In this document: piece after piece, positions 1 to 64,000 of the stretch
How the letters are laid out: every line of letters starts with the position of its first letter
How positions within the stretch are numbered: the first letter of the stretch is position 1
IMG/VR virus record: IMGVR_UViG_3300027736_001324
Location: 186,001-250,000 of that record
DNA length: 64,000 bases
Strand: one strand, 5' to 3'
The notes under the pieces: model-generated
What the model saw: the letters and a program-made list of their open reading frames with translations, nothing else
Told to the model about the DNA's origin: nothing
The model's database searches: none
Position numbers and translations under genes: made by a program

Positions 1-154
1 TAATAGGCCATTAATTAATCAGCTTCATATGGTAATTGAAACGTATCGTAATGAAGCCAGCAAAAAACTTGACGATGTTATGAAAAAACAAAACATTCAA
101 GGTCAAGTATCAATACAAAAAGAGGATCAAATTGGCAACAAAAATAGAACGTGA
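1..154 (+). CDS. 3' end of hypothetical protein (partial)
   Basis: Open frame from window edge to TGA at 152-154, overlapping the next gene. Confidence 0.5.
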   Translation, partial: NRPLINQLHMVIETYRNEASKKLDDVMKKQNIQGQVSIQKEDQIGNKNRT

Positions 155-737
155 ATTCGCATTCCAAGCTGGGGTTTATTTTGAAGGTGAATTCTTAATG
201 ACCATATATGAACTTGCATTAAAAATGGAAGTTGATACAGCATCTATTAAAGAACAGAATATAGCAATGGACAGAATACATTACTTCTTGCATGAATGTT
301 TGGGTAATAGTATCTTTGTACAAGATTCAGAAAAAAAAGCTATAGAAAAGTATATGCAAGCTGATATCAAAGTCTGTACATTACCTGACGAACCATATGA
401 TCAAATCATAACCATATTATTATTGCTTAAACTAAATGCAATAACAGAAGGCAAACTGCATATTACCGATATTTCACTTATGTCTGGGTTAAGTGATGAT
501 GTTAAATTTGTATATGACATAGAAAATGTGTCTAATCACCCATTTGGTAATAAGGGCTGGTGGAGTGATAGTTCTACTAATATGTCAGATATAACCAAAT
601 CTAACAAAAAGGATAAAATTGTTAGACTGGTAAAACAACATTCTGATTGGTGGAGCGTTGGGTTAGATTGGGAACAAAAAGAATATACCACTACTGAAAT
701 TATTTTTAGTAATGACCATGAAAAACAACCATTATAG
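132..737 (+). CDS. hypothetical phage protein
   Basis: 201-aa ORF, TTG start; no recognisable motif. Confidence 0.6.
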   Translation: MATKIEREFAFQAGVYFEGEFLMTIYELALKMEVDTASIKEQNIAMDRIHYFLHECLGNSIFVQDSEKKAIEKYMQADIKVCTLPDEPYDQIITILLLLKLNAITEGKLHITDISLMSGLSDDVKFVYDIENVSNHPFGNKGWWSDSSTNMSDITKSNKKDKIVRLVKQHSDWWSVGLDWEQKEYTTTEIIFSNDHEKQPL

Positions 738-766
738 TTGATTTACACAAAAGTCTATGTTATAAT
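738..766 (+). promoter_or_regulatory. sigma70-type early promoter
   Basis: TTGATT-17bp-TATAAT, with ATG 6 nt after the -10. Confidence 0.75.
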
Positions 767-772
767 ACATAG

Positions 773-1288
773 ATGAAAATTGATAATTATGGACAAATAA
801 TTCTCACAGAAGATGATCTGTGTGATTTGTATATGAGTGATCCAGCCCGCACCATTAAAGATTGTCTTGTAGATAAGCAAATAAATCTGGACAGTACGCA
901 CATCTTTCTCTCAGAAGAAAATCTACCTACATTAGTAGAATACATAGATAAAAAATTATCAGTTGAAGAATTTGATAAAGAAAATCAATCTCAGTGGCAA
1001 ATGCCCGTAGAATACTACGAAATGGATATTGCTAAATGGGTATTAGATCAATGTAAAAACGAAGAAGAACTGCAACGTGCAGGCAACGAATTAATAAAAT
1101 TCCATGATAGGGATATGTTCCCATTATTGAAGTATTTAAAATATCTAGTTGACACAATGCGTAGAAACAATATTGTATGGGGCGTAGGTCGTGGTAGTAG
1201 TGTAGCAAGCTATGTATTGTATTTGATTGGAATTCATCGTATAAATAGTTTGTACTACCAATTATCGGTAGATGAATTTTTAAAATAA
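773..1288 (+). CDS. dnaE: DNA polymerase III alpha (DnaE)-like fragment
   Basis: IVWGVGRGSSVASYVLYLIGIHRIN matches the DnaE GxGRGSxxGSLVxYxLGIT motif; only 171 aa. Confidence 0.75.
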   Translation: MKIDNYGQIILTEDDLCDLYMSDPARTIKDCLVDKQINLDSTHIFLSEENLPTLVEYIDKKLSVEEFDKENQSQWQMPVEYYEMDIAKWVLDQCKNEEELQRAGNELIKFHDRDMFPLLKYLKYLVDTMRRNNIVWGVGRGSSVASYVLYLIGIHRINSLYYQLSVDEFLK

Positions 1289-1298
1289 GGAGATTAAA

Positions 1299-1661
1299 AT
1301 GGCTATAGTTAGATCCGCAATGGGAAAAAGTGTTGATATGTCAGCACTAGTATCCAAAAATGAAAAAACAAGAGCAGTGGGTAATGTTAAAAATCTAAAT
1401 GCACGTGGTGATACCATTGATGCATTTGGTAAAGTTATCAAACCCGTGACTGAAAAGGTAAATAATGCATACAGCAAAACAGTAGGTAATCGTTCTGCTC
1501 AACCGCTAAAAAGACCTAGACCAACAATTCAACCAGATTCTGCCCCTACCCCAACACTTGATTTGATTGAGTTAACCCCAGAAGAATTGGAATTGGAAGA
1601 ATCGTTTAATGATGATTTGGAAGTTGAACAAATCAAAGCCAAAGAAACAAAGAAGAAATAA
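1299..1661 (+). CDS. hypothetical protein
   Basis: 120-aa ORF with SD AGGAG. Confidence 0.7.
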   Translation: MAIVRSAMGKSVDMSALVSKNEKTRAVGNVKNLNARGDTIDAFGKVIKPVTEKVNNAYSKTVGNRSAQPLKRPRPTIQPDSAPTPTLDLIELTPEELELEESFNDDLEVEQIKAKETKKK

Positions 1662-1662
1662 C

Positions 1663-2043
1663 ATGGAAGAAAAGAAATTAGCATTTGACCCGCATAAATT
1701 CACTAAAGACCAATTCAGACCAATCGGCGCACATATCATTGTTTATGATATGAGTTTTGATGTTCGTATTACCACTAGTGGTATACTATTACCAAATGAT
1801 GATATGAAAAGTGCAGGTATCAGGCCTCGTTGGGGAAAGATATACAAGATTGGTGCAGAGAATAAAGACCCTGATTTGTATGAAGAATTATGGGTCATGG
1901 TAAGTCATGGTCGTTGGACACGTGGTATCGACATTGAAGATGAAACGGGTAAGAAAACATTGCGTAGAGTTGATCCTAGTGATATACTATTAGCGTCAGA
2001 TGAACAAGTATATGACGAAACATTTAGCGACAAGGTGTATTAA
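1663..2043 (+). CDS. groES: GroES-like co-chaperonin
   Basis: RPIGAHIIV...TTSGILLP...GKIYKIG resembles Cpn10 (PLxDRVxV...TxSGIxLP...GxVxxVG); ATG at 1663 preferred. Confidence 0.75.
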   Translation: MEEKKLAFDPHKFTKDQFRPIGAHIIVYDMSFDVRITTSGILLPNDDMKSAGIRPRWGKIYKIGAENKDPDLYEELWVMVSHGRWTRGIDIEDETGKKTLRRVDPSDILLASDEQVYDETFSDKVY

Positions 2044-2354
2044 TGATAAATTGGTTTAAGCAAAAAGTTATTAGCTGGGTTAGAGAAGATTGGAATAAAG
2101 TCCGTTCTGACGGGGATGTAAACTTACCTTCAAAATCTATTGGTATTGGTACTATTAATTCAGGTCGTAGGATAGATCAGTCAAATGGTATGAACTTTAC
2201 AATACATTCAGCAAACGGCGGATATGTTATGGAGTACAACAAATACGATCCTAGAACAGATGAACGCAATACTGCATTGCATATCATTACTAGTGATCAA
2301 GACTTAGGTCAAGGTATTTCACACATTATAACATTGGAGATGCTTAGAAAATGA
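2043..2354 (+). CDS. hypothetical protein
   Basis: 103-aa ORF coupled to neighbours. Confidence 0.65.
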   Translation: MINWFKQKVISWVREDWNKVRSDGDVNLPSKSIGIGTINSGRRIDQSNGMNFTIHSANGGYVMEYNKYDPRTDERNTALHIITSDQDLGQGISHIITLEMLRK

Positions 2355-3277
2355 AGAACCAACTTTGGGTTGAGCGTTATCGTCCAAAATCTGTAACAGA
2401 TTATGTCTTTGTAGATGAACGACAAAAACAACAAGTAGAAGGTTGGATCGCTAATGGTTCTATCCCACATCTATTACTAAGTGGTGACCCGGGCACAGGT
2501 AAGACTACTCTTGCTAAAGTTTTAATTAATGAACTTGGTGTAGAAGATTATGATGTATTAGAAATCAATGCTAGTCGTGAGAATGGTGTGGCAGTTGTGC
2601 GTGATAAGATTAATGGATTTGCTCAAACAATGCCCTTCGGTAAGTTTAAAGTGATTCTACTTGATGAAGCTGACTATACAAGTCCAGAGTTTCAAGCAGC
2701 ATTGCGTAATGATATGGAAGCATATGCTGATACAGTAAGATTCATTCTTACTTGTAACTATGAACACAAAATCATTCCAGCATTGCGTGAAAGTCGTTGT
2801 CACAAGTTTCATATCGCTAAACCCGATCGTACTGAGTACACTGCAAGGGCAGCAACTGTTCTTGTAACTGAGGGCATTGAGTTTGATTTGGATACATTGG
2901 ATAGTTATGTTCGTGTAGCATATCCAGACTTGCGTAAATGTTTGAATCAACTACAAGTCAATAGCAGCACAGGTAAGCTATTGCCCCCACAATCAGAAGG
3001 TAATAGTGAACACGAGTTACTGTTAGAAGCAACAACATTGTTTAAAGCTGGTAAAATTCTTGAGGGTCGCCAGCAACTGATGCAATACATTGCGTTGTAC
3101 CCAACACGTATTGAAGATACTTACAGGTGGATGTATGACAACTTAGACTTATGGGGAAAGCAACAAGAAAAACGTGATGCTAGTATCATTGTCATTCGTA
3201 ATGGTCTAGCAAACTTGCCGTTAGTTGGAATTCCTGAAATCTCATTAGCAGCAACATTAGTGGAGTTAACATCGTGA
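2351..3277 (+). CDS. clamp loader subunit (RFC small / T4 gp44-like AAA+)
   Basis: LWVERYRP, Walker A GDPGTGKT, EINAS, ILLDEAD, QAALR, FILTCN, SRC. Confidence 0.93.
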   Translation: MKNQLWVERYRPKSVTDYVFVDERQKQQVEGWIANGSIPHLLLSGDPGTGKTTLAKVLINELGVEDYDVLEINASRENGVAVVRDKINGFAQTMPFGKFKVILLDEADYTSPEFQAALRNDMEAYADTVRFILTCNYEHKIIPALRESRCHKFHIAKPDRTEYTARAATVLVTEGIEFDLDTLDSYVRVAYPDLRKCLNQLQVNSSTGKLLPPQSEGNSEHELLLEATTLFKAGKILEGRQQLMQYIALYPTRIEDTYRWMYDNLDLWGKQQEKRDASIIVIRNGLANLPLVGIPEISLAATLVELTS

Positions 3278-3540
3278 GATATTTATTGATTACCTTTGTC
3301 CGTAAACCTAATGGACAGATTGATGAACAAGTTAGTATTAGTAAGCGTGTACGCACCTCTGACATTCAAACCTGCAATGTCATTTTAGATTTTAATAAAA
3401 AGAAAATTGACAAATGCGTAATTGAAAGTAAGGTAGTAGATAGTGATTGGGATAAGATGATTGAATACTACAAAAAGGTATATCCAACGTTAATTGATCA
3501 ATTACAAAAGAATAATACTGAATCAGAAGTTCAGAAGTAA
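3274..3540 (+). CDS. hypothetical protein
   Basis: 88-aa ORF overlapping the clamp-loader stop. Confidence 0.6.
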   Translation: MRYLLITFVRKPNGQIDEQVSISKRVRTSDIQTCNVILDFNKKKIDKCVIESKVVDSDWDKMIEYYKKVYPTLIDQLQKNNTESEVQK

Positions 3541-3564
3541 AAGAGGGGCATTGCCCCTCTTTTT
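3539..3564. terminator. bidirectional intrinsic terminator
   Basis: AAAAGAGGGGC-ATT-GCCCCTCTTTTT between convergent genes. Confidence 0.9.
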
Positions 3565-4345
3565 AACTGTACAAGTTTAGTACATGTTCAATGATGCGGT
3601 GCCGTTGAACATCTTTAATGTCAAAAGTACATAACTGCAACCCTGGTATCACCCCCTTCCCCAATCGATTTTGTAAGTCTAGTAGCCCATTGTCGGCTGA
3701 TTTTCTATCGGCTTGTTCAATATCGCCAGTAATTACAATCTTACTGCCAACGCCGATTCTAGTCATAATCATTTTGAGTTGACCAGGTGTTGCATTTTGC
3801 GCTTCATCTAACACTACCCAACTATGTTTGAAGTTACGACCACGACAGAATGCTAATGGAGCAATCTCTATAATCTGTTCTTCCAACATATGAGTAATTT
3901 CTGCTTGTGTGTAATACTCACGTAATACATCCATTAAGGGTCTTGTCCAAGGTTCCATCTTTTGATTGATATCACCAGGCAAGAAGCCGTGTTTTTCGTC
4001 ATCTACTCCTACAGCGGGACGAGACAATATGATTCTATCACATTCTCCGTCACGCATTGCTTTAATAGCCGCCTGCATTGCTAAATAAGTTTTACCAGTA
4101 CCGGCCGGACCAGTGACAACAACAATATCGGTGTTCTCATCTAATAGAGACATTATGTAATTTTCTTGATTTAGAGATTTGGGGACTAACTGTACGGGCC
4201 GCTTATTGATCCTTACAGATTTTGCTTGCGAGAAATCTATTGTTTTTGATTCTTTCATGTAAAAAGTTTGATTTGTTTGTTTTTTGCTTGAAAAGCGTGG
4301 ATCTTGCTGAGTAGTGCGTAAAGCACTGGTTTTCCGTTTGCTCAA
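3563..4345 (-). CDS. phoH: PhoH-family ATPase
   Basis: GPAGTGKT, RIILSRP, GFLPGD, PLAFCRGR, LDEAQN, TGDIEQ. Confidence 0.95.
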   Translation of the reverse strand: MSKRKTSALRTTQQDPRFSSKKQTNQTFYMKESKTIDFSQAKSVRINKRPVQLVPKSLNQENYIMSLLDENTDIVVVTGPAGTGKTYLAMQAAIKAMRDGECDRIILSRPAVGVDDEKHGFLPGDINQKMEPWTRPLMDVLREYYTQAEITHMLEEQIIEIAPLAFCRGRNFKHSWVVLDEAQNATPGQLKMIMTRIGVGSKIVITGDIEQADRKSADNGLLDLQNRLGKGVIPGLQLCTFDIKDVQRHRIIEHVLNLYS

Positions 4346-4504
4346 TGTAAATTCTCCTTTATAAGAGCGGGTGAGTACTCATAATACTCAATATTATTTA
4401 AAGCCAAAAATCTTGTGTAATGTATCAGACTTTTAACGCAATATTTTAGACTAAATACTTGGCTTAACAGCAAAATATTGAAATAGTGCTATTAATCAAT
4501 TAAA

Positions 4505-4512
4505 GATAAATA
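4505..4512 (+). promoter_or_regulatory. T4-like late promoter (NNTAAATA)
   Basis: GATAAATA 5 nt before ATG 4518. Same core precedes genes at 10108, 12479, 13469, 17023, 23133, 23683, 34408, 37183, 46504(-), 56885(-), 57615, 57987, 61257. Core is common in AT-rich DNA, so support is positional. Confidence 0.6.
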
Positions 4513-4517
4513 TATTA

Positions 4518-5135
4518 ATGAAGCACGAAGCCGCCGACAATTTCTTTGATAATGTTGATTATGTCAGCATTGTAGACACCGTAAAGGGTATATTTACCAG
4601 TGACGGGTCAATGAACACCCTACTAGACTTTGAACGAGTACTAGACGAATCCGATCTTTACGCCTACCGTAACTGGGAATTAGGTGAATTAGTTCAAGGT
4701 CCTAACATAAAACGCTATACAGTTAGTTGCATATTCATGTGGCCATACAAGTTAATGCCTAATCCCAAAGGTGCTAGACGTTTAGTAGCAATTGGATGTA
4801 AGGTTAAGTTTGCTAAATCTGAAGTTGAAGTTCCAGTAGAAGTTAAAGATTATGAAGATTATGTTCCTGGTACACGTTATCCTAAGATGGCACCAAAGAA
4901 AGTTTGGTTTGTTTACATAGAGATACCAAAAGACTTATTGGATGATATTAAAGAAGGCTCTATTGACTTAGCTGGGCAGACAATTGATTTGGAAGAACTA
5001 GATGATTCATATGATGAAGATTTGGATCAAGATTCTACTACTGATCAGGAAGAACAAGAACAAGATGCAGGTATGGGAATGGGTGGAATGCCTCCAGGCG
5101 CCCCACCCGGAGCACCTCCTGCACCCGCAATGTAA
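4518..5135 (+). CDS. conserved jumbo-phage protein, acidic/Pro-rich tail
   Basis: 205-aa ORF; LLDFERVLDESDLYAYRNW...GELVQGP is reminiscent of RaK2/GAP32-type phage proteins (from memory). Confidence 0.65.
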   Translation: MKHEAADNFFDNVDYVSIVDTVKGIFTSDGSMNTLLDFERVLDESDLYAYRNWELGELVQGPNIKRYTVSCIFMWPYKLMPNPKGARRLVAIGCKVKFAKSEVEVPVEVKDYEDYVPGTRYPKMAPKKVWFVYIEIPKDLLDDIKEGSIDLAGQTIDLEELDDSYDEDLDQDSTTDQEEQEQDAGMGMGGMPPGAPPGAPPAPAM

Positions 5136-5143
5136 GGTATAAC

Positions 5144-5692
5144 ATGACAAGAAGAATCATTAATGAAGGATTAGATTATTTGGATATGGTAGACCAAATT
5201 GAACCTACCGTTTCCGTAGATGAATATTCTGCTAAGATGGGTAAAGACAGTGATATTGTTACATTAGCATTTACTGTTAAAAGTGAAGCAGCAGGCAATG
5301 ATTTAGTTGATTGGTTTGAACGTGGGTATGATTGGGTACTTGATGCTAGTTTAAGTGAAGGTGAATTAAGTCCAGGCAAATATCTAGTATTTGTTGAGAT
5401 GAAACGCAGAACAAAAGTCCCAGAACGTATTGTAGAATTAATAGAAGATTTAGAAACATTAACAGATTTAAAAGTAACCGAGTGGACTATAAATATTGAT
5501 GAAGAAGATTATGATGCTGATGCAGATTTATTGAAACAAAAAATTACTATTAGTCCACATGAATATCGTGAAGAAAATGAAGATGAAGAAGGTTTAAATG
5601 AGATGCGTCATCGTGCAGGATTAGATACAATAAATCTACACGGCGAACCAGATAGCGAATTAAAAGCATTTATATCAATGGCAGGGTTATAA
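5144..5692 (+). CDS. hypothetical late protein
   Basis: 182-aa acidic ORF beginning MTRRIINE. Confidence 0.7.
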   Translation: MTRRIINEGLDYLDMVDQIEPTVSVDEYSAKMGKDSDIVTLAFTVKSEAAGNDLVDWFERGYDWVLDASLSEGELSPGKYLVFVEMKRRTKVPERIVELIEDLETLTDLKVTEWTINIDEEDYDADADLLKQKITISPHEYREENEDEEGLNEMRHRAGLDTINLHGEPDSELKAFISMAGL

Positions 5693-5693
5693 A

Positions 5694-6293
5694 ATGGCAA
5701 CTATATTAGCACAAAAGTCAACAACAGATTCAGCAGTAGCAAAGAGTGACGATCACCACGATATGTTAGCGGCTGATCCTACTATATCTCAATTTCCACA
5801 AGGAAGCACTTATGGAACTATCAGCACTACAACAGGCTTTGGTGGAAATTCAACGTTTGGAACAGGAACGTCTGGATTCAATCAAAACAGTTTTAACTCC
5901 CCAGGATTCAATCAACAACCAAGTACAGGATTTGGAAGTACACAAAACATTAATCAATCAACAGGACAGCAACCCGTATTAACTGGTGCTGCACCCACTA
6001 ATGCAGCAAGTGGTGCCGATATATTAGTTGCACATGACAAAGAAAGCGAACATTGGGTAAATTCAAAATGGCGCCCTATGATGGGATGGTTATATATGTC
6101 TACCTGTTTTGCAGATTTTATTTTGTTTCCCGTTCTTTGGAGTCTATTGCAAGCATTAAACCATGGACAAGTTACTAGTCAGTGGCAACCACTAACCTTA
6201 CAGGGTGCAGGACTATATCATATTGCTATGGGTGCTGTATTGGGTATCGCAGCATATGGCCGCACTAAAGAAAAGGTTGCCGGCGCTAATTAA
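5694..6293 (+). CDS. putative holin (GTA holin-3TM-like) with low-complexity N-terminus
   Basis: KWRPMMGW, hydrophobic segments, MGAVLGIAAYGRTKEK C-terminus. Confidence 0.6.
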   Translation: MATILAQKSTTDSAVAKSDDHHDMLAADPTISQFPQGSTYGTISTTTGFGGNSTFGTGTSGFNQNSFNSPGFNQQPSTGFGSTQNINQSTGQQPVLTGAAPTNAASGADILVAHDKESEHWVNSKWRPMMGWLYMSTCFADFILFPVLWSLLQALNHGQVTSQWQPLTLQGAGLYHIAMGAVLGIAAYGRTKEKVAGAN

Positions 6294-6298
6294 AAGTG

Positions 6299-6327
6299 TT
6301 GACAATAGCATAGTAGTATGCTATAAT
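6299..6327 (+). promoter_or_regulatory. sigma70-type early promoter
   Basis: Perfect TTGACA-17bp-TATAAT; ATG 6 nt downstream. Confidence 0.9.
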
Positions 6328-6333
6328 GTTTAA

Positions 6334-7140
6334 ATGGACCATTACAATACTTTGGGTGTTAGTAAAAATGCAACCCCTGATGAAATAAAAAAATCATATC
6401 GCAAATTGGCTAGTCAGCATCATCCTGATAAAGGCGGCGACAAGGCTAAATTTCAAGATATACAAGCGGCTTACGATACATTAAGCAGCCCAGAAAAACG
6501 TCAACAATATGATAATCCCATGCCACAAGGATTTCACCATCAGGGTGGAATGCCTCAAGGATTTGAACACATATTTGGGCAGATGTTTGGTGGCGGTAAC
6601 CCGTTTGACCCGTTTAATCAACGTAGACAACAACCACAACAACAAGTATTCCGTACTACAATAAACATATCACTAGAACAAGCATTCAACGGCGGTGAAC
6701 AATTATTGAAATTACAAACACCTACTAATGTTCATGCGGTAACTATTCAAATACCCAAAGGGGTACAAAATGGTAATCAAATGAAAATCGATAACGTATT
6801 AGATGGTGCTAGTTTAGTAGTAGATTTTCGTATCGACCCGCATCTTAAATATGATAGACAAGGTAATGATTTAGTTTGTAACCATTCTATATCAGTATTA
6901 GATTTGATTATTGGAACTACTTTTGAATTCACGACCTTATCTGGAAAAACACTTGAGGTAACAGTAAAACCACGAACACAACCCTATATACAATTGAAAT
7001 TAACAGGACAAGGTATGCCCATCTACAACACTAGTGGATACGGTGACCAAATAATCTTGCTAAAACCGTTTATTCCTGATATCATTGATGAAGCGGTTAT
7101 CAATAGCATTTCTCAACAAAAACTAAAGGAGTCTAAATGA
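6334..7140 (+). CDS. dnaJ: DnaJ/CbpA-like co-chaperone (no zinc finger)
   Basis: J-domain with HPD (YRKLASQHHPDKGG), G/F region, C-terminal domain. Confidence 0.92.
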   Translation: MDHYNTLGVSKNATPDEIKKSYRKLASQHHPDKGGDKAKFQDIQAAYDTLSSPEKRQQYDNPMPQGFHHQGGMPQGFEHIFGQMFGGGNPFDPFNQRRQQPQQQVFRTTINISLEQAFNGGEQLLKLQTPTNVHAVTIQIPKGVQNGNQMKIDNVLDGASLVVDFRIDPHLKYDRQGNDLVCNHSISVLDLIIGTTFEFTTLSGKTLEVTVKPRTQPYIQLKLTGQGMPIYNTSGYGDQIILLKPFIPDIIDEAVINSISQQKLKESK

Positions 7141-9398
7141 CACATTCACCCGAAATCGAAAACATTATTGAACAATCAATTGAGTTTGCTAAAAGTCGTA
7201 AACACCAATATGTTACAGTAGAACATTTATTGCTAGCACTAATAAGCCACACTTCATTTAAAAAATGTATAGTAAGTTATGGTGCTGATGTAGAAACTAT
7301 GATCCTGGAAATTGGTTCATATTTGGATAGTCTACATGCTATCGTAAGCAAAGAAGATGAAGTAGTTCCACGCAAAACAAATAGTTTGGAACGTGTAATG
7401 AATCGTTCAGTAACACAAGTTTTGTTTACTGGTCGTAGACAAGTCACTACAGTTGATTTATATCTAAGTATCGCATCCGAAGGCAATAGTCATGCTCATT
7501 ATTTCTTATTGAAGTATGGAATTAGCAAAAATGAATTCGTAGCACATTGGCAGAAAAATTATAAACATAACGAAACTACTAATCTAACAGATGGTCAAGC
7601 TGACGAGATCCTTGAGGAATATACAATCAATCTAACTCAACTAGCAGCACAGGGCAAACTTGAACCATTGATCGGTCGCACAAAAGAACTTGATGATATC
7701 ATTAACGTACTTGCTAAACGTTTCAAGTCAAACGTATTGATGGTCGGTGATCCTGGCGTTGGTAAAACAGCAATTGCTGAAGGTCTAGCACAGATGATGA
7801 TTAACAAAGAAGTTCCAGAATTTTTGCAGGATCATCAACTATATAGTTTAGAAGTGGGTAGTTTGCTTGCTGGTAGTAAGTATCGCGGAGACTTTGAAGA
7901 AAAGGTCAAAGCAGTATTAGATGCACTGAACACAAAGAAAAAGACTATTCTTTTCATTGATGAAGCACACACTATGCAGGGTTCAGGTGGCTCAAACAAT
8001 GGGTCAGTTGACTTTGCTAATATGATTAAACCCGCAATCACTAAGGGCACTCTTAAAGTTATTGCTAGCACAACTTGGGAAGAATACTACGAAAGTTTTG
8101 AGAAGGATCGTGCATTGATGCGTAGGTTCTATCGTGTAACTGTTGACGAACCTAACCATGATACAACAATTCGTATTCTGAATGGGTTGAGTAGCCGACT
8201 GAATGATTTCCACAACGTTGAAATCACAGATGAAGCTATCAAAGCAGCAGTTGAAAGTGCTGACCGTTACATTCATGACCGAAAGAACCCGGACAAGAGT
8301 ATTGATTTGCTTGATGCCGCTTGTGCTAAACAACGTGTAGCAGAGAACAAGGGCGCAATGATTACTAAAGAACTTGTGTTTGACCAAGTTGAACGATTCA
8401 CTGGCGTACCTGCTGATAAGATGAAGGGTGATAACTTTGAATTGATTCATAAATTAGAATCAAACATTAAGGACAAACTATACGGACAAGATGAAACTGT
8501 ACAACAGGTACTTGAACGTGTTTATGTTTCATTTGCTGGTATCGGCAATGATAAGAAACCTACAGCAAGTTTCTTATTCTTAGGACCAACTGGTACTGGT
8601 AAGACTGAACTTGCTAAACTATTGAGTAAGAACTTAGATATGCCATTGCTTAAGTATGATATGAGTGAGTATGGAGAGAAGCATAGTGTTAGCAGTTTGA
8701 TTGGACCTCCTCCTGGATATGTTGGCTTTGGTGACAGTCAAGTGAGTGGTGGACGATTGATTAATGACTTGAGTAAGAACCCACATAGTATCATGTTATT
8801 TGATGAAGTTGAGAAAGCACATCCAGATATCTTTAATATCTTCTTACAGATGTTGGATGAAGGTCATATCACTGGATCTAATGGCAAGCAAGTTAACTGT
8901 AAGAACAGTATCATTATCATGACCAGTAACTTGGGTAGTAGTGATAGTGAACGCAACAACATTGGATTTGGTAATCAAGAGAAGACCGGTGAAGATGATA
9001 GAGCATTGAAAGAATTCTTTAAACCTGAGTTTAGAAATCGTGTTGACTTGATTTGCAAGTTTAACAAGTTAGATACCCTTGCTATTAAGAAGATTGTTAT
9101 CAAGTTTACCGATGACTTGAAAAAGAGTTTGGTTGATAAGCATGATATCACATTGAACTTGAGTGAGCCAGTAGTTGAGTATTTGGCAGAACAAGGTTAC
9201 GATAAGAAAATGGGCGCACGACCATTAGCACGTAAGATTGATGAATTGATTCGGGTGCCTCTAAGTAAAAAAGTATTGTTTGAACGCATTAAATCTGCTA
9301 CAATCAATGTTGTGATGACAGACGGTGCAATTGATTTTGCAGTAACACAAAAATTAACAGCGAAAGTAAATGAAAATGGGATTATTGAGGTCAGTTAA
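7137..9398 (+). CDS. clpA: ClpA-like AAA+ chaperone
   Basis: EHLLLAL N-domain, GDPGVGKT and GPTGTGKT Walker A, FIDEAH, DMSEY, GPPPGYVG, FDEVEKAH, MGARPL. Confidence 0.93.
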   Translation: MTHSPEIENIIEQSIEFAKSRKHQYVTVEHLLLALISHTSFKKCIVSYGADVETMILEIGSYLDSLHAIVSKEDEVVPRKTNSLERVMNRSVTQVLFTGRRQVTTVDLYLSIASEGNSHAHYFLLKYGISKNEFVAHWQKNYKHNETTNLTDGQADEILEEYTINLTQLAAQGKLEPLIGRTKELDDIINVLAKRFKSNVLMVGDPGVGKTAIAEGLAQMMINKEVPEFLQDHQLYSLEVGSLLAGSKYRGDFEEKVKAVLDALNTKKKTILFIDEAHTMQGSGGSNNGSVDFANMIKPAITKGTLKVIASTTWEEYYESFEKDRALMRRFYRVTVDEPNHDTTIRILNGLSSRLNDFHNVEITDEAIKAAVESADRYIHDRKNPDKSIDLLDAACAKQRVAENKGAMITKELVFDQVERFTGVPADKMKGDNFELIHKLESNIKDKLYGQDETVQQVLERVYVSFAGIGNDKKPTASFLFLGPTGTGKTELAKLLSKNLDMPLLKYDMSEYGEKHSVSSLIGPPPGYVGFGDSQVSGGRLINDLSKNPHSIMLFDEVEKAHPDIFNIFLQMLDEGHITGSNGKQVNCKNSIIIMTSNLGSSDSERNNIGFGNQEKTGEDDRALKEFFKPEFRNRVDLICKFNKLDTLAIKKIVIKFTDDLKKSLVDKHDITLNLSEPVVEYLAEQGYDKKMGARPLARKIDELIRVPLSKKVLFERIKSATINVVMTDGAIDFAVTQKLTAKVNENGIIEVS

Positions 9399-10104
9399 AG
9401 ACGTTCCTAATATTGATTATTATGAATATAAGGAAAACAACTATTACGGTAAATATAGATATCGTGCTAAATTCAGAATAGATGGGTTGGGTCTTTCTAG
9501 CTATGTTGAAACTCCAGAAGATTTAGTAAAACGAATAGATTCTACTGGATACAATAGATTAAGAGTAGATAGAAAAGCTATGGTTGTAGGAAATTTCAAC
9601 GAAATTACTAACTTCATTGATTGGCGTAATAGTAACAAAAAGCCCGGATCAATAACGTTTAGACTTGAGGGTGATACATCTTCAGTTTATAGTAATGATT
9701 TAGAATTATTGCTGACATTAAAGGACCTTGGACCGATTACTGTAAAAATTACTGAGGTACAAGTAGAGCAGTTTGCTGGTACAAAATACTATGTTAATAA
9801 GCCAAAGCATAACTACAGGATTTACTTAAAAACTGCGTACATTGAAGATAAAACTTTTGTTAAAGATTTATATGATACTGTTAGTAAAAGTAAAGAATTA
9901 GTCCCTAGCGATGCGCTATGCAAATGGTTAGACGGGTATGTTAAACGGCCGATTGCTGCACTTAACAGTTGGAGTTATCGTTATACTAGTGGAACTCATT
10001 CTATTGATTACGATAATGAAAGTACATTAAGTTATCTGGTGCTAATGTATGGCCATATGCTTGGAAAACGATACAAATTAGAAAAACGTCCCGATCCTGT
10101 CTAA
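9370..10104 (+). CDS. hypothetical protein
   Basis: 244-aa ORF. Confidence 0.65.
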   Translation: MKMGLLRSVKDVPNIDYYEYKENNYYGKYRYRAKFRIDGLGLSSYVETPEDLVKRIDSTGYNRLRVDRKAMVVGNFNEITNFIDWRNSNKKPGSITFRLEGDTSSVYSNDLELLLTLKDLGPITVKITEVQVEQFAGTKYYVNKPKHNYRIYLKTAYIEDKTFVKDLYDTVSKSKELVPSDALCKWLDGYVKRPIAALNSWSYRYTSGTHSIDYDNESTLSYLVLMYGHMLGKRYKLEKRPDPV

Positions 10105-10132
10105 AATGATAAATACTCTATGGAGTATTATC

Positions 10133-10300
10133 ATGGCACAAATCGTAGAAGATGTAATCGTAATCAAATTTAGTTCGCTTGTAAAAGACGGGGCAGCAGA
10201 GCAAACAACCTGCATTTCCGAAGAAATACAAGCGGCAATTGAGCAAGTTGCCCAAGAATTAGTGGGACAACACGTGGTAGTTGAAGTGGTAAAAGCATAA
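10133..10300 (+). CDS. small late protein
   Basis: ATG 10133 with GGAG SD after late promoter 10108. Confidence 0.65.
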   Translation: MAQIVEDVIVIKFSSLVKDGAAEQTTCISEEIQAAIEQVAQELVGQHVVVEVVKA

Positions 10301-10659
10301 TGAGCCAATCTACTACACTTATTCTGTTACCACAAACAGCCTATGTAAATCCAGGCAACGGAGCACCTTACACAGTTGTGGGGAATGCTCAACCAGCCGC
10401 AGCATATTATTTAGGGAACAGAGATTTACAGACTGTTAATCTTAGTGTAACCAATATTATTGGAAACATTGTTATACAAGCAACACTAGCGAATCCTGCA
10501 ACAGTGGATAATCAATGGTTTGATGTATATGAGTTTAACGGGAGCGACAATCCAAACGCTACACAATACACAAATGTTACCGGTAACTTTGTATATATGA
10601 GAGCAAAGATTGTAGATTTCAATCAAGGTTTAGTTAATTACGTTAAATTAAGTTATTAA
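10300..10659 (+). CDS. hypothetical, possibly virion, protein
   Basis: 119-aa beta-rich ORF in late operon. Confidence 0.6.
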   Translation: MSQSTTLILLPQTAYVNPGNGAPYTVVGNAQPAAAYYLGNRDLQTVNLSVTNIIGNIVIQATLANPATVDNQWFDVYEFNGSDNPNATQYTNVTGNFVYMRAKIVDFNQGLVNYVKLSY

Positions 10660-10669
10660 GGAAAATAAA

Positions 10670-11116
10670 ATGGACGAGAATGTTAGTGAATTGTTTAGAA
10701 AATATATTGACATGATTAATGAAAACATGGACATTAGCCAGCTAGCACAGATTAGTGACAAGGCATTAGATGACAAATATCACTATGGTCGTAGTAGTCC
10801 TGGTAACACATTTGGATGGCAAGCTAATTTAGCCAGCGCCGCCTATGCTAAACAAGCAATTGAATCTGGTATTACTAATATTGATCAAATAAGTGATGCT
10901 GTTCATAAAGGTTGGTGGTCAGTGGCACAAAAATTTGTAGACGATCCTGATCAATTTGATGATACCGAGACGTTACGTGCAAAAGGAAAGTTTGATAAAA
11001 AAATGGCTGATAGAATAGCACAAATGGTGCCATTTAATCAATTAACAAAAGACCAACAAGACATAGACCGCGTAGTAGCAGAAGCGTTATTACAGGCAAT
11101 AACAAGCGGACAATAA
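10670..11116 (+). CDS. RyR-domain-like protein
   Basis: SDAVHKGW...MVPFNQLTKDQQDIDR fits RyR pattern AxxxHxxW...LVPyxxL..xxKxxDR. Confidence 0.5.
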   Translation: MDENVSELFRKYIDMINENMDISQLAQISDKALDDKYHYGRSSPGNTFGWQANLASAAYAKQAIESGITNIDQISDAVHKGWWSVAQKFVDDPDQFDDTETLRAKGKFDKKMADRIAQMVPFNQLTKDQQDIDRVVAEALLQAITSGQ

Positions 11117-12459
11117 TGAGTACAATAGTAGTAATGCCCGGAGGCTTTCACCCGTTTCATGCAGGGCATGCCTCACTATATCAATCAGCATTGAAAACAT
11201 TTCCCGGTGCTGATGTATATGTGGCTGCTACTAACGATCAAAGTGAAAGACCTTTTCCTTTTGCTATTAAAGAAAAATTAGCTAAAGTAGCAGGTGTTGC
11301 TCCAGGACATTTTGTACAAGTTAAAAGTCCCTTTCAAGCAAAAGAAATAACACAAAATTATGATCCTGAAAATGATGTATTGATATTTGTTCGTAGTAAG
11401 AAAGATCGTAATGAACAACCAAAGCCCGGAGGCACAAAGAAAGATGGTAGTCCAAGTTACTTCCAACCCTGGACAGGAAAAAATCTACAACCATTCGGTA
11501 AACATGCTTATATAGATTATTTAGACACAGTTGAGTTTGGGCCTGGTATGAAACATGCTAGCCAAATACGTAATGCATGGCCTACCTTGAATGATAGGCG
11601 TAAGACAGCAATGGTTATGAGTTTATATCCTGCAACACAAAAGAACCCTAAGTTAGCAGCAAATGTTGTTAAGTTATTAGATGCTGGTATGGGAGTAGAA
11701 GAACAGACCTTAGATGAAAGTACAAGTAAAGATTCTACATTAAGAGCCGTTGTCAATGACATTAGTGAACCTATTGCTAGCGTATATAACAATATGCTAA
11801 TGCAAGCTGAGAAATATGTTGATAATAATGGTGCTTTAGATAAAGGATTCAGATTAATCGTAGCAGGGATCGGTGGTCGTTGGACACAGAACATGTACAT
11901 CAATAAACTTAAGAATGAATTATACGATTTGTGCAAGGTATATCCATCACAAACAAACGATTTGAAAGATTTCTTGTCTGGCAAAGAGAAGCATGGTGTG
12001 GTAGATATGCATAAATCATTTAGTATAATTGCTAAAGAATTACCAGTGATACTAGAAAGATTAGGTAGACATATTAATTCACCTGAATTGTCTAAAGCAG
12101 CAAAGCGCTGGGAACATAACAGAGAAGTGTATAAAGATTACGTAAGAGACAATTGGGACTCTGAAGAAATTGAAGTTACCCCTCCAGTAAAAAAACAAAA
12201 AAGCAATATTATTGGTCAACAGAATGCAGTAGTTGATAAGATTATTAATGATGTATTAGCTAAAATCAAACCTAGTGATGCAGGCAGTATCCGTAATACA
12301 TTAGCTAATGTTCCAATTAATAATAGATTAAATGCTTTACAAAAGATACTGTCTGATATGAACATGACAGTTAATGAGAAGATGAAGATGGGTGCTACGA
12401 TTGAGCCCATTGAAGAATCTAATATCTCCGAAAGCCTGGATTATTTAGAAGAAAAATAA
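11116..12459 (+). CDS. HxGH nucleotidyltransferase (cytidylyltransferase-like) fused to unknown modules
   Basis: PGGFHPFHAGH at N-terminus; C-terminal half unrecognised. Confidence 0.7.
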   Translation: MSTIVVMPGGFHPFHAGHASLYQSALKTFPGADVYVAATNDQSERPFPFAIKEKLAKVAGVAPGHFVQVKSPFQAKEITQNYDPENDVLIFVRSKKDRNEQPKPGGTKKDGSPSYFQPWTGKNLQPFGKHAYIDYLDTVEFGPGMKHASQIRNAWPTLNDRRKTAMVMSLYPATQKNPKLAANVVKLLDAGMGVEEQTLDESTSKDSTLRAVVNDISEPIASVYNNMLMQAEKYVDNNGALDKGFRLIVAGIGGRWTQNMYINKLKNELYDLCKVYPSQTNDLKDFLSGKEKHGVVDMHKSFSIIAKELPVILERLGRHINSPELSKAAKRWEHNREVYKDYVRDNWDSEEIEVTPPVKKQKSNIIGQQNAVVDKIINDVLAKIKPSDAGSIRNTLANVPINNRLNALQKILSDMNMTVNEKMKMGATIEPIEESNISESLDYLEEK

Positions 12460-12509
12460 TTCGTACCCCTCTTCCTGATGTAAATAATTATATCTTAATA
12501 GAGGACCTT

Positions 12510-13436
12510 ATGGCAACAAAGAAATCAAAAGCATCAGAAGAAAAAACAGTACCAGTAGAAATGGTACAAGAAATCGCTGAACAGGCGGCAGCAGAGCAAG
12601 CAGAAAAAGCAGCAGATGCTCCTGCTGAAGCACCCGCAGCAGGGCAAGTTCAAGTAAATGTAGACTTTCTACGTACAACCAAAGTGCATATCGCTATGCC
12701 CTGTTATGGTGGTATGTTGACTGAATCAACATTTATGAGTTTCATCAAGTGGGCTAACACAGCCCGTCAATTAAACATTGACTGGACATTAGAAACAATG
12801 GTCAATGAAAGTCTTATCAGTCGTGCCCGTAATACACTAACTGCTAAGTTCTTAGACATGCCAGACGCAACACATTTGTTCTTTGTTGACGCTGACATTG
12901 GTTGGGAGCCATGGCATTTACTAGTATTGTTAAATCGTGACGTAGATGTTATTGGTGGATTGTACCCAATGAAAACTATGCCAATCAAATGGGTAGTTAA
13001 TGGATTTGATGGTGCTGAAGAAGGACCAGACGGATTACAAGAAGTATCTAAAGCAGGTACTGGATTCTTGTTAATGAAGAAACATGTATTTGAGAAATTA
13101 AAAACTCATCCAGCAGTTAAGCAATACAAGAACGACATTGGATTAGATCCAAAGTTTGATCAACACTTGAAAACATATTTTGACACTGCGGTTCGTCAAA
13201 ATCGTTACTATAGTGAAGATTGGACATTCTGTGAAAACTGGCGTGACCTAGGTGGTCGTATCTGGATGGACAAACGTGTTCTATTGCGTCATAGTGGATC
13301 ATATGTTTTCTGTATGGAAAATCAAGAACACTTGATGAATACAGTTGGACCTATGTTCTTAGAACGTCAGCAAGGCATGGGATTAAAACTAGTTGACAAA
13401 GACGGCAACGAAGTTAAATCAGTCAAAGCAGCATAA
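12510..13436 (+). CDS. GT-A fold glycosyltransferase-like protein
   Basis: IAMPCYGG, ISRARN, LFFVDADI (DxD), GTGFLL, SEDWTFC. Confidence 0.72.
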   Translation: MATKKSKASEEKTVPVEMVQEIAEQAAAEQAEKAADAPAEAPAAGQVQVNVDFLRTTKVHIAMPCYGGMLTESTFMSFIKWANTARQLNIDWTLETMVNESLISRARNTLTAKFLDMPDATHLFFVDADIGWEPWHLLVLLNRDVDVIGGLYPMKTMPIKWVVNGFDGAEEGPDGLQEVSKAGTGFLLMKKHVFEKLKTHPAVKQYKNDIGLDPKFDQHLKTYFDTAVRQNRYYSEDWTFCENWRDLGGRIWMDKRVLLRHSGSYVFCMENQEHLMNTVGPMFLERQQGMGLKLVDKDGNEVKSVKAA

Positions 13437-13460
13437 GAAGGCCCCGAAAGGGGCTTTTCT
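13437..13460 (+). terminator. intrinsic terminator
   Basis: GCCCC-GAAA-GGGGC-TTTT, GNRA loop. Confidence 0.88.
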
Positions 13461-13481
13461 AATATATGACTAAATATAGAT

Positions 13482-13565
13482 ATGAGTTGGTTTAGACATA
13501 AGCCCCCAAAATATCCCCCTAAACCACAGAAGCCTGATCCCAAAAATGAACCTAAAAGAACTTAA
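13482..13565 (+). CDS. 27-aa Pro/Lys-rich micro-ORF
   Basis: MSWFRHKPPKYPPKPQKPDPKNEPKRT; ATG 5 nt after TAAATA; overlaps start of 13546 ORF. Confidence 0.45.
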   Translation: MSWFRHKPPKYPPKPQKPDPKNEPKRT

Positions 13566-16500
13566 TAGTTTTAAACTAAGTGACGCAGTTACATTCCACG
13601 ACAAACTTAACCCTAAGTTATGGAATAGCACTAAGTTGCGCCCAGATGTTAGAGAACGGCTATTAATAATAGCACAAGACTTTTTACAAGAATTAGGGGT
13701 AAACGATTTAGATGTTAAAGATATAACAATATCTGGCAGTAACGCAGCGTTTAGTTACACTAAGCATAGTGATTTGGATTTACATATATTAGTAGACATG
13801 GGTAACTTACCTGTAGATGAAGTATATAGAGAATTATTTACAGCAAAGAAAACAATATATAATGACACACATGACATAAGAATTCATACTATTCCAGTAG
13901 AATTATATGTACAGGATAGTAGACAACCTGTAGTAAGTTTAGGTGAATATAGTGTAATGAACGACCAGTGGATAAGAATACCCACTAAGCGTAGAAGTGA
14001 TTTTGACCAAACCGCCACCAAAAGCAAATATGAAAAGTTATTAAGTTTAATAGAGATCGCCCTCAAGTCAAAGAAGTATAGCAAAGTAAAACATATAATA
14101 GACACAATCAAAAGATATAGACAAGCAGGTTTAGATAAAGGTGGTGAGTTTGGTCCTGAGAATTTAGCATATAAGATGTTGCGTAGTCAGGGATATATTA
14201 CGAAGTTATATGATTTAAGAGACAAGTTACATAGTGAGAAGTTATCGTTTGAGACTATGTATCAGAATATAGATGAGAATGAAGAAACAAATCATTGGTA
14301 CGATGCTGGCGTGAAGGATGCTACTCGTGGTGCTAGACCTAATCCACGCACATATTTGCCAACACTTAAAGACAAGCAAGCAAAGCATCCAGAAGAAGTA
14401 TATTTTTATATGAATGGGTATAAAAGTGTTAAGCAAGGTGTGGCGGAAGGCTCCGAGAACAATAACCCAATAGCAAATAAAATATTCTTTGCTCGTAGTA
14501 ATAAAACACCCAAAGGATGGAGTTATGACCATGTGGGGTTTATAACTCAAGATGGAAAACAAATTCAAATGAGTGGGCATAAAGGCAATGATGTATATGT
14601 CACTAACGATGTGACTGATGATCCGGAGTTTCCCAAACAAAATATCAAAATTGTATCATTATCAAAACCAGTATCGGTTCCTACAACTAACTCAGTAGAA
14701 GCAGAAAATTGCGGAACATTTGTGGCAAATGTATTACGAGCCAATGGTATAAAAGATTTTGATACACAAAAACTATATAGTGTGTTCAAAAAGCCTCAAG
14801 AGCAAGGTGTGGCGGAAGATAAAGAAAATAACAATTCAAGATTAGATGAAATTTTATATAAGTTATGTAATATTGTTAAAAAAGAAATAAAAGAAAAGAC
14901 AGGGGAACACGCTGTTGCTGCTTGTATTATTGATCCTGATAACAGAATAGTAGCAAAAACAAGTAAAGACAAACACAGTAGATGGATTCATGCTGAACAC
15001 AATGCCATTGATACATATGAAAAAAAGTATGGTGAAGTACCAGAAGGCAGTATTATAGTAACTACATTAAGCCCCTGCAATGAATATGATGATAGAACCT
15101 CCGATGAAAGATTTGGTGAAAGTTGTACAGATTACATAAACAGCAAAGGCATTAAAAAAGTCTATTGTGGATATATGGATCCTACACAAGATAATTATAA
15201 CAGAGAATTTAATGTCATAGAAACTAGTGACACCGACCTTCGTAGGCAATGTAAACAGTTTGCTGATACTTTTTTGAAGAAAAATATAGATGAAGCGTTT
15301 GATACTCCACTTCCAATAACATGGGAGAAAGGTATGCATGGTGATATTGATGCACTTGCTAAATTACCCGATGGATCAAATTTAAGCATTATGTTTAATA
15401 AACAAGATAATATTAAACCTGATGACAAGACATGGATGGTTGAATTTTATAGAAACAACAGTCAAGAAGTAACAGGTGAGGGTGACGCACAAAAAGTATT
15501 TTCTACTGTGCTAGTTGCTATTCAACAATTCATTAAAAAATACAAACCACTAAAAATCTATTTCTCAGCAAGCAAAGAGATGGATCCGACTATAAATTAC
15601 GGCCCAGATGATGTTGTGCCTAATCCTGAAAGCCGTGCTAAGTTATATGATAGAATGGTACTGCGTTATGCTAAATCTTGGGGATATAAGTTTTTCCGTG
15701 CTGATAACGGTTCTTCTGTTATATATCAATTGTCAAGAATACCAAAACAAACGGCTGTGGGTGAAGATTACACCATGCAATTTGCTGCTGAAAAAACTCC
15801 ACCAGTAAGTCCCTATGCCGGCGTTAAAGATAATCAATATCGTGGTGGAATAAGTGAAGCCTCTGGTAAAAAAATCAGTTTCAAAGTACAAAAAGGCAAT
15901 GGAAAATTCTCTACCACTTTAACTGTTAACAATACACCAGCTGGAATATATCAATATGACAGTAACACTGGGCGTAGCATTGCTGAAGTTTATCCAGAAT
16001 TCAAAGGAAAAGGACTAGGTAAATTATTAGTTTTACATGCTATCTACACCGCAGCAAAATTAGGATTAGATTTCCAAGAAGATGAATCAAGAACCAGTGC
16101 TTATGATAATGTGTTAGATAGTTTAAGCAGCAACGGTTATATTGTAGATGATGATGGATATTGGTATGTTACAGGTGACGGGGAGCAATATCTAAAACAA
16201 GCATTGAACGAAGCAAGTGGGTATATCCCAAGCGAAAAAACTCCTGCAATAAATCCATACGGCGGTCTTAAAGATAACCAATTTCGTGGTGGGATAAGTG
16301 AAGCAGTTTCTCCTAAATATGTAACTAGAGTTGATATGACACCCATTAAAGATTTTGAATCTGGTATGAAAACATATTATGGAACAGATGATTGGCATGA
16401 AAGCGGGTTAGAAAAGAAAGATAACTTCACACAAGAAATGAAGGGTTTATATGCAGGTGAACCACATCGTACAGCATTATATGCTAGTGGCAATGCAAGT

Positions 16501-17001
16501 AAAACTAGATTCTTAGAATTGAATGATCCTAAAACAGGTCAACCTGTCGTATATTTTGATAAGAAAGATATCCCTAGAATTCGCAACACAAAGACATATG
16601 TTAGTGTGTTTGATGCTAGTAGATTTAAAAAGTTACCAACAGGGGAATACTTTAGTGAGAACCCTGGTAAACCATTGAAACAAGAAGAAATAACCGATCC
16701 TTTCAAGTATATGACGAACAATGGTTGGGTAGTAAGAGTAACTGATGATATTCAAAAAGAATTCAAAAAGGCACAACAACTACATAAAGCAGGCAAGATA
16801 GACCATTATGGTGGTGAAAACTTGACGGAAGCAAGTGGGTATATCCCAAGCGAAAAACAAAAGAATGATCCTAGATATAGCACCGCACTAACAATAGATG
16901 TACACCCAGATTCTATAAAAAAGAACGCAAAAGCCTTCTATTGGAACACCAGTAGAGCAGGAATCCCCCCAACTGCTAAAGCAAACGGCAAAATCTATTA
17001 A
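13546..17001 (+). CDS. multi-module polyprotein: Pol-beta nucleotidyltransferase, permuted NlpC/P60-like, Zn deaminase, GNAT and unknown modules
   Basis: GSNA..DLDLH..VELYVQD; DHVGF..NCGTFV; HAE..PC..C; VYPEFKGKGLG; modules joined at xxE and QGVAE repeats. Confidence 0.8.
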   Translation: MNLKELNSFKLSDAVTFHDKLNPKLWNSTKLRPDVRERLLIIAQDFLQELGVNDLDVKDITISGSNAAFSYTKHSDLDLHILVDMGNLPVDEVYRELFTAKKTIYNDTHDIRIHTIPVELYVQDSRQPVVSLGEYSVMNDQWIRIPTKRRSDFDQTATKSKYEKLLSLIEIALKSKKYSKVKHIIDTIKRYRQAGLDKGGEFGPENLAYKMLRSQGYITKLYDLRDKLHSEKLSFETMYQNIDENEETNHWYDAGVKDATRGARPNPRTYLPTLKDKQAKHPEEVYFYMNGYKSVKQGVAEGSENNNPIANKIFFARSNKTPKGWSYDHVGFITQDGKQIQMSGHKGNDVYVTNDVTDDPEFPKQNIKIVSLSKPVSVPTTNSVEAENCGTFVANVLRANGIKDFDTQKLYSVFKKPQEQGVAEDKENNNSRLDEILYKLCNIVKKEIKEKTGEHAVAACIIDPDNRIVAKTSKDKHSRWIHAEHNAIDTYEKKYGEVPEGSIIVTTLSPCNEYDDRTSDERFGESCTDYINSKGIKKVYCGYMDPTQDNYNREFNVIETSDTDLRRQCKQFADTFLKKNIDEAFDTPLPITWEKGMHGDIDALAKLPDGSNLSIMFNKQDNIKPDDKTWMVEFYRNNSQEVTGEGDAQKVFSTVLVAIQQFIKKYKPLKIYFSASKEMDPTINYGPDDVVPNPESRAKLYDRMVLRYAKSWGYKFFRADNGSSVIYQLSRIPKQTAVGEDYTMQFAAEKTPPVSPYAGVKDNQYRGGISEASGKKISFKVQKGNGKFSTTLTVNNTPAGIYQYDSNTGRSIAEVYPEFKGKGLGKLLVLHAIYTAAKLGLDFQEDESRTSAYDNVLDSLSSNGYIVDDDGYWYVTGDGEQYLKQALNEASGYIPSEKTPAINPYGGLKDNQFRGGISEAVSPKYVTRVDMTPIKDFESGMKTYYGTDDWHESGLEKKDNFTQEMKGLYAGEPHRTALYASGNASKTRFLELNDPKTGQPVVYFDKKDIPRIRNTKTYVSVFDASRFKKLPTGEYFSENPGKPLKQEEITDPFKYMTNNGWVVRVTDDIQKEFKKAQQLHKAGKIDHYGGENLTEASGYIPSEKQKNDPRYSTALTIDVHPDSIKKNAKAFYWNTSRAGIPPTAKANGKIY
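14434..14451 (+). repeat. QGVAEG junction repeat copy 1
   Basis: CAAGGTGTGGCGGAAGGC. Confidence 0.95.
14803..14820 (+). repeat. QGVAE junction repeat copy 2
   Basis: CAAGGTGTGGCGGAAGAT. Confidence 0.95.
15790..16304 (+). repeat. 71-bp imperfect direct repeat flanking GNAT module
   Basis: 15790-15860 vs 16234-16304 (EKTPxxxPYxGxKDNQxRGGISEA). Confidence 0.9.
16210..16857 (+). repeat. 30-bp perfect direct repeat
   Basis: GAAGCAAGTGGGTATATCCCAAGCGAAAAA (EASGYIPSEK) at 16210-16239 and 16828-16857. Confidence 0.95.
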
Positions 17002-17022
17002 GTTTCCATATTGTGGTATTTT

Positions 17023-17030
17023 GATAAATA
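17023..17030 (+). promoter_or_regulatory. T4-like late promoter
   Basis: GATAAATACTCTAT identical to 10108-10121. Confidence 0.65.
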
Positions 17031-17053
17031 CTCTATAACTTTGGGAAACCGTC

Positions 17054-18616
17054 ATGAGATTTAAGCAAATAGTAGAAAATTCAACAACAGCAGGATCAGT
17101 CGCAACCGTAGCACAGCCTATGATGACTCAAACCCGTGAAAGTGTAGATGTCAAGGGACTAAAGCCCGTAAAACAATTAATGAAGGGCACTAAAAAGAAA
17201 GGTCCCTACGCTAATAGTATTGTTGAAGGAAAAGTTAAAGAACTTATCAGCGATTTAAAAAACTTAACTTCTTATGATTTTGAAAAGAAACACAAACAAT
17301 CTAAGGCTGACGTTAGAGCCGACATGAAGAAAGTCACCGAAGATGATCTTTCAGAACAAGACTTAATCGTTATCCCAGGACAAGGTAGACTAAGAGGTAC
17401 TGGATTTACAAAGCATGACCCTGATCGTGCTGAACATGAAGGTCAAACACTAAAGAATAGTTTACACACTATCATTCGTTTAGCAACTCATTTAGACAAA
17501 GAATTAACAGTAAGAGATAACTTCCCAGAATGGGTGTCAGAGAAAGTCGGTTCAATCAAGGGTGACATGCTTTCTGTAATGAACTATATAATCAGCAGCC
17601 AAGAAATGCGACATGATCCAGATACTATAAATGAACTCAGTTCTGCTCTGTTACAAACAGCCGCACAAGCTGCTACAGACAAACGTAATCAAGCAATGGA
17701 TCCCGAGTTACATAATGCATTAGGTGGCGGCTATATGAATCCATTAGCAAAACATTATGATAATGTATCACAAAAAATGGACAATAGGGCAGCACAAGTA
17801 AAAAGAAAAGAAACGATACAAAATATCGCTTCTAAAATCGCTTCTCCGGCGGTGATGCGTAAGATGGGTATGAATGAAGGCTCACAACGAGTTGATTCAA
17901 TTGTTACTGACGCATTACGAGTAATGAAGGGTCCAGAAGTAAGTGATGCTGTACTAGCATTAAAGAGAGTATTAGGCGACAGAGCATATAATGAGCGCCG
18001 CGGCTTTTATAGTTTCTATGTTGATCAAATACATGATATGTACGGTCAGCAAGGCGTGGCGGAAGGCGAGTTAGAAGAAGATTTAAGCCGTAGAGGATTT
18101 TTAAGAGGCTTGGGCGCGGCAACGTTAGGTGCTACAGCATTAGGTGCTGCAAGTAAAGCACAGGCAAGTCAAGATTTAGGAAACGGATTTGTTTTAACCA
18201 CTGTTGACGTTTTTGGTGGAAAATTTAAAGCAGTATTAGATACACAATCTGATATACATTATTTGCCAAATCGTCACGAAGGCGGTGGCGCTATTGTTAG
18301 AAGCATGGCTCCTTTTATTATGATAAAGAACGGTCAGACAAACACTGCTATGAATGTTGGGCCAGCTGTTCAGGCTGCATTAAAGAAAGCTGGACTATTG
18401 AAAGGTGTAGAAGAAGGTGTTAAAGAAGGCAAAATTGACTTTGCTAAGAAATTACAAAAGAATGTAGATAATCATAACAAAGCTGTAGTACAAACTAAAA
18501 AAGCTGTAGGTAGCAGAATTTCTGACATTGGCGCCGGCGGCAAAGAATACAATGTAAAGACTGATGCTGCATGGGATGCTGCTAAGAAAAAAGTTAGTGA
18601 AGGTTTAAGGAAATAA
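17054..18616 (+). CDS. multi-module putative internal head protein with internal Tat-signal module
   Basis: MRFKQIVE start, xxE-delimited modules, QGVAEG then SRRGFLRGLGAA...AQA. Confidence 0.7.
   Translation: MRFKQIVENSTTAGSVATVAQPMMTQTRESVDVKGLKPVKQLMKGTKKKGPYANSIVEGKVKELISDLKNLTSYDFEKKHKQSKADVRADMKKVTEDDLSEQDLIVIPGQGRLRGTGFTKHDPDRAEHEGQTLKNSLHTIIRLATHLDKELTVRDNFPEWVSEKVGSIKGDMLSVMNYIISSQEMRHDPDTINELSSALLQTAAQAATDKRNQAMDPELHNALGGGYMNPLAKHYDNVSQKMDNRAAQVKRKETIQNIASKIASPAVMRKMGMNEGSQRVDSIVTDALRVMKGPEVSDAVLALKRVLGDRAYNERRGFYSFYVDQIHDMYGQQGVAEGELEEDLSRRGFLRGLGAATLGATALGAASKAQASQDLGNGFVLTTVDVFGGKFKAVLDTQSDIHYLPNRHEGGGAIVRSMAPFIMIKNGQTNTAMNVGPAVQAALKKAGLLKGVEEGVKEGKIDFAKKLQKNVDNHNKAVVQTKKAVGSRISDIGAGGKEYNVKTDAAWDAAKKKVSEGLRK
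18050..18067 (+). repeat. QGVAEG junction repeat copy 3
   Basis: CAAGGCGTGGCGGAAGGC. Confidence 0.95.
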
Positions 18617-18617
18617 T

Positions 18618-21293
18618 ATGAAAACAAATGAATTTTTAACAGAATTATCTAACGACAAGTTAGGAAAGTACAAAACCGCTGCAGGAAAAGATGCTACTGC
18701 TGCTGATAAAGCTGGTAATTTTAAGCGCGGCAATAAGCGTATGAGTGGCATTACCAATGCAACTAAAAAAGAATTTGCAAATGATGCTAAAAAGGTATCA
18801 GAAAGTAAGCAATTTGTTTTAAATGAATCTTTATTAATGGAAGATCCCATTTATCGTCAATTTAAAAGTGTAAGTAAGTATATTGCTGAACGTAGACTTA
18901 GCAAACAAGAAATCTATCAAATATTTGCTGATGCTGAAACCGGCATGACAAGTAAAGATACTGGTGCTAATCGTACAATGCTTGGCCGTGGTAAAGATGT
19001 AACAGGTAAAGCAGTTACCAGTGTTAAAGATGCTGTATCAGGTGTTTTAAACTCTATACAATCTTCTGCTCCAGTAGCAGCCGTTGATGTTGCATATGAT
19101 CAAGCTACAGCTGCCTTAGGAAAATTAACCGGCGGAGATAAAAGCAAGATAATGAAATCTATCATTGGATATCGTAATCTTGCTAAACAATATCCTAAAA
19201 CAGCAGGATTTGCTAAAGCAGCATTGGTTGCTGCTGTAGGACTTGCTACCGGTGGAGCAGGACTACCTGCTATTGCAGGTTTAACTTATGCACTTGATTC
19301 TGCAATTAGAGGCGATAAGTTATCAAGTGTAATTGGTAAGGGTGCCGGCGCTGCTGCGTTAGCATACGGTGGACAAGCTGCGGCACAATATGCTCAAGGT
19401 GGCGCTGATATTCCAGGAGCAAATCCACATCAACTTGATCCGTCACAAATGCAACAAGGCCCAGGTGGTGGAGGAGGTGGCGGTGCAGGTGGTGCTGATA
19501 TTCCTGGAGCAAATCCACATCAATTAGATCCATCACAAATGCAATCAGGATCCGGTGGTGCTGATATTCCTGGAGCGAACCCGCATCAATTAGATCCGTC
19601 ACAAATGCAACAAGCAGCAGGCGGTTATAAGGAAGTAATAAAGACAGTAGCAAAAGGAGATACATTAAGTAATATTGCTCAACAATACGAAACTAGTGTT
19701 GAAGCATTAATGAGAGCAAATCCTCAAATAACAAATCCCGATGCTTTAGCAATAGGAACTAAACTTAATATACCTCCAGTAAATGCTGATACTTATCTGC
19801 AAGGTGTAGGTACTGCTGCTGATACTGCTGCCAAAACTGCGTCTGGCGCATATGATAGTGTACCGGCTGCATTAGGTAAACAAGCAGCAGCCAATCGTGC
19901 CGGTGTTACTGAAAGTATTTGGAAAAATCATTCTCCTAAACTAGATAAAAACATTATAGAATCTATTAATTTTAAAAAGTTATCAGCATATGATTTAATA
20001 GACAAGAAAACTACTGCGTTCAACTGGGCATTAAATGAAAGTATTGGTAATAAAAATAGAAATATAAATTTAACTACAGTAGGGGTATATACTATATTTG
20101 AAAATGTTGACCGTTACCGTCTTGCTGTAATGGAAGTAGCAGGAGTTCCGGGCAGCACTCGTCCAGAGCAGTATCGTCCAGATGAGCCGGAAGGTAAAGG
20201 TAAGGAAAGCAAACCAGGTTTAATTGGTAGAGGACTTAATTGGTTAGACAAAACTGCCGGCAAAGTAGGCGGCGCATTAAGTAATTTTGGACATCAGTTC
20301 ACTACAAACGTTACAAAAGAAAAACTAAAAATGAATTGGACTCAAAAAGGTGAGCCAAGTGATTCAGATGAAGTAGCGGCTTTTATGAAAAGTCAAGGTG
20401 TACCAGAAGATGTAATTTCAACAGTATACACAAAGATGGGTCTACCTTTTACTATGACTCCCGCTGCAGCCGCAACTGCCCCGGCGGCAAACACAGGATC
20501 AACAAGTGCTAATACTAGTGGTGCTGGTGCAGGCGCATTTAGTTCAATGGCAAATCAATTACCTAAATCAACTAATACATCATCTACTGGCGGCACAACT
20601 ACAAATACATCAACTGGATTAACACATACAAGCAAAGCAGTTGCACCAACATCAGGTGGTGCAGGTGGGACAAGTAGTGTAGGCGGTATGTCACAACCAT
20701 CACAGCCTAATAGTCCTAGTCAACAACAAGCAGTGGCTCGCACAGTAAGACAACAGATTGATGACATTATGCATACCATAATGACTCAACATAATGACGA
20801 CCAACCATCATTAGTAAAATATTTGCGCCAACGTCTTGATAGTAGTTTTCCCGGTGATGCTACAAACGCAGCAGCACCAAAAAGAGCAGCACCTAAAAAA
20901 GCAGCACCTAAAAAAGCAGCGCCCAAAACAGCAGCACCTAAAGGCAAAAAACCTGACAACACAGTAGCGATGCCAAAACGTGAAAAATTCCGTATAGGCA
21001 AAGACGAAATCAAACCCGATAATCCCATGTATGATAAAATTAAGGCCGCTAGCGGGACAAATGAATCATTAGGATTAAACTATCCAGAAACATATGAACA
21101 AACTAATGATAAATTTAAAAGCAAAGGTCAACGTAGAGTTGCTGCACTAACCAATGAAGAAGAAAAACAACGTTTAGATCCTAAATGCTGGACTGGTTAT
21201 AAAAAGCAAGGCACTAAGATGAAGGGTGGTACTAGAGTTAATAACTGTGTCCCAATAAAAGAATCAGCAATATTACAAGGCTTAAGAGGATAA
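18618..21293 (+). CDS. multi-module putative virion/ejection protein with LysM domain
   Basis: MKTNEFLTE start, Gly/Ala hydrophobic segment, LysM (VAKGDTLSNIAQQY...NPQITNPDALAIGTKLNIP), AAPKK repeats, KCWTGY..NCVP module. Confidence 0.72.
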   Translation: MKTNEFLTELSNDKLGKYKTAAGKDATAADKAGNFKRGNKRMSGITNATKKEFANDAKKVSESKQFVLNESLLMEDPIYRQFKSVSKYIAERRLSKQEIYQIFADAETGMTSKDTGANRTMLGRGKDVTGKAVTSVKDAVSGVLNSIQSSAPVAAVDVAYDQATAALGKLTGGDKSKIMKSIIGYRNLAKQYPKTAGFAKAALVAAVGLATGGAGLPAIAGLTYALDSAIRGDKLSSVIGKGAGAAALAYGGQAAAQYAQGGADIPGANPHQLDPSQMQQGPGGGGGGGAGGADIPGANPHQLDPSQMQSGSGGADIPGANPHQLDPSQMQQAAGGYKEVIKTVAKGDTLSNIAQQYETSVEALMRANPQITNPDALAIGTKLNIPPVNADTYLQGVGTAADTAAKTASGAYDSVPAALGKQAAANRAGVTESIWKNHSPKLDKNIIESINFKKLSAYDLIDKKTTAFNWALNESIGNKNRNINLTTVGVYTIFENVDRYRLAVMEVAGVPGSTRPEQYRPDEPEGKGKESKPGLIGRGLNWLDKTAGKVGGALSNFGHQFTTNVTKEKLKMNWTQKGEPSDSDEVAAFMKSQGVPEDVISTVYTKMGLPFTMTPAAAATAPAANTGSTSANTSGAGAGAFSSMANQLPKSTNTSSTGGTTTNTSTGLTHTSKAVAPTSGGAGGTSSVGGMSQPSQPNSPSQQQAVARTVRQQIDDIMHTIMTQHNDDQPSLVKYLRQRLDSSFPGDATNAAAPKRAAPKKAAPKKAAPKTAAPKGKKPDNTVAMPKREKFRIGKDEIKPDNPMYDKIKAASGTNESLGLNYPETYEQTNDKFKSKGQRRVAALTNEEEKQRLDPKCWTGYKKQGTKMKGGTRVNNCVPIKESAILQGLRG
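19398..19613 (+). repeat. three coding repeats GGADIPGANPHQLDPSQMQ
   Basis: Copies start at 19398, 19488, 19554. Confidence 0.9.
20871..20945 (+). repeat. five 15-bp AAPK(K/R/T/G) tandem repeats
   Basis: GCAGCACC(T/A)AAAAAA-type units. Confidence 0.9.
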
Positions 21294-21295
21294 TT

Positions 21296-21736
21296 ATGTT
21301 AACAGAAGATTTAAAAGTGTTATTGGCAAGTGTTAACTCATTATCCATCAAAGCACAAAACTTTCATTGGAATGTAGAGGGAGATAACTTCCCTCAATAT
21401 CACGAATTCTTTGGCAACTTCTATGAAGAAATATACAGTTCAGTAGATAAAATTGCTGAATACATTCGTACATTAGACAGTTATAGTCCTGGCAGCTTAA
21501 CACGCTATGCTGAATTAACTATCATTCAAGATCAACTTAAGATTCCACGTGCTGAATTAATGTTTGCTGAATTGTATGAAGATAATGCTAGAATGATTGA
21601 TTTGCTTAATCATTGCTTTGCTTCTGCTACACAAGAAAATAAACAAGGTATCGCTAACTTTATTGCTGAAAGGTTAGATGCTCACGAAAAACATCAATGG
21701 ATGGTTCGTAGTGTTCTAAAGAAAGCCCGTGCATAA
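21296..21736 (+). CDS. dps: Dps/ferritin-like protein
   Basis: HWNVEG..F...H..F...Y, DKIAEYIR, HEKHQWM. Confidence 0.9.
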   Translation: MLTEDLKVLLASVNSLSIKAQNFHWNVEGDNFPQYHEFFGNFYEEIYSSVDKIAEYIRTLDSYSPGSLTRYAELTIIQDQLKIPRAELMFAELYEDNARMIDLLNHCFASATQENKQGIANFIAERLDAHEKHQWMVRSVLKKARA

Positions 21737-22290
21737 TGAGAGCAAGAGAGTTTTTATCTGAGTCCTATCGCTCGGGTATAAATGAAGAACTCAGGGTCGA
21801 TGTGCCTAACGAAGAATGGTTACAAGACGCAATTGACTATGCTAAAAGTAAAAGTCCCGATCGCAATGGTCTACCTTACATGGGAAAGACCACTGCTACA
21901 GTTAGGAACGTTGTGGTTCCGGTCAGCATATTAAGACGGATACCAGGCATGCGTCAAGAGCAATCAAAGGTAAGACACCACGATCTTGCTGCTATTAGAA
22001 AAATTATGCACACTACAGGTAAACTGCCATTACACGGACATACTGGACAAGAATATAAACCTTTTATTAATGTAGCATATGATGGTAGTGCTTGGGTCAA
22101 TGAAGGTAATCATAGGATCATGGCTGCGGCCGAACTTGGTTGGGAGTCATTGCCAGTGGAAATTTCATACTTTGACGGCGGTGAAAGAATCAAGTCAGGT
22201 CCAATGTATCCGGGTAAGATTGGGCTTGCAGAAGCAATGGATCAAGGAACTAGATGGACCGGTGATGAACCATATAGACAAACGGATTAA
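21736..22290 (+). CDS. ParB/Srx-like domain protein with capsid-targeting-like N-terminus
   Basis: EGNHRIMAAAELGWESLPV; starts MRAREFLSE. Confidence 0.7.
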   Translation: MRAREFLSESYRSGINEELRVDVPNEEWLQDAIDYAKSKSPDRNGLPYMGKTTATVRNVVVPVSILRRIPGMRQEQSKVRHHDLAAIRKIMHTTGKLPLHGHTGQEYKPFINVAYDGSAWVNEGNHRIMAAAELGWESLPVEISYFDGGERIKSGPMYPGKIGLAEAMDQGTRWTGDEPYRQTD

Positions 22291-22296
22291 ACCTAC

Positions 22297-23112
22297 ATGA
22301 AAAAATTATTAGCATTAACATTACTCGCAGTATCATTTACCGCATCAGCTTGGACACAACGAGCACCAAATCCACCTCAACAATGTCAAGTACACGCCCC
22401 ATATGGATTCCCTCAAACGGCATTAGCGGTACAGCCCATTTGTCGTCAAGCATATCTAGTTGGTTATGATCCTGTCGCAAAATTACCAAAGTATGTAACA
22501 TATGAACTTCTTCCGCAAAACGCACTAGGATGCGTGGGTAGAACAAATGCTTTTGCTGCTGATCAATCTATACCAAACGGACCTAAACCAGATGACTATG
22601 CGGGAACAGGCTACGATAAAGGACATATGAGCCCAGACGGTGATCTATCTTGGGATGTTCAAGTTGAGTTTGAAAGTTTCTTAATGACTAATATGGCTCC
22701 GCAAGCTGGTTCATTGAATCGTGGCATATGGAAATTGTTAGAAACAAGTGTGCGTGGTTGGGCAGTTCAACGCAATCAAAGTTACACAGTTTATGTTGGT
22801 GGAGTATATAATGCACAAGATAAGAAAATCGGCAACGGTGTTGTTGTTCCGCATGGTTATTATAAAATTGTTATCAATAATCAAACTAAAGAAATAGCAG
22901 GATGGGCATTCCCCCATGTTGCTCCTTATCCTAACTTAGGCAATGATTTATCTAAGTTTAGATTATCCGTAGTGCAGATTCAACAAGTAGCAGGTGTACA
23001 TTTTGGATTCCCTCAGGGTGCTAAAGAATTGTCTCCGGGCCAAGAATGGCCAGTTGACTTTGGTGCTCTTACAAAAGCTAAGAGAGCCAAGTGTGGTAAG
23101 GATGATGATTAA
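22297..23112 (+). CDS. secreted DNA/RNA non-specific endonuclease (NucA/EndA family)
   Basis: Signal peptide MKKLLALTLLAVSFTASA; YDKGH, SFLMTNMAPQ, LNRGIWK, VPHGYYKI. Confidence 0.92.
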   Translation: MKKLLALTLLAVSFTASAWTQRAPNPPQQCQVHAPYGFPQTALAVQPICRQAYLVGYDPVAKLPKYVTYELLPQNALGCVGRTNAFAADQSIPNGPKPDDYAGTGYDKGHMSPDGDLSWDVQVEFESFLMTNMAPQAGSLNRGIWKLLETSVRGWAVQRNQSYTVYVGGVYNAQDKKIGNGVVVPHGYYKIVINNQTKEIAGWAFPHVAPYPNLGNDLSKFRLSVVQIQQVAGVHFGFPQGAKELSPGQEWPVDFGALTKAKRAKCGKDDD

Positions 23113-23145
23113 TATTAACACCAATATATCATACTAAATATCAGT

Positions 23146-23598
23146 ATGAACATCACAAAATTAGGCAAACTCGTGGGCGATTGGAGTAATATCAATGATA
23201 CTTTACTTCAACAAATAAGCAATCTATTCAAACTTAGAGATTGTAATATTAATTTGGATATACAAAAACCAAATAAAGTAACCCCTTTCATTAAAGACAA
23301 CTTAGAACATTATAATTTGGATAATCCCTTTACTATTAAAAGAATCTGTATTCATTTAACAGATTGGGAACCGGGGCATTTCTATTGCTTTGACAAAGAC
23401 ATTCATACTGGATGGAGCGCAGGGGATGTGTATAGTGTTGATTGGCACAAAACTTCTTATGCTAGTGCAAATGCAGGAGCTTCTGATAGAATCATACTAC
23501 AACTAACTGGAATAGTATCAGAAGAATCCAATGAATTCTTAGCACGATTAAAAAGATTTGATACATACACCATGGAACTTAAAGAAAGTTCTTGGTAA
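23146..23598 (+). CDS. degenerate 2OG-Fe(II) oxygenase-like protein
   Basis: RICIHLTDWEPGH..WSAGD..DW..ANAG..RIILQLTG jelly-roll pattern; metal ligands not evident. Confidence 0.45.
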   Translation: MNITKLGKLVGDWSNINDTLLQQISNLFKLRDCNINLDIQKPNKVTPFIKDNLEHYNLDNPFTIKRICIHLTDWEPGHFYCFDKDIHTGWSAGDVYSVDWHKTSYASANAGASDRIILQLTGIVSEESNEFLARLKRFDTYTMELKESSW

Positions 23599-23676
23599 GA
23601 ACACACCTTAGGGCCGTGTGGCCGGCTGCTGGCCAACGAATAGGAATCGCTACCCATTTAGTTCGTTAAAGTGAGC
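23588..23676 (+). ncRNA. candidate structured RNA (unnamed)
   Basis: GC-rich intergenic island with stems CACAC/GTGTG, GCCGG/CTGGC, AACGAA/TTCGTT; strand uncertain. Confidence 0.4.
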
Positions 23677-23694
23677 ATATTTGATAAATACATA

Positions 23695-24279
23695 ATGCTT
23701 ACCGAACACATCATTATTGAATCCGCAGCAATTGAATTAGCGAAAAGATTGCCGTCATTAGAAAAACATGACTACAATACCATTGACAAATTGATGCAGG
23801 ATATCGCTAGTAAACACCGTATTACTGGTAAAGCATTACATGACTTGTTTGTACATAAATTTAGAAAATCACCTGATGATTGGGTTAAAAGTAAATTAGA
23901 TGAACAAGATAGTGAAACAGACTTCTTAGCAGATAACCCAATAATGCAAAAATTCATTAAATGGGCAAGTCAAAAACTTAATCTTCAATCTACACCCAAA
24001 TTTGAATTCAGTTACAATACTGAAGAAGCACAGGCAGGTCATCATACTGGTCGTCATTCCGAAAACGACAATAGCGTTTGGGTATACGTTGCTAATCGTA
24101 ATATGGTTGATATTATGCGTACCGTTTTTCATGAATTGGTTCATGTCCGTCAAGGAGAATTGGGTATGATTAAACCAGGTGACAGTTATCCTGGTAGCCC
24201 AATTGAAATGCTAGCAGATATGGGTGCGGGCAAATACATGAAAGTATTTGGCAAAGATCATCCAGAAATCTTTCAATAA
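23695..24279 (+). CDS. two-module protein with HExxH zincin-like metallopeptidase domain
   Basis: RTVFHELVH..Q and downstream IE; ATG 23695 is 4 nt after TAAATA. Confidence 0.65.
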   Translation: MLTEHIIIESAAIELAKRLPSLEKHDYNTIDKLMQDIASKHRITGKALHDLFVHKFRKSPDDWVKSKLDEQDSETDFLADNPIMQKFIKWASQKLNLQSTPKFEFSYNTEEAQAGHHTGRHSENDNSVWVYVANRNMVDIMRTVFHELVHVRQGELGMIKPGDSYPGSPIEMLADMGAGKYMKVFGKDHPEIFQ

Positions 24280-24305
24280 AATACATTCTATGCTATAATG
24301 CATAG

Positions 24306-24914
24306 ATGCTTAAACTACTCTTTCCATTACCAAAAGATATTGTTGTCGCACTTAGCGGAGGCGTTGACTCTGTTGCTATTACAGATTTCCTTTCTCAAAA
24401 ACACAATGTAACTTGTGCTTTCTTCCATCATGGAACAGAGAATAGCGAACGTGCATTAGAATTCGTTGCACACTTCTGTACCGAACGCAATCTTCCACTT
24501 ATGATTGGGATGATTAAAAATAGTAAACCCAAAGAACTCAGCACAGAAGAACATTGGCGTAATGAACGCTATGACTTCTTAGATAGTTTTGGTAATTCAT
24601 TAGGACCAATCATTACTGGTCATCATTTAGATGACTGTGTAGAAACATATGTCTGGTCATCACTTCACGGACAACCAAAAGTTATCCCATCAAAACGAAA
24701 CAATGTTGTACGTCCGTTTCTAACAACAAATAAAAGTGAATTCACTAATTGGTGCAAACGTAAATCTATTGATTGGTGTCACGACAATAGTAACGATGGC
24801 ACAAAATATATGCGTAACTATGTAAGAACACATCTAATGCCACACGCATTACATATTAACCCAGGCCTGCACACTGTGGTTAAAAAGATTGTAGAAAATA
24901 AGCAAAATGTTTGA
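24306..24914 (+). CDS. tilS: TilS-like PP-loop ATPase (catalytic domain only)
   Basis: ALSGGVDS, RNERY, TGHHLDDCVET, RPFL, DNSN...YMRNYVR. Confidence 0.85.
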   Translation: MLKLLFPLPKDIVVALSGGVDSVAITDFLSQKHNVTCAFFHHGTENSERALEFVAHFCTERNLPLMIGMIKNSKPKELSTEEHWRNERYDFLDSFGNSLGPIITGHHLDDCVETYVWSSLHGQPKVIPSKRNNVVRPFLTTNKSEFTNWCKRKSIDWCHDNSNDGTKYMRNYVRTHLMPHALHINPGLHTVVKKIVENKQNV

Positions 24915-24939
24915 CTTTTCTACACAAGGCATGTATACT
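24911..24939 (+). promoter_or_regulatory. sigma70-type promoter
   Basis: TTGACT-17bp-TATACT. Confidence 0.8.
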
Positions 24940-24962
24940 AATTACTTTAACAAGGAGAAACT

Positions 24963-25220
24963 ATGAGTAAAATGTTTACTGGAGAGCAAAAGATTAAGTT
25001 GACTCAACTTATCAACGAGGGCATGGTAGTCCTACATGAAATCGATACCCTACGTGAGGGGCTAAGTGATACTGTGAAGGCTATCGCAGAAGAACTGGAT
25101 GTAAAGCCGGGGATTCTTAAGAAGGCAATATCTGTTGCACACAAAGCAAGTCTTGGTCAAACAAATGCTGACCACGAGGAATTAAATACTATCCTTGAGA
25201 CAGTGGGTAAAACAATTTGA
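24963..25220 (+). CDS. DsbA/GapR-like dsDNA-binding protein
   Basis: 85-aa helical; DTVKAIAEELDVKPGILKKAISVAHK pattern resembles T4 DsbA. Confidence 0.5.
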   Translation: MSKMFTGEQKIKLTQLINEGMVVLHEIDTLREGLSDTVKAIAEELDVKPGILKKAISVAHKASLGQTNADHEELNTILETVGKTI

Positions 25221-27922
25221 GTTACGTGGATGCGGTTCATTCTAGGGATGACGATAGAATTTTTGTAGTTGAACGAGACCAGAACGGAAAGCGTCAATAC
25301 AAAGAATATCCCACAAACTATGTACTCTACTATCCCGATCATAAGGGAAAGTATCGCAGTATATACGGTGACCCTGTAAATCGTTTCAGTACACGCAAAC
25401 GACAAGAGTTTGAAAAAGAACGCAGAATTCATTCAGGTAAGAAATTATTTGAAAGCGATGTGCCAGTAGTGTTTCGCTGCCTTAGTGAAAACTATCTTAA
25501 GGCAGACGTTCCTAAACTACATACATGCTTCTTTGACATTGAGGTAGACTTTGATCCTGAGAAGGGTTTCAGTCCTACAACTGATCCATTCAATCCAGTT
25601 ACTGCTATCTCATTGTATTTAGATTGGCAAGATACATTGGTTACATTGGTCATTGCTCCCAAGCATATGTCACCAGAGACAGCACAGGAAATATGTAATG
25701 AGTTTAATAATTGTATGCTTTTCACTAATGAAAAGGATATGTTTGATGTTTTCTTTCAACTCATTGAAGATGCTGATGTAATGACTGGCTGGAATTCTGA
25801 AGGATACGACATACCTTACATGGTTAATCGTGTCACAAGAGTAATGAGTAAGGATGACACACGCAAGTTTTGCTTGATGGGTCAACTTCCTAAGCCAAGA
25901 GAGTACGAAAGATTTGGCAAAAGTGAAACTACATACGACTTAGTAGGTCGTATTCACATGGACTATTTGCAACTCTACAAGAAATACAACTATGAATCAC
26001 GACATTCATATAAGTTAGATGCTATTGGTGAGATGGAAGTAGGTGAGAACAAAACTCAATATGAAGGTACACTTGATCAGTTGTATAACAAAGACTTTAA
26101 AAAGTTTATTGAATACAATAGACAAGATACCGTGCTGTTAGTGAAGATCCACAACAAACTCAAATTCTTAGAACTTGCTAATCAATTGGCGCATGAGAAC
26201 ACAGTACTGCTTCCAACAGTAATGGGTTCTGTAGCAATGATTGAAATGGCAATTTTTAATGAAGCCCACGAACGTGGATTAGTAGTGCCAGACAAAAAAA
26301 GAAGGAATGAAAATGCAGAAGAAACAACGCCAGCAGCAGGTGCCTTCGTTGCTACGCCGAAAAGAGGTATGCACGAATACGTCGGAGCAGTTGACATTAA
26401 CTCGCTCTATCCCTCGGTTATTCGTAGCCTCAACATGGCAGGAGAAACCATTATTGGTCAAGTCCGTCAGACATTAACTGACAAATATATGCTTGACAAA
26501 GGCAAGCAACTTGCTAGCCTTAAGAAGCGTTTCAAAGAAGGCGACGATGACGTTACTGGTGCTATTCTATGGGAAAACTTGTTTGGTGTATTAGAATACA
26601 CATCAATTATGAATCAAGAACGTGGCACAATTCTTACTATAGATTACGAAGATGGTCGTAGTGAGGAATATAGTGCCGCTGAAATATGGAAGATGATCTT
26701 TGATAGCAATCGCCCATGGATGCTCTCTGCTAATGGTACTATCTTTACTTACGAAAAAGAGGGCGTAGTTCCAGGACTATTGTCTCGCTGGTACTCAGAT
26801 CGTAAAGTAATGCAGAAGAAACTTAAAGAATCTACTACTGATGAAGATAGAGACTACTGGGATAAGCGTCAACTTGTTCGTAAGATTTTGTTGAACTCGG
26901 CGTATGGCGCACTATTGAACGAACATTGTAGATTCTATGACAAACGTATCGGTCAAAGTGTTACACTAAGTGGTCGTCAGATTGTTAAACATATGATGAG
27001 TACCATCAATGAAACAGTTACTGGTGATTATAACCATGAAGGCCCTGCAATTGTGTATGGTGATACTGACTCCTGTTACTTTACCGCGTATCCCATTCTC
27101 AATTCGCAAATAGCAAACGGTGATATTAAATGGGATAAAGAAAACTGTATCACATTGTATGATGGTATTGCTGACCAAGCAAACGAATCATTCCCTGCAT
27201 TCATGGAAAAAGCATTTCATGCTCCAAGAAAGAATGGCGCAATCATTAAAGCTGGTCGTGAATTGATCGGTGATCGTGCTATCTTTATCACAAAGAAACG
27301 CTATGCTATCAATATCTTTGATAAAGAGGGTAAGCGTAAAGATACAAACGGTAAAAACGGTGATATCAAAGCAATGGGTCTTGACTTGAAACGTGCTGAT
27401 ACTCCTAAATACATTCAAGAATTCTTAATGGATGTACTTACTAAGGTCCTCGCTGGTGAGCAACGTGATAAAGTTATTGAAATGGTTAAAGAATTCAAAA
27501 CTAAACTATCTGAACAAGATAGTTGGACAAAGGGTAGCCCAAAGAGTGTTAATAACTTAACTAAGCACACTATTGAATTTGAAAAGACTGGTAAGTGTGG
27601 TGTGGGTCATGCAAGAGCAGCAATTAACTGGAACTATCTACGCAGAGTATACGGTGACAACTATAGCCAAAAGATTATAGATGGCATGAAGATTGTGGTG
27701 TGTAAACTCAAAGATAACGCATTGGGTTTCACTAGTATTGCATATCCAGTAGATGAATTGAGATTGCCAACATGGTTCAAAGAATTACCATTTGATGATT
27801 TACTAATGGAATCAACATTGGTGGATGAAAAGATTGACAACTTACTTGGTGTATTAGATTGGGATATCAGAAGCAATACAGATGTTAACTCAATGTTTGA
27901 TGAACTATTCACATTCGGTTAA
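25217..27922 (+). CDS. family B DNA polymerase (gp43-like)
   Basis: Exo FFDIEVD, GWNSEGYD, YNRQD; pol DINSLYPS, KILLNSAYG, YGDTDS, KKRY. Confidence 0.97.
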   Translation: MSYVDAVHSRDDDRIFVVERDQNGKRQYKEYPTNYVLYYPDHKGKYRSIYGDPVNRFSTRKRQEFEKERRIHSGKKLFESDVPVVFRCLSENYLKADVPKLHTCFFDIEVDFDPEKGFSPTTDPFNPVTAISLYLDWQDTLVTLVIAPKHMSPETAQEICNEFNNCMLFTNEKDMFDVFFQLIEDADVMTGWNSEGYDIPYMVNRVTRVMSKDDTRKFCLMGQLPKPREYERFGKSETTYDLVGRIHMDYLQLYKKYNYESRHSYKLDAIGEMEVGENKTQYEGTLDQLYNKDFKKFIEYNRQDTVLLVKIHNKLKFLELANQLAHENTVLLPTVMGSVAMIEMAIFNEAHERGLVVPDKKRRNENAEETTPAAGAFVATPKRGMHEYVGAVDINSLYPSVIRSLNMAGETIIGQVRQTLTDKYMLDKGKQLASLKKRFKEGDDDVTGAILWENLFGVLEYTSIMNQERGTILTIDYEDGRSEEYSAAEIWKMIFDSNRPWMLSANGTIFTYEKEGVVPGLLSRWYSDRKVMQKKLKESTTDEDRDYWDKRQLVRKILLNSAYGALLNEHCRFYDKRIGQSVTLSGRQIVKHMMSTINETVTGDYNHEGPAIVYGDTDSCYFTAYPILNSQIANGDIKWDKENCITLYDGIADQANESFPAFMEKAFHAPRKNGAIIKAGRELIGDRAIFITKKRYAINIFDKEGKRKDTNGKNGDIKAMGLDLKRADTPKYIQEFLMDVLTKVLAGEQRDKVIEMVKEFKTKLSEQDSWTKGSPKSVNNLTKHTIEFEKTGKCGVGHARAAINWNYLRRVYGDNYSQKIIDGMKIVVCKLKDNALGFTSIAYPVDELRLPTWFKELPFDDLLMESTLVDEKIDNLLGVLDWDIRSNTDVNSMFDELFTFG

Positions 27923-27929
27923 ACTGGTG

Positions 27930-27958
27930 TTGACTATCGCAATATATTCCATTATAAT
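27930..27958 (+). promoter_or_regulatory. sigma70-type promoter
   Basis: TTGACT-17bp-TATAAT. Confidence 0.8.
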
Positions 27959-28000
27959 ACGTGATAGGAACTCCTAAATATTTTAAACAAAGGAAACAAA

Positions 28001-28732
28001 ATGAAAGATTATTTAAAAGACTTAATTGACCATACTCTTGGTCTTGGCACTATTGAACTTATTAAGGTCACTGGTACAGATACTGTAACTGCAATCAATG
28101 CAGTAGCAGAAAACAAAAGTGTTATCATTAGTGGTACATTCAAAGACCCGATCGCCGACTTCATTGGTGTATTCGGTATGCCTAACTTGAACAAACTCAA
28201 AACAATTATTGGGTTTGATGAATATGATGAAACATCTAAAATCAATGTTGTTCGTACTCAACGTGATGGTGTAGATGTGCCGTCTACTATTCACTTTGAA
28301 ACAAAGACTGGAGACTTTATTAACGATTATCGTCTTATGCTTAAAAGCGTAGTTGATGAAAAAGTTAAGAGTGTATCATTCAAGGGTGCTAAGTGGAATG
28401 TTGAATTTGAGCCTACAGTTGCTGGTATTCAACGGCTTAAGAAGCAAGCACAAGCAAACAGTGAAGAAGAACATTTTGTGTTCAAAACTGATGGTAGTGA
28501 TTTGAAAGTATTCTTTGGTGATGCGTCAACACACAGTGGTAACTTTGTATTCAACACTCCAGTAACTGGCACACTAGCTGGTACACACAAGTGGCCTGTT
28601 AAAGAATTCTTGAGTATCATGGATCTAGTTGGTGACAAGACAGTAAAGATTAGTGAACAAGGTGCGACTGAAATCACAGTTAATAGTGGTATCGCAACTT
28701 ATGTTTACTTATTGCCAGCTAATAAGAAATGA
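28001..28732 (+). CDS. putative sliding clamp (gp45/PCNA-like)
   Basis: 243 aa, beta-rich, directly after PolB, ends YVYLLPA like clamps; sequence evidence weak. Confidence 0.55.
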   Translation: MKDYLKDLIDHTLGLGTIELIKVTGTDTVTAINAVAENKSVIISGTFKDPIADFIGVFGMPNLNKLKTIIGFDEYDETSKINVVRTQRDGVDVPSTIHFETKTGDFINDYRLMLKSVVDEKVKSVSFKGAKWNVEFEPTVAGIQRLKKQAQANSEEEHFVFKTDGSDLKVFFGDASTHSGNFVFNTPVTGTLAGTHKWPVKEFLSIMDLVGDKTVKISEQGATEITVNSGIATYVYLLPANKK

Positions 28733-29106
28733 TCAAGAACATTTCTAGTTCCGGTAAGTACATAAATGTAATTGGTGAATCTGTTGCCAATTACATTAAT
28801 AATTATTCAGGGGCGCAAGGTGTCGGCAATATAAGATTCAATACAGTTAATCAAAGTATGGAAGTGTATGACGGTAATGGTTGGATACTACTTCAGATGG
28901 GACACGTTAATGTAGGGCTAAATGCTGAAGCAGAATCAATACTTGATTGGGCTAAAAAGAAGCGTGATGAAGAAATAGAAATTGATTTATTAGCTGCGGC
29001 CAATCCCACTGTCAAAAATTTACTTGAGCAAATAAAAGAAAAAGAAGACCAAATACAAATGGTCATGACCTTGATTAAGAAAGAAGTTTCAATTGAAACA
29101 AGATAA
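28729..29106 (+). CDS. hypothetical protein
   Basis: 125-aa ORF, C-terminal coiled coil. Confidence 0.65.
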   Translation: MIKNISSSGKYINVIGESVANYINNYSGAQGVGNIRFNTVNQSMEVYDGNGWILLQMGHVNVGLNAEAESILDWAKKKRDEEIEIDLLAAANPTVKNLLEQIKEKEDQIQMVMTLIKKEVSIETR

Positions 29107-30634
29107 TCTATCACAAAAACATAACCCAGACTGGGCATTATTTTTACCCGCAGTAAGTAGTTTTTATATTGCTGGCTTGGGTAAACAACGCAAGGGTGAA
29201 CAGTACTTTGATGCTGCACGTATCCCTGTAAGTTTCAATGGTGATGTTGAGAAACTAAACTTTCTTAATAGCAAAGAAGGTCTTTACTATTACAAGTGGG
29301 GATTGTACAGTGCTGGTCATGCTAACTTAGATACTACAGTTGATGATCCAAGTGAATCTATCATACGTGAACGTGAAGAAGGTACATTCATGTTGGGTGA
29401 TAGTGGTGGATTTCAGATTTTAAAAGGTCAATGGCCCGCAGACTGGAAAGATCCTAACTGTCCACGTGCCATGGTAAAGCGTAAAGCAGTATTGAAGTGG
29501 ATGGACACATACATGGACTATGGTATGTGCTTAGATATTCCTTCTCAATCATTAACTACGTTTGGCATGAAAGATAAGAATGGTAATAGCCTGCATGGTA
29601 TCAGTACTATTGAAGAAGCAATATCTGCCACACATATTAATAACGAATACTTTATAAATAATCGCTCAGGGAAATGTAAGTTTTTAAATGTGTTGCAAGG
29701 TCGCAATCATACTCAAAGTGATGATTGGTATGAGGAGATGAAGAAGTACTGTGATCCAAACATCTATCCAGACAATCATTTTAATGGTTGGGCATTTGGT
29801 GGTCAGAACAAGATTGACATTCATTTGACCTTGCGTAGATTGGTTGGTATTATCCATGATGGATTACTACAAGAAGGCAAGCACGACTTGATTCATTGTT
29901 TGGGTACAAGTATATTGGAGTATGCTGTATTGTTTACTGATATTCAAAAAGCTATACGTAAGTATCACAATCCAAATCTACAAATTACATTTGATTGTGC
30001 TAGTCCATTCTTTAGTGCTGCTAAGGGTCTTGCTTATTTCAATACAACTATTGAGCATAACAAGAAATGGTCTTATCAAATGGAAAAGACTGCTGAAAAG
30101 AAAAGTTATGCTAATGATATGCGTAAATATCGTGATGCTGTATTGGCTGATGGTGTACATAAATCATTTACTGATAGTCCGGTAACTGATGCATTAGTAA
30201 TGAAAGATATGTGTTATCGTGGTGTGGGCTTCTTAGGACAGCACGGTAAAGAAACTAAAACAAGCTGGGATACACTAAGCTACACATTGATTCAAAGTCA
30301 TAATGTTTGGATGCACATGAATGCGGTACAAGAGGCTAATCGTCAATATGAAACAGGTGTAGTTCCAAAGATGTTGGTGCATAAGTTTGAAGGTGATAAC
30401 TTCTTTGGCAATATTATTGATGAAATCTTTTCTAAAAAAACAAAGCAAGAGTCATTAGAGTTGATTGATTATCATAGTAGTTATTGGAAACAATTCCAAT
30501 CAGGTAGTCAGGGTATTAGCGGTAAGAAAACGGTTAATGCTATGAGTATGTTTGAAGAATTGTTTACAGTAGATGAAGAACCAATTGAGGAAATAGAAGA
30601 TAGCGATGAAGCTATGTCATTAGTTTTGGAGTAA
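29093..30634 (+). CDS. dpdA: TGT-fold guanine transglycosylase (DpdA-like)
   Basis: MLGDSGGFQ (TGT DSGG motif), CLDIP, LNVLQG, GWAFGG, IHCLG, FDCAS; beside QueD/FolE/QueE genes. Confidence 0.8.
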   Translation: MKQDNLSQKHNPDWALFLPAVSSFYIAGLGKQRKGEQYFDAARIPVSFNGDVEKLNFLNSKEGLYYYKWGLYSAGHANLDTTVDDPSESIIREREEGTFMLGDSGGFQILKGQWPADWKDPNCPRAMVKRKAVLKWMDTYMDYGMCLDIPSQSLTTFGMKDKNGNSLHGISTIEEAISATHINNEYFINNRSGKCKFLNVLQGRNHTQSDDWYEEMKKYCDPNIYPDNHFNGWAFGGQNKIDIHLTLRRLVGIIHDGLLQEGKHDLIHCLGTSILEYAVLFTDIQKAIRKYHNPNLQITFDCASPFFSAAKGLAYFNTTIEHNKKWSYQMEKTAEKKSYANDMRKYRDAVLADGVHKSFTDSPVTDALVMKDMCYRGVGFLGQHGKETKTSWDTLSYTLIQSHNVWMHMNAVQEANRQYETGVVPKMLVHKFEGDNFFGNIIDEIFSKKTKQESLELIDYHSSYWKQFQSGSQGISGKKTVNAMSMFEELFTVDEEPIEEIEDSDEAMSLVLE

Positions 30635-30638
30635 TAAT

Positions 30639-30848
30639 ATGTATAAACAACGAATTGCTAAACTACAACAGAGGGCCATAGACCTTGATAAAGAAATCTT
30701 GAAGGCAGAAAAGGATACTAACTTTAACAAAGACGCCCTTAAAGCTATGCTGATAGACAGAAATGATGTATACTCTGAGATAAGAAGATATACAAAACTT
30801 CAATGGGATGAAGACCACGAAAGTGTTAATTTTGAGGATGATAGATAA
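30639..30848 (+). CDS. hypothetical protein
   Basis: 69-aa coiled-coil ORF. Confidence 0.6.
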   Translation: MYKQRIAKLQQRAIDLDKEILKAEKDTNFNKDALKAMLIDRNDVYSEIRRYTKLQWDEDHESVNFEDDR

Positions 30849-31300
30849 TGGAACAACAAGAACAAGCTGATATGGAAAAGCGTCAACGCATTAAAGATAA
30901 AGCATTTCGTACAATCTTTGTACGATTTCAAAAAGAAGGTATTCATAAATACCCCGCAGCAGCAACAGACCCGTCACTTGCTACAGGTGATGAGTATGAT
31001 GTTAGCTTTTTAGCAACTCCACATCGTCACATATTTCATTTTGAAGTGACAATTGAAGTATTTCACAACGACCGTGATATTGAGTTTATTCAATTCAAAC
31101 GATGGTTAGAGAATCAATATTCTCAAGGAATCTTAGCATTGGATTACAAAAGTTGTGAAATGATTAGCGATGACCTTTATGAAGTTATTGCAACTCGGTA
31201 TCCAAATCGTAATATCAAAATCAAAGTCTCTGAAGATGATGAGAATGGTGCTACGATTTCTTATAACAGAACTCAACCTTATCGTAACCTCGCTATTTAA
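30848..31300 (+). CDS. QueD-like T-fold protein (second paralog)
   Basis: EGIHKY..PHRHIFHF, SCEM, VSEDDENG. Confidence 0.7.
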   Translation: MEQQEQADMEKRQRIKDKAFRTIFVRFQKEGIHKYPAAATDPSLATGDEYDVSFLATPHRHIFHFEVTIEVFHNDRDIEFIQFKRWLENQYSQGILALDYKSCEMISDDLYEVIATRYPNRNIKIKVSEDDENGATISYNRTQPYRNLAI

Positions 31301-31312
31301 AGGAAATATAAA

Positions 31313-31519
31313 ATGGCAAAACAAACTTTTCAATCAAACCCACGTGTTACTCAAATCTTTGAGGACCTAGAAAAATATCTAGAATTCTGCGTGGATTACG
31401 GTTATAAATACAATGAAGCAGAACTCTATGATCAACGGAGTTATGTATATCGTCAGTATAGTAAATTTGCTACAGGCAAATTTGCTAAAGATCAATGGCA
31501 GGAAAACGCTCGTCCATAA
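31313..31519 (+). CDS. hypothetical protein
   Basis: 68-aa ORF with SD AAGGA. Confidence 0.65.
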   Translation: MAKQTFQSNPRVTQIFEDLEKYLEFCVDYGYKYNEAELYDQRSYVYRQYSKFATGKFAKDQWQENARP

Positions 31520-31523
31520 TGTT

Positions 31524-32102
31524 ATGATTAACCACCCCGTTAATAATTCTGACTTATCAGTTTATGAATATGATTTGCTACCGGAGTTTGACTTCACTAA
31601 GTTGGCTAGTTATATAAACGAATACAAAGAACAATATCCTAAAAATTATTATACTGATGGATATTGGGACGGGGGTAATTGGTGGCATTCAGACTATATT
31701 GTACATTATCAAACTGATAAATTTAACGACTTAATAGCAAATATAGAAGAAAAGGCAACATCTATAATGCCCTCACAGAATATAAATGTTAGTTTGGAAG
31801 TGAAAGAGTCATGGATAATTGATTATAAAAGATTAAGTTTTCACAAAGAACATGATCACAGTCCAATTGGATTTAGTGCAGTATGTTATATAGATACAGT
31901 TTATGCATCTGATATTTGGTTTAACAAAACTAAAATAACACCTGAAACCGGGAAGTTAATAATATTTCCCGGCTCACTAAAACACAAAGTTAGCCCAATG
32001 ACAAATTCAAATGGACATAGATTGATAATGGCTTTTAATTTATTTCCGAAAATAAACTATGACAAGCTAAACAAATATATAGATGATATAAAAAATGCGT
32101 AA
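31524..32102 (+). CDS. 2OG-Fe(II) oxygenase-like protein
   Basis: HKEHDH..FSAVCY, PETGKLIIFPGSLKHKV, RLIMAFN. Confidence 0.78.
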   Translation: MINHPVNNSDLSVYEYDLLPEFDFTKLASYINEYKEQYPKNYYTDGYWDGGNWWHSDYIVHYQTDKFNDLIANIEEKATSIMPSQNINVSLEVKESWIIDYKRLSFHKEHDHSPIGFSAVCYIDTVYASDIWFNKTKITPETGKLIIFPGSLKHKVSPMTNSNGHRLIMAFNLFPKINYDKLNKYIDDIKNA

Positions 32103-33282
32103 ACTATTTTACATGGGTCTTGAACCCTACAAAGCAAGGTATACTCTACAGTTACAAGACTGGAATACTACTGTGTTTGATAAAAGAGGCATCAACTATG
32201 TTGTAGTCTCTGGTGAAACACTAAGTAATGATCAAGCAATTGTGACAGGTCAAGTATTAGATGCACATGGTCGTACATATTTTGGTATGTCACAATTGAT
32301 GAATCTAATCAAAATGATGAAACAAGGAGAATTAAATAATGAAGATGTTATCTACTTTGAGGACATGTTTCAACCCGGTATTGAAAGCCTTCCTTATATC
32401 CTCAATCAAATCGATGCTAGTCACCGGCCTCGTATTTTTGTTCGCTGTCTTGCCCAGTCTATTGATCCTGACGATTTTGTTCATGTGTGGAATATGCAAG
32501 AGTTTATGGGTCATTATGAAAAGATGGTGGACTCATTTGTGGATGGAGTACTCGCAACTAATGAAGAAATGGTAATGCATATGAAGATTGCAGGTTGGAA
32601 GGCACCAATCTACAATATCAGTGGGTTAGCATTTGGCAAGAGTGAAGTGCAAGGTCGTGTCGCAAGTATCAAACCATTCAATGAACGCAAGAACCGTGTA
32701 GTATTTTCTGCACGATGGGATCAGGAGAAACAACCTGATTTCTATATGGATTTAATTGAGCAATGGTACAGCAAAGAAAATCCAAATCATCCTATAAGTA
32801 GTATTGAATTCTGTGTATGTAGTGGTGGCAAATTAAAATCCAATAGCGACAGTTATATGCAACGAACTCGTGACATGCAATCACGCGGGTTATTGAAAGT
32901 TTATGAGGATCTAGAAAAGAATGACTACTACAACATTGTTAATGATAGTCGGGTTGTATTTAACTGTGCGTTACAGGACTGGGTTTCAAACACAGTCAGT
33001 GAGGCTGATGCTCTCGGATGTAATGTTCTCTATCCTGCTTATCGCAGTTTCCCTGAAACTTTCGCTAACGATCCTGAACGTTTGTATATTCCTTGGTCTA
33101 TTGATAATGCTATTGGTAAGTTGCGTCGGCTATTACAAGAGCCTCATAAGAATATGGGAAAGATAAGTGACCGAAACGATAGCACAGTAGATAGAATCTG
33201 TGATATACTTGAAGGCAAGGGCGAGTCTATGCTACGAATGGGTGTAGACTATCGTAAATATACTAGAGAAAGCAAATACTGA
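32095..33282 (+). CDS. GT-B fold glycosyltransferase
   Basis: VVFSARWDQEKQP, FNCALQDWVSNTVSEADALGCNVLYP. Confidence 0.8.
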   Translation: MRKLFYMGLEPYKARYTLQLQDWNTTVFDKRGINYVVVSGETLSNDQAIVTGQVLDAHGRTYFGMSQLMNLIKMMKQGELNNEDVIYFEDMFQPGIESLPYILNQIDASHRPRIFVRCLAQSIDPDDFVHVWNMQEFMGHYEKMVDSFVDGVLATNEEMVMHMKIAGWKAPIYNISGLAFGKSEVQGRVASIKPFNERKNRVVFSARWDQEKQPDFYMDLIEQWYSKENPNHPISSIEFCVCSGGKLKSNSDSYMQRTRDMQSRGLLKVYEDLEKNDYYNIVNDSRVVFNCALQDWVSNTVSEADALGCNVLYPAYRSFPETFANDPERLYIPWSIDNAIGKLRRLLQEPHKNMGKISDRNDSTVDRICDILEGKGESMLRMGVDYRKYTRESKY

Positions 33283-33283
33283 T

Positions 33284-33571
33284 ATGTCAAGAATTCCAAC
33301 AGACCTAACAGATGAAGAAATTGAAGAATGCATTGATGGCAGCAGCGATGTTGATATGATACGTGAAATCATGACCATGGAAGATGTGTGGGATAAAGAT
33401 AGTACTCATATAAATGAAGAAAACTTTGCTACACGTTTTGCTTATGCGATTGAAGGCTTCATTGATGCTGATGATCATACCCCTGAATATGATGAAGCAT
33501 GGGATAACAACTATGAGTGGGCAATGAGTATTGCCGAGAACATTAACGATTTATTAACTGAGGAAGAATAA
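33284..33571 (+). CDS. highly acidic small protein
   Basis: 30 D/E versus 4 K/R in 95 aa. Confidence 0.65.
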   Translation: MSRIPTDLTDEEIEECIDGSSDVDMIREIMTMEDVWDKDSTHINEENFATRFAYAIEGFIDADDHTPEYDEAWDNNYEWAMSIAENINDLLTEEE

Positions 33572-33572
33572 A

Positions 33573-33989
33573 ATGACAACATGGACATTAAAAACTCAAC
33601 ATAAAAAGAGTGCAATTGAAAAACAACACTGGTACAAAGACGGTAAAGAAATTATCCGTACTGAGGGTTATCGTTGGGGGATATTCTATTGCGAAAGTGA
33701 TACACAACCTAAAATTGATTTAGTCAATGAGGATGGTTATCAGATTGGTAGCGATGATTATGAATGGGAACTTGAACATCTAGATGATGGTTGTTATGCT
33801 GATTGGGAATTCCCTGAGGATATGAGTGAAGAAGAACAAGAAAAAATAACAGAGGCATGGGAAGAAGAATTCTATGATGGGCTAGAAGAATTGGGTTGGA
33901 GTTGTGATGATACAGATTACATACTTGAAGGTCCTCTAGAGTTGTTAGATGAAGATGATAATATTGTGGGTCAAGGCGATCCAAGCTAA
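33573..33989 (+). CDS. acidic hypothetical protein
   Basis: 138 aa, about 40 D/E. Confidence 0.7.
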   Translation: MTTWTLKTQHKKSAIEKQHWYKDGKEIIRTEGYRWGIFYCESDTQPKIDLVNEDGYQIGSDDYEWELEHLDDGCYADWEFPEDMSEEEQEKITEAWEEEFYDGLEELGWSCDDTDYILEGPLELLDEDDNIVGQGDPS

Positions 33990-34011
33990 ATAAATTTTTA
34001 AAGGAAATAAA

Positions 34012-34200
34012 ATGAACGCACATAATGATATTAAAACACAATTGGCAGCATACGAAGCCGAACATGAAAAGTTTGAAAAGGGTAATGCAGCAGCAGGAAC
34101 TCGTGCCCGTAAAGCGTTGGGTGAACTAGCTAAAGCAGTTAAGGCTCGCCGTAACGAAATCACCGCTGAGAAAGCAGCACGTAAAGAAGCTAAGGCTTAA
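34012..34200 (+). CDS. histone H1-like (Hc1-family) protein
   Basis: FEKGNAAAGTRARKALGELAK resembles the Hc1-family N-terminus. Confidence 0.6.
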   Translation: MNAHNDIKTQLAAYEAEHEKFEKGNAAAGTRARKALGELAKAVKARRNEITAEKAARKEAKA

Positions 34201-34202
34201 TC

Positions 34203-34409
34203 ATGGCAACCCGCAAAAAGAAAACAGAAACTATTGATGCTACTGGACAAGATGTAGTAAAGATAGTTAAAGGTACACACTTGACAGTTACAACATTTCC
34301 AAATGGCAAAACTGAATTAGTTTGGGACGATGAAGCCCTATTGCGGGAAGTTACTGAAGCTATTGCTAGCGTTAAGCCAGCAAAAAAATCAAAAGCAAAA
34401 TCAAAGTGA
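34203..34409 (+). CDS. hypothetical protein
   Basis: 68-aa ORF with basic ends. Confidence 0.6.
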   Translation: MATRKKKTETIDATGQDVVKIVKGTHLTVTTFPNGKTELVWDDEALLREVTEAIASVKPAKKSKAKSK

Positions 34410-34418
34410 TAAATAAAT

Positions 34419-34446
34419 ATGTAAGCAGCACAACGGTTGCTTACAT
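34419..34446 (+). promoter_or_regulatory. 5' leader hairpin upstream of folE
   Basis: ATGTAAGCA/TGCTTACAT 9-bp stem right after GATAAATA. Confidence 0.55.
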
Positions 34447-34481
34447 TTCAAAACACAAACCATCACAAAGGAAGGTTATCT

Positions 34482-35162
34482 ATGAGTTATAATAAAACAA
34501 AAACAGATCCAGAGTTGGGTCAAAAAGTACACGAACATTTGATTAAGATGGGAGTTGAAACTCCAATCAAAGACGGAGGTCAAATTGTTGATCGTAAAGG
34601 CAAAGTACAAGTTATTGAAACTTTATTTGCTGACATTATGGTAGCGTTGGGTCTTGACTTAACTGATGACAGTCTTATGGACACCCCAAAGCGTGTAGCA
34701 AAGATGTATGTCAACGAAATCTTTTGGGGTCTTGATTATGAAGCATTCCCTAAATGTACCGCAGTTGATAACAAAATGAAGTACAACGAAATGGTATGCG
34801 AACGCAATATCAATGTACAAAGTAACTGTGAACATCACTTTGTCGTCATTGACGGTCTTGCTACTGTAGCATATGTTCCCAATCAAAAGGTGCTTGGATT
34901 GAGTAAAATCAATCGTATCGTAGAATATTTTAGCAAGCGTCCACAAATTCAAGAACGATTGACTGAACAAATCTTTCACGCATTGCAATATATTCTGGAA
35001 ACAGAAGATGTTGCGGTTATGATTGACGCTAAACATTACTGTGTAGCCGCACGTGGCGTAGAAGATACTGGTAGTAGTACTGTCACTAGTAAGTTGGGCG
35101 GAGGATTTAAATCTGACCCGGCAGCAAGAGCAGAATTCTATCAACTGGCTAGGAAACAATAA
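34482..35162 (+). CDS. folE: GTP cyclohydrolase I
   Basis: DTPKRVAKMY, SNCEHH, GLSKINR, RPQIQERLT, HYCVAARG. Confidence 0.95.
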   Translation: MSYNKTKTDPELGQKVHEHLIKMGVETPIKDGGQIVDRKGKVQVIETLFADIMVALGLDLTDDSLMDTPKRVAKMYVNEIFWGLDYEAFPKCTAVDNKMKYNEMVCERNINVQSNCEHHFVVIDGLATVAYVPNQKVLGLSKINRIVEYFSKRPQIQERLTEQIFHALQYILETEDVAVMIDAKHYCVAARGVEDTGSSTVTSKLGGGFKSDPAARAEFYQLARKQ

Positions 35163-35329
35163 TGGAAGTACAACCTAAAGATACAAGCAAGGGACATTTT
35201 TATGTTAGCCTTGTAAAGAGTGCCATCCGTATCGTAGCAGGTGCTTGCTTAATTGGAGGAAACTTGTTAATGGCAGGATATTGTCTAATCATAGCAGAAA
35301 TGCTTGGTATTGTTGAGGAGTTAGTATAA
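35162..35329 (+). CDS. small membrane protein
   Basis: 55-aa hydrophobic ORF (MEVQPKDTSK...) coupled to both neighbours. Confidence 0.6.
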   Translation: MEVQPKDTSKGHFYVSLVKSAIRIVAGACLIGGNLLMAGYCLIIAEMLGIVEELV

Positions 35330-35565
35330 TGGGATTTCATAAACCAATGGACTATAACAGTGTACATCATCAAATTTATATGGCCGGAGTAGAATTACAT
35401 TCTAGTCATAATGACGGATTCACTACTTGGGAAATCAAAAAAGATTTACATCGTATCAAGTGGTTGTTAGATGAAATCATGGCTGATGCTCCGACCTTTG
35501 CAGGAGAAGAAGAATTCTTAGATGAACATTCTAAAGTAAAGATGTGGAGAACATTGAAAAAATGA
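35329..35565 (+). CDS. hypothetical protein
   Basis: 78-aa ORF. Confidence 0.65.
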   Translation: MGFHKPMDYNSVHHQIYMAGVELHSSHNDGFTTWEIKKDLHRIKWLLDEIMADAPTFAGEEEFLDEHSKVKMWRTLKK

Positions 35566-36026
35566 TATTCAATAGAATTAAAGAATTAAAACTACAAGGC
35601 TTAAAGATAGGTATTGTATTCTCACAATTTGATATTCTACACGCAGGACATATCGCAATGCTTAGTGAAGCCAAGAATCATTGTGATTACCTAATTGCTG
35701 GATTACAAAACAATGCACAATGGGATAGACCAGATAAGAATGCACCCATTCAAAGTATTGTTGAAAGACAAATCAGTTTAAGTGCTGTCCGTTTCGTAGA
35801 TGAAATTGTTGTTTACAATACTGAAAAAGATTTGGAAGACATACTGTTGACATTGCCTGTAGATGTGCGTATACTAGGGGTTGAGTACATGGAGAAAGAC
35901 TTTACCGGACGAGCAATCTGTGAGAAGCGTAAGATTGAATTAGTATTCAATAGTCGTGACCATAGTTTCAGCAGTAGCAGTTTGCGTAAGAGAGTAGCAG
36001 AAGCGGAACAAAATAAGGTGAAATAA
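35562..36026 (+). CDS. cytidylyltransferase (TagD-like)
   Basis: FDILHAGH, DYLIAGLQ, PIQSIVER, VDEIVVY, FSSSSLR. Confidence 0.85.
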   Translation: MIFNRIKELKLQGLKIGIVFSQFDILHAGHIAMLSEAKNHCDYLIAGLQNNAQWDRPDKNAPIQSIVERQISLSAVRFVDEIVVYNTEKDLEDILLTLPVDVRILGVEYMEKDFTGRAICEKRKIELVFNSRDHSFSSSSLRKRVAEAEQNKVK

Positions 36027-36337
36027 TGGACAGAGAAGAAGATCAGTTTACTAGAAATTTTGATGTTAAAAGAATTTCAAGAAGTTATTCTAATGCCCGT
36101 TCTCATTACGACTCATTTAATACTTATGGTCACAAATCTTATACTTATTATAGCCATGATGATGAAATGCTAGATGTTGAAATGTCTAGACGAGGCTGGG
36201 ATGAACTTATGCGCTATTATAGAATGAATGAAAAATGTTCAGCACTAGAAACTTACGAACACGTTATGCGAGAAAAACATCCTGCTATTAAAGATGCATA
36301 TGAAAAATATCAAATGTTAATGGAGTTATACAGATGA
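36026..36337 (+). CDS. hypothetical protein
   Basis: 103-aa ORF. Confidence 0.6.
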   Translation: MDREEDQFTRNFDVKRISRSYSNARSHYDSFNTYGHKSYTYYSHDDEMLDVEMSRRGWDELMRYYRMNEKCSALETYEHVMREKHPAIKDAYEKYQMLMELYR

Positions 36338-37191
36338 CAAAGAAAATACTTATTATGGGCTTGCCTGGCGCAGGCAAAACATTCTTAGCTACGGCATTGA
36401 AGAAATACATTGAAGAAAATTCAGGTATTCATCATTTTCCAATGGATCGTGCTGTTAATATGGAATATGTTCCACATAACTATAAATGTAGTGTAGATTG
36501 GTTCAATGCCGACGAAATTCGTAAACGATTTAATGATTGGGACTTTAGCCGTGAAGGTCGTATTCGTCAATCATTGCGTATGGCTGAGTTTGCATTAAAA
36601 TGTACTAGTGACTTTGTTATATGTGACTTTGTTGCACCATTAGTTGAGATGCGTAATAACTTCAAAGCTGATTGGACTATCTGGGTCGATACTATTGACC
36701 AAGGTCGCTTTGATGACACAAACAAAGCATTTATTCCACCAGATGTATATGATTTCCGTGTGACTGAACAAAATGCTGACAAGTGGGCAGAGTTTATTGG
36801 TCAACATATACTAGACAATCGGCGTAGACCAGTCTTTGATTGGAAGAAAGAAACGGTACAGATGTTAGGTCGTTGGCAACCATGGCATGCTGGTCATCGT
36901 GCATTGTTTGAAAGATTGATAGCAAAAACTGGGCAAGTTGTTATTCAAGTACGTGATGTACAAGGATGGCAAGGAAGTAATCCTTTTGCGATTGAACAAG
37001 TTAAGGGGTTTATTCGTAAAGATTTGGATCCAATCTATCAAGGCCAATATGAGATACAAGTTGTACCCAATATTGTCCATATCGGATGGGGTCGTGGAGT
37101 AGGTTATACATCGGGTGAAGAAACATTTGATGAAAGTATTACTCAAATTAGTGCTACTAATATCCGAAAAGAAATGAATTTAGGTAAATAG
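36334..37191 (+). CDS. APS-kinase-like P-loop kinase fused to HxGH nucleotidyltransferase
   Basis: GLPGAGKT, NADEIR, DFSREGR, CDFVAP; C-terminal GRWQPWHAGH. Confidence 0.8.
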   Translation: MTKKILIMGLPGAGKTFLATALKKYIEENSGIHHFPMDRAVNMEYVPHNYKCSVDWFNADEIRKRFNDWDFSREGRIRQSLRMAEFALKCTSDFVICDFVAPLVEMRNNFKADWTIWVDTIDQGRFDDTNKAFIPPDVYDFRVTEQNADKWAEFIGQHILDNRRRPVFDWKKETVQMLGRWQPWHAGHRALFERLIAKTGQVVIQVRDVQGWQGSNPFAIEQVKGFIRKDLDPIYQGQYEIQVVPNIVHIGWGRGVGYTSGEETFDESITQISATNIRKEMNLGK

Positions 37192-37192
37192 A

Positions 37193-37260
37193 TATAACCG
37201 GTCTCTTATGGGCTCATCCCGGTATACAAATTCTGCGTCCTATGCTATAATAACATAGGA
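37193..37260 (+). promoter_or_regulatory. structured leader upstream of queD
   Basis: ACCGG/CCGGT stem, then TCCTATG/CATAGGA stem covering the SD AGGAG. Confidence 0.5.
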
Positions 37261-37267
37261 GAACATC

Positions 37268-37741
37268 ATGGCAAAATATATTTCAACAAAGACTTACAAG
37301 CAGATAGGTCCAGTAGCTTATCGTCAATGGCGTGCAGATAGTCATTGCAATCTAATACATGGCTACGCACTTTCATTTCATTTTGAATTTGAAGCTGATA
37401 CATTAGATGCCCGTAATTGGGTAACAGACTTTGGTGGACTAAAGCCTCTAAAATCTGTATTAGAAGATTGGTTTGATCATACATTACTAGTCGCACAAGA
37501 TGACCCAATGCGTGAACATTTACTTGAGTTGGGTAGACTTAAGCTAGCAAAGATTACAGAAGTTGAAAAGACTGGCTGTGAGGGTATTGCTGATTTCTTA
37601 TACGAATACATTAACACTATTCTATTGCCTAGCTTTGGTGCTAGTGAAGCAGAACGTGTTTGGTGTAGCAAAGTAGAAGTAAGAGAAACAGATGCTAACA
37701 TGGCAATGCGTGTTGGGCATAGAGAAGATAGGGAGTTTTAA
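37268..37741 (+). CDS. queD: 6-carboxytetrahydropterin synthase
   Basis: SHCNLIHGY, WVTDFGGLK, FDHTLL, GCEGIA, VEVRET. Confidence 0.88.
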   Translation: MAKYISTKTYKQIGPVAYRQWRADSHCNLIHGYALSFHFEFEADTLDARNWVTDFGGLKPLKSVLEDWFDHTLLVAQDDPMREHLLELGRLKLAKITEVEKTGCEGIADFLYEYINTILLPSFGASEAERVWCSKVEVRETDANMAMRVGHREDREF

Positions 37742-37745
37742 TAAT

Positions 37746-38519
37746 ATGTCTATTAATAACATGAAATCGCCAATTAATTATTTCCCACTTAAAGTGGGAA
37801 ACACTGAATTAAAAAAAATTAGAAATACGTTTAGTCTACATGATATTAATCAAAAATGGATGGGATATAATCTAGAAAATAAAGAAAATAAAGAAAATGA
37901 TTGGCAGGCACATTGGCAGGCACGTGAATTTTTTATAGAATTAGAATTGGCGTACGGCAAATGTGTTACTAGTGGACTGGGATTAGGAGTAATACAAACT
38001 TTATTAGCGGAGAAAGATAACGTTACTGAAGTAATTGTATATGAAAAAAATCCAGATGTTATTGAAATGTTTAAAATTTTAGCCGAGAAATCAAATATTG
38101 ATACTTCTAAAATCGTAATAATAAATGAAGATGCGAATAATATAAAAAATATTACATGTGATTGTTTATTTTTGGATCATTTTGAATATGAACCCTTTAG
38201 TGAAATAGAAGAAACAGTTAAAAGAATAGCTTCTCAAAATACAATCAATATAGTATGGTTTTGGCCTGCATGGCGTGTGTTTTCACTATATTGTATAGAT
38301 ACGAATAAAGAGATAAATGAAAATTCTTTTTTAGAATGGACATCAACTTTAAACATATCTAAATTTCCAAACCAGATACCATCTCACTTGTTTGATAATT
38401 TAATTGAATTTATTAATCCTATTTGGGATAACTTAAACGCACCAAACAAACATAAAATTGAAGCAAATAAACAGAAGAATGAGTTAATTAATTTTTTTAA
38501 AAAACGCAATACAAATTAA
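37746..38519 (+). CDS. class I SAM-dependent methyltransferase-like (spermidine-synthase-like)
   Basis: TSGLGLG, VIVYEKNPDV, INEDA, LFLDH. Confidence 0.6.
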   Translation: MSINNMKSPINYFPLKVGNTELKKIRNTFSLHDINQKWMGYNLENKENKENDWQAHWQAREFFIELELAYGKCVTSGLGLGVIQTLLAEKDNVTEVIVYEKNPDVIEMFKILAEKSNIDTSKIVIINEDANNIKNITCDCLFLDHFEYEPFSEIEETVKRIASQNTINIVWFWPAWRVFSLYCIDTNKEINENSFLEWTSTLNISKFPNQIPSHLFDNLIEFINPIWDNLNAPNKHKIEANKQKNELINFFKKRNTN

Positions 38520-38534
38520 TTAAGGAACATATTA

Positions 38535-39383
38535 ATGGCAAAATTAAAAGTCGCAGAATTATTCTATAGCATTCAAGGTGAAGGTCGCTATATGGGCGTC
38601 CCTTCTGTCTTTCTACGCACATTTGGATGTAACTTCAAATGTGCAGGGTTTGGTATGCCTAAGGGCGAACTAAGCAAAGAAGTAGAAGATATCGCTAGTC
38701 GCATACATTACTATACTGATTATAAACAACTACCATTGGTCAGTACAGGCTGTGATAGTTATGCTAGTTGGGACCCAAGATTCAAAGACTTAAGTCCGAT
38801 GCTTGAAACAGATAGTATTGTTGATAGCATTATGGATATGCTACCACACAATCGTTGGTTGAGTGAACATCTTGTTATCACAGGCGGCGAACCATTATTA
38901 GGTTGGCAACGTAGTTATGTTGATTTGCTTTCACATGAAAACATGCGCGGATTACAAGAATTAACTTTTGAAACTAACGGAACACAAGAATTGCAACAAG
39001 ACTTAAAAATCTTTTTACATAAATGGTGTATCAGTCGTAGCATGGGTGCAATAACATTTAGCGTCAGTCCTAAACTAAGTATCAGCGGAGAGAAGTGGGA
39101 AGAAGCAATAAGACCTGAAGTTGTATATGAATATACTCAAGTGGGTCATGTATATCTTAAATTTGTTGTAGCAAACAAACAAGACGTAGAAGAAGCACAA
39201 GAAGCGGTTAATGAATACAGTAAGCGTGGCTTTAGAGGTCATGTATATTTGATGCCTTGCGGCGGTGTTGAAAGTTTATATAATATGAATGCTAGAACAG
39301 TTGCTAATGAAGCAATGCGTTTAGGCTGGCGTTATAGTGATAGACTTCAGGTACCTCTTTTCAAGAACGCATGGAATACTTGA
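38535..39383 (+). CDS. queE: 7-carboxy-7-deazaguanine synthase (radical SAM)
   Basis: ELFYSIQGEG, FLRTFGCNFKC...CDS, TGGEP, ETNGT, SVSPKL. Confidence 0.92.
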   Translation: MAKLKVAELFYSIQGEGRYMGVPSVFLRTFGCNFKCAGFGMPKGELSKEVEDIASRIHYYTDYKQLPLVSTGCDSYASWDPRFKDLSPMLETDSIVDSIMDMLPHNRWLSEHLVITGGEPLLGWQRSYVDLLSHENMRGLQELTFETNGTQELQQDLKIFLHKWCISRSMGAITFSVSPKLSISGEKWEEAIRPEVVYEYTQVGHVYLKFVVANKQDVEEAQEAVNEYSKRGFRGHVYLMPCGGVESLYNMNARTVANEAMRLGWRYSDRLQVPLFKNAWNT

Positions 39384-39477
39384 TGAATTTCTTTTGGGGA
39401 TTCTTACTTGGATATATAGTAGGTGTATTATACATGTGCTATCGTTCCAATATAGATGCTAGAGTGGATAGAGAATA

Positions 39478-39735
39478 ATGCCCTCAAGTGATTGGACTAC
39501 ACAATCAGCCGATGCTTATCATTTTAAAAGATGTGTTATGGGTAGAAAATTAAAGTTTACCCTATTGCCTAGACGATGCTATGTAACAAAGCGTATAATG
39601 TGGTTAGAGAGTGCATATTGTATTACCGCAGGATACAGAGCACGAGCACATTTTGGTGATAGCATTTATGTTTATGAACATCGTTGGTATGATAAAGATG
39701 AATATTTAATAGCAAGATTAAGGGATTTAGTATGA
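39478..39735 (+). CDS. hypothetical protein
   Basis: 85-aa ORF. Confidence 0.55.
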   Translation: MPSSDWTTQSADAYHFKRCVMGRKLKFTLLPRRCYVTKRIMWLESAYCITAGYRARAHFGDSIYVYEHRWYDKDEYLIARLRDLV

Positions 39736-39926
39736 GATTTGAAATGCGTTGGCTTATTACAGCAGGATGGGATGGGCCTGAGAAGATATTACAATATCGT
39801 TATCAAACAGAAATAACAGACTATGCTTCACAGAATCCTAGAACAGGTGGATTTCTTAAACGGGCAGGATTTACCGAATGGGTTACTGTTCCTTCAGTAG
39901 ATGAGGTATGGAATGCGGACATATAA
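39732..39926 (+). CDS. hypothetical protein
   Basis: 64-aa ORF. Confidence 0.55.
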   Translation: MRFEMRWLITAGWDGPEKILQYRYQTEITDYASQNPRTGGFLKRAGFTEWVTVPSVDEVWNADI

Positions 39927-41271
39927 CAAAAGAATAGGCTTTCTAATTGCCGATCAGCACTTTATCCCGCATGGTGGCATAGGTCAATTCGCTAAAGGCT
40001 TTACTGAAATGTGTCAACGTATCAACTGGAAAGTTGATATTATACTAGACAAACAACCAACAAATGAATTTAGCGACTATGTAAAATCGTTAGGTGCTAA
40101 CATTGTCTATCCATCTAATCCATTACGCTATTCATCACATACAGCTACATTCGCATTTAGTGATAGCATTAACTTTGAGAAGATGGTTAACTTTAGAGAA
40201 AGTATACTACAGGCTTTTCAAACAAATATCTATGATATGTTAGTATGTAATACACAGGAAGCAATGAGTGCTGCTTATGCCATGGGTATAGGCAAGTATA
40301 TCCCAGTAGTATTCTATACACATTCATACAGCATGGTCTTCCGTGATGAACAAGATTTTAGTGACGTATGTATAGATGAGTATCATAACTTTTTTAATAA
40401 GCATATGGAACTATCACATAGTTTTGTAGGAACTCAAAGTCAAAAGAACGTTGATGAGATGACCAAGTATGGAGCAAAGAATGTTTCATTGTTGCGTATG
40501 CCATTAAGTGAACGTGGATTACTGGACCCTAGTATTGGTCCTCGCAAGGGTGTATTGTTTATTGGACGATGGGAAGAACGCAAGAACCCGTCTGCCTATA
40601 TCAAAATAATGAAAGAAACACAACTACCCTGTAAAGTAATGACTAATAGTAATGGTGCTAAGAAGTTTGAGAAAGCATTTAGTGAAGCTGGTATTACTGA
40701 TTACGAAATTAAAATTGCTATCGTTGGACAAGAGAAAGTAGATTTCATTAAGAGTTGTAAAGTATTCTTTATGCCAGCATTGGGTGAGAACTATCCATTT
40801 GCTTTTAGTGAATGTTTGGGGCATATGCCATGTGTTGTTTTAGATAATCAAGAATGGTCTGATAACTTTGATAGTAAGTATTTCTATAAAGAGAAACTAG
40901 CCAATGCTGGAAATCTAATTAAATTATTATACAATGTTGACAACTACTATGATACCGGCGCATTAGATTATATCAAGCAATTAGATAATGATACTGCACA
41001 AGGTTGGATACAATTCTTAGATAACTTTGTAGCAAAGCGTAGCAATACTAATGCCGCAAAGATTAACAACTATGATACAGTATGCTATAGAGATTATATT
41101 AAAGAATTAGATCGTGGGCATTTGGCTCGGGAAGATTTTGAAAGTGTATTGGCTAATCGTCATAAGTTTATCATTAATACATACACAGATGATAATAGCT
41201 ATTTAAGTAAAGACCCGGTTTATAAACCAATTGAAGAGGAAACAGGCGAGAGTCTGTTTGAATTTGTATGA
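39913..41271 (+). CDS. GT-B (GT4-like) glycosyltransferase
   Basis: PHGGIGQF, LFIGRWEERKNP, FMPALGENYPFAFSECL. Confidence 0.82.
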   Translation: MRTYNKRIGFLIADQHFIPHGGIGQFAKGFTEMCQRINWKVDIILDKQPTNEFSDYVKSLGANIVYPSNPLRYSSHTATFAFSDSINFEKMVNFRESILQAFQTNIYDMLVCNTQEAMSAAYAMGIGKYIPVVFYTHSYSMVFRDEQDFSDVCIDEYHNFFNKHMELSHSFVGTQSQKNVDEMTKYGAKNVSLLRMPLSERGLLDPSIGPRKGVLFIGRWEERKNPSAYIKIMKETQLPCKVMTNSNGAKKFEKAFSEAGITDYEIKIAIVGQEKVDFIKSCKVFFMPALGENYPFAFSECLGHMPCVVLDNQEWSDNFDSKYFYKEKLANAGNLIKLLYNVDNYYDTGALDYIKQLDNDTAQGWIQFLDNFVAKRSNTNAAKINNYDTVCYRDYIKELDRGHLAREDFESVLANRHKFIINTYTDDNSYLSKDPVYKPIEEETGESLFEFV

Positions 41272-42089
41272 AAAAAGTATTAATAACAGGTAACAGTGGT
41301 TACATCGGTAGTCATCTTAGTAAGATGCTACGCACAGATTATCAAATATATGGATTGGATATTAATCCATCACAATACTCCGTTACCGATCATTATCAAC
41401 TCAATATCAATAAGGTGTTTAATATTGATATGGAATTTGACGCAGTAATTCATTTAGCAGCATTAGTTAATGTTAGTGAAAGTGAAAGAATGCCCATTCA
41501 ATATTACATCACTAACTTAAATGGTACAATGAATGTTATCAATAAAGTAAAGACAAAGAACTTTATCTTTGCTAGCACTGGTGCTGCACAAGATTGTGAA
41601 AGTGCATATGGTATCAGTAAACGTGCTGCTGAGGATGTGGTGCGTGAGTATTGTACAGTACACAATCCCAAAGATTACACTATCTTTAGATTCTATAACG
41701 TAATCGGTAGTGATGGGTTTGCGCCAACTAATCCAGACGGATTGATGTATAACCTGATGAAGGCTAAAGAGAGAGGCGAGTTTACTATCTACGGTACTGA
41801 CTATGGTTCAAGTGACGGTACTTGTGTGCGTGATTACGTTCATGTTAATGAGATATGTGACGCATTATCTAGTGCTATTGAAAAGCCAAGCAATCAGATA
41901 GAATGCTTGGGGCATGGAGTTGGACATTCAGTTAGAGATATTGTTAATCTATATAAAAAGGTTAACAACGTTGAATTTCTAGTAAAGCACGGACCAAGAA
42001 GAAAGGGTGACTTAGCAGTATCTGTATTAGATAATGTGTCACCCTATATGAAAGAGTTATACTCTTTGGAAGAACTACTTAAGGTCTAA
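41268..42089 (+). CDS. NAD-dependent epimerase/dehydratase (GalE-like)
   Basis: ITGNSGYIGSH, HLAA, YGISK (YxxxK), FRFYNV, RDYVHV. Confidence 0.92.
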   Translation: MKKVLITGNSGYIGSHLSKMLRTDYQIYGLDINPSQYSVTDHYQLNINKVFNIDMEFDAVIHLAALVNVSESERMPIQYYITNLNGTMNVINKVKTKNFIFASTGAAQDCESAYGISKRAAEDVVREYCTVHNPKDYTIFRFYNVIGSDGFAPTNPDGLMYNLMKAKERGEFTIYGTDYGSSDGTCVRDYVHVNEICDALSSAIEKPSNQIECLGHGVGHSVRDIVNLYKKVNNVEFLVKHGPRRKGDLAVSVLDNVSPYMKELYSLEELLKV

Positions 42090-42461
42090 AAACTTTATTT
42101 GGTTTGTTGAAAACACAACATACCAAACATCATCTCCCTCATCGTGTTCAGCAATGATACTATCATATCCGTCTGCTATTAATTCTTCACGTAGTTCTAA
42201 ATAATCTTCTTTCTCTAGTCCTACTAACTCATCCATTGTTGCTTCATATGTCTTGTTCATGGTCAATGACGCAGATATGATATATTTTCCGTATAGTTTT
42301 GCTTCACGAATAGAAGTAGTAAAAAAATGTCCTAGTACAGCATTTGGATCTCCTGTACTAGTTCCTAGCGTAGCATTATCAAATGACGAGAATTTATTGT
42401 TAGTACCGTGATAGGCAACAACACCCGAACTACTTTCAGCAATAAATTCTCTTGCTCTCAT
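42075..42461 (-). CDS. ADP-ribosyltransferase (ART-PolyVal-like) with capsid-targeting-like N-terminus
   Basis: MRAREFIAE; YHGT, GHFFT, AKLYG, GYDSI, YVVF..NQIK. Confidence 0.8.
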   Translation of the reverse strand: MRAREFIAESSSGVVAYHGTNNKFSSFDNATLGTSTGDPNAVLGHFFTTSIREAKLYGKYIISASLTMNKTYEATMDELVGLEKEDYLELREELIADGYDSIIAEHDEGDDVWYVVFSTNQIKFLDLK

Positions 42462-42462
42462 T

Positions 42463-43971
42463 TTAGTGTCTTAACAATAGTGTACTTAATACACCAGGAT
42501 CGTTAGCACTAACATCACCTTCGCCCGGAGCAACAATAACATTGTACTTCATTCCAGTTGGGATTGAATTTCTCTTAGCCATATATTCAGTATAACTTAA
42601 AATACTTGAAGCACTGATTCCATATTCTGTAGCAATACGTTGTTTCATTTCTTTAAGTGCGGCTTCATCAGCAGGTTGCCATGCTCCGTCATCAGTTTTC
42701 TTCAAGTTACCCTTCTCATCCTTAGCTAACAAGTCATAGAATAGTTTCTCTGGAACAATACGACTATTCTTTGTTGTATCTAATTTAGGGTCTTGCGCCT
42801 TTATTTTCTTCTCTTGCTCAGTGTTAGCACCTTCGCTCCAATTGATAATAAAGTTGTCTGGTTTCTTAGCTAATGCTGCTCCAGCCATCTTAGTGTAAGC
42901 ATAGAACTTAACATCAGGGTGTTTAGCAGCCATCTTTAATGCCATGTCTAAATATTCTGGACTAAAGAAGTCACCGGCATCATGCCAACGAACTGTTGTT
43001 TGCCAACCATCAGGGAATTTCTTATCACCCTTTGCTCCTGCACTTGCTTCTTTTGATATCTCACTACTTAATTGATTAAAGAATCCATCAGGATCATTCA
43101 ACAGATATGTTAATATACGACCATCACTTTGCCATGCTGCTTTAAACTGAATCTTACCGCCCTTCATAGCAAAGCATTCTACTTTACATGAACCTGCACC
43201 CGGGCAAGTATTAACAATGATTAATTTATTGGTTTGTTCATCAAGTGCAATTCCTACTAATGCCGCAAATCCAACATTGAAGAATTGTTCAAACTCTCCG
43301 TTACTATGCTTCATCTTTTCATTTTGCTTTAATAATGATTTAGGACGAATTGCTAATGTTTGTTTAACTGCATCTTCATCATATGTTTTACCATCCGGAC
43401 TCATGTAAGTAACTACGCTACTACGATGGATGTAGGGCATTTTGTATTTGTCACCTTTGGTCTTGCCAGTAGTATACTTTTCGTTACCTTTTTTATCTAT
43501 TTTAACATTACCGCTTTTATCTAAATCAGGAGTACCAACGATACGCTTCATGTAATCTTGAAATTCTTGGCTATCCAAATCACGGGTTTGTGCTGGTAGT
43601 TTAGTTGCTTCATCTAGCCCAGATAGACTACGAATTCTATCTAAGTGTTCCGAGCCTTCCGCCACACCTTTGCGATAATCTGGAAATCCAAACTTGCGAT
43701 AGTATGCTAATGCGTGACCAAACATCTTTTTGTATTCTTCAGTACCCTTTTTGTAACCTTTTGTAGCCAACTCATTTTCAATATGACGAACCATTGGCAT
43801 CTCTGCTTTTAGTAATTCTGGAGCACCTTCCGCCACACCTTGTTCTGATTCTTCATCAGGTTTTGAATCACCTGCACTAGCAACAAATTGCTGAGGTGTC
43901 ATAATCTTTATGCCACTAGGGGCTCCTGGCATCTTTGGCTCTGCGCCCTCTAATAGTTCTTTAAAGTTCAT
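42463..43971 (-). CDS. modular protein with C-terminal GP88-like domain
   Basis: MNFKELLE, two GVAEG junctions, CPGAGSCKVECFA, VRWHDAGDF, YAYTK. Confidence 0.72.
   Translation of the reverse strand: MNFKELLEGAEPKMPGAPSGIKIMTPQQFVASAGDSKPDEESEQGVAEGAPELLKAEMPMVRHIENELATKGYKKGTEEYKKMFGHALAYYRKFGFPDYRKGVAEGSEHLDRIRSLSGLDEATKLPAQTRDLDSQEFQDYMKRIVGTPDLDKSGNVKIDKKGNEKYTTGKTKGDKYKMPYIHRSSVVTYMSPDGKTYDEDAVKQTLAIRPKSLLKQNEKMKHSNGEFEQFFNVGFAALVGIALDEQTNKLIIVNTCPGAGSCKVECFAMKGGKIQFKAAWQSDGRILTYLLNDPDGFFNQLSSEISKEASAGAKGDKKFPDGWQTTVRWHDAGDFFSPEYLDMALKMAAKHPDVKFYAYTKMAGAALAKKPDNFIINWSEGANTEQEKKIKAQDPKLDTTKNSRIVPEKLFYDLLAKDEKGNLKKTDDGAWQPADEAALKEMKQRIATEYGISASSILSYTEYMAKRNSIPTGMKYNVIVAPGEGDVSANDPGVLSTLLLRH
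43654..43842 (-). repeat. GVAEG junction repeats copies 4-5
   Basis: 43654-43671 (AAAGGTGTGGCGGAAGGC) and 43825-43842 (CAAGGTGTGGCGGAAGGT) on minus strand. Confidence 0.95.
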
Positions 43972-46448
43972 TTCTTATTGTTCCTAATGTATTGTTCAGC
44001 AAGCATTACTAATTCATGTAGTTCTTCAATGCTTTCGCAATGCCATCTACGCAAACTTTTATTTATATTGCTATTTGGATCGTGTGCTGTTTTTGCACCA
44101 GTACGATGTTTCTTCATTCCACGCATTCTAGCACAGAATGATTTACGACGGGCAGCGGCTTTGCTACCTTTTTTAAGTTTGCTTGGTTTAGTTGTTACTG
44201 CTGTTTGAATCTTGCTGCCTGGATGACTACGGCGATAACTGGCTACACTCTTTTTACTCATCCCACCTGCACGTTTATTATTGTGCTTTGACCAATTCTC
44301 GCCCTCATCAACTTCTTTCTTTGCCATGCCGATACCATCACAAGCACCGCATTTATACTTTTTAGCGCCCGGTACGTCATTAGCAGGAAGAATTTTTCCG
44401 TCAGGTGCTTTCCATAAAGTACCACGACCGTTACATCTTTTACAACTAGTATTAGGGTTCTTTACAGTGGCACCTGGCATGTAGTCACTCTTGCTGAAAC
44501 CGCCTGGCAAGCCTTCCGCCACACCTTGCTGACCCGGCACTGTATCAACAATGTTTATCATTTTATCAGGAACTATTTGTACAGGAACATTGCCGTTGTA
44601 TCCGGCGGCTTGGTATGCGATAAATCTATGATTCCCATCTATTACAAAAAGTTTACCCTTGTTATTCCAAACAACTAACGGACCTAATTTCCCATTTTGT
44701 TTTAGTTGTGGTAAAAGATGGTTATTGACCCATTGAGCAACCTTTGGATCCTTCATTGACTTACCATTTTCCCACATTTGTAATTTATTAAAAGGTGCCT
44801 CAGTTACTGGCAAACTTTTCTTTATCCTGTCATCAACAGTAGCACCTTTATAAGCAGGATTTGTATAGATAGTTACTAGTTGCTGTTCCAAGCCTTCCGC
44901 TACACCTTGCTGTTGTTCTGCCTTTACAAATTGATTGGGTCTTGGCATATCTAACCTGCGTGGATCATTCATTATGGCAGGATCTTGCATTAATTTGCTT
45001 TTAGGATTAATCCAGAATCCAACCATTGTTCCTTTTAAGGGTAATGAACCTTTTGGAACAACTACTGCTTCTTCAAATTCACCACCTGCTTTGGCAGTAG
45101 GTTCAGCATATTTTGCTTTGCCTTTTGCGTTAGTTCTTGCCATTGGGTCTGTGTTCTGTGACCGTGCTTCACCGTCTTTTTTTAGATACGGGTTAAATGC
45201 TAGACCTTTGATATTTGTACTTTGACTTGTACCTAGTGTTTTGAAATTGCTTTCGACTGCATTACGATCTAAAACTAGTATTGCATCTCTACCAATGCCA
45301 GCCATTTGATTGCTTGCATTTGATCCACTGGCATAGCCCCAATCTCTGGTCACGCTTACTGTAGGCAGTTTAGTCTGAGCCGAGGTTGCTGCCTGCGGAC
45401 TAGTTGCTGATCGGATACTACCGGACGATAGCATTCCTTTAAGACCGTTTGCATCCGTAGCATGATAAAGATAGTTTCCGCCTATACCTTCATTTAGCCC
45501 TTCCGCTACACCTTGCTTGTCAATACTTCCCCGTATACCGCATTTAGCACAATGATATTGTGTTAGCGTTGGGTGTTCTTTTTTCTTTACAGGACCATGG
45601 CAATGTGGGCAGGTACCTGTGGCCATTGCCTTGACTTCTTTACTCATATCTTCTTTGGAGCCTTCCGCCACACCTTTTGATGAAGCAGTTGGAGATTGCA
45701 GTGCCCTAGTTTTAACTCCAGGCATGCCACCTAATGTCGCTAATTTTTTAACCCAGCCTTCAGCGTCAGTATCATTAAGAGATGTAACTACAGTGCCATC
45801 GGGGTCAATAGAATCTATACCAGTAAGTTTATCGCTAGCATATCCTGTATTATCAAAATAATGTCCAGGTACTGTACCAACTTTATTAGAACGATCTAAG
45901 CGAGTTTTATACTCAGCATCCCCTTTTTGTTTGTGTACCTCTAAACCTTTAGAAATTGCTGCACGAACTTGTTGTTGTTGTGTGGTTTCAGTAGAGCCTT
46001 CCGCCACACCTTGTTCTTCAATATTAGGGTTATTGATTTGTTCTGCTACACTATTCAATTTGTCATTGCTAACTGTAACAAAACTATACATCCAACCATC
46101 TAAACTAACACCCTTATCTAATTGATTCTTAATATGTATAGCATTTTTAATAATTTCACGAATCTCGCCTTGAGCCATTCCATCAATTTGCTCATCTTCC
46201 ATAGCATAACCTTCGGTTTTGGGCTTCTTCCCAGCCTTTTTCATGGCAATGGCAATTGCGGCCTGTCGTTTTGGGTTAGCCGCTTCATCTGTTGCTGACT
46301 TTTTTAATGCATCCGCTGTTGGAGCACCTTTACTTCCGGGCTTACGCATATGTTCACCGGAACCATTCTTGATTCGGTCACGCTTGGCATGTATGTTTGC
46401 CCATAACCCAGGCTTTTTGTTTTCGGATATAATTTCACTAAATCTCAT
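43968..46448 (-). CDS. multi-module polyprotein: Zn ribbon, ART-like, ParB-like, CxxCxGxG and basic modules
   Basis: MRFSEIISE; five GVAEG junctions; CPHC..CAKC; LYHAT..SVTR..EEAV; IDGNHR; CKRCNGRG..CGACDGIG; RRKSFCARM. Confidence 0.8.
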   Translation of the reverse strand: MRFSEIISENKKPGLWANIHAKRDRIKNGSGEHMRKPGSKGAPTADALKKSATDEAANPKRQAAIAIAMKKAGKKPKTEGYAMEDEQIDGMAQGEIREIIKNAIHIKNQLDKGVSLDGWMYSFVTVSNDKLNSVAEQINNPNIEEQGVAEGSTETTQQQQVRAAISKGLEVHKQKGDAEYKTRLDRSNKVGTVPGHYFDNTGYASDKLTGIDSIDPDGTVVTSLNDTDAEGWVKKLATLGGMPGVKTRALQSPTASSKGVAEGSKEDMSKEVKAMATGTCPHCHGPVKKKEHPTLTQYHCAKCGIRGSIDKQGVAEGLNEGIGGNYLYHATDANGLKGMLSSGSIRSATSPQAATSAQTKLPTVSVTRDWGYASGSNASNQMAGIGRDAILVLDRNAVESNFKTLGTSQSTNIKGLAFNPYLKKDGEARSQNTDPMARTNAKGKAKYAEPTAKAGGEFEEAVVVPKGSLPLKGTMVGFWINPKSKLMQDPAIMNDPRRLDMPRPNQFVKAEQQQGVAEGLEQQLVTIYTNPAYKGATVDDRIKKSLPVTEAPFNKLQMWENGKSMKDPKVAQWVNNHLLPQLKQNGKLGPLVVWNNKGKLFVIDGNHRFIAYQAAGYNGNVPVQIVPDKMINIVDTVPGQQGVAEGLPGGFSKSDYMPGATVKNPNTSCKRCNGRGTLWKAPDGKILPANDVPGAKKYKCGACDGIGMAKKEVDEGENWSKHNNKRAGGMSKKSVASYRRSHPGSKIQTAVTTKPSKLKKGSKAAARRKSFCARMRGMKKHRTGAKTAHDPNSNINKSLRRWHCESIEELHELVMLAEQYIRNNKK
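44511..46013 (-). repeat. GVAEG junction repeats copies 6-10
   Basis: 44511-44528, 44892-44909, 45498-45515, 45660-45677, 45996-46013. Confidence 0.95.
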
Positions 46449-46466
46449 GTTTTTGTCCGTAAATAG

Positions 46467-46495
46467 TTGACTTTATTGCGTAATTCTGTTACACT
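46467..46495 (+). promoter_or_regulatory. sigma70-type promoter for uvsE, overlapping a divergent late promoter
   Basis: TTGACT-17bp-TACACT; GATAAATA on minus strand at 46504-46511. Confidence 0.65.
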
Positions 46496-46497
46496 AT

Positions 46498-47553
46498 ATG
46501 TATTATTTATCACTTTGGACTTTTATCTTGACAAATCAATCTATCAAACGTATCGGTTTCGCTTGTAAGTTTAGTGAACTAAACAGTAAGGGTGAAATCT
46601 GTTCTATCAAAGAACTAAACACAGGCGGCACAACTCGTGCCTGGGTCAATAGACAAACTCAAAGTGTAGCGGAAGAAAAGGTGCTAGATGTATCAAAACA
46701 AAACATTCTACATACTCACAATCTAGTTAAAAAAGTGTCATCACTGGAACCCGCATTGCGTATGGTTCGTCTTACATCGGATATGTTGCCTTTCTATACA
46801 ATGGATGGCTGGCAAGAGTTTTGGCAAGATAAATCAATGCAGGATAATCTAGCACGATGGTTTGCACCCATCGGTGAAACTGCACGGGCTAATGATGTTC
46901 GTCTTAGCTTTCACCCTGACCAATTTGTAGTTTTAGCGAGTGACCGTGAAGAAGTAGTAAATAAGAGTATAGAAGAATTTGAATATCATTGTGACATGGT
47001 TCGTTGGATGGGCTATGGCAAGACATTTCAAGACTTCAAAGTTAATGTACACATCAGTGGTCGTAAAGGTCCACAGGGCATTCGTGATGTATACAATCGT
47101 TTGTCACCCGAAGCCCGCAACACACTTACACTAGAGAATGAGGAATACACACATGGACTTACAGACTGCTTATCATTATCTGACCTCGTACCTACGGTCC
47201 TGGACATACATCACCACTGGATTAGGGAAGGTGAATATATTCAACCTACTGATGACAGGGTTAAGAGGGTTATTGATAGTTGGCGTGGCGTGCGCCCTAC
47301 TATGCATTACAGTGTTAGCCGCGAAGATGTACTCACAGGTCATTCCACTACACAATTACCCGATCATGGTGCGTTGATTGCAGAAGGACACAGTAAACAG
47401 AAACTCAGGGCACATAGCGACCAATATTGGAACGATGCTGTGAACGATTGGGCATTGACATTTGTTGATAACTTTGATACCATGTGTGAATCAAAATGGA
47501 AAAATCTTGCCAGCTTTAAATTATTTGAAAGATACAAAAATGGGATTATTTGA
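46498..47553 (+). CDS. uvsE: UV-damage endonuclease
   Basis: RIGFACK, MVRLTSD, RLSFHPDQF, NVHISG, LTLENEE, VLDIHHH, PTMHYS, RAHSD; true start may be slightly downstream. Confidence 0.92.
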   Translation: MYYLSLWTFILTNQSIKRIGFACKFSELNSKGEICSIKELNTGGTTRAWVNRQTQSVAEEKVLDVSKQNILHTHNLVKKVSSLEPALRMVRLTSDMLPFYTMDGWQEFWQDKSMQDNLARWFAPIGETARANDVRLSFHPDQFVVLASDREEVVNKSIEEFEYHCDMVRWMGYGKTFQDFKVNVHISGRKGPQGIRDVYNRLSPEARNTLTLENEEYTHGLTDCLSLSDLVPTVLDIHHHWIREGEYIQPTDDRVKRVIDSWRGVRPTMHYSVSREDVLTGHSTTQLPDHGALIAEGHSKQKLRAHSDQYWNDAVNDWALTFVDNFDTMCESKWKNLASFKLFERYKNGII

Positions 47554-47983
47554 TAAACTATTTGGCAAAAAGCCAGAACCAGTGGTAGAGGCACCAAAGC
47601 CTGTAACGGAAAAGAAACCTCGCAAACCTAAGATAAAGAAGGAAGCACCTACTTCATCTGATAAGGAAAAGGCCAATGCAGAGGGACTACCCTATGTTAA
47701 CATTCTCAAAATGGAAATCGATCCATACGATATTAACAGTGGTGCGTTTGAACTTGACTTTAACGACAAATTCGTATTGAATCTGATTCGTGCAGGGTAT
47801 AAAATTCGTGATGACGATACTGATACTATCATTGTGGATCGCTGGTTCCAAACAGTTTGTCGCAATGTAGCACTTGAACTGTATGAACAGCAACAAGCGG
47901 ATCCGGAAAACCGAGCAATGGCCTCAGATATGAGAGTGGTCCGTGCTAAGGATTTGGGTGATGGACGTACAGAGGTAAGTTGA
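47540..47983 (+). CDS. hypothetical protein
   Basis: ATG 47540 overlapping uvsE stop. Confidence 0.65.
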   Translation: MGLFDKLFGKKPEPVVEAPKPVTEKKPRKPKIKKEAPTSSDKEKANAEGLPYVNILKMEIDPYDINSGAFELDFNDKFVLNLIRAGYKIRDDDTDTIIVDRWFQTVCRNVALELYEQQQADPENRAMASDMRVVRAKDLGDGRTEVS

Positions 47984-48423
47984 TGAGAAGATCAGTTTTT
48001 AATACTTTTATAGAGAGTAGCGTATATAATATATTGAATCGGAATAAGGAACATGTTAATTGTCCCTTGATAATTAAAACATCATACAAGACTCTGTATC
48101 GCCGAGCATTGTATTGTGCAGAGCATGATTTTTTTCTTACTTGGGTTAATGAAAATCATTATGATGAGTATAAAGAATTAGGAATCAATCATGTAGAATA
48201 CCCCGATGATAATTATTATTTCTCATTGTTACACCAGACCAACTCTAAAAATAATAACTGGGCAGTAAAAAACTTGTTAACAATGGGTGATCCTGAAATA
48301 ACAACAAAAGTAAAAAACTATAGAAATGGCAAAAAAGTTGATTTATGGGTAGCTTTCAAGGGAGACCCATGTCGTGATCCTTCAATGCCTGAATATTGGA
48401 AATTTATTGAGAAATTTGTATAA
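47980..48423 (+). CDS. hypothetical protein
   Basis: 147-aa ORF. Confidence 0.55.
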   Translation: MMRRSVFNTFIESSVYNILNRNKEHVNCPLIIKTSYKTLYRRALYCAEHDFFLTWVNENHYDEYKELGINHVEYPDDNYYFSLLHQTNSKNNNWAVKNLLTMGDPEITTKVKNYRNGKKVDLWVAFKGDPCRDPSMPEYWKFIEKFV

Positions 48424-48453
48424 TTTTGTTGTAAAAATGCAACAAACTAATAG

Positions 48454-48482
48454 TTGACATTAATATCAAACTACTGTATACT
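48454..48482 (+). promoter_or_regulatory. sigma70-type promoter
   Basis: TTGACA-17bp-TATACT. Confidence 0.85.
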
Positions 48483-48509
48483 TAAGGCTTATTAACTCAA
48501 ATATACAAT

Positions 48510-49121
48510 ATGTCTAATAATTATGAAATTGACCCTAAGATAATTTCAAAATTGAAATCATTTGATTGGGATTTTATTATTGATTTTGGATTCAATAAAG
48601 TAAATCATATCAAGGGAAATCAATATAATTTTTGGAGAGGTACACTAATGGAACAAATAGTTGCCCTGCAAGATACAAAATTGAAGTTTGTGGGTGGTGA
48701 TACTCATCATAAAGATTTTGACTGGGAACGGTTTGGAGTAACTTTAGAACTTAAATCTTTACTTACTAAAGAGATGTACACTAGACGCGGTGCTCTTAAA
48801 ACAAATTTTAAATTAAATCTTACCAACTTACGAAGTACACGAGAATTAAAGGAATCAGAAATTTGTGATATAATTTTAGTTATTATGAAAGATGGTACTT
48901 TCATAATTCCTAAACAAATAGCTTTCCAAAATCGTATACAAAACGGCAAAAAAGTTGATATAATTGTGCCATCTAAGTATATTATTGAAATTTCAGGTAG
49001 AAAAAGTTTAAGTCTTGTAAATCAAAAGGTAGATATCAACGAAATGATACGAGATTTTAGTAAACATACTATTGAACTAGCAAAAGAAGATTTTATTTCT
49101 CGGCAAAAACTAAAGGTGTAA
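48510..49121 (+). CDS. putative PD-(D/E)xK nuclease
   Basis: GTLME...KDF...LELKS pattern. Confidence 0.4.
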   Translation: MSNNYEIDPKIISKLKSFDWDFIIDFGFNKVNHIKGNQYNFWRGTLMEQIVALQDTKLKFVGGDTHHKDFDWERFGVTLELKSLLTKEMYTRRGALKTNFKLNLTNLRSTRELKESEICDIILVIMKDGTFIIPKQIAFQNRIQNGKKVDIIVPSKYIIEISGRKSLSLVNQKVDINEMIRDFSKHTIELAKEDFISRQKLKV

Positions 49122-49124
49122 ATT

Positions 49125-50402
49125 ATGGCTACAGCAATTTTTAACAAGCCTCAGGGCAAAATTGATATTTCAAAAATTGATAATGTTCTTATTAAGCCCA
49201 AAGGAACATTTAAAAAATATACAGTACAAGATTGGGGCGATATGCTTATGTTAGATAAGGAAATTAAAAATATCCTTAATACTGATAAGGCAAATGATGT
49301 TGCAAATACAGATTCTAGATTTGACCCCGCAGTAATGGGTGTTACTGGATACACCTTGCTTAAGGAATTCTTTTATGATGAGGAATATCAACGATTAATG
49401 GAAATGAGCAATTCAAAAAGATTGCTTAGAACTTTTGATTTACGATTCTTTACGTGTGTATTTTGTGTTAAGGTAATAAACAAAAAGAATAAACCTTTTA
49501 CTATCATAGACGGCGCAGGCAATGCAATGGTTCTTTATATGAACACGGTTGACGGATGGCACCATTTAGTTGACTTGTACCTTGAACTACGTGCAGGAAA
49601 TATCAAAGGATGGGATCCTGAAGATTGGGGAGACTTTCCTGTGCCCACACAAACATGGACAACCGATGATCCTACTTTACCGGGTCTTATTGCACTTATG
49701 TTAAACGGTGAAGGACAGTCTAAATGGGGTGAATTTGAATATTTGAGAATTCATAGCAATAATTATAGATTGTATCCCAAACAAGCAACTGAGCAGGATA
49801 AATTAGCATACGACCAAGTAATGACTTGTCTCCAGGCAGGTAATACTGCACTACTACCTAACAATCATACTGATGCTAAAGAAGCCGGGGTGTTTTCACA
49901 CATTGGGGCAGTAACGCAAAGTGCTAATGCAGAAATACCCCGTCTGGAGTTTATCATGTCTCAAAATGAAAAATGGTGGCCTTTAGAGGAAAGAAGTAGT
50001 GCAATGTTTGGGTTTTATGGTAACATATACGATGAGTTTGTTCGCAATCACAAACCACTTGGTGGCACCGCATTTGACGATCAAATGCTAAATTATCATT
50101 ATATCCTACAACAAGTATTTGGTAATTTAAGCAAGGCAATGAAAGCTATTAAGGGTAAACACGGGGCATTGAAAAAATTAGAGACATTATCTAATCAAGG
50201 TTGGAAAGCACCAAGTGGTGACACTGAAGTATTGGCAGTAGTAGAAATCATTTATAAGGATTATTTAAAGGGTACTCATAAAATTTCTGCGATACGTGGA
50301 AGTTATGTTTGGACTAATACAAAAAAGCAACAACAAACAGTTGTGGATGCTTTAATGAAACTTCCAAATACTACTTATGCTCAAATAATTAGTTCCTTAT
50401 AA
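49125..50402 (+). CDS. hypothetical protein with ParB/DndB-like motif
   Basis: TVDGWHHL resembles DGxHR; 425 aa. Confidence 0.4.
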   Translation: MATAIFNKPQGKIDISKIDNVLIKPKGTFKKYTVQDWGDMLMLDKEIKNILNTDKANDVANTDSRFDPAVMGVTGYTLLKEFFYDEEYQRLMEMSNSKRLLRTFDLRFFTCVFCVKVINKKNKPFTIIDGAGNAMVLYMNTVDGWHHLVDLYLELRAGNIKGWDPEDWGDFPVPTQTWTTDDPTLPGLIALMLNGEGQSKWGEFEYLRIHSNNYRLYPKQATEQDKLAYDQVMTCLQAGNTALLPNNHTDAKEAGVFSHIGAVTQSANAEIPRLEFIMSQNEKWWPLEERSSAMFGFYGNIYDEFVRNHKPLGGTAFDDQMLNYHYILQQVFGNLSKAMKAIKGKHGALKKLETLSNQGWKAPSGDTEVLAVVEIIYKDYLKGTHKISAIRGSYVWTNTKKQQQTVVDALMKLPNTTYAQIISSL

Positions 50403-50403
50403 G

Positions 50404-50432
50404 TTGACTTTATTCAAATACCAGTATATAAT
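50404..50432 (+). promoter_or_regulatory. sigma70-type promoter
   Basis: TTGACT-17bp-TATAAT; ATG 6 nt after. Confidence 0.8.
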
Positions 50433-50438
50433 ACACGT

Positions 50439-51434
50439 ATGAAATACGCATTAATTGATACCGCAAATACTTTTTTTCGGGCCCGTCACATTGCATCACG
50501 CAGTAGTACGGTTGACGAGAAGATAGGGATGGCAATTCATCTTACACTAGCAAGTACTAATCAAATCGTTAAACGTTTTGGAATTGATCATGTTGTGTTT
50601 TGTCTCGAAGGTAGGTCGTGGAGAAAGGACTTCTATGCTCCATATAAGAAGAACCGTGTAGTAGATACGCTATCGCAAACAGAAGCGGAAGTGGAAGAAA
50701 ACACCATGTTTTGGCAAACGTATGAGGCCTTCACAAATTACCTTAAAGACCGCACAAACTGTAGTGTATTGCGTGATCCTAAGGCTGAAGCTGATGATCT
50801 CATAGCCCGCTGGATTCACTTGCATCCAGCAGATGAACATTTTATAATTTCAACCGACAGCGATTTTTACCAATTAATTTCTCCTACAGTAAAACAATAT
50901 TCGGGTGTCACTGGTGAACTAATTACGCTAGAGGGATTTTTCAAAGAAAATGGTAAGCCCGTATTGGATAAGTTAAAGAATCCGAAACTATTAGAGGATC
51001 CACAATATATATTATTTCGCAAAATAATGCGCGGTGACGCAACCGACAACGTATTCAGTGCTTTTCCCGGGGTACGTGAAAAAGGTTCAGCAAAGAAAGC
51101 TGGATTGATTGAAGCATATGCTGATCGCCATAAGCAAGGCTATGCGTGGAACAATATGCAACTTTCCCGCTGGTCCGACCATGAAGGAAATGAGGTCCGT
51201 GTCAAGGACGCATATGAGAGAAATCGTACCCTAATTGACTTGACAGCACAGCCCGATGATGTTAAACTGTCAGTAGATACAAACATCCGTGAAGGTGTTC
51301 GTACAACTACTATTCCTCAAGTGGGCCTACACTTACTAAAATTTTGCGGGAAGTATGAACTGCAAAAAATTGCAGATAACGCGGAGACATACGCAAAATG
51401 GTTGAACAGCCCTTATGTAGGAGTATTGAAATGA
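50439..51434 (+). CDS. 5'-3' exonuclease / T4 RNase H-like
   Basis: LIDTAN, SWRKDFYAPYKKNR, EADDLIA, STDSDF, GDATDNV..PGV. Confidence 0.92.
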   Translation: MKYALIDTANTFFRARHIASRSSTVDEKIGMAIHLTLASTNQIVKRFGIDHVVFCLEGRSWRKDFYAPYKKNRVVDTLSQTEAEVEENTMFWQTYEAFTNYLKDRTNCSVLRDPKAEADDLIARWIHLHPADEHFIISTDSDFYQLISPTVKQYSGVTGELITLEGFFKENGKPVLDKLKNPKLLEDPQYILFRKIMRGDATDNVFSAFPGVREKGSAKKAGLIEAYADRHKQGYAWNNMQLSRWSDHEGNEVRVKDAYERNRTLIDLTAQPDDVKLSVDTNIREGVRTTTIPQVGLHLLKFCGKYELQKIADNAETYAKWLNSPYVGVLK

Positions 51435-51634
51435 ATAACAGAGTAAGAGAATTAATTAAAGAACACGGTAGTGATTCTAGTGGCAAGTGGGTAGCAATTG
51501 ATAAGGTAGAATTGATTGCCGAGTTGATTGCTTACGAATGTATGGACCTTGCTCTGGGGTCTAGTCATAGAGAAGATGATATGGGTGCTATTATTGCTAA
51601 TAAGATTAAGAAACATTTTGGAGTAGAAGAATGA
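51431..51634 (+). CDS. small protein, FGVEE-ending paralog family
   Basis: MNNRVREL..AELIAYEC..IKKHFGVEE. Confidence 0.65.
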   Translation: MNNRVRELIKEHGSDSSGKWVAIDKVELIAELIAYECMDLALGSSHREDDMGAIIANKIKKHFGVEE

Positions 51635-52068
51635 GAAAAATTATTGAAGATACAATTACTAGAAACAAAGACTTTCAAGAAGAAAGACGGCTGAGAGTAA
51701 AAAGATTTAAAGAACTAAAGGCTCCCGATATCATAATTGAAACTGAAGAAATGATTTCAAAGATGACTTTAGCAGAATATAACATCTACTGCCAGCAACT
51801 TGAAGAAGAAGATAAAAAAGTTAAATTGGAATATGCTAAAAATAATCCTATTCAACAATCTATAGTTGATGAGATTTATAATAGAGAAAGTAAATTAGAA
51901 TATGATTATTTCATTTATTCATCTAATGTTCATCTGGCAATGGCTATTGATCCTTTGAGTTTTATGAGCAACGAAGATTATGAAAATGATTTGTATAGAA
52001 CCTTTTTAGAACACGCCAAAGAACTTTATAGAAATAGATTCAAAGAACAGTTTGGAGTAGAAGAATGA
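51631..52068 (+). CDS. hypothetical protein
   Basis: 145 aa, ends FGVEE. Confidence 0.65.
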   Translation: MRKIIEDTITRNKDFQEERRLRVKRFKELKAPDIIIETEEMISKMTLAEYNIYCQQLEEEDKKVKLEYAKNNPIQQSIVDEIYNRESKLEYDYFIYSSNVHLAMAIDPLSFMSNEDYENDLYRTFLEHAKELYRNRFKEQFGVEE

Positions 52069-52349
52069 AATTTAAAATTTGCGGAATAGATTACGAAGTA
52101 AAATATAAAACATCGGAAGAAATGCAAGGCACTATTGGCTTAGCACGATTCAATGACCAAGAGATTTGGATTGGTGATCAATTTACTGAACAAACTAAAA
52201 AGATTGCATTGTGGCATGAAGTATTACATATACTAGACCATGCATACAATCTAAAGATGACAGAAGAACAGGTGAAGTTTCAAACACATGCATTAATTGC
52301 ACTAGTAGAAGATAACCCGGAAGTATTTAAAAATGGCACAACACAGTAA
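52065..52349 (+). CDS. small HExxH metallopeptidase-like protein
   Basis: ALWHEVLH. Confidence 0.55.
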   Translation: MKFKICGIDYEVKYKTSEEMQGTIGLARFNDQEIWIGDQFTEQTKKIALWHEVLHILDHAYNLKMTEEQVKFQTHALIALVEDNPEVFKNGTTQ

Positions 52350-53178
52350 TTACTGGTCATGCACACCCTTTGCTGATTGGGTGCGCGGTATGCCAAAAGG
52401 CGGAGCCAAGACTAGTGAAGGTTGGGATGAATGGAATAGTGAAGCTAAACAATACCATCCTGTTCGTTATTGGTTAGCAGAAGAAGGTCTTGATAAACTT
52501 CAAGATTTTGTAACATATCCTGTCAGAAAAATATATGATGTCAAATATTACATTAATAACAGGTACGTTACTCGTACTCATGCTCTCACCGCTCATAGCC
52601 GTGATATTAAGCCTGGTTCTTGGTCTGATGTTGGGAGTCGCTTCCTTCCATGCTTATTTAATGAGTTGGTTGATTTTGTCGAGGTCGAGCAAGCCTGGAG
52701 CCACATCGCATGGGGAAGTAAAGAAGATAGAAAGAAGTATGATGCTCCTTTTTATGCTACTGGGTGGTGGCGTTGGCGCACTTGGCGTTGCCCTCAAGCA
52801 GGTATCGATCATCTTGACTGGGCAATGACACTTACTCTTGATAAAGATATGGGTGTAGATCCAGATAACCCAGAATATGGCAAGCCTACTGGTCAAGCAT
52901 TACGTGCTAAAGAAATTAAAGAACTGTATACATGGTGGACAGTAACATATCGTAATCGTCCGGACCCTCACGATGCAAGTGGTTGGAGTGAATACTGTGA
53001 AAGTTTACGAATCAAGTTTGGTACAAACTGGATTGGTAGATCCGATAAAGATACTGCAAGTAAAAAAGCAGGTGATAAGGCTCTTAAACTTACTACTAAG
53101 ATTGAAGCAGCCTACGACAAAGAAGATGAACAAATGATGATCCGTTTAATTAAAATTCGTGATAGTTTGTGGACATGA
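52333..53178 (+). CDS. Trp-rich hypothetical protein
   Basis: 281-aa ORF. Confidence 0.7.
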   Translation: MAQHSNYWSCTPFADWVRGMPKGGAKTSEGWDEWNSEAKQYHPVRYWLAEEGLDKLQDFVTYPVRKIYDVKYYINNRYVTRTHALTAHSRDIKPGSWSDVGSRFLPCLFNELVDFVEVEQAWSHIAWGSKEDRKKYDAPFYATGWWRWRTWRCPQAGIDHLDWAMTLTLDKDMGVDPDNPEYGKPTGQALRAKEIKELYTWWTVTYRNRPDPHDASGWSEYCESLRIKFGTNWIGRSDKDTASKKAGDKALKLTTKIEAAYDKEDEQMMIRLIKIRDSLWT

Positions 53179-53179
53179 T

Positions 53180-53629
53180 ATGAAAAAGATTTACTACGAA
53201 AAAGTAGGACGTAAGTATGTACCTGTTGCAGAATACGATAGCGACTGGATGGACAGTTTTCATAAAGGTACACACCTTTTGATGGTATATCCGGGTGGGC
53301 AGAGTCGTAGGTTTAATATTGATCCCAACTATGCAGCTATGATTGCAGCCAGCCGAGTAGCCGAAGAAGCTATAATTCAGGCTATGCACAAAGCTAGTGA
53401 ATTAAAGCCTACCCAAACTCCGATAACAGAAGGTCAACGCAAGGCATGGAAGAAACTAGCAAAAGAGTTTGGTAATGAACTTTGTACCTTGAACGGAGCC
53501 AGTTCACACGATATTGCCGAAGCAGGTGTGAAAGCTATGATGGCAGAAGCTGATCAGTTAATGACTAACCCTGCTGTAAAGAAAGCCTACGAACATTTTT
53601 TATTGGTTGCTGAATTGACAAAGGATTAA
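53180..53629 (+). CDS. hypothetical protein
   Basis: ATG 53180. Confidence 0.65.
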   Translation: MKKIYYEKVGRKYVPVAEYDSDWMDSFHKGTHLLMVYPGGQSRRFNIDPNYAAMIAASRVAEEAIIQAMHKASELKPTQTPITEGQRKAWKKLAKEFGNELCTLNGASSHDIAEAGVKAMMAEADQLMTNPAVKKAYEHFLLVAELTKD

Positions 53630-53631
53630 GT

Positions 53632-53823
53632 ATGACAGTAGATGAATACGTTAAAGAATTAGAAGTACAACTTGAGGCAGATGTAATTGAAAAGTTTAAA
53701 GACTGGCCAGTTGATACTAAGTTGTATATGTACTTACATCATATTCAACTACAATTCATGGCAGATTACATGGACGCCCTTAATGTTGCTATGCAAATTT
53801 ATAGGTCAAAAAAGAATGCGTAA
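53632..53823 (+). CDS. hypothetical protein
   Basis: 63 aa. Confidence 0.55.
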   Translation: MTVDEYVKELEVQLEADVIEKFKDWPVDTKLYMYLHHIQLQFMADYMDALNVAMQIYRSKKNA

Positions 53824-53931
53824 ATATATAACCAACAAATTCAATAGTGTATTTCTTCCTTACGAAGAAGGCATGATTGAATGGCTTAATGAAAACTACC
53901 CGCACAGTAAATATGTTGTTGTTGAGGTTGT

Positions 53932-54135
53932 ATGAACGAACGAATTAAACTACTAAAAGAACAGTCTATGGAATGGGTGCCTAATATGGCTGACCCAGAT
54001 ACCAAGATTCGGCTGCTCAATGCTGAAAAGTTTGCCGAGTTGATTATAAAAGAATGTGCTACTGCGGTAGCCAAAGCCAACAATCCTCTTGGACGCAATA
54101 TTGATAAACTATTTGAAATGCACTTTGAAAAATGA
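53932..54135 (+). CDS. small protein, same paralog family as 51431
   Basis: MNERIKLL..EKFAELIIKEC. Confidence 0.65.
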   Translation: MNERIKLLKEQSMEWVPNMADPDTKIRLLNAEKFAELIIKECATAVAKANNPLGRNIDKLFEMHFEK

Positions 54136-54356
54136 TTGAAATTTTTATACCTGTATTATTCATGTGTCTAAATGACAATTGTAATTTCATGCAATCACAG
54201 AATGTTTATAAGTCGGAAGCACAATGCAGATTATCAATCGATAATCAAAAAAAACACATGCTTGAAGTTGCCAATCAAGCTGGTCAGCCAAAGATAACTA
54301 TACTTGAAGGTACTTGTATTAATACGAAAATTGAAAATACAGGAAAGAAAATATGA
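54132..54356 (+). CDS. small exported/membrane protein
   Basis: Hydrophobic N-terminus, Cys residues. Confidence 0.55.
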   Translation: MIEIFIPVLFMCLNDNCNFMQSQNVYKSEAQCRLSIDNQKKHMLEVANQAGQPKITILEGTCINTKIENTGKKI

Positions 54357-54631
54357 TATACGTTAAACTACGTTTAACTAATCCATGGAGTCCAACTTGG
54401 GAAGTATTAAAAACTATTAGTGGACAATTTACTAAAAATAAAGCATGGGAATTTAATATATATCACAGTAATGAATTATTAGGTATAGAATTTGAATATA
54501 CACTACGAACCGATCATGCAGGGCTTGGGTTAACATTGTCATTTTTTAATTATACCTTTGAGTATAAAATTTACGATATAAGACATTGGGATTATACAGA
54601 AGATAAATGGAGTACTACCACGTATGCGTAA
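54353..54631 (+). CDS. hypothetical protein
   Basis: 92 aa. Confidence 0.55.
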   Translation: MIYVKLRLTNPWSPTWEVLKTISGQFTKNKAWEFNIYHSNELLGIEFEYTLRTDHAGLGLTLSFFNYTFEYKIYDIRHWDYTEDKWSTTTYA

Positions 54632-54917
54632 TCAAGCAGATTATTTTAAAGAAAATCGTCACGTAGCCAAATATGAATTTGGTCAACGTATCTTTGGATA
54701 CTGGAATAGTATTCCATTCGTGGGTACGGTTGGCAATGATACTGTAATCAACGACACAATTGGACCACAATACAGTATCCATTTAGATTTACCAATACGC
54801 TTTGAGAATACTACCTATAATGTTATAGTAGACAAACAAAGTAATTTTAAAAAGATTACAAAATTAATAGAAATGGAAGAAGATGTCAAAACCACTAATC
54901 GCAAAACCCGTCGTTAA
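54624..54917 (+). CDS. hypothetical protein
   Basis: 97 aa. Confidence 0.6.
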   Translation: MRNQADYFKENRHVAKYEFGQRIFGYWNSIPFVGTVGNDTVINDTIGPQYSIHLDLPIRFENTTYNVIVDKQSNFKKITKLIEMEEDVKTTNRKTRR

Positions 54918-55341
54918 AAATCAATTTTGGATTGTTACTGATGGCAAAGAAAAAGTAGGAAATGTAATTGCTGATGGGTCTGGCTTTGAAGTAAAACTCA
55001 ACGGCAGTAAAACTCATTTCAAAAATACTAATGCAATTAAAAAACAAACTAGTATACAGTTTGAAACAACCAAGGTAGATAAGAATAAAAAAGAAATACC
55101 TTTCAACGAATACCCGACTACAAAGAAGGTATTTAACTCTATACTTGATATCAAGCGCAAGATTCATCTATTCACAAAGACCCAGAAAAGCAAGTGTTTT
55201 CACGCCGCAGGGTGGTATGTTTTGTATCAAGGTGATGAACCAGTTGTAACATTTTGCCCTAAATACATCTTTATTCAGCGTTATGAGTATCTAGGTCCGT
55301 TCAAAACAGAGGATGAGGCAAAAAAACTGATAAATATCTAA
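54883..55341 (+). CDS. hypothetical phage protein
   Basis: 152 aa. Confidence 0.65.
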   Translation: MSKPLIAKPVVKNQFWIVTDGKEKVGNVIADGSGFEVKLNGSKTHFKNTNAIKKQTSIQFETTKVDKNKKEIPFNEYPTTKKVFNSILDIKRKIHLFTKTQKSKCFHAAGWYVLYQGDEPVVTFCPKYIFIQRYEYLGPFKTEDEAKKLINI

Positions 55342-55541
55342 TGATTCATATCAAACGATTTATTGATAGAGTAGCAAGTATTGAGAGTAGACAGGGTAAA
55401 GATGTGGTTATTCCATTATCTGATGCTCGTGGACTACGTGACGAATTAGCTAAACTACTAGTAGATCACTATGAGGTTACTGAAGGAAAGAAGAACACTT
55501 CCGAAGTTATTCAAGTTGAACTAGTCGGAGGTAAATTTTAA
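55341..55541 (+). CDS. hypothetical protein
   Basis: 66 aa, coupled. Confidence 0.6.
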   Translation: MIHIKRFIDRVASIESRQGKDVVIPLSDARGLRDELAKLLVDHYEVTEGKKNTSEVIQVELVGGKF

Positions 55542-55834
55542 TGAGTAGAACACAACCAAAAGTATTATTGGAACTTGTAGATAAAAATACATACAAGTGC
55601 GATCAAATTGTAGAAGCCAGTGGCATATGGGCTGTATTCTATGATGGCCAACCTATTAACTTAAAGTCACAACACTATCAAGATCCAGACGCTACTCCTA
55701 AATATAAGAAAACAAGTTTTAGTAATCCGGGTCATGCACGTAATCTTTGTCGCAAACTAAACACACAATTTAAAACAGATAAATTCACGGTTGTGTTTAT
55801 GAATAATGGTACTACTGTGTACCCAGATGAGTGA
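55541..55834 (+). CDS. hypothetical phage protein
   Basis: 97 aa, YKKTSFSNPGHA motif. Confidence 0.65.
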   Translation: MSRTQPKVLLELVDKNTYKCDQIVEASGIWAVFYDGQPINLKSQHYQDPDATPKYKKTSFSNPGHARNLCRKLNTQFKTDKFTVVFMNNGTTVYPDE

Positions 55835-56216
55835 TAGAAAAAAACTAAAATACACTATCACTAGAGCAGTTATGGATCAACTGCCTAGCAATAACATCCC
55901 AATTGAAACAATCATAAGTGATTGGTGGTTCACCAAATCAGGTGATAGCCTGCGCCTGACGCCACAGGGCGATATAAAATTCAAAGAAGCACAGATAGAA
56001 TATTTTGACCTACCTGTCAAAGTTAAGAAAACTAATTGGTATAAGTTTCTAACTGAATGTAATAGAAAAATTAAATGTCCATATTACTTTAGTGTAAATA
56101 AAAATGTAGAGTCAAAAGAACCTTTCATAAGACTATACGATAGTAAGATAGCAATGATGCTAGCACTATACGGTGATATAGAAAGTTATTTAGAATCAGT
56201 GAGGATACGACAATGA
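55827..56216 (+). CDS. hypothetical protein
   Basis: ATG 55827 overlapping upstream stop. Confidence 0.6.
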   Translation: MSDRKKLKYTITRAVMDQLPSNNIPIETIISDWWFTKSGDSLRLTPQGDIKFKEAQIEYFDLPVKVKKTNWYKFLTECNRKIKCPYYFSVNKNVESKEPFIRLYDSKIAMMLALYGDIESYLESVRIRQ

Positions 56217-56389
56217 CAGAAGAAAAGAAAAGCAAGAACCCATTCATTGCAATGGCACAAGAAGCTAAAAAGAAAAACGCACTAGCAAATCCTGGATTAG
56301 GTAAGGCCCCTAAAAGTCAAGGACCTAAAGCAAACACTAAGGGATTTGGTGGGGCAAATGTTACACGTAGAGCAGGTCGCGGTGGTTAA
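56213..56389 (+). CDS. 58-aa basic protein (not in supplied ORF track)
   Basis: MTEEKKSKNPF...TRRAGRGG. Confidence 0.55.
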   Translation: MTEEKKSKNPFIAMAQEAKKKNALANPGLGKAPKSQGPKANTKGFGGANVTRRAGRGG

Positions 56390-56880
56390 TACCACTCACC
56401 TTCATTACGCATACGTTTAATAAAAGACAAGTAATTACTACATACACCAAAACAACGTAGGTGTACTGTAGAATACATTCCTCTATCCTGTATCTCGGGT
56501 AGAAATATAACACTAGAATTATCTATCGCAACAGTTCCGGGAGTGATAATTTTTCCATTGCTTGCTGTTACGGGAGTACTTTCTGTGTCAGTGGGGAACC
56601 AAAAGTAATTTGGATATAATTTACTTGGTTGAGTTACTATCCAAGTTTGCATCTCATCATTCATAGCATTAAGCCAAAAACGAGGACCTTGAAGATATTT
56701 TTCGGTTACTTGAGTTATGGGTTGATCTACGCCCAAATATAGAATTCCACTATCACGCCAAACATTGACCATAGTGCTGAACCCAGCATTCATTGATTTG
56801 GTTATTTGTTTTGGGGTAGCAGCATCCTCAAAATTGGTGCCGTCGTAGATTCCCTGATAAGAGATATATTGTAAACGCAT
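56386..56880 (-). CDS. degenerate glycerophosphodiester phosphodiesterase-like protein
   Basis: ISYQG (cf. AHRG), AGFSTMVNVW, LGVDQP (cf. LGHD). Confidence 0.5.
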   Translation of the reverse strand: MRLQYISYQGIYDGTNFEDAATPKQITKSMNAGFSTMVNVWRDSGILYLGVDQPITQVTEKYLQGPRFWLNAMNDEMQTWIVTQPSKLYPNYFWFPTDTESTPVTASNGKIITPGTVAIDNSSVIFLPEIQDRGMYSTVHLRCFGVCSNYLSFIKRMRNEGEWY

Positions 56881-57120
56881 TTAGTATTTAGTCTTGTCAA
56901 CGGAAGTACGGTCTGCCGCGTTATATATATATGCAAGACAAAAATCAACTTGATGATTACGAAACGAAAAAGGATAAAACCGAACCGTTTATGGAACAGT
57001 ATTTGCCCACTAGTTACGATTGGAGATTATCCAATTGTGATGAAAGGCGTAGTGGTCCATGTAAGATCAAAGATGAATATGTTAAGCATAAATTTCATTA
57101 ACACTAAAAGGAAACTTCAA

Positions 57121-57414
57121 ATGAAAACAATCGCTACTCTTATCGCTACTTTGGTAACTACTGCTGCTTTTGCAACTGAGCCTGCTAAGACCCCCGCAGC
57201 ACCGGCTGCTCCCGCTGTAACTGCTTCCGCTGTAACTGTTTCCGCCCCTGCTGCTCCAGCTAAGGAAGAAATGAAGTTAGCCAAGAAGAAGGAGGACAAG
57301 AAAGCTGATGCCACCAAAAGTGCTAAGCCAGCTAAACCTACCCAAGACAAAACGGCTACAGCTAAAACTGAGTCTGCAACACCAGCAGCGCCAGCAGTAC
57401 CCGCTACTAAGTAA
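57121..57414 (+). CDS. secreted Pro/Ala/Lys-rich protein
   Basis: Signal peptide MKTIATLIATLVTTAAFA; SD AAAGGA. Confidence 0.7.
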   Translation: MKTIATLIATLVTTAAFATEPAKTPAAPAAPAVTASAVTVSAPAAPAKEEMKLAKKKEDKKADATKSAKPAKPTQDKTATAKTESATPAAPAVPATK

Positions 57415-57673
57415 TACAATAATAGAGGAAGATGATGACGATGATGGTCCAGAAGAATTGGATTATCATCGTGCATATGGTCGTCCTAAGGTTTACTATG
57501 TAGATGAAAAAGTTATAGATTTAGGTGATGAACCATTATCTGATTATGTAACTGTTAGGTTAGCCCTTTCCAGAGCAAAAGCCTTGCTAAAATATAGAGA
57601 AACCTATACAATTGTATAAATACAGTTAAGAGTTCTGTACAAAAACTCTTTAACACACTTACACGGAGAATAT

Positions 57674-57847
57674 ATGTTAAACCAACTAGCGGGCTATTTT
57701 TGTAGCCTACTCAATAACTTCAGCAGACCACAGACTTATGGTACTGCATTAGAAGAATACATTGTTAGACATGCACCCCAAAATGCATGTGATGTAGACC
57801 GTCTCACCCGTCAATTTGAAATACAACAATCTGGTAGAGGATGGTAA
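57674..57847 (+). CDS. 57-aa DUF3563-like protein
   Basis: LEEYIVRHAPQNACDVDRLTRQF; SD GGAG. Confidence 0.5.
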   Translation: MLNQLAGYFCSLLNNFSRPQTYGTALEEYIVRHAPQNACDVDRLTRQFEIQQSGRGW

Positions 57848-57849
57848 TC

Positions 57850-57984
57850 ATGCAAGTATTAAAAGCAATATACAATTTTTTTGGTGCAATGAGACAGGCC
57901 CGAGCAGCCTCAACATTAGCACACAATGGAGATCATAAAGGCGCACGTAAACTTATTATGTCTGACTTTAAGGGCTGGATCTAA
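57850..57984 (+). CDS. 44-aa small protein
   Basis: MQVLKAIYNFFGAMRQARAAS... Confidence 0.5.
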   Translation: MQVLKAIYNFFGAMRQARAASTLAHNGDHKGARKLIMSDFKGWI

Positions 57985-58016
57985 TAACTAAATAACATAC
58001 TAACAAAGGATCCATT

Positions 58017-58262
58017 ATGTTTACACCTGATTTTTATATAGAAATGTTCCAGACCTCAAAAAGGATGGCAACTAATCAAATTTTCAAAGACGAGAGATTA
58101 AATAAGGTTGCCAACGACTTTATAGATGCCCAAACAGTCTTTGCAAAGATGATGGCAAAGAATACAATAGAGATGTTAACTTATGCTGCTGACAGCATGA
58201 GTAAAACAATTTATCCTCAAGGTGAGGATGAAACAGTCAAGGCAAAGACTGCGAAAAAATAA
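58017..58262 (+). CDS. phasin-like protein
   Basis: Amphipathic 81 aa; FIDAQTVFAKMMAK pattern. Confidence 0.4.
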   Translation: MFTPDFYIEMFQTSKRMATNQIFKDERLNKVANDFIDAQTVFAKMMAKNTIEMLTYAADSMSKTIYPQGEDETVKAKTAKK

Positions 58263-58303
58263 GCTATTTTTACACACACCGACATTAACACAAGGAGATT
58301 AAT

Positions 58304-58576
58304 ATGTCAACATTTGATACACCAAAATTACCCGAAGTAAAATTAAACAAAAACGGTTACGAAATCCGTGCCGACATTCTAGACATGGCCAAAGGCTTAG
58401 TTAGTGAAGATTATCACTCTAAATTCCGCGGTTGGGAAATGACTGTCGCTAAGGATGAAAAGACTGGACAAATCGTTACCAAAGTTGGTATGCCCGAATT
58501 CCCAGGTCTAGACAAGATTTTGGAAACTGCTGAAAAGATGTATGGTTTTGTAAACCAAAATACAACTAAGAAGTAA
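58304..58576 (+). CDS. hypothetical protein
   Basis: KNGYEIRADILDMAK..ILETAEKMYGFV. Confidence 0.65.
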   Translation: MSTFDTPKLPEVKLNKNGYEIRADILDMAKGLVSEDYHSKFRGWEMTVAKDEKTGQIVTKVGMPEFPGLDKILETAEKMYGFVNQNTTKK

Positions 58577-58586
58577 TTCTACCCCA

Positions 58587-58610
58587 AAATGCCCCAAAAT
58601 CGGGGCATTT
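58587..58610 (+). terminator. stem-loop / probable terminator
   Basis: AAATGCCCC-AAAATC-GGGGCATTT. Confidence 0.65.
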
Positions 58611-58626
58611 CCACGGGTAAAAAAGG

Positions 58627-58683
58627 TTGACATTAAATGGATTTGGGTATATAATAGAGGCTTAGACAGTCAACAAACGGAGT
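58627..58683 (+). promoter_or_regulatory. early promoter-RBS cassette copy 1
   Basis: TTGACA-17bp-TATAAT...CGGAGT. Confidence 0.9.
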
Positions 58684-58688
58684 ATTTT

Positions 58689-59021
58689 ATGATGATTGAA
58701 AAAGAAACTAAACACAAGTCTGCTGGCAATTTTGCTTGGTTCGCTGAACGTGATGCAAGATTGCGTAGTGCAGTTAATAGTTCTTTGTTTACTGAAATAC
58801 AGAAAATTCGTGCTGAACAAGTCAAATTGGGCCTGGAAATGGTCTATAGTGCTGATAGAGTTTATGTTGAATTTCGCAAAACATTTATCAGCGTCAAAGT
58901 AGAAAAGCCCAATGTGCGTGATCGTAAGGGCCTAGCAATGCTAGAAACTTGCTATGCAAACGAAGATTTTGAAAAGTGCAAGACTGCACAGGGTGTTACT
59001 TATCGTCTGTTTCGCAAATAA
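58689..59021 (+). CDS. early hypothetical protein
   Basis: 110 aa. Confidence 0.65.
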   Translation: MMIEKETKHKSAGNFAWFAERDARLRSAVNSSLFTEIQKIRAEQVKLGLEMVYSADRVYVEFRKTFISVKVEKPNVRDRKGLAMLETCYANEDFEKCKTAQGVTYRLFRK

Positions 59022-59023
59022 AC

Positions 59024-59080
59024 TTGACAATAAATGGATTTGGGTATATAATAGAATCTTAGACAGTAACAAAACGGAGT
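59024..59080 (+). promoter_or_regulatory. early promoter-RBS cassette copy 2
   Basis: 51/57 identical to 58627-58683. Confidence 0.9.
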
Positions 59081-59085
59081 TAATT

Positions 59086-59313
59086 ATGAATCTCAATATC
59101 AATGATGCAATTTCTTGGACTAGTGCTGCTGGCAACCTGTCAGGCTATATCACTAATATTTGCTTGAATCTCAATGCTGCTAATCAAATTGTAGCTTGGA
59201 TTGATGTTACATATATGCACGAAAACGGCCGTGAATGTAGTGTCCGTCTTTGCGCTACTGAATCAAATCTCAAGGCAATGCGTGTTGCTAAACTTAACGC
59301 TGAATCTGTTTAA
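59086..59313 (+). CDS. early hypothetical protein
   Basis: ATG 59086 after GGAG. Confidence 0.6.
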   Translation: MNLNINDAISWTSAAGNLSGYITNICLNLNAANQIVAWIDVTYMHENGRECSVRLCATESNLKAMRVAKLNAESV

Positions 59314-59323
59314 GGAGTAAATT

Positions 59324-59521
59324 ATGGCAATCGTATACAATGTTCAAATGCACCCTGTATATGAAGGGCATATCAATGACCATAAGGTCCTGACTGAGCG
59401 TGAGTTTACTACCTGTCAGGATGCTATTGACTATGTGGAGTTCTTTAACTCAATGGGAGCCCATGGAGTCATTGCTGTCTATACTGGTGCCATTGATACA
59501 GTCTCTGGTGAAAATCTATAA
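59324..59521 (+). CDS. early hypothetical protein
   Basis: 65 aa, SD AAGGAG. Confidence 0.6.
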   Translation: MAIVYNVQMHPVYEGHINDHKVLTEREFTTCQDAIDYVEFFNSMGAHGVIAVYTGAIDTVSGENL

Positions 59522-59536
59522 ACTAAAGGAATTGTA

Positions 59537-60178
59537 ATGTCTCGCTTTCAAAAACCTGCTCCCCTCAATCTTAATGCCGATGATGTTTGGGCGGCTGCTT
59601 GCATGGCACAACGGTTAAATCAAGGCTACATAAAGGTTAGTGAAGATGCCCCAATGGGGCAAACAAACCGTAATCTAGTAACGCAATATATTGCCGACAC
59701 TAGTAAGATCACCAACGAGGATCGTGAAGAAGGTAAATTGGTTCGCAAATTCTATCAAGCATATACATTCAAAATACTTAAAGGTATCAGGTTGTCTGAA
59801 TTTGACAACACCGCAATGTTACTTGCTAATCGTGAAACTATTGATACCGGGTTTGATATAGCAGTAATTACTAGTTTGCCCTCAGGCTATGTTCGTGGCA
59901 TGAAACGTCAAACAGTGGACCAGCGTATCAATTTTGCTAACGGCGGACTAATCGGTAGTGTAGGTGACAAGGTGTCTCCTTCTATTGAGGTACTCAAATC
60001 CGTATTCTCGCAAACTTGGAATACACATTACATCACCGGTATTACTAGTGATGACCAAGTGTTGTTCTTTGCGTACAAACAACAACTAGAAGTGGGCAAG
60101 CAGTTTGATATTTATGGAACTGTCAAAGCACACCGTGATAATACTACTCAACTTAACCGTGTAAAGGTAATCGTATGA
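59537..60178 (+). CDS. hypothetical protein with probable C-terminal OB fold
   Basis: GTVKAHRDNTTQLNRVK ending. Confidence 0.55.
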   Translation: MSRFQKPAPLNLNADDVWAAACMAQRLNQGYIKVSEDAPMGQTNRNLVTQYIADTSKITNEDREEGKLVRKFYQAYTFKILKGIRLSEFDNTAMLLANRETIDTGFDIAVITSLPSGYVRGMKRQTVDQRINFANGGLIGSVGDKVSPSIEVLKSVFSQTWNTHYITGITSDDQVLFFAYKQQLEVGKQFDIYGTVKAHRDNTTQLNRVKVIV

Positions 60179-60318
60179 AAACAAAATTGGTATCGGCAAT
60201 GTTGCTATTGACTTTTATTGCAGGATGCAGTACAATAGCGGGGACAGTAAAGGGAGTCGGTGAAGATGTTAAATCGGGAACTGATTCGTTATCTAAAATA
60301 ATCAAACCTAATCAATAA
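60175..60318 (+). CDS. entericidin-like small lipoprotein
   Basis: MKTKLVSAMLLLTFIAG-CSTIAGTVKGVGEDVKSG; lipobox plus EcnA/B-like GxGxD. Confidence 0.55.
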   Translation: MKTKLVSAMLLLTFIAGCSTIAGTVKGVGEDVKSGTDSLSKIIKPNQ

Positions 60319-60320
60319 TT

Positions 60321-60452
60321 ATGAGAAACTTTTTTCTAGGAACAATATTTGGTATCGTTATCGCTACTGTGGGTTTTAGCGGAATTGCTAAACTACTTGA
60401 CGGTGGTGTTAACAAAGTTAAATCAATCACGCAAGAACAGGTGAAAGAATGA
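60321..60452 (+). CDS. small membrane protein
   Basis: 43 aa, N-terminal TM helix. Confidence 0.55.
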   Translation: MRNFFLGTIFGIVIATVGFSGIAKLLDGGVNKVKSITQEQVKE

Positions 60453-60543
60453 TAGCTTGGATAGCAGTCATTTTGATGATTATATATGGTCATGTTTGGC
60501 TTGCTCTCCTGTTAGCATTACTCATTATATTTTCTGATTAACT

Positions 60544-60909
60544 ATGCACGAAAAATTATCATTGTTTCCGGGACTAGATGAGAAGGGTCGCAGATTAGGT
60601 GAGATTCGTGTCCCTACACATACCATGGAAGCATTGGATAATTACTTCCTCAGGGGTTATGAACCGGGCGATTTCCTTACAGGTATACTTACTAACAATT
60701 TGTATCGTGCGGTGGCTAGTGCAGATTTGGCTAATCGTCATGCTATCTGGGAAATAGTTAAATGGTTGACTACTAACCCGATAGTACCGGAACATAGCTG
60801 GGGAACTCAGCATTGGGTTAATTGGTGGTTAAATGATACTGAACAAGTTAGAACCAAGTTTGTAGAGAAGATTGAAAAAGAATATATTTGGAAAACACTG
60901 AAAGGTTAA
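60544..60909 (+). CDS. hypothetical protein
   Basis: 121 aa. Confidence 0.6.
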   Translation: MHEKLSLFPGLDEKGRRLGEIRVPTHTMEALDNYFLRGYEPGDFLTGILTNNLYRAVASADLANRHAIWEIVKWLTTNPIVPEHSWGTQHWVNWWLNDTEQVRTKFVEKIEKEYIWKTLKG

Positions 60910-60910
60910 T

Positions 60911-61261
60911 ATGAGTGGCTGGAATACAATTCGTCAAATTCATATCTTAGAAGAACGAGCAGATAAACTTGGGCTAAAGTTTGCCGCATACAAACATGAT
61001 GATAGCTTTGGTGCCAATGTAGCATTAGTTCCCAAAGATAGTGATGTATTGCCCATCTATAGCCGTGATGCGGTAATGTATGTTGGCACATTAGAAGGTG
61101 CTGATAGTTGGATGCGAGGTGTATTGTGGGCACGAGAATATGATCGTATGACCATTGATCGTAAGCTGGATGAAAAGCGTGAACGCAAAGAACAAGACGA
61201 ACGCAACAAGCAAATGGTTAAAATCTTGAAAGAAGAAAAACTAAGTTTAGTGCAGACATAA
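60911..61261 (+). CDS. hypothetical protein
   Basis: 116 aa. Confidence 0.65.
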   Translation: MSGWNTIRQIHILEERADKLGLKFAAYKHDDSFGANVALVPKDSDVLPIYSRDAVMYVGTLEGADSWMRGVLWAREYDRMTIDRKLDEKRERKEQDERNKQMVKILKEEKLSLVQT

Positions 61262-61269
61262 ATAATGTT

Positions 61270-61488
61270 ATGATTAAAAATGTAATTATTGCAGGGTTAT
61301 CATTGATTGTTGTAATGTGCTGGATTAAAGTTGATCCGGAATGTGTTAATAACGGTGAGGATCCAAATGCAGTAACTATAGAATATCAATGCTCTGATTT
61401 AGAAGATTACGAAAATGTCCCGCCCGAGGTCATGGAAGAATGCATTAAACGGGCAAATGAATTCACAAATCGAAAAACTAAACCTTGA
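61270..61488 (+). CDS. small membrane-anchored protein
   Basis: N-terminal TM, Cys residues; ATG 5 nt after TAAATA. Confidence 0.6.
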   Translation: MIKNVIIAGLSLIVVMCWIKVDPECVNNGEDPNAVTIEYQCSDLEDYENVPPEVMEECIKRANEFTNRKTKP

Positions 61489-61513
61489 CAACATTGCTAA
61501 TATATAGTATAAT
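61485..61513 (+). promoter_or_regulatory. sigma70-type promoter
   Basis: TTGACA-17bp-TATAAT. Confidence 0.88.
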
Positions 61514-61536
61514 ATTAGCATATATAGGAGTTATAA

Positions 61537-62871
61537 ATGTCAGCAAGTTGGATTAAAAAATTAAACGAGAGTGATAGTCGCCTACACAAAGAAGATGTAT
61601 TAAGACAAGCATTAGAAGCAAGTGTCCTAGGCAGCACAAACGCAATCAATTTTTTAAAATTTACTAAACTTTGTTACAATCCCTATGTTACATTTGGGGT
61701 GCGTCAAGTCCCTGATTCAAAAAATGTTTTTAATAAAACTAATCCATGGGATCAGTTTGAGGAATTGTTAACAAAACTTAGCAATAGAGAATTGACAGGT
61801 AATGCGGCACTAGATGCTATCACATCCCTTGCATGGAATTTTGATAGTGAAGAATGGATGAACTTTGTTTTGCCTGTAATTACCAGAGACCTTCGTGCTG
61901 GCATCAGTGATAAAACCATTAACAAGGTATGCAAAGGCACTGAATTTGAAATTCCAGTCTTTGGTTGTCAACTAGCAACAACCTGTGAAGATCGTCCAGA
62001 GATGAAGGGCACTAAACGTTTAGAACCTAAATTAGATGGTGTTCGTGTATTGATGGTATTCACTCCTAATCTTAAAGGCGAGGCATCTGTTATTAGTTTC
62101 AGTCGCAATGGCAAAGAGTTTGACAACTTTACTACAATTGAAAACCAAATCTCTAGTCGATTCAAAGAAATTATCGGCACAAATGCACGTACATTAAAGA
62201 ATGGATTTGTATTTGATGGTGAGGTTGTTGGTAATTCTTTTCAAGAATTAATGAAACAAGCACGTAGAAAGAAAGATGCAAAGGCAGATGATAGTGTTTT
62301 TCATATCTTTGATATTATTCCAATTGATGAATTCTACAAAGGTATATACGAGGAACCATTAAGCAAACGTCTAAAGATATTAGACAAAATGAATGGTATC
62401 ATTGAAGAATTGCCAAACGTAGAGTTTCTAACTAGTATCAAAGTTAATTTAGATACTGCGGCAGGTAAGAATCAATTAGACAGATATGCCAAAAACAAAG
62501 TTGCAGAAGGCTTTGAAGGCATTATGATTAAGGACCTCGATGCATATTACGAATGTAAACGTAATACATCTTGGATGAAATGGAAGCCTACACTTACTGT
62601 AGATTTGGAGGTCATTGATGTTCAAGAAGGCACTGGAAAAAATAAAGGACGACTTGGAGCTCTTGTTTGCGCCGGCCACGACCAAGGGGTCGATATTTCA
62701 GTCAATGTTGGTAGTGGGTTTAGTGATGACAATAGACATGATTATTGGGATAACAGTGATAGTGTTATTGGTCGAACTGTTGAAATCTTATGTGATGCCG
62801 TAACACAAAACAAAGACGGAACATATAGTTTGCGCTTTCCCAGATTCGTTCGTTTTCGTGACGATAAGTGA
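61537..62871 (+). CDS. ATP-dependent DNA ligase
   Basis: EPKLDGVR (KxDG), FDGE, EGIMIK, WMKWK, VGSG, SLRFP. Confidence 0.95.
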   Translation: MSASWIKKLNESDSRLHKEDVLRQALEASVLGSTNAINFLKFTKLCYNPYVTFGVRQVPDSKNVFNKTNPWDQFEELLTKLSNRELTGNAALDAITSLAWNFDSEEWMNFVLPVITRDLRAGISDKTINKVCKGTEFEIPVFGCQLATTCEDRPEMKGTKRLEPKLDGVRVLMVFTPNLKGEASVISFSRNGKEFDNFTTIENQISSRFKEIIGTNARTLKNGFVFDGEVVGNSFQELMKQARRKKDAKADDSVFHIFDIIPIDEFYKGIYEEPLSKRLKILDKMNGIIEELPNVEFLTSIKVNLDTAAGKNQLDRYAKNKVAEGFEGIMIKDLDAYYECKRNTSWMKWKPTLTVDLEVIDVQEGTGKNKGRLGALVCAGHDQGVDISVNVGSGFSDDNRHDYWDNSDSVIGRTVEILCDAVTQNKDGTYSLRFPRFVRFRDDK

Positions 62872-62879
62872 TATAATAC

Positions 62880-63098
62880 ATGAAAGCAAATATCAAAGAA
62901 TTAGCCGCCAAAGCAGGATTGGCTAAGGTTATAATCCATCCTACTTCGGACAGTGGAGTTTTTATTTCACTTGATCCTGAGTCGGAAAATAAATTAAAAG
63001 AATTTGCTAAATTGGTTGCGGTAGAATGTTCTACAATTGCTGATAAAGCAGAACCATATAAAGCATCTGATTTAATAAAAAAACATTTTGGAGTATGA
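62880..63098 (+). CDS. small protein, FGV-ending paralog family
   Basis: IKELAAKAG..FAKLVAVEC..IKKHFGV. Confidence 0.65.
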   Translation: MKANIKELAAKAGLAKVIIHPTSDSGVFISLDPESENKLKEFAKLVAVECSTIADKAEPYKASDLIKKHFGV

Positions 63099-63286
63099 CA
63101 ATGGCATTATTCGCAGTAGGTGATAAAGTAGAAAAAGTCAGTGGTTACAAATGGCCCGGTATAGTTGTGTCAGTATTTGATACGCTTGACGGTCAACGCA
63201 GAGTTGTTGTAGAATGTACTACTCCAGAAGTAGCAGGTGCTTTGCACATCTATAACGAAGGTCAATTAAGAATTTCTTTGGAGTAA
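63095..63286 (+). CDS. hypothetical protein (SH3-like)
   Basis: FAVGDKVEKVSGYKWPGIVV. Confidence 0.55.
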   Translation: MTMALFAVGDKVEKVSGYKWPGIVVSVFDTLDGQRRVVVECTTPEVAGALHIYNEGQLRISLE

Positions 63287-63289
63287 ATC

Positions 63290-64000
63290 ATGGTATCAGT
63301 TGTTAAAAGTGAATGGCATCAAGTAGAGAAACGATATGGCATTGAAATTGATGCCGATCTATTAAGTGAAATTTATCCTGAATTGGATGAAGATGAAATT
63401 GAAGCAAAACTTGCCGCACTAGAATCAGGTGAGGAAGATGCTGAAGAAGTTATCAATGAAGCATGGAACAATGATGTAGATATTGATTGGGATTATCTCA
63501 ATGAAGATGATTGGTGGACCGATCGTAAAGGTGGATATGAAGTTACTTACAAAGTAGAAGAATGGAAAGTACATGAAGATTATGTATCTCCCGTTACTCA
63601 CAAATGTACAAAGTGCAAGTGGACTGGAACACAGTATGATGCTGCATGGTCTTGGCAAGATAGTGACGGTAATGAGATAGATGATCCAATCAAGATTTGC
63701 CCCATGTGTGATAGTGCTACTGAATTAACAGAAGTAGGTGTTGAAGAAGCCGCAAAGGATGCTGCTAATAAAGCTAAATGGGCTAAGATTGAAGAAGATG
63801 AAGTGGAAGAAGATGATGAAAACGTCGGTACTCCGCCGAGTGATGAAGAAATGAAGGAGCAAATAGAAGCACTTGACGCACTTGTTAATGAGAAGGTTGC
63901 TAGATGGCCCTTTGATAAAGAAGCGGTAACTGAAGCAGCAGATTTACTTCCAAACTATCCAGCTGGTGAATATACTATTCGTATCTGGGGTCGTACCCGT
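63290..64000 (+). CDS. acidic Zn-ribbon protein (partial, runs off window)
   Basis: ATG 63290 after GGAG; CTKC..CPMC; no stop before end. Confidence 0.7.
   Translation, partial: MVSVVKSEWHQVEKRYGIEIDADLLSEIYPELDEDEIEAKLAALESGEEDAEEVINEAWNNDVDIDWDYLNEDDWWTDRKGGYEVTYKVEEWKVHEDYVSPVTHKCTKCKWTGTQYDAAWSWQDSDGNEIDDPIKICPMCDSATELTEVGVEEAAKDAANKAKWAKIEEDEVEEDDENVGTPPSDEEMKEQIEALDALVNEKVARWPFDKEAVTEAADLLPNYPAGEYTIRIWGRTR

What the first reader, a model, noticed from the sequence alone, without database searches (positions are those of the whole stretch)
18050..18430. Twin-arginine (Tat) signal buried about 340 residues inside a protein, directly after a GVAEG junction
Seen: QGVAE-GELEE-DLSRRGFLRGLGAATLGATALGAASKAQA-SQDL (signal 18080-18166), a textbook SRRxFL motif with h-region and AxA site, followed by a module of about 80 aa ending at the degenerate junction KGVEEG (18401). 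Established: Tat signals work only at N-termini, and Tat exports folded proteins. Inference: cleavage after Glu would unmask the signal, so an injected folded cargo could be re-exported to the periplasm by host Tat. This independently supports polyprotein processing, or shows the module was captured whole with its signal.
Basis: partly seen in the sequence, partly recalled or inferred. Interest (0 to 1): 0.75.

Follow-up and report, generated by a model that had tools for sequence, protein, structure and literature searches.

The report
Hidden Tat export signal in phage polyprotein
A freshwater giant phage carries a genuine twin-arginine (Tat) export signal in the middle of a multi-part protein, right behind sites that its head protease probably cuts, so a piece delivered with the DNA may be sent on to the host periplasm, a delivery route not described for phages in the literature I could search.

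Summary
ORF 17054-18616 (520 aa) holds a Tat signal at aa 343-371. It scores above the TIGR01409 cut-off, and no such signal appeared in 200 shuffled proteomes.

The window lies in a 264-kb freshwater jumbo-phage record. The phage has a T4 gp21-type prohead protease, and several of its ORFs start with leaders like the T4 capsid-targeting sequence.

The junction GVAEG recurs 12 times in this record, always in frame. It is encoded by a nearly invariant 15-mer built partly from rare codons.

In relatives the same signal cassette precedes about 28 unrelated cargo families. One cargo is a LysM-SLT peptidoglycan hydrolase. In 85 of 89 copies an [LIVM]-x-Glu motif ends 2-4 residues before the RR.

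Some polyproteins combine cytoplasm-type domains (deaminase, ParB) with a Tat-LysM-SLT unit.

Best explanation (about 0.5): the head protease cuts after Glu and exposes the signal. The 11.5-kDa piece is injected with the DNA, and host Tat exports it.

That makes an uncleaved membrane-protein reading the main rival. The alternative "captured whole with its signal" is not supported. Cleavage, packaging and export are all untested, and the cargo's function is unknown.

The parts
17054..18616 (+). ORF of 520 aa: modular polyprotein that carries the internal Tat signal
   Evidence: It has 571 metagenomic homologues with a conserved N-terminal part and variable C-terminal cassettes.
17054..17077 (+). 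N-terminal leader M-R-F-K-Q-I-V-E, resembling a T4 capsid-targeting sequence and ending in I-x-E
   Evidence: The T4 capsid-targeting sequence is MKTYQEFIAE (PMC8442874). Neighbouring ORFs have closer copies such as MRAREFIAE.
17078..18052 (+). Conserved N-terminal carrier region (aa 9-333). It is hydrophilic, has no TM helix, and its function is unknown.
   Evidence: No Pfam or PHROG family was found.
18053..18067 (+). Junction G-V-A-E-G. The putative prohead-protease cut is after E337 (18062-18064). The DNA is GGCGTGGCGGAAGGC, one base off the family 15-mer.
18068..18079 (+). Spacer E-L-E-E with a second L-x-E site. A cut after E342 would leave D-L-S-R-R at the new N-terminus.
   Evidence: This proximal site persists in homologues where GVAEG has mutated (P0005, P0121, P0122).
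18080..18166 (+). Tat signal peptide, aa 343-371: S-R-R-G-F-L-R, a Gly/Ala-rich h-region, a Lys in the c-region, and an A-Q-A signal-peptidase site
   Evidence: It is disordered in the AF2 model.
18167..18415 (+). Cargo module, 83 aa (8.7 kDa): a small domain of six strands and a C-terminal helix, of unknown function
   Evidence: AF2 pLDDT is about 90. No significant fold match. 48 homologues, all in phage-type proteins.
18404..18430 (+). Degenerate junctions G-V-E-E-G and V-K-E-G: putative cuts after E454 and E458
   Evidence: In P0002 an extra cassette is inserted exactly here.
18416..18613 (+). Conserved basic C-terminal tail (66 aa), shared by orthologues with different cargos
   Evidence: P0002, P0086, P0110.
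13546..17001 (+). Neighbouring 1151-aa polyprotein with GVAEG and GVAED junctions and a cytidine/dCMP deaminase domain
   Evidence: In L159 a relative with the same kind of leader and deaminase domain also carries ParB, a Tat signal, LysM and SLT.
18618..21293 (+). 891-aa protein with leader MKTNEFLTE, Gly/Ala-rich hydrophobic stretches, three tandem repeats and a LysM domain
42075..42461 (-). 128-aa ART-PolyVal ADP-ribosyltransferase with leader MRAREFIAE, which shares EFIAE with the T4 capsid-targeting sequence
42463..43971 (-). 502-aa polyprotein with two GVAEG junctions and a GP88 domain
43968..46448 (-). 826-aa polyprotein with five GVAEG junctions and a DUF6321 domain

Best explanation
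The 520-aa ORF is a head-packaged polyprotein of a T4-related jumbo phage.

Proposed steps:
1. A short N-terminal leader takes the protein into the prohead core.
2. The gp21-type prohead protease cuts after Glu at the leader, at the GVAE|G junctions and at the proximal L-E-E|D site.
3. This frees an 11.5-kDa piece (aa 343-454). Its new N-terminus is a complete Tat signal with a 2-4-residue n-region.
4. The piece is ejected into the next host cell with the DNA and refolds.
5. Host TatABC recognises it. Tat is the export route that takes finished, folded proteins.
6. It is exported, and signal peptidase cuts after A-Q-A. An 83-aa beta-rich domain is left in the periplasm.
7. The other pieces of the polyprotein stay in the cytoplasm.

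The junction and the signal form a portable address label. In this phage lineage it is recombined onto many different cargos.

Shown here: the signal, the junction motif, the protease gene, the leaders, and the comparative pattern.

Inferred: cleavage, packaging, ejection, Tat export, and what the cargo does.
For: 1. The signal passes TIGR01409. It is unique in the genome record, and none appeared in 200 shuffles.

2. The genome encodes a Peptidase_S77 (T4 gp21) protease at 99 bits. It lies next to the scaffold, major capsid and portal genes.

3. T4-type, phiKZ and SPN3US prohead proteases all cut after Glu. T4 internal proteins are targeted by an N-terminal capsid-targeting sequence (PMC5694885; PMC8442874).

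4. At least ten ORFs of the record start with leaders of this type, for example MRAREFIAE on an ART-PolyVal enzyme.

5. [LIVM]-x-E followed by Gly is enriched against 8.7% genome-wide:
   - this ORF, 6 of 13
   - the 826-aa polyprotein, 7 of 16
   - the capsid protein N-terminus, 2 of 5
   - the protease itself, 3 of 9

6. Every one of 27 non-redundant Tat copies in homologues has [LIVM]-x-E ending 2-4 residues before RR. The background is 0.0215 per residue. The same holds for 58 of 62 viral loci found with a degenerate DNA pattern.

7. The same cassette precedes about 28 unrelated cargo clusters. One cargo is LysM plus SLT lytic transglycosylase, whose substrate is periplasmic.

8. Single polyproteins mix cytoplasm-type domains with the Tat unit. 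L159 has dCMP deaminase, ParB_N, Tat, LysM and SLT. L157 has an ART-PolyVal-like domain downstream of the signal. This makes sense only if the pieces are separated.

9. Where the phage wants export on synthesis, it uses an ordinary N-terminal Sec signal on a stand-alone gene: Endonuclease_NS at 22297-23112.

10. The h-region is too weakly hydrophobic for a stable membrane anchor (mean Kyte-Doolittle 1.15 over 17 residues), and no TM helix lies upstream.
Against: - There is no proteomic or experimental evidence for cleavage, packaging, ejection or export in this lineage. No cultured member is known. Four cultured relatives lack both the junction and the module.
- Internal uncleaved Tat signals can work, as in FecR, so unmasking is not required.
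- About 20 of 37 aligned homologues of the cargo module have no signal, so the module is not obligatorily periplasmic.
- About 10 of the 62 viral copies are N-terminal or nearly so. Those could act on synthesis in the producer cell.
- Pfam TAT_signal is below its cut-off for this copy.
- A PG hydrolase delivered after DNA entry has no obvious use.
- The host is unknown. The phage record has no Tat genes of its own.
- The complex prediction with E. coli TatC and TatB gave no answer.
Confidence: 0.5

Rival explanations
1. Class-V-like membrane protein. The uncut protein, made in the infected cell, uses the internal Tat signal as FecR does. The 340-aa N-terminal part stays in the cytoplasm. The C-terminal module and tail are moved to the periplasm. 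They are either anchored by the signal or released by signal peptidase.
For: - Functional internal Tat signals behind a folded cytoplasmic domain are established (PMC13673990).
- The signal is complete.
- About 10 of 62 related copies are N-terminal and could act on synthesis.
- LysM-SLT cargos would suit a lysis role in the producer cell.
Against: - It does not explain the near-universal [LIVM]-x-E 2-4 residues before RR.
- It does not explain the junctions on both sides of the cargo.
- It does not explain the T4-like leaders and protease.
- It would carry downstream modules across the membrane in some phages but not in others. An ART-PolyVal-like domain, which needs NAD, GP88 and DUF6321 occur both behind a signal and in polyproteins without one.
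- The h-region is weakly hydrophobic and carries an A-x-A cleavage site, unlike an anchor.
Confidence: 0.2
2. The junction is only a flexible linker and recombination site, and nothing is cut. The Tat-like stretch is then a conserved Gly/Ala-rich linker with some other role, for example packing inside the head or transient membrane contact during ejection.
For: - The 15-mer is conserved at third codon positions despite rare codons. P(exact codons given the peptide) is 4.7e-4, yet the 15-mer is nearly invariant here, in L009 and in 145 of 160 viral matches.
- Cassettes are inserted or swapped exactly at junctions.
- This points to a DNA-level role that needs no proteolysis.
Against: - RR-G-F-L-[KR] is invariant over divergent copies, and the whole n-h-c architecture with A-x-A is kept while the h-region sequence drifts.
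- HMMs for Tat signals recognise it.
- It is coupled to a peptidoglycan-acting cargo.
- A DNA-level role and a cleavage role are not exclusive.
Confidence: 0.12
3. Internal translation start. The conserved junction DNA (GGCGGAAGG) acts as a weak ribosome-binding site, and a separate Tat precursor is translated from a start codon just upstream of the RR.
For: In one class of copies (G-V-A-E-A-D-M-S/N-R-R) an ATG lies two codons before RR and 5-6 nt after GGAAG.
Against: - In this window the codons between the junction and RR are GAG TTA GAA GAA GAT TTA AGC, with no start codon.
- The position two residues before RR is simply hydrophobic (L, I, V or M) across classes.
- No start codon follows most junctions at a usable distance.
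- GGAAGG is a poor Shine-Dalgarno match. This last point is my own judgement.
Confidence: 0.04
4. Relic. The module was captured from a cellular Tat-secreted gene together with its signal, which no longer has a function.
For: In some copies a Met sits just before S-R-R, as in a former N-terminus.
Against: - No stand-alone cellular homologue was found among 1.84 billion representatives or in 185,579 species genomes.
- The signal is joined to about 28 different cargos.
- RR is invariant, and the signal DNA is more conserved than the cargo. In a variant strain all seven listed differences fall in the cargo and none in the junction or signal.
Confidence: 0.04

Closest known systems
Phage T4 internal proteins (IPI-III, Alt) with a capsid-targeting sequence, processed by prohead protease gp21
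   Same: - A gp21-family protease gene is present.
- The N-terminal leaders resemble MKTYQEFIAE and end in [IL]-x-E.
- The predicted cut is after Glu.
- A packaged ADP-ribosyltransferase is expected, like Alt.
- The cargo loci are hypervariable.
   Different: - These are multi-cassette polyproteins with repeated internal sites (GVAE|G), not single proteins cut once.
- Some cassettes carry an export signal, so the destination would be the periplasm.
- No T4 internal protein with such a signal turned up in the searches here.
Polyvalent proteins of phages and conjugative elements (Iyer et al. 2017, PMC5512222)
   Same: - They are large proteins that string together unrelated effector domains: ART-PolyVal, deaminase, ParB-like and lysozyme-type domains.
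- They are thought to enter with the DNA.
- They are thought to be processed because the domains have different targets.
   Different: - No own processing peptidase domain was found here. Processing would be done by the prohead protease at a short, conserved junction.
- The paper does not mention signal peptides, Tat or the periplasm.
Class V Tat substrates such as FecR, with an internal uncleaved Tat signal behind a cytoplasmic domain (PMC13673990)
   Same: A twin-arginine signal lies hundreds of residues into the protein, behind a soluble N-terminal region.
   Different: - Here the signal has a signal-peptidase site and a weak h-region.
- It is flanked by protease-type motifs.
- It is a mobile cassette on many cargos in a virus.
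Ejection proteins and inner-body proteins of giant phages (phiKZ, 201phi2-1, SPN3US)
   Same: Many head proteins are cut after Glu by a gp21-related protease and ejected into the host (PMC5694885).
   Different: - The protease family branch and motif differ (A/S/G-x-E there).
- No export signals were reported in the papers read here.

Membership tests
Tat (twin-arginine) signal peptide | Consensus S/T-R-R-x-F-L-K motif | tested here: met
   S-R-R-G-F-L-R at aa 345-351. RR-G-F-L-[KR] is invariant in homologues.
Tat (twin-arginine) signal peptide | Score above the curated cut-off of a Tat-signal HMM | tested here: met
   TIGR01409 scores 17.6-20.6 bits against 16.7. Pfam PF10518 is below its cut-off for this copy (13-16 against 22.7), but is met by sister cassettes (23.3 and 22.8).
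Tat (twin-arginine) signal peptide | Uncharged, moderately hydrophobic h-region and a c-region with A-x-A | tested here: met
   There are 16 uncharged residues with mean Kyte-Doolittle 1.15, then K-A-Q-A followed by S.
Tat (twin-arginine) signal peptide | Position at the N-terminus of the translated protein | tested here: not met
   The signal starts at aa 343 of 520, and no usable internal start codon exists. The feature would be met only after a cut at E337 or E342.
Tat (twin-arginine) signal peptide | Export depends on TatABC and on the RR pair | not testable with these tools
   This needs a reporter assay. The complex prediction with E. coli TatC and TatB gave no answer.
T4-type head internal proteins (capsid-targeting sequence plus gp21 processing) | gp21-family (Peptidase_S77) prohead protease in the genome | tested here: met
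   99 bits at G000:C1:25576-26211 on the minus strand, beside the scaffold, capsid and portal genes.
T4-type head internal proteins (capsid-targeting sequence plus gp21 processing) | N-terminal leader of about 10 aa like the capsid-targeting sequence, ending in [IL]-x-E | tested here: inconclusive
   This ORF has M-R-F-K-Q-I-V-E, which fits the pattern only. Neighbouring ORFs have MRAREFIAE and MKTNEFLTE, close to T4 MKTYQEFIAE. Targeting activity was not tested.
T4-type head internal proteins (capsid-targeting sequence plus gp21 processing) | Presence in the virion in cut form | not testable with these tools
   No cultured member and no proteome are available.
Polyvalent proteins (Iyer et al. 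2017) | One protein joining several unrelated conflict or effector domains | tested here: inconclusive
   The locus and relatives show ART-PolyVal, deaminase, ParB_N, LysM-SLT, GP88 and DUF6321. The modules of this particular ORF match no known family.
Polyvalent proteins (Iyer et al. 2017) | Own processing peptidase domain (MPTase/zincin) | tested here: not met
   No peptidase domain was found in the polyprotein ORFs by Pfam or PHROGs.
Dual Sec-Tat (class IV) membrane proteins | Sec-inserted TM helices upstream of the internal Tat signal | tested here: not met
   No upstream segment exceeds mean Kyte-Doolittle 0.83 over 17 residues.
Class V Tat substrates (FecR-like) | Internal signal that is not cleaved and serves as a membrane anchor behind a folded cytoplasmic domain | tested here: inconclusive
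   The internal position behind a soluble region is met. The A-x-A site and weak h-region argue against an anchor. The N-terminal region is poorly modelled (Atlas pLDDT 0.53).

The most novel reading that the evidence does not exclude
A lineage of freshwater jumbo phages uses a modular address-label system. One packaged polyprotein is cut by the head protease at a conserved junction. The cuts expose N-terminal sorting signals: a Tat cassette on about 28 cargo families, and a second Sec-like G-W-K class. After injection the host's own export machinery then distributes phage effectors between cytoplasm and periplasm. The junction's invariant 15-nt coding sequence doubles as the crossover point for shuffling cassettes between phages.
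Probability: 0.4. Interest if true: 0.85.

Novelty: new variant of a known kind. Interest (0 to 1): 0.74.

Why it matters
Injected phage proteins are known to act in the cytoplasm (T4 Alt, IPI) or to be released directly into the envelope (T7 and P22 ejection proteins). A route from virion to cytoplasm to host Tat to periplasm would be a new way for a virus to place pre-made, folded proteins in the periplasm within moments of infection, before any gene is expressed.

It would also be a natural case of a sorting signal kept silent inside a precursor and switched on by a viral protease.

It would give a rule for reading thousands of unannotated jumbo-phage polyproteins: cut at [LIVM]-x-E, then read the new N-terminus.

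The conserved junction and signal cassette could serve as a tool for packaging proteins in T4-like capsids and delivering them to the periplasm.

Tried and rejected
- tblastn of the ORF against 50,697 phage records: no match.
- Pfam, PHROGs and NCBIfam on the N-terminal region, cargo and tail: only the Tat-signal models matched.
- Fold searches with the AF2 model in PDB, AFDB clusters, BFVD and a wide VIA-align search: nothing above background. The best Z was 4.8 where the typical chance best is 7-8.
- ESM Atlas look-alikes: only viral hypotheticals for the N-terminal part. For the fragment, weak hits to Tat-signal-bearing proteins, all below 0.8.
- Complex prediction with E. coli TatC and TatB plus the fragment: no answer, so it is not used as evidence.
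- Search for the junction and the module in four cultured relatives (Vibrio phage 2.275.O, PA5oct, Escherichia phage A4, Sinorhizobium phage Phosso): absent.
- Search of 185,579 species genomes for relatives: none.
- TatA and TatC genes in the phage record: none.
- The search for related loci with the alignment failed for lack of conserved columns. With the single protein it gave only 2 close loci.
- Literature searches for GVAEG, for Tat with phage internal proteins, and for Tat in polyvalent proteins: nothing relevant.
- Internal translation start: rejected for this copy from the codons.
- Chance occurrence: rejected.
- Assembly artefact: unlikely, given exact contigs in other runs.
Full report
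**1. The observation**

ORF 17054-18616 on the plus strand encodes 520 aa. Its parts lie at these positions:

| Part | aa | Window coordinates |
|---|---|---|
| Junction G-V-A-E-G | 334-338 | 18053-18067 |
| Spacer E-L-E-E | 339-342 | 18068-18079 |
| Tat signal, D-L-S-R-R-G-F-L-R to K-A-Q-A | 343-371 | 18080-18166 |
| Cargo module (83 aa) | 372-454 | 18167-18415 |
| Degenerate junction K-G-V-E-E-G | from 450 | from 18401 |
| Basic tail (66 aa) | 455-520 | 18416-18613 |

NCBIfam TIGR01409 (TAT_signal_seq) scores the stretch at 17.6-20.6 bits against a cut-off of 16.7. Pfam TAT_signal stays below its cut-off for this copy.

A strict Tat-like pattern occurs once among the 294 ORFs of the genome record. 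It never occurred in 200 shuffled proteomes. The only moderately hydrophobic segments of the protein are the h-region, with mean Kyte-Doolittle 1.15 over 17 residues, and a strand of the cargo. No TM helix lies upstream.

**2. Where the window comes from**

The window is bases 186001-250000 of a 263,709-bp IMG/VR virus record, estimated 69% complete, with 37% G+C.

Its major capsid protein is 62-66% identical to those of jumbo phages infecting Vibrio, Pseudomonas (PA5oct), Escherichia (Asteriusvirus) and Sinorhizobium.

The stretch is held by many freshwater and lake metagenomes from 2017 to 2025. Contigs from other runs cover 17950-18605 without a single difference. The best-matching runs may, however, be the sample of origin.

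**3. The phage has the T4 machinery for packaging and cutting internal head proteins**

A Peptidase_S77 (T4 gp21) prohead protease scores 99 bits. It lies beside the scaffold, capsid and portal genes.

Prohead proteases of T4, phiKZ and SPN3US all cut C-terminal to Glu. T4 internal proteins enter the prohead through an N-terminal capsid-targeting sequence that is then cut off (PMC5694885). That sequence is MKTYQEFIAE (PMC8442874).

At least ten ORFs of this record begin with leaders of the same form:
- MRAREFIAE on ORF 42075-42461, an ART-PolyVal ADP-ribosyltransferase
- MRAREFLSE, MKTNEFLTE, MRAKEFITE, MRANEFIVE, MRFSEIISE and MNFKELLE
- MRFKQIVE on the ORF in question

[LIVM]-x-E followed by Gly is enriched against 8.7% genome-wide:

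| Protein | Sites followed by Gly |
|---|---|
| This ORF | 6 of 13 |
| 826-aa polyprotein | 7 of 16 |
| 1021-aa ORF | 9 of 29 |
| Capsid protein N-terminus | 2 of 5 |
| Protease itself | 3 of 9 |

**4. The junction**

[QK]-G-V-A-E-[GED] occurs 12 times in the record, always in frame on the coding strand. It falls in five large ORFs. Four cultured relatives totalling 1.46 Mb have none.

The DNA is almost invariant: GGTGTGGCGGAAGGC. Yet GTG makes up 10% of Val codons and GCG 6.5% of Ala codons. The chance of these exact codons given the peptide is 4.7e-4.

The same 15-mer encodes all four junctions of a distant relative, L009. In 120 IMG/VR contigs, 145 of 160 matches lie in frame in long open frames, mostly preceded by Gln.

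The motif is therefore conserved at the DNA level as well as the protein level. Cassettes are inserted exactly between junctions (P0002 against this ORF). Lake contigs show alternative contexts joining at 17628, 18071 and 18108.

My reading is that the junction is both a protease site and the microhomology at which cassettes are exchanged. This is inference.

**5. Comparative evidence on the Tat signal**

The ORF has 571 metagenomic homologues. Their N-terminal region and C-terminal tail are conserved, and the cassettes between them vary.

A full HMMER scan of 1.84 billion representative proteins with the signal-plus-cargo fragment found only 48 hits. All are phage-type proteins.

Among 37 aligned homologues of the cargo:
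- 15 carry the signal with RR invariant.
- Two carry an RR-less hydrophobic stretch.
- About 20 have no signal.

No stand-alone Tat-secreted homologue was found. P0128 starts inside a junction and is a fragment. None was found in 185,579 species genomes either.

In all 27 non-redundant protein copies, an [LIVM]-x-E motif ends 2-4 residues before RR. The background density is 0.0215 per residue, so about 6% would be expected by chance. The copies are related, so this is not a probability. But the motif is kept while its residues change: V-A-E, L-E-E, I-E-E, L-A-E, L-N-E, V-D-E and I-A-E all occur.

Where GVAEG itself has mutated (P0005, P0121, P0122), the proximal L-E-E remains.

A degenerate DNA pattern for R-R-G-F-L-[KRQ]-G-L-G-A-A found 62 viral loci. 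Of these, 58 have the motif at the same distance. About 10 are N-terminal, directly behind a short leader such as M-K-I-T-E or M-R-A-S-E-F-I-A-E. The rest are internal, with up to 1126 residues of open frame upstream.

**6. The signal is a portable cassette with cargos that belong in the periplasm**

The sequences behind the signal fall into about 28 unrelated clusters. The largest, with 39 members, is the module in this window.

One cluster is LysM plus an SLT lytic transglycosylase (L133, L136, L159). Its substrate, peptidoglycan, lies outside the cytoplasmic membrane. This is independent evidence that the signal is a working export signal.

The junction-plus-signal DNA is conserved over about 90 nt across loci with different cargos. 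RR is encoded as CGT AGA in 21 of 23 loci and as CGC AGA in the other two.

A second, RR-less class (G-W-K followed by a hydrophobic stretch and A-x-A) also starts right after GVAE|G in P0110, P0156, L124 and L129.

**7. Why cutting is the better reading**

L159 is one open frame that holds, in order: a leader, a dCMP deaminase, a ParB_N domain, the Tat signal, LysM and SLT.

L157 has an ART-PolyVal-like domain downstream of the signal. It scores 28 bits, just under the cut-off.

GP88 and DUF6321 domains occur downstream of a signal in some polyproteins. In others, including two in this window, they sit in polyproteins with no signal.

Domains with cytoplasmic and periplasmic substrates in one chain make sense only if the chain is separated at the junctions. 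Only the piece directly behind the signal would then be exported.

The phage also encodes a stand-alone Endonuclease_NS with an ordinary N-terminal Sec signal (22297-23112). So it uses the plain solution when export on synthesis is wanted.

**8. The proposed mechanism**

| Step | Status |
|---|---|
| The leader targets the protein to the prohead core. | Inferred from likeness to the T4 capsid-targeting sequence |
| The protease cuts after E8, E337 and/or E342, E454 and E458. | Inferred |
| The 11.5-kDa piece D343-E454 stays in the head and is ejected with the DNA. | Inferred by analogy with T4 internal proteins and Alt |
| Host Tat exports it. | Inferred from a confirmed signal |
| Signal peptidase releases an 8.7-kDa domain. 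| Inferred from A-Q-A |

Tat suits the task because the protein arrives complete and can fold before export. A 2-4-residue n-region is normal for Tat signals. That last point rests on my own knowledge, for example E. coli CueO, and was not checked here.

**9. The cargo**

An AlphaFold2 model built on 37 sequences gives a confident small domain of six strands and a C-terminal helix (pLDDT about 90). The signal is disordered in the model.

No significant match was found in PDB, AFDB clusters, BFVD or a wide VIA-align search. Its function is unknown.

**10. What weakens the case**

- Nothing has been measured: cleavage, packaging, ejection and export are all untested.
A 2026 review lists internal uncleaved Tat signals, including FecR behind a cytoplasmic globular domain (PMC13673990; see also PMC5449189). 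An uncut membrane-protein reading is therefore the main rival.
- The cargo occurs without a signal in many relatives.
- N-terminal copies could act in the producer cell.
- The use of a peptidoglycan hydrolase exported after DNA entry is unclear.
- The host is unknown.
- The complex prediction gave no answer.

**11. Comparison with what is known, and novelty**

The system works like T4 internal proteins. It also resembles the polyvalent proteins of Iyer et al. 2017. But it lacks their own peptidase domain, and that paper mentions no signal peptide, Tat or periplasm.

No paper in the library mentions GVAEG in phages or Tat signals in phage internal proteins.

I rate it a new variant of a known kind. 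My confidence is about 0.5 in the full mechanism, and about 0.9 that the Tat signal itself is real and under selection.

Noticed in passing
window 14437, 18053, 43668, 43839, 44525, 44906, 45512, 45674, 46010 (start of each 15-mer); also L009 and 120 IMG/VR loci: The junction peptide GVAEG is encoded by a nearly invariant 15-mer, GGTGTGGCGGAAGGC, that uses rare Val and Ala codons. This holds across divergent phages. DNA-level conservation beyond what the peptide needs suggests a crossover site for cassette exchange, or an RNA or DNA signal.
   Followed up: partly
P0110 aa 331-360, P0156 aa 118-150, L124, L129: A second class of signal-like sequence starts right after GVAE|G: G-W-K, then a hydrophobic stretch, then A-x-A, with no RR. 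It may be a Sec-type or membrane-insertion label used in the same way.
   Followed up: no
L159:2203-5406 (-): One 1068-aa open frame joins a leader, a dCMP deaminase, ParB_N, a Tat signal, LysM and an SLT lytic transglycosylase. Nucleotide- and DNA-directed domains thus sit in the same chain as a peptidoglycan-directed unit.
   Followed up: partly
L136, L145, L149, L150, L192, L133: These are stand-alone genes with a short leader, a Tat signal, LysM and SLT (M-K-I-T-E-I-D-R-R...). They are candidate Tat-exported muralytic enzymes of phages. They could be endolysins exported by Tat, or packaged enzymes.
   Followed up: no
window 42075-42461 (-): A 128-aa ART-PolyVal ADP-ribosyltransferase starts with MRAREFIAE, which shares EFIAE with the T4 capsid-targeting sequence. 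It is a likely counterpart of the packaged T4 Alt enzyme.
   Followed up: partly
window 19398-19610 (+), inside ORF 18618-21293: Three copies of a 19-aa repeat (G-G-A-D-I-P-G-A-N-P-H-Q-L-D-P-S-Q-M-Q) lie just before a LysM domain. The 891-aa protein also has Gly/Ala-rich hydrophobic stretches and a T4-like leader.
   Followed up: no
window 7137-9398 (+): The phage encodes a full-length ClpB-like double AAA+ disaggregase (Clp_N, AAA, AAA_2, ClpB_D2-small). It might help refold or unfold delivered proteins, but this is speculation.
   Followed up: no
window 22297-23112 (+) and 21296-21736 (+): An Endonuclease_NS has an ordinary N-terminal Sec signal (M-K-K-L-L-A-L-T-L-L-A-V-S-F-T-A-S-A). A ferritin-like protein lies nearby. 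The ferritin gene also sits next to the polyprotein genes in relatives (L009 and the contig of P0131).
   Followed up: no
window 17628, 18071, 18108 (loose ends in runs X1 and X7): Lake-metagenome contigs join other sequence at these points. One brings a GVAEG junction in front of 17628. One gives a different upstream context at 18071. One diverges inside the signal at 18108. Co-occurring strains therefore carry the cassettes in different contexts.
   Followed up: partly
G000:C1:53007-72800 (+), outside the window: A single open reading frame of 6597 aa lies in the same virus record.
   Followed up: no

What the first reader, a model, noticed from the sequence alone, without database searches (positions are those of the whole stretch)
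43968..46448. 826-aa minus-strand polyprotein with five perfect junctions, each bounding a different domain
Seen, N to C: basic peptides; a helical module resembling one in the 17054 protein (DGMAQGEI..LDGWM vs EGQTLKNSL..FPEWV); unknown 45678-45995; Zn ribbon 45516-45659; ART-like 44910-45497 (LYHAT, SVTR, EEAV); ParB/Srx-like 44529-44891 (IDGNHR); DnaJ-type CxxCxGxG module; basic C-terminal RRKSFCARM module. This is the cleanest example of the cassette architecture in the window.
Basis: partly seen in the sequence, partly recalled or inferred. Interest (0 to 1): 0.65.

Follow-up and report, generated by a model that had tools for sequence, protein, structure and literature searches.

The report
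Cassette polyprotein of a giant T4-like phage
A giant T4-like phage strings several small proteins, probably injected with its DNA (an ADP-ribosyltransferase-like enzyme, a ParB-like domain, zinc fingers, basic peptides), into one 826-residue chain joined by a standard GVAE-G junction that looks like a head-protease cut site and also marks where such modules are swapped between phages.

Summary
Window 43968-46448(-) is an intact 826-aa ORF with five [Q/K]GVAEG junctions, plus a sixth, decayed one. They lie exactly between separately folding modules. AlphaFold confidence drops below 50 at all three junctions tested. The modules between them fold as a zinc ribbon, an ART fold (Tpt1/DarT-like) and a ParB/sulfiredoxin fold.

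The genome is a 264-kb fragment of a roughly 340-375 kb uncultured T4-like jumbo phage. It encodes a gp21-type prohead protease. The ORF starts with MRFSEIISE, which resembles the T4 capsid-targeting sequence MKTYQEFIAE.

In relatives, the same modules follow either a junction or such an N-terminal leader. Tat signal peptides sit 2-7 residues after junctions.

My reading (inferred, about 0.6): a capsid-targeted polyprotein is cut after the Glu of each junction by the prohead protease, and the pieces are ejected into the host.

Module shuffling at the junctions is shown directly. BLAST homology ends cluster there, and a 529-aa relative is a mosaic with breakpoints at the junctions.

Unexplained: the junction is conserved at the nucleotide level (GGT GTG GCG GAA, rare codons) across more than 120 viral contigs. 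This suggests an in-frame recombination linker.

It is a new variant of polyvalent/internal-head proteins. No experiment backs cleavage or packaging.

The parts
43968..46448 (-). 826-aa polyprotein ORF (stop codon at 43968-43970), first gene of a three-gene minus-strand block
46504..46511 (-). GATAAATA, a T4 late-promoter-like motif 63 nt upstream of the start codon
   Evidence: 34 copies in the genome, most 12-35 nt upstream of an ORF on the same strand, many of them very large, and including head-module ORF 27148-27375; function not tested
46422..46448 (-). aa 1-9, MRFSEIISE: capsid-targeting-sequence-like leader ending in phi-x-E
   Evidence: T4 CTS is MKTYQEFIAE (PMC8442874); six ORFs of the genome share M[RK]xxE[FI][ILV]xE
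46290..46421 (-). aa 10-53: basic peptide module (phrog_16028), also found internally or at the C-terminus in other polyproteins
46218..46286 (-). aa 55-77: basic 'QAAIAIAMKKAGKKPK' peptide module
   Evidence: 21 of 23 identical in P0014, and an identical NPKRQAAIAIAMKKAGKKPK stretch in P0020, where GVAEG follows directly
46011..46208 (-). aa 81-146: about 60-aa helical module, homologous to aa 128-182 of the 520-aa protein at 17054-18616
   Evidence: local jackhmmer, E 1.8e-18; about 40 copies in related contigs
45996..46013 (-). junction 1, QGVAEG (aa 146-151)
45675..45995 (-). aa 152-258: module of unknown fold and function
   Evidence: no family hit; homolog in L086
45660..45677 (-). junction 2, KGVAEG (aa 258-263)
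45513..45659 (-). aa 264-312: zinc-ribbon module (CxxC ... CxxC)
45498..45515 (-). junction 3, QGVAEG (aa 312-317); pLDDT below 50 in the model
44907..45497 (-). aa 318-514: ART-fold module (YLYH, TRDW, GGEFEE invariant); closest structures are nucleic-acid-directed ARTs
44892..44909 (-). junction 4, QGVAEG (aa 514-519); pLDDT below 50
44526..44891 (-). aa 520-641: ParB/sulfiredoxin-fold module (DGNHR)
44511..44528 (-). junction 5, QGVAEG (aa 641-646); pLDDT below 50
44316..44510 (-). aa 647-711: zinc module with two CxxCxGxG motifs; replaced by an unrelated zinc module in relative P0020
44298..44315 (-). decayed sixth junction, EVDEGE (aa 712-717); P0020 has DVAEG here
   Evidence: many BLAST alignments to the DUF6321 module start at aa 713-717
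43971..44300 (-). aa 717-826: very basic (net +21) DUF6321 module
42463..43971 (-). next gene, 502 aa: leader MNFKELLEG, two junctions (aa 45 and 102), then a Pfam GP88 domain
42075..42461 (-). third gene, 128 aa: leader MRAREFIAE followed by a Pfam ART-PolyVal domain
13546..17001 (+). 1151-aa polyprotein with two junctions and a dCMP-deaminase-like module
17054..18616 (+). 520-aa polyprotein: leader MRFKQIVEN, helical module, one junction, then a Tat signal peptide 7 residues after the junction

Best explanation
The ORF encodes a capsid-targeted polyvalent polyprotein of an uncultured T4-like jumbo phage.

Shown here:
- It is a chain of independently folding modules: basic peptides, a helical module, an unknown module, a zinc ribbon, an ART-fold enzyme, a ParB/Srx-fold domain, a second zinc module and DUF6321.
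- The modules are separated by a standard [Q/K/E]GVAE-[G/D/E/A] junction.
- The same modules occur in related phages in other orders and combinations, with homology breaking at the junctions.

Inferred:
- The gene is expressed late.
- The N-terminal MRFSEIISE leader takes the chain into the prohead core, as the T4 capsid-targeting sequence does.
- The phage's gp21-type prohead protease (T4 specificity L/I-x-E, cut after Glu) cuts after the Glu of V-A-E at each junction.
- The released pieces stay in the head and are ejected with the DNA. The ART-like enzyme and the ParB-like domain then act on host or competing nucleic acids or proteins, and the basic peptides may accompany the DNA.
- The junction's nucleotide-level conservation most likely reflects its use as a short in-frame homology patch for swapping modules. 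This last step is the least certain.
For: Genome context:
- The genome has Peptidase_S77 (gp21), 99 bits against a cut-off of 27, and a Gp23 capsid protein at 329 bits, in a T4-like head module.
- T4 gp21 cuts after L/I-x-E, and the T4 CTS is MKTYQEFIAE (PMC9026906; PMC8442874).

Leaders:
- Six ORFs of this genome start M[RK]xxE[FI][ILV]xE. They include this ORF and the ART-PolyVal gene two genes downstream.
- Such leaders are enriched in junction-bearing ORFs: 21/95 against 41/692, P 2e-6.

Interchangeability of junction and leader:
- Of 68 relatives in which the start of the ART-like module can be seen, 23 have GVAE within 14 aa upstream and 18 have an N-terminal phi-x-E leader directly upstream. 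Most of the rest keep a Glu followed by G, D or S.
- Some short leaders end in QGVAE-G.

Tat signals:
- Tat signal peptides lie 2-7 residues after a junction at internal positions in 5 polyproteins, including the window's 520-aa protein. A signal peptide must be N-terminal to work.

Domain boundaries:
- pLDDT is below 50 at all three junctions in the model of aa 263-716, with confident domains between them.

Shuffling:
- Internal BLAST alignment ends fall within 8 aa of a junction in 22.6% of cases, against 7.4% for random junction positions (maximum 10.1% in 200 trials).
- Relative P0020 lacks four N-terminal modules. Its remaining modules are 67%, 97%, 23% and 93% identical, with breaks at the junctions.

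Expression:
- A late-promoter-like GATAAATA lies upstream.

Nucleotide conservation:
-.
Against: - No proteomic, N-terminal or expression data exist. Cleavage, packaging and ejection are all inferred.
- P3 is Val, not the Leu/Ile of the T4 logo.
- The capsid protein and the other head-module proteins scanned do not carry GVAE.
- The gene lies about 200 kb from the head module.
- Four cultured relatives with 62-66% identical capsid proteins have no such junction in any codon form. The junction is therefore not a general requirement of this protease family.
- A 16-nt patch is short for homologous recombination.
- Synonymous conservation stops abruptly at the edges of the motif. This fits a sequence-specific constraint better than simple recent exchange.
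- The protease-junction complex prediction gave no verdict.
Confidence: 0.6

Rival explanations
1. The junctions are only flexible inter-domain linkers. The polyvalent protein acts, and is perhaps packaged, as one uncut 826-aa chain.
For: Some polyvalent proteins, such as the N4 virion RNA polymerase, are packaged unprocessed (PMC5512222). The junctions are predicted to be disordered, as any linker would be. No cleavage data exist.
Against: A plain linker has no need for an invariant Glu. It would not be interchangeable with an N-terminal phi-x-E leader. It would not close short N-terminal leaders. It would not sit 2-7 residues before internal Tat signal peptides.
Confidence: 0.17
2. The chain is cut at the junctions by some other protease, either a host enzyme or one acting after injection or in the cytoplasm. 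The pieces need not be virion proteins.
For: Iyer et al. propose processing of polyvalent proteins inside the host. The gene is far from the head module. Cultured relatives with the same protease family lack the junction.
Against: The T4-CTS-like leaders, the phi-A-E form of the site, and candidate sites of the same form (VILE-N, LLAE-S) in the capsid protein's propeptide region all point to gp21. No other protease domain was found in the polyproteins scanned.
Confidence: 0.1
3. The nucleotide conservation of the junction reflects an RNA- or DNA-level function of its own. Candidates are a translational pause between domains, a binding site, or a target of a site-specific nuclease or recombinase. 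Under this view it is not just a by-product of module exchange. This can coexist with the main explanation.
For: GTG and GCG are used at about 80% and 77% of sites, against backgrounds of 12-33% and 7-10%, in all GC classes. Information content falls to zero immediately outside about 16 nt. The codons are specific ones, not just any rare ones. The motif contains purine-rich GG runs (AAGG, GGAAGG) that look Shine-Dalgarno-like (my reading of the sequence, not tested).
Against: 258 of 259 copies of the core are in frame as G-V-A-E in long ORFs on the sense strand, so the element never occurs free of its coding role. There is no Rfam match in the window. The flanks are not conserved, so no shared RNA fold is possible. 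No candidate enzyme was identified.
Confidence: 0.12
4. The repeat is an assembly or chimera artefact.
For: None beyond the fact that the record is a metagenomic contig.
Against: The exact 18-mer is in more than 120 viral contigs. 102 protein-cluster representatives carry the ART-like module in varied contexts. The frame is intact throughout.
Confidence: 0.01

Closest known systems
T4 internal proteins IPI-III and Alt (capsid-targeting sequence plus gp21 cleavage)
   Same: A short N-terminal leader of the same form (M-K/R-x-x-E-F-I-x-E). A gp21-family protease in the genome. A cut site ending in Glu. An ADP-ribosyltransferase among the cargo. Highly variable, arms-race-type content.
   Different: T4 proteins are single modules, cut once or at both ends. 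Here up to eight modules are concatenated and separated by one standard internal site that is also conserved as DNA. No experimental data exist for this clade.
Polyvalent proteins of phages and conjugative elements (Iyer, Burroughs, Anand, de Souza, Aravind 2017)
   Same: Many unrelated domains (ART, ParB-like, zinc modules, unknown domains) in one phage polypeptide. Predicted delivery with the DNA. The same domains occur solo or in other combinations. The gene two genes downstream (42075-42461) matches Pfam ART-PolyVal.
   Different: Those authors propose processing by embedded zincin-like peptidase domains. No peptidase domain is found here. Instead there is a uniform short junction matching the prohead protease's specificity, plus a T4-type leader. 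The paper does not mention linkers (the word 'linker' occurs 0 times).
Head and inner-body proteins of phiKZ, 201phi2-1 and SPN3US, cut by gp21-like proteases at S/A-x-E
   Same: Giant phages. Many ejected head proteins. Cleavage after Glu at a three-residue motif, with several sites per protein.
   Different: In those phages the extra sites mostly lie in long propeptides that are discarded. Here the sites separate folded functional modules, and the site is a fixed hexapeptide.
PeSL cassettes and IP-locus elements of T4-type phages (Arbiol et al. 2010; Repoila et al. 1994)
   Same: Short conserved DNA elements flank variable cargo and serve as crossover points for modular shuffling in T4-type genomes.
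   Different: PeSLs are intergenic, about 100 bp, and carry a promoter and a stem-loop. The junction here is about 16 nt, lies inside a reading frame, and shuffles protein domains rather than genes.
Viral polyproteins with standard protease sites (for example picornavirus 3C sites)
   Same: One chain, several mature products, and a repeated short recognition site.
   Different: This is a tailed dsDNA phage. The products are accessory cargo rather than the replication or capsid set. Module content varies between close relatives.

Membership tests
Polyvalent proteins (Iyer et al. 2017) | Two or more domains of disparate biochemical activity in one polypeptide of a phage or conjugative element | tested here: met
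   ART fold, ParB/Srx fold, zinc ribbons and DUF6321 in one 826-aa phage ORF
Polyvalent proteins (Iyer et al. 2017) | The same domains are found solo or in other architectures | tested here: met
Polyvalent proteins (Iyer et al. 2017) | Packaged in the virion and injected with the DNA | not testable with these tools
   Only indirect signs: CTS-like leader, late-promoter-like motif
T4-type capsid-targeted internal proteins | N-terminal leader of about 10 residues, resembling the CTS and ending in phi-x-E | tested here: met
   MRFSEIISE against MKTYQEFIAE; similarity by eye and regular expression only, targeting not tested
T4-type capsid-targeted internal proteins | Genome encodes a gp21-family prohead protease | tested here: met
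   PF03420, 99 bits, cut-off 27
T4-type capsid-targeted internal proteins | Cleavage after Glu of L/I-x-E by that protease | tested here: inconclusive
   The junction is V-A-E, with Val at P3. The indirect evidence is strong. The complex prediction gave no verdict.
ADP-ribosyltransferase superfamily (module aa 318-514) | ART fold | tested here: met
   The top structural matches listed are almost all ART-superfamily proteins: Tpt1 Z 9.2 (90 aligned residues), DarT Z 8.2 (140 aligned residues). Foldseek E-values are weak (0.014).
ADP-ribosyltransferase superfamily (module aa 318-514) | Catalytic motif (H-Y-E or R-S-E) in the right structural positions | tested here: inconclusive
   His 13, Arg 52 and Glu 141/143/144 of the module are invariant in 23 sequences. 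They were not mapped residue by residue onto a solved active site.
ADP-ribosyltransferase superfamily (module aa 318-514) | Match to a curated ART sequence family | tested here: not met
   No Pfam or PHROG hit, even at E 10 for Pfam and E 1 for PHROG. No similarity to the neighbouring ART-PolyVal protein.
ParB/Srx superfamily (module aa 520-641) | ParB N-terminal/sulfiredoxin fold and sequence signature | tested here: met
   Foldseek 6ky4 E 3.7e-5 (TM by target 0.70), ParB E 2.4e-4; phrog_1033 E 1e-6. Pfam ParB_N stays below its cut-off (15.2 against 26.3 bits).
PeSL regulatory cassettes | [quoted passage not shown] | tested here: not met
   The junction is in frame inside ORFs in 258 of 259 copies, and its flanks are not conserved. 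It works like a linker but is not a PeSL.

The most novel reading that the evidence does not exclude
The junction is a dual-use coding element. It is the prohead-protease cut site, and it is also a nucleotide-conserved in-frame crossover site. That would make it a coding counterpart of PeSLs or integron attC sites. Through it a clade of giant T4-like phages could plug ejected effector domains in and out of capsid-targeted polyproteins, possibly with a dedicated sequence-specific enzyme.
Probability: 0.3. Interest if true: 0.8.

Novelty: new variant of a known kind. Interest (0 to 1): 0.66.

Why it matters
If the reading is right, this clade has turned the T4 capsid-targeting system into a plug-and-play format. 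Any small protein flanked by the standard junction would be packaged, released by the head protease and delivered into the host.

That would give three practical handles:
- A simple sequence rule for finding ejected effectors in uncultured giant phages. Most of the modules found this way have no known family.
- A natural design for multi-cargo protein delivery in T4-type heads.
- A concrete case in which domain shuffling in phages runs through a defined linker sequence, as the old modular theory proposed.

The ART-fold module is a new family of about 100 clusters. Its nearest structural relatives modify DNA or RNA.

The internal Tat signals suggest that some cargo is re-exported to the host periplasm after injection.

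Tried and rejected
- Megablast of 10 kb around the ORF against 50,697 phage records found nothing.
- tblastn of the whole protein found only the N-terminal peptide and DUF6321 modules, in cyanophages and pelagiphages.
- BLASTP of the ART-like module against the neighbouring ART-PolyVal protein showed no similarity.
- BLASTP of the N-terminal part against the 520-aa protein was not significant. Only the iterative profile showed the shared helical module.
- A full-length alignment built from fragments (A2) was visibly misaligned and was not used. I folded aa 263-716 with a colinear alignment instead.
- The module at aa 152-258 gave no informative match in Pfam, PHROGs or the ESM Atlas.
- The complex prediction of the gp21 homolog with a 40-residue junction segment gave no verdict and counts neither way.
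- The sigma-70 promoter and terminator scan of the block found no more than chance, and no minus-strand promoter upstream of the ORF.
- There is no Rfam family in the window.
- The genome record has no tRNA genes, so a phage tRNA does not explain the rare codons.
- Repoila et al. 1994 is not held. I cite it only through PMC2839356 and PMC9026906.
- Self-cleaving or intein-like junctions were considered and dropped. No such domain exists, and the motif is only six residues.
- A 3C-like Q-G cut was considered and dropped, because Q is replaced by K or E in many copies.


Full report
**What is there**

Window 43968-46448 on the minus strand is an intact 826-aa ORF. The pentapeptide GVAEG occurs five times, at aa 147, 259, 313, 515 and 642, each time preceded by Q or K. 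The DNA core is AAGGTGTRGCGGAAGG.

The next gene downstream (42463-43971, 502 aa) has two more copies. The plus-strand ORFs at 13546-17001 (1151 aa) and 17054-18616 (520 aa) have three more. An ORF outside the window, at genome position 120931, has one.

The window is positions 186001-250000 of a 263.7-kb viral record estimated to be 69% complete.

**The phage**

The genome encodes a T4 gp21-type prohead protease (Pfam Peptidase_S77, 99 bits) and a Gp23-type major capsid protein (329 bits). They sit in a T4-like head module of portal, small proteins, protease, scaffold and capsid.

The nearest cultured relatives by capsid protein, at 62-66% identity, are jumbo phages:
- Vibrio phage 2.275.O
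- Pseudomonas phage PA5oct
- Escherichia phage A4 (Asteriusvirus)
- Sinorhizobium phage Phosso

None of these four has the junction in any codon form.

The exact 18-mer of the junction is present in more than 120 IMG/VR contigs. Mid-sized contigs among them are rated only 9-18% complete. The two near-complete genomes tested (338 and 374 kb) both carry the gp21-type protease. The junction therefore marks an uncultured clade of T4-like phages of about 340-375 kb.

Four other members checked have 2-5 junctions each. This genome has 12.

**Modules**

Cutting the protein at the junctions gives the following pieces:
- aa 1-9: a leader, MRFSEIISE.
- aa 10-77: two basic peptide modules (phrog_16028 and a QAAIAIAMKK peptide).
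- aa 81-146: a helical module. A converged local jackhmmer links it to aa 128-182 of the 520-aa protein at E 1.8e-18 and finds about 40 further copies. BLASTP alone did not show this.
- aa 152-258: a module with no recognisable relative.
- aa 264-312: a zinc ribbon.
- aa 318-514: an ART-fold module.
- aa 520-641: a ParB/sulfiredoxin-fold module.
- aa 647-711: a second zinc module.
- aa 717-826: a very basic DUF6321 module.

The last two pieces are separated by a decayed junction, KEVDE-G. The close relative P0020 has KDVAEG at that place.

**The ART-fold module**

It has no Pfam or PHROG match. It has 102 relatives among 1.84 billion cluster representatives.

A 23-sequence alignment shows invariant His (YLYH), Arg (TRDW) and Glu (GGEFEE). 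The AlphaFold model (mean pLDDT 73) matches almost only ART-superfamily structures:
- Tpt1/KptA: Z 9.2, rmsd 2.6 Å, 90 residues aligned.
- DarT: Z 8.2, 140 residues aligned.
- Then cholera-type toxins and PARPs.

The fold call is sound. The catalytic assignment and the substrate are not tested.

**The ParB-like module**

It matches sulfiredoxin (Foldseek E 3.7e-5, TM by target 0.70) and ParB N-domains (E 2.4e-4). It is also similar to a stand-alone 184-aa protein of the window (21736-22290). That protein has its own MRAREFLSE leader and a GLAE near its end.

**Do the junctions bound domains?**

I folded aa 263-716 with a colinear 31-sequence alignment. Confident domains (pLDDT 80-96) are separated by stretches below 50 at exactly the three junctions: model residues 49-60, 252-259 and 379-407. 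The pTM of 0.46 is what is expected of independent domains.

**Are the modules shuffled at the junctions?**

BLAST of the protein against junction-bearing ORFs of the related contigs finds each module elsewhere, in another order and with other neighbours. One example is the ART-like module at aa 648-859 of an ORF in L105, which has junctions at 654 and 856.

In an all-against-all comparison, 22.6% of internal alignment ends lie within 8 residues of a junction. With random junction positions the figure is 7.4% (maximum 10.1% in 200 trials).

A 529-aa metagenomic relative, P0020, is the same protein without the first peptide module, the helical module, the unknown module and the zinc ribbon. Its remaining modules are 67%, 97%, 23% (replaced) and 93% identical to ours, with the changes in identity falling at the junctions.

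Of everything here, this shuffling is the most directly shown.

**Why I think the junction is cut**

Seven lines of evidence point that way.

1. T4 gp21 cuts after Glu in L/I-x-E. It removes the roughly 10-residue capsid-targeting sequence MKTYQEFIAE from internal proteins, and it cuts Alt at both ends (PMC9026906; PMC8442874).

2. This ORF starts MRFSEIISE. Five other ORFs of the genome start the same way: MRAREFIAE on the ART-PolyVal gene two genes downstream, MKTNEFLTE on an 891-aa LysM protein, MRAREFLSE, MRAKEFITE and MRANEFIVE. Such leaders are enriched in junction-bearing ORFs of the clade: 21/95 against 41/692, P 2e-6.

3. The junction and the leader are interchangeable. The ART-like module is preceded by GVAE in 23 relatives and directly by an N-terminal phi-x-E leader in 18. 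In most of the remaining 25 it is preceded by a diverged site that still keeps Glu followed by G, D or S.

4. Some short leaders end in QGVAE-G.

5. Tat signal peptides (RRGFLKG...) sit 2-7 residues after a junction at internal positions 109-716 of five polyproteins, including the window's 520-aa protein. A signal peptide can work only at a free N-terminus.

6. The capsid protein has candidate sites of the same form (VILE-N, LLAE-S) at the place where T4 gp23 is cut.

7. A GATAAATA motif like the T4 late promoter lies 63 nt upstream. The motif recurs 12-35 nt upstream of many ORFs on the same strand, several of them very large, and of a head-module ORF.

All of this is inference from sequence. 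No proteomic or transcript data could be obtained, and the complex prediction gave no verdict.

**The unexplained part: conservation as DNA**

In this genome GCG is 6.5% of Ala codons and GTG is 10% of Val codons. Yet all 12 junctions use GCG, and all use GTG or GTA. The other V-A-E tripeptides mostly use the common codons.

Among 157 junctions in related contigs that were not selected by my search pattern, the codon frequencies are:
- GGT: 94%
- GTG: 81%
- GCG: 78%
- GAA: 86%

Information content falls to zero immediately outside (C/A/G)AA GGT GTG GCG GAA G. The bias holds in contigs of low, middle and high GC content, and in a codon-blind search of four other genomes.

258 of 259 copies of the core are in frame, on the sense strand, in long ORFs.

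The most economical reading is that the junction serves as a patch of identity for in-frame module exchange. The precedent is the PeSL elements and the IP loci of T4-type phages, whose recombination system needs only short homology (PMC2839356).

The sharp edges of the conserved block, and the use of specific rather than merely rare codons, leave room for a sequence-specific RNA or DNA function. I could not test that.

**Comparison with what is known**

The protein qualifies as a polyvalent protein in the sense of Iyer et al. 2017. It differs in lacking an embedded peptidase, and in having a uniform junction and a T4-type leader.

[quoted passage not shown] It differs in joining several functional cargoes in one chain.

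I found no paper that mentions the motif in phages. A full-text search for GVAEG returned four unrelated papers.

I rate it a new variant of a known kind.

**Verdict**

- Observation: confirmed.
- Modular architecture and shuffling at the junctions: shown.
- Cleavage by the prohead protease and delivery into the host: likely, about 0.6.
- Role of the nucleotide conservation: open.

Noticed in passing
window 18086-18180 (aa 345-375 of the 520-aa ORF at 17054-18616): A twin-arginine (Tat) signal peptide sits 7 residues after the junction, deep inside the protein. The same arrangement occurs in four related contigs. This suggests that some ejected modules are re-exported to the host periplasm.
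   Followed up: partly
genome G000 101468-101826 (locus L135 269-627), outside the window: The phage record carries a permuted tmRNA gene. It matches Rfam beta_tmRNA at 112 bits (cut-off 84) and tmRNA_permuted at 129 bits. ARAGORN reads the tag as ANDELFALAA. This may hint at a betaproteobacterial host.
   Followed up: partly
window 13546-17001: The 1151-aa polyprotein also contains a second kind of repeated boundary (xEASGYIPSEK twice and EKTP..PY.G.KDNQ.RGGISEA twice). Its L-N-E and L-T-E also fit the T4 cleavage rule. It has a dCMP-deaminase-like module after the second junction.
   Followed up: no
window 18618-21293: An 891-aa protein has a CTS-like start (MKTNEFLTE), a threefold GGADIPGANPHQLDPSQMQ repeat, a LysM domain and low-complexity Ala/Pro/Lys tracts. 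It may be an ejected cell-wall-binding protein.
   Followed up: no
window 42075-46448: The three-gene block is a minus-strand island in an otherwise plus-strand region. Its GC is higher (0.417 against about 0.37) and its GC skew is reversed.
   Followed up: no
whole genome G000: GATAAATA occurs 34 times. Most copies lie 12-35 nt upstream of an ORF on the same strand, including several very large ORFs. It is probably this clade's late promoter.
   Followed up: partly
genome G000 53007-72800, outside the window: A single open frame of 6597 aa. Not examined.
   Followed up: no
whole genome G000: ARAGORN finds no tRNA gene in 264 kb, which is unusual for a jumbo phage. The record is only about 69% complete.
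   Followed up: no
related contigs L009-L128: Only a few modules of 63 junction-bearing polyproteins match Pfam: GNAT acetyltransferases, Pol-beta-type nucleotidyltransferases, a SutA RNAP-binding domain, an NT5C nucleotidase, ParB and LysM. Most have no family.
   Followed up: partly
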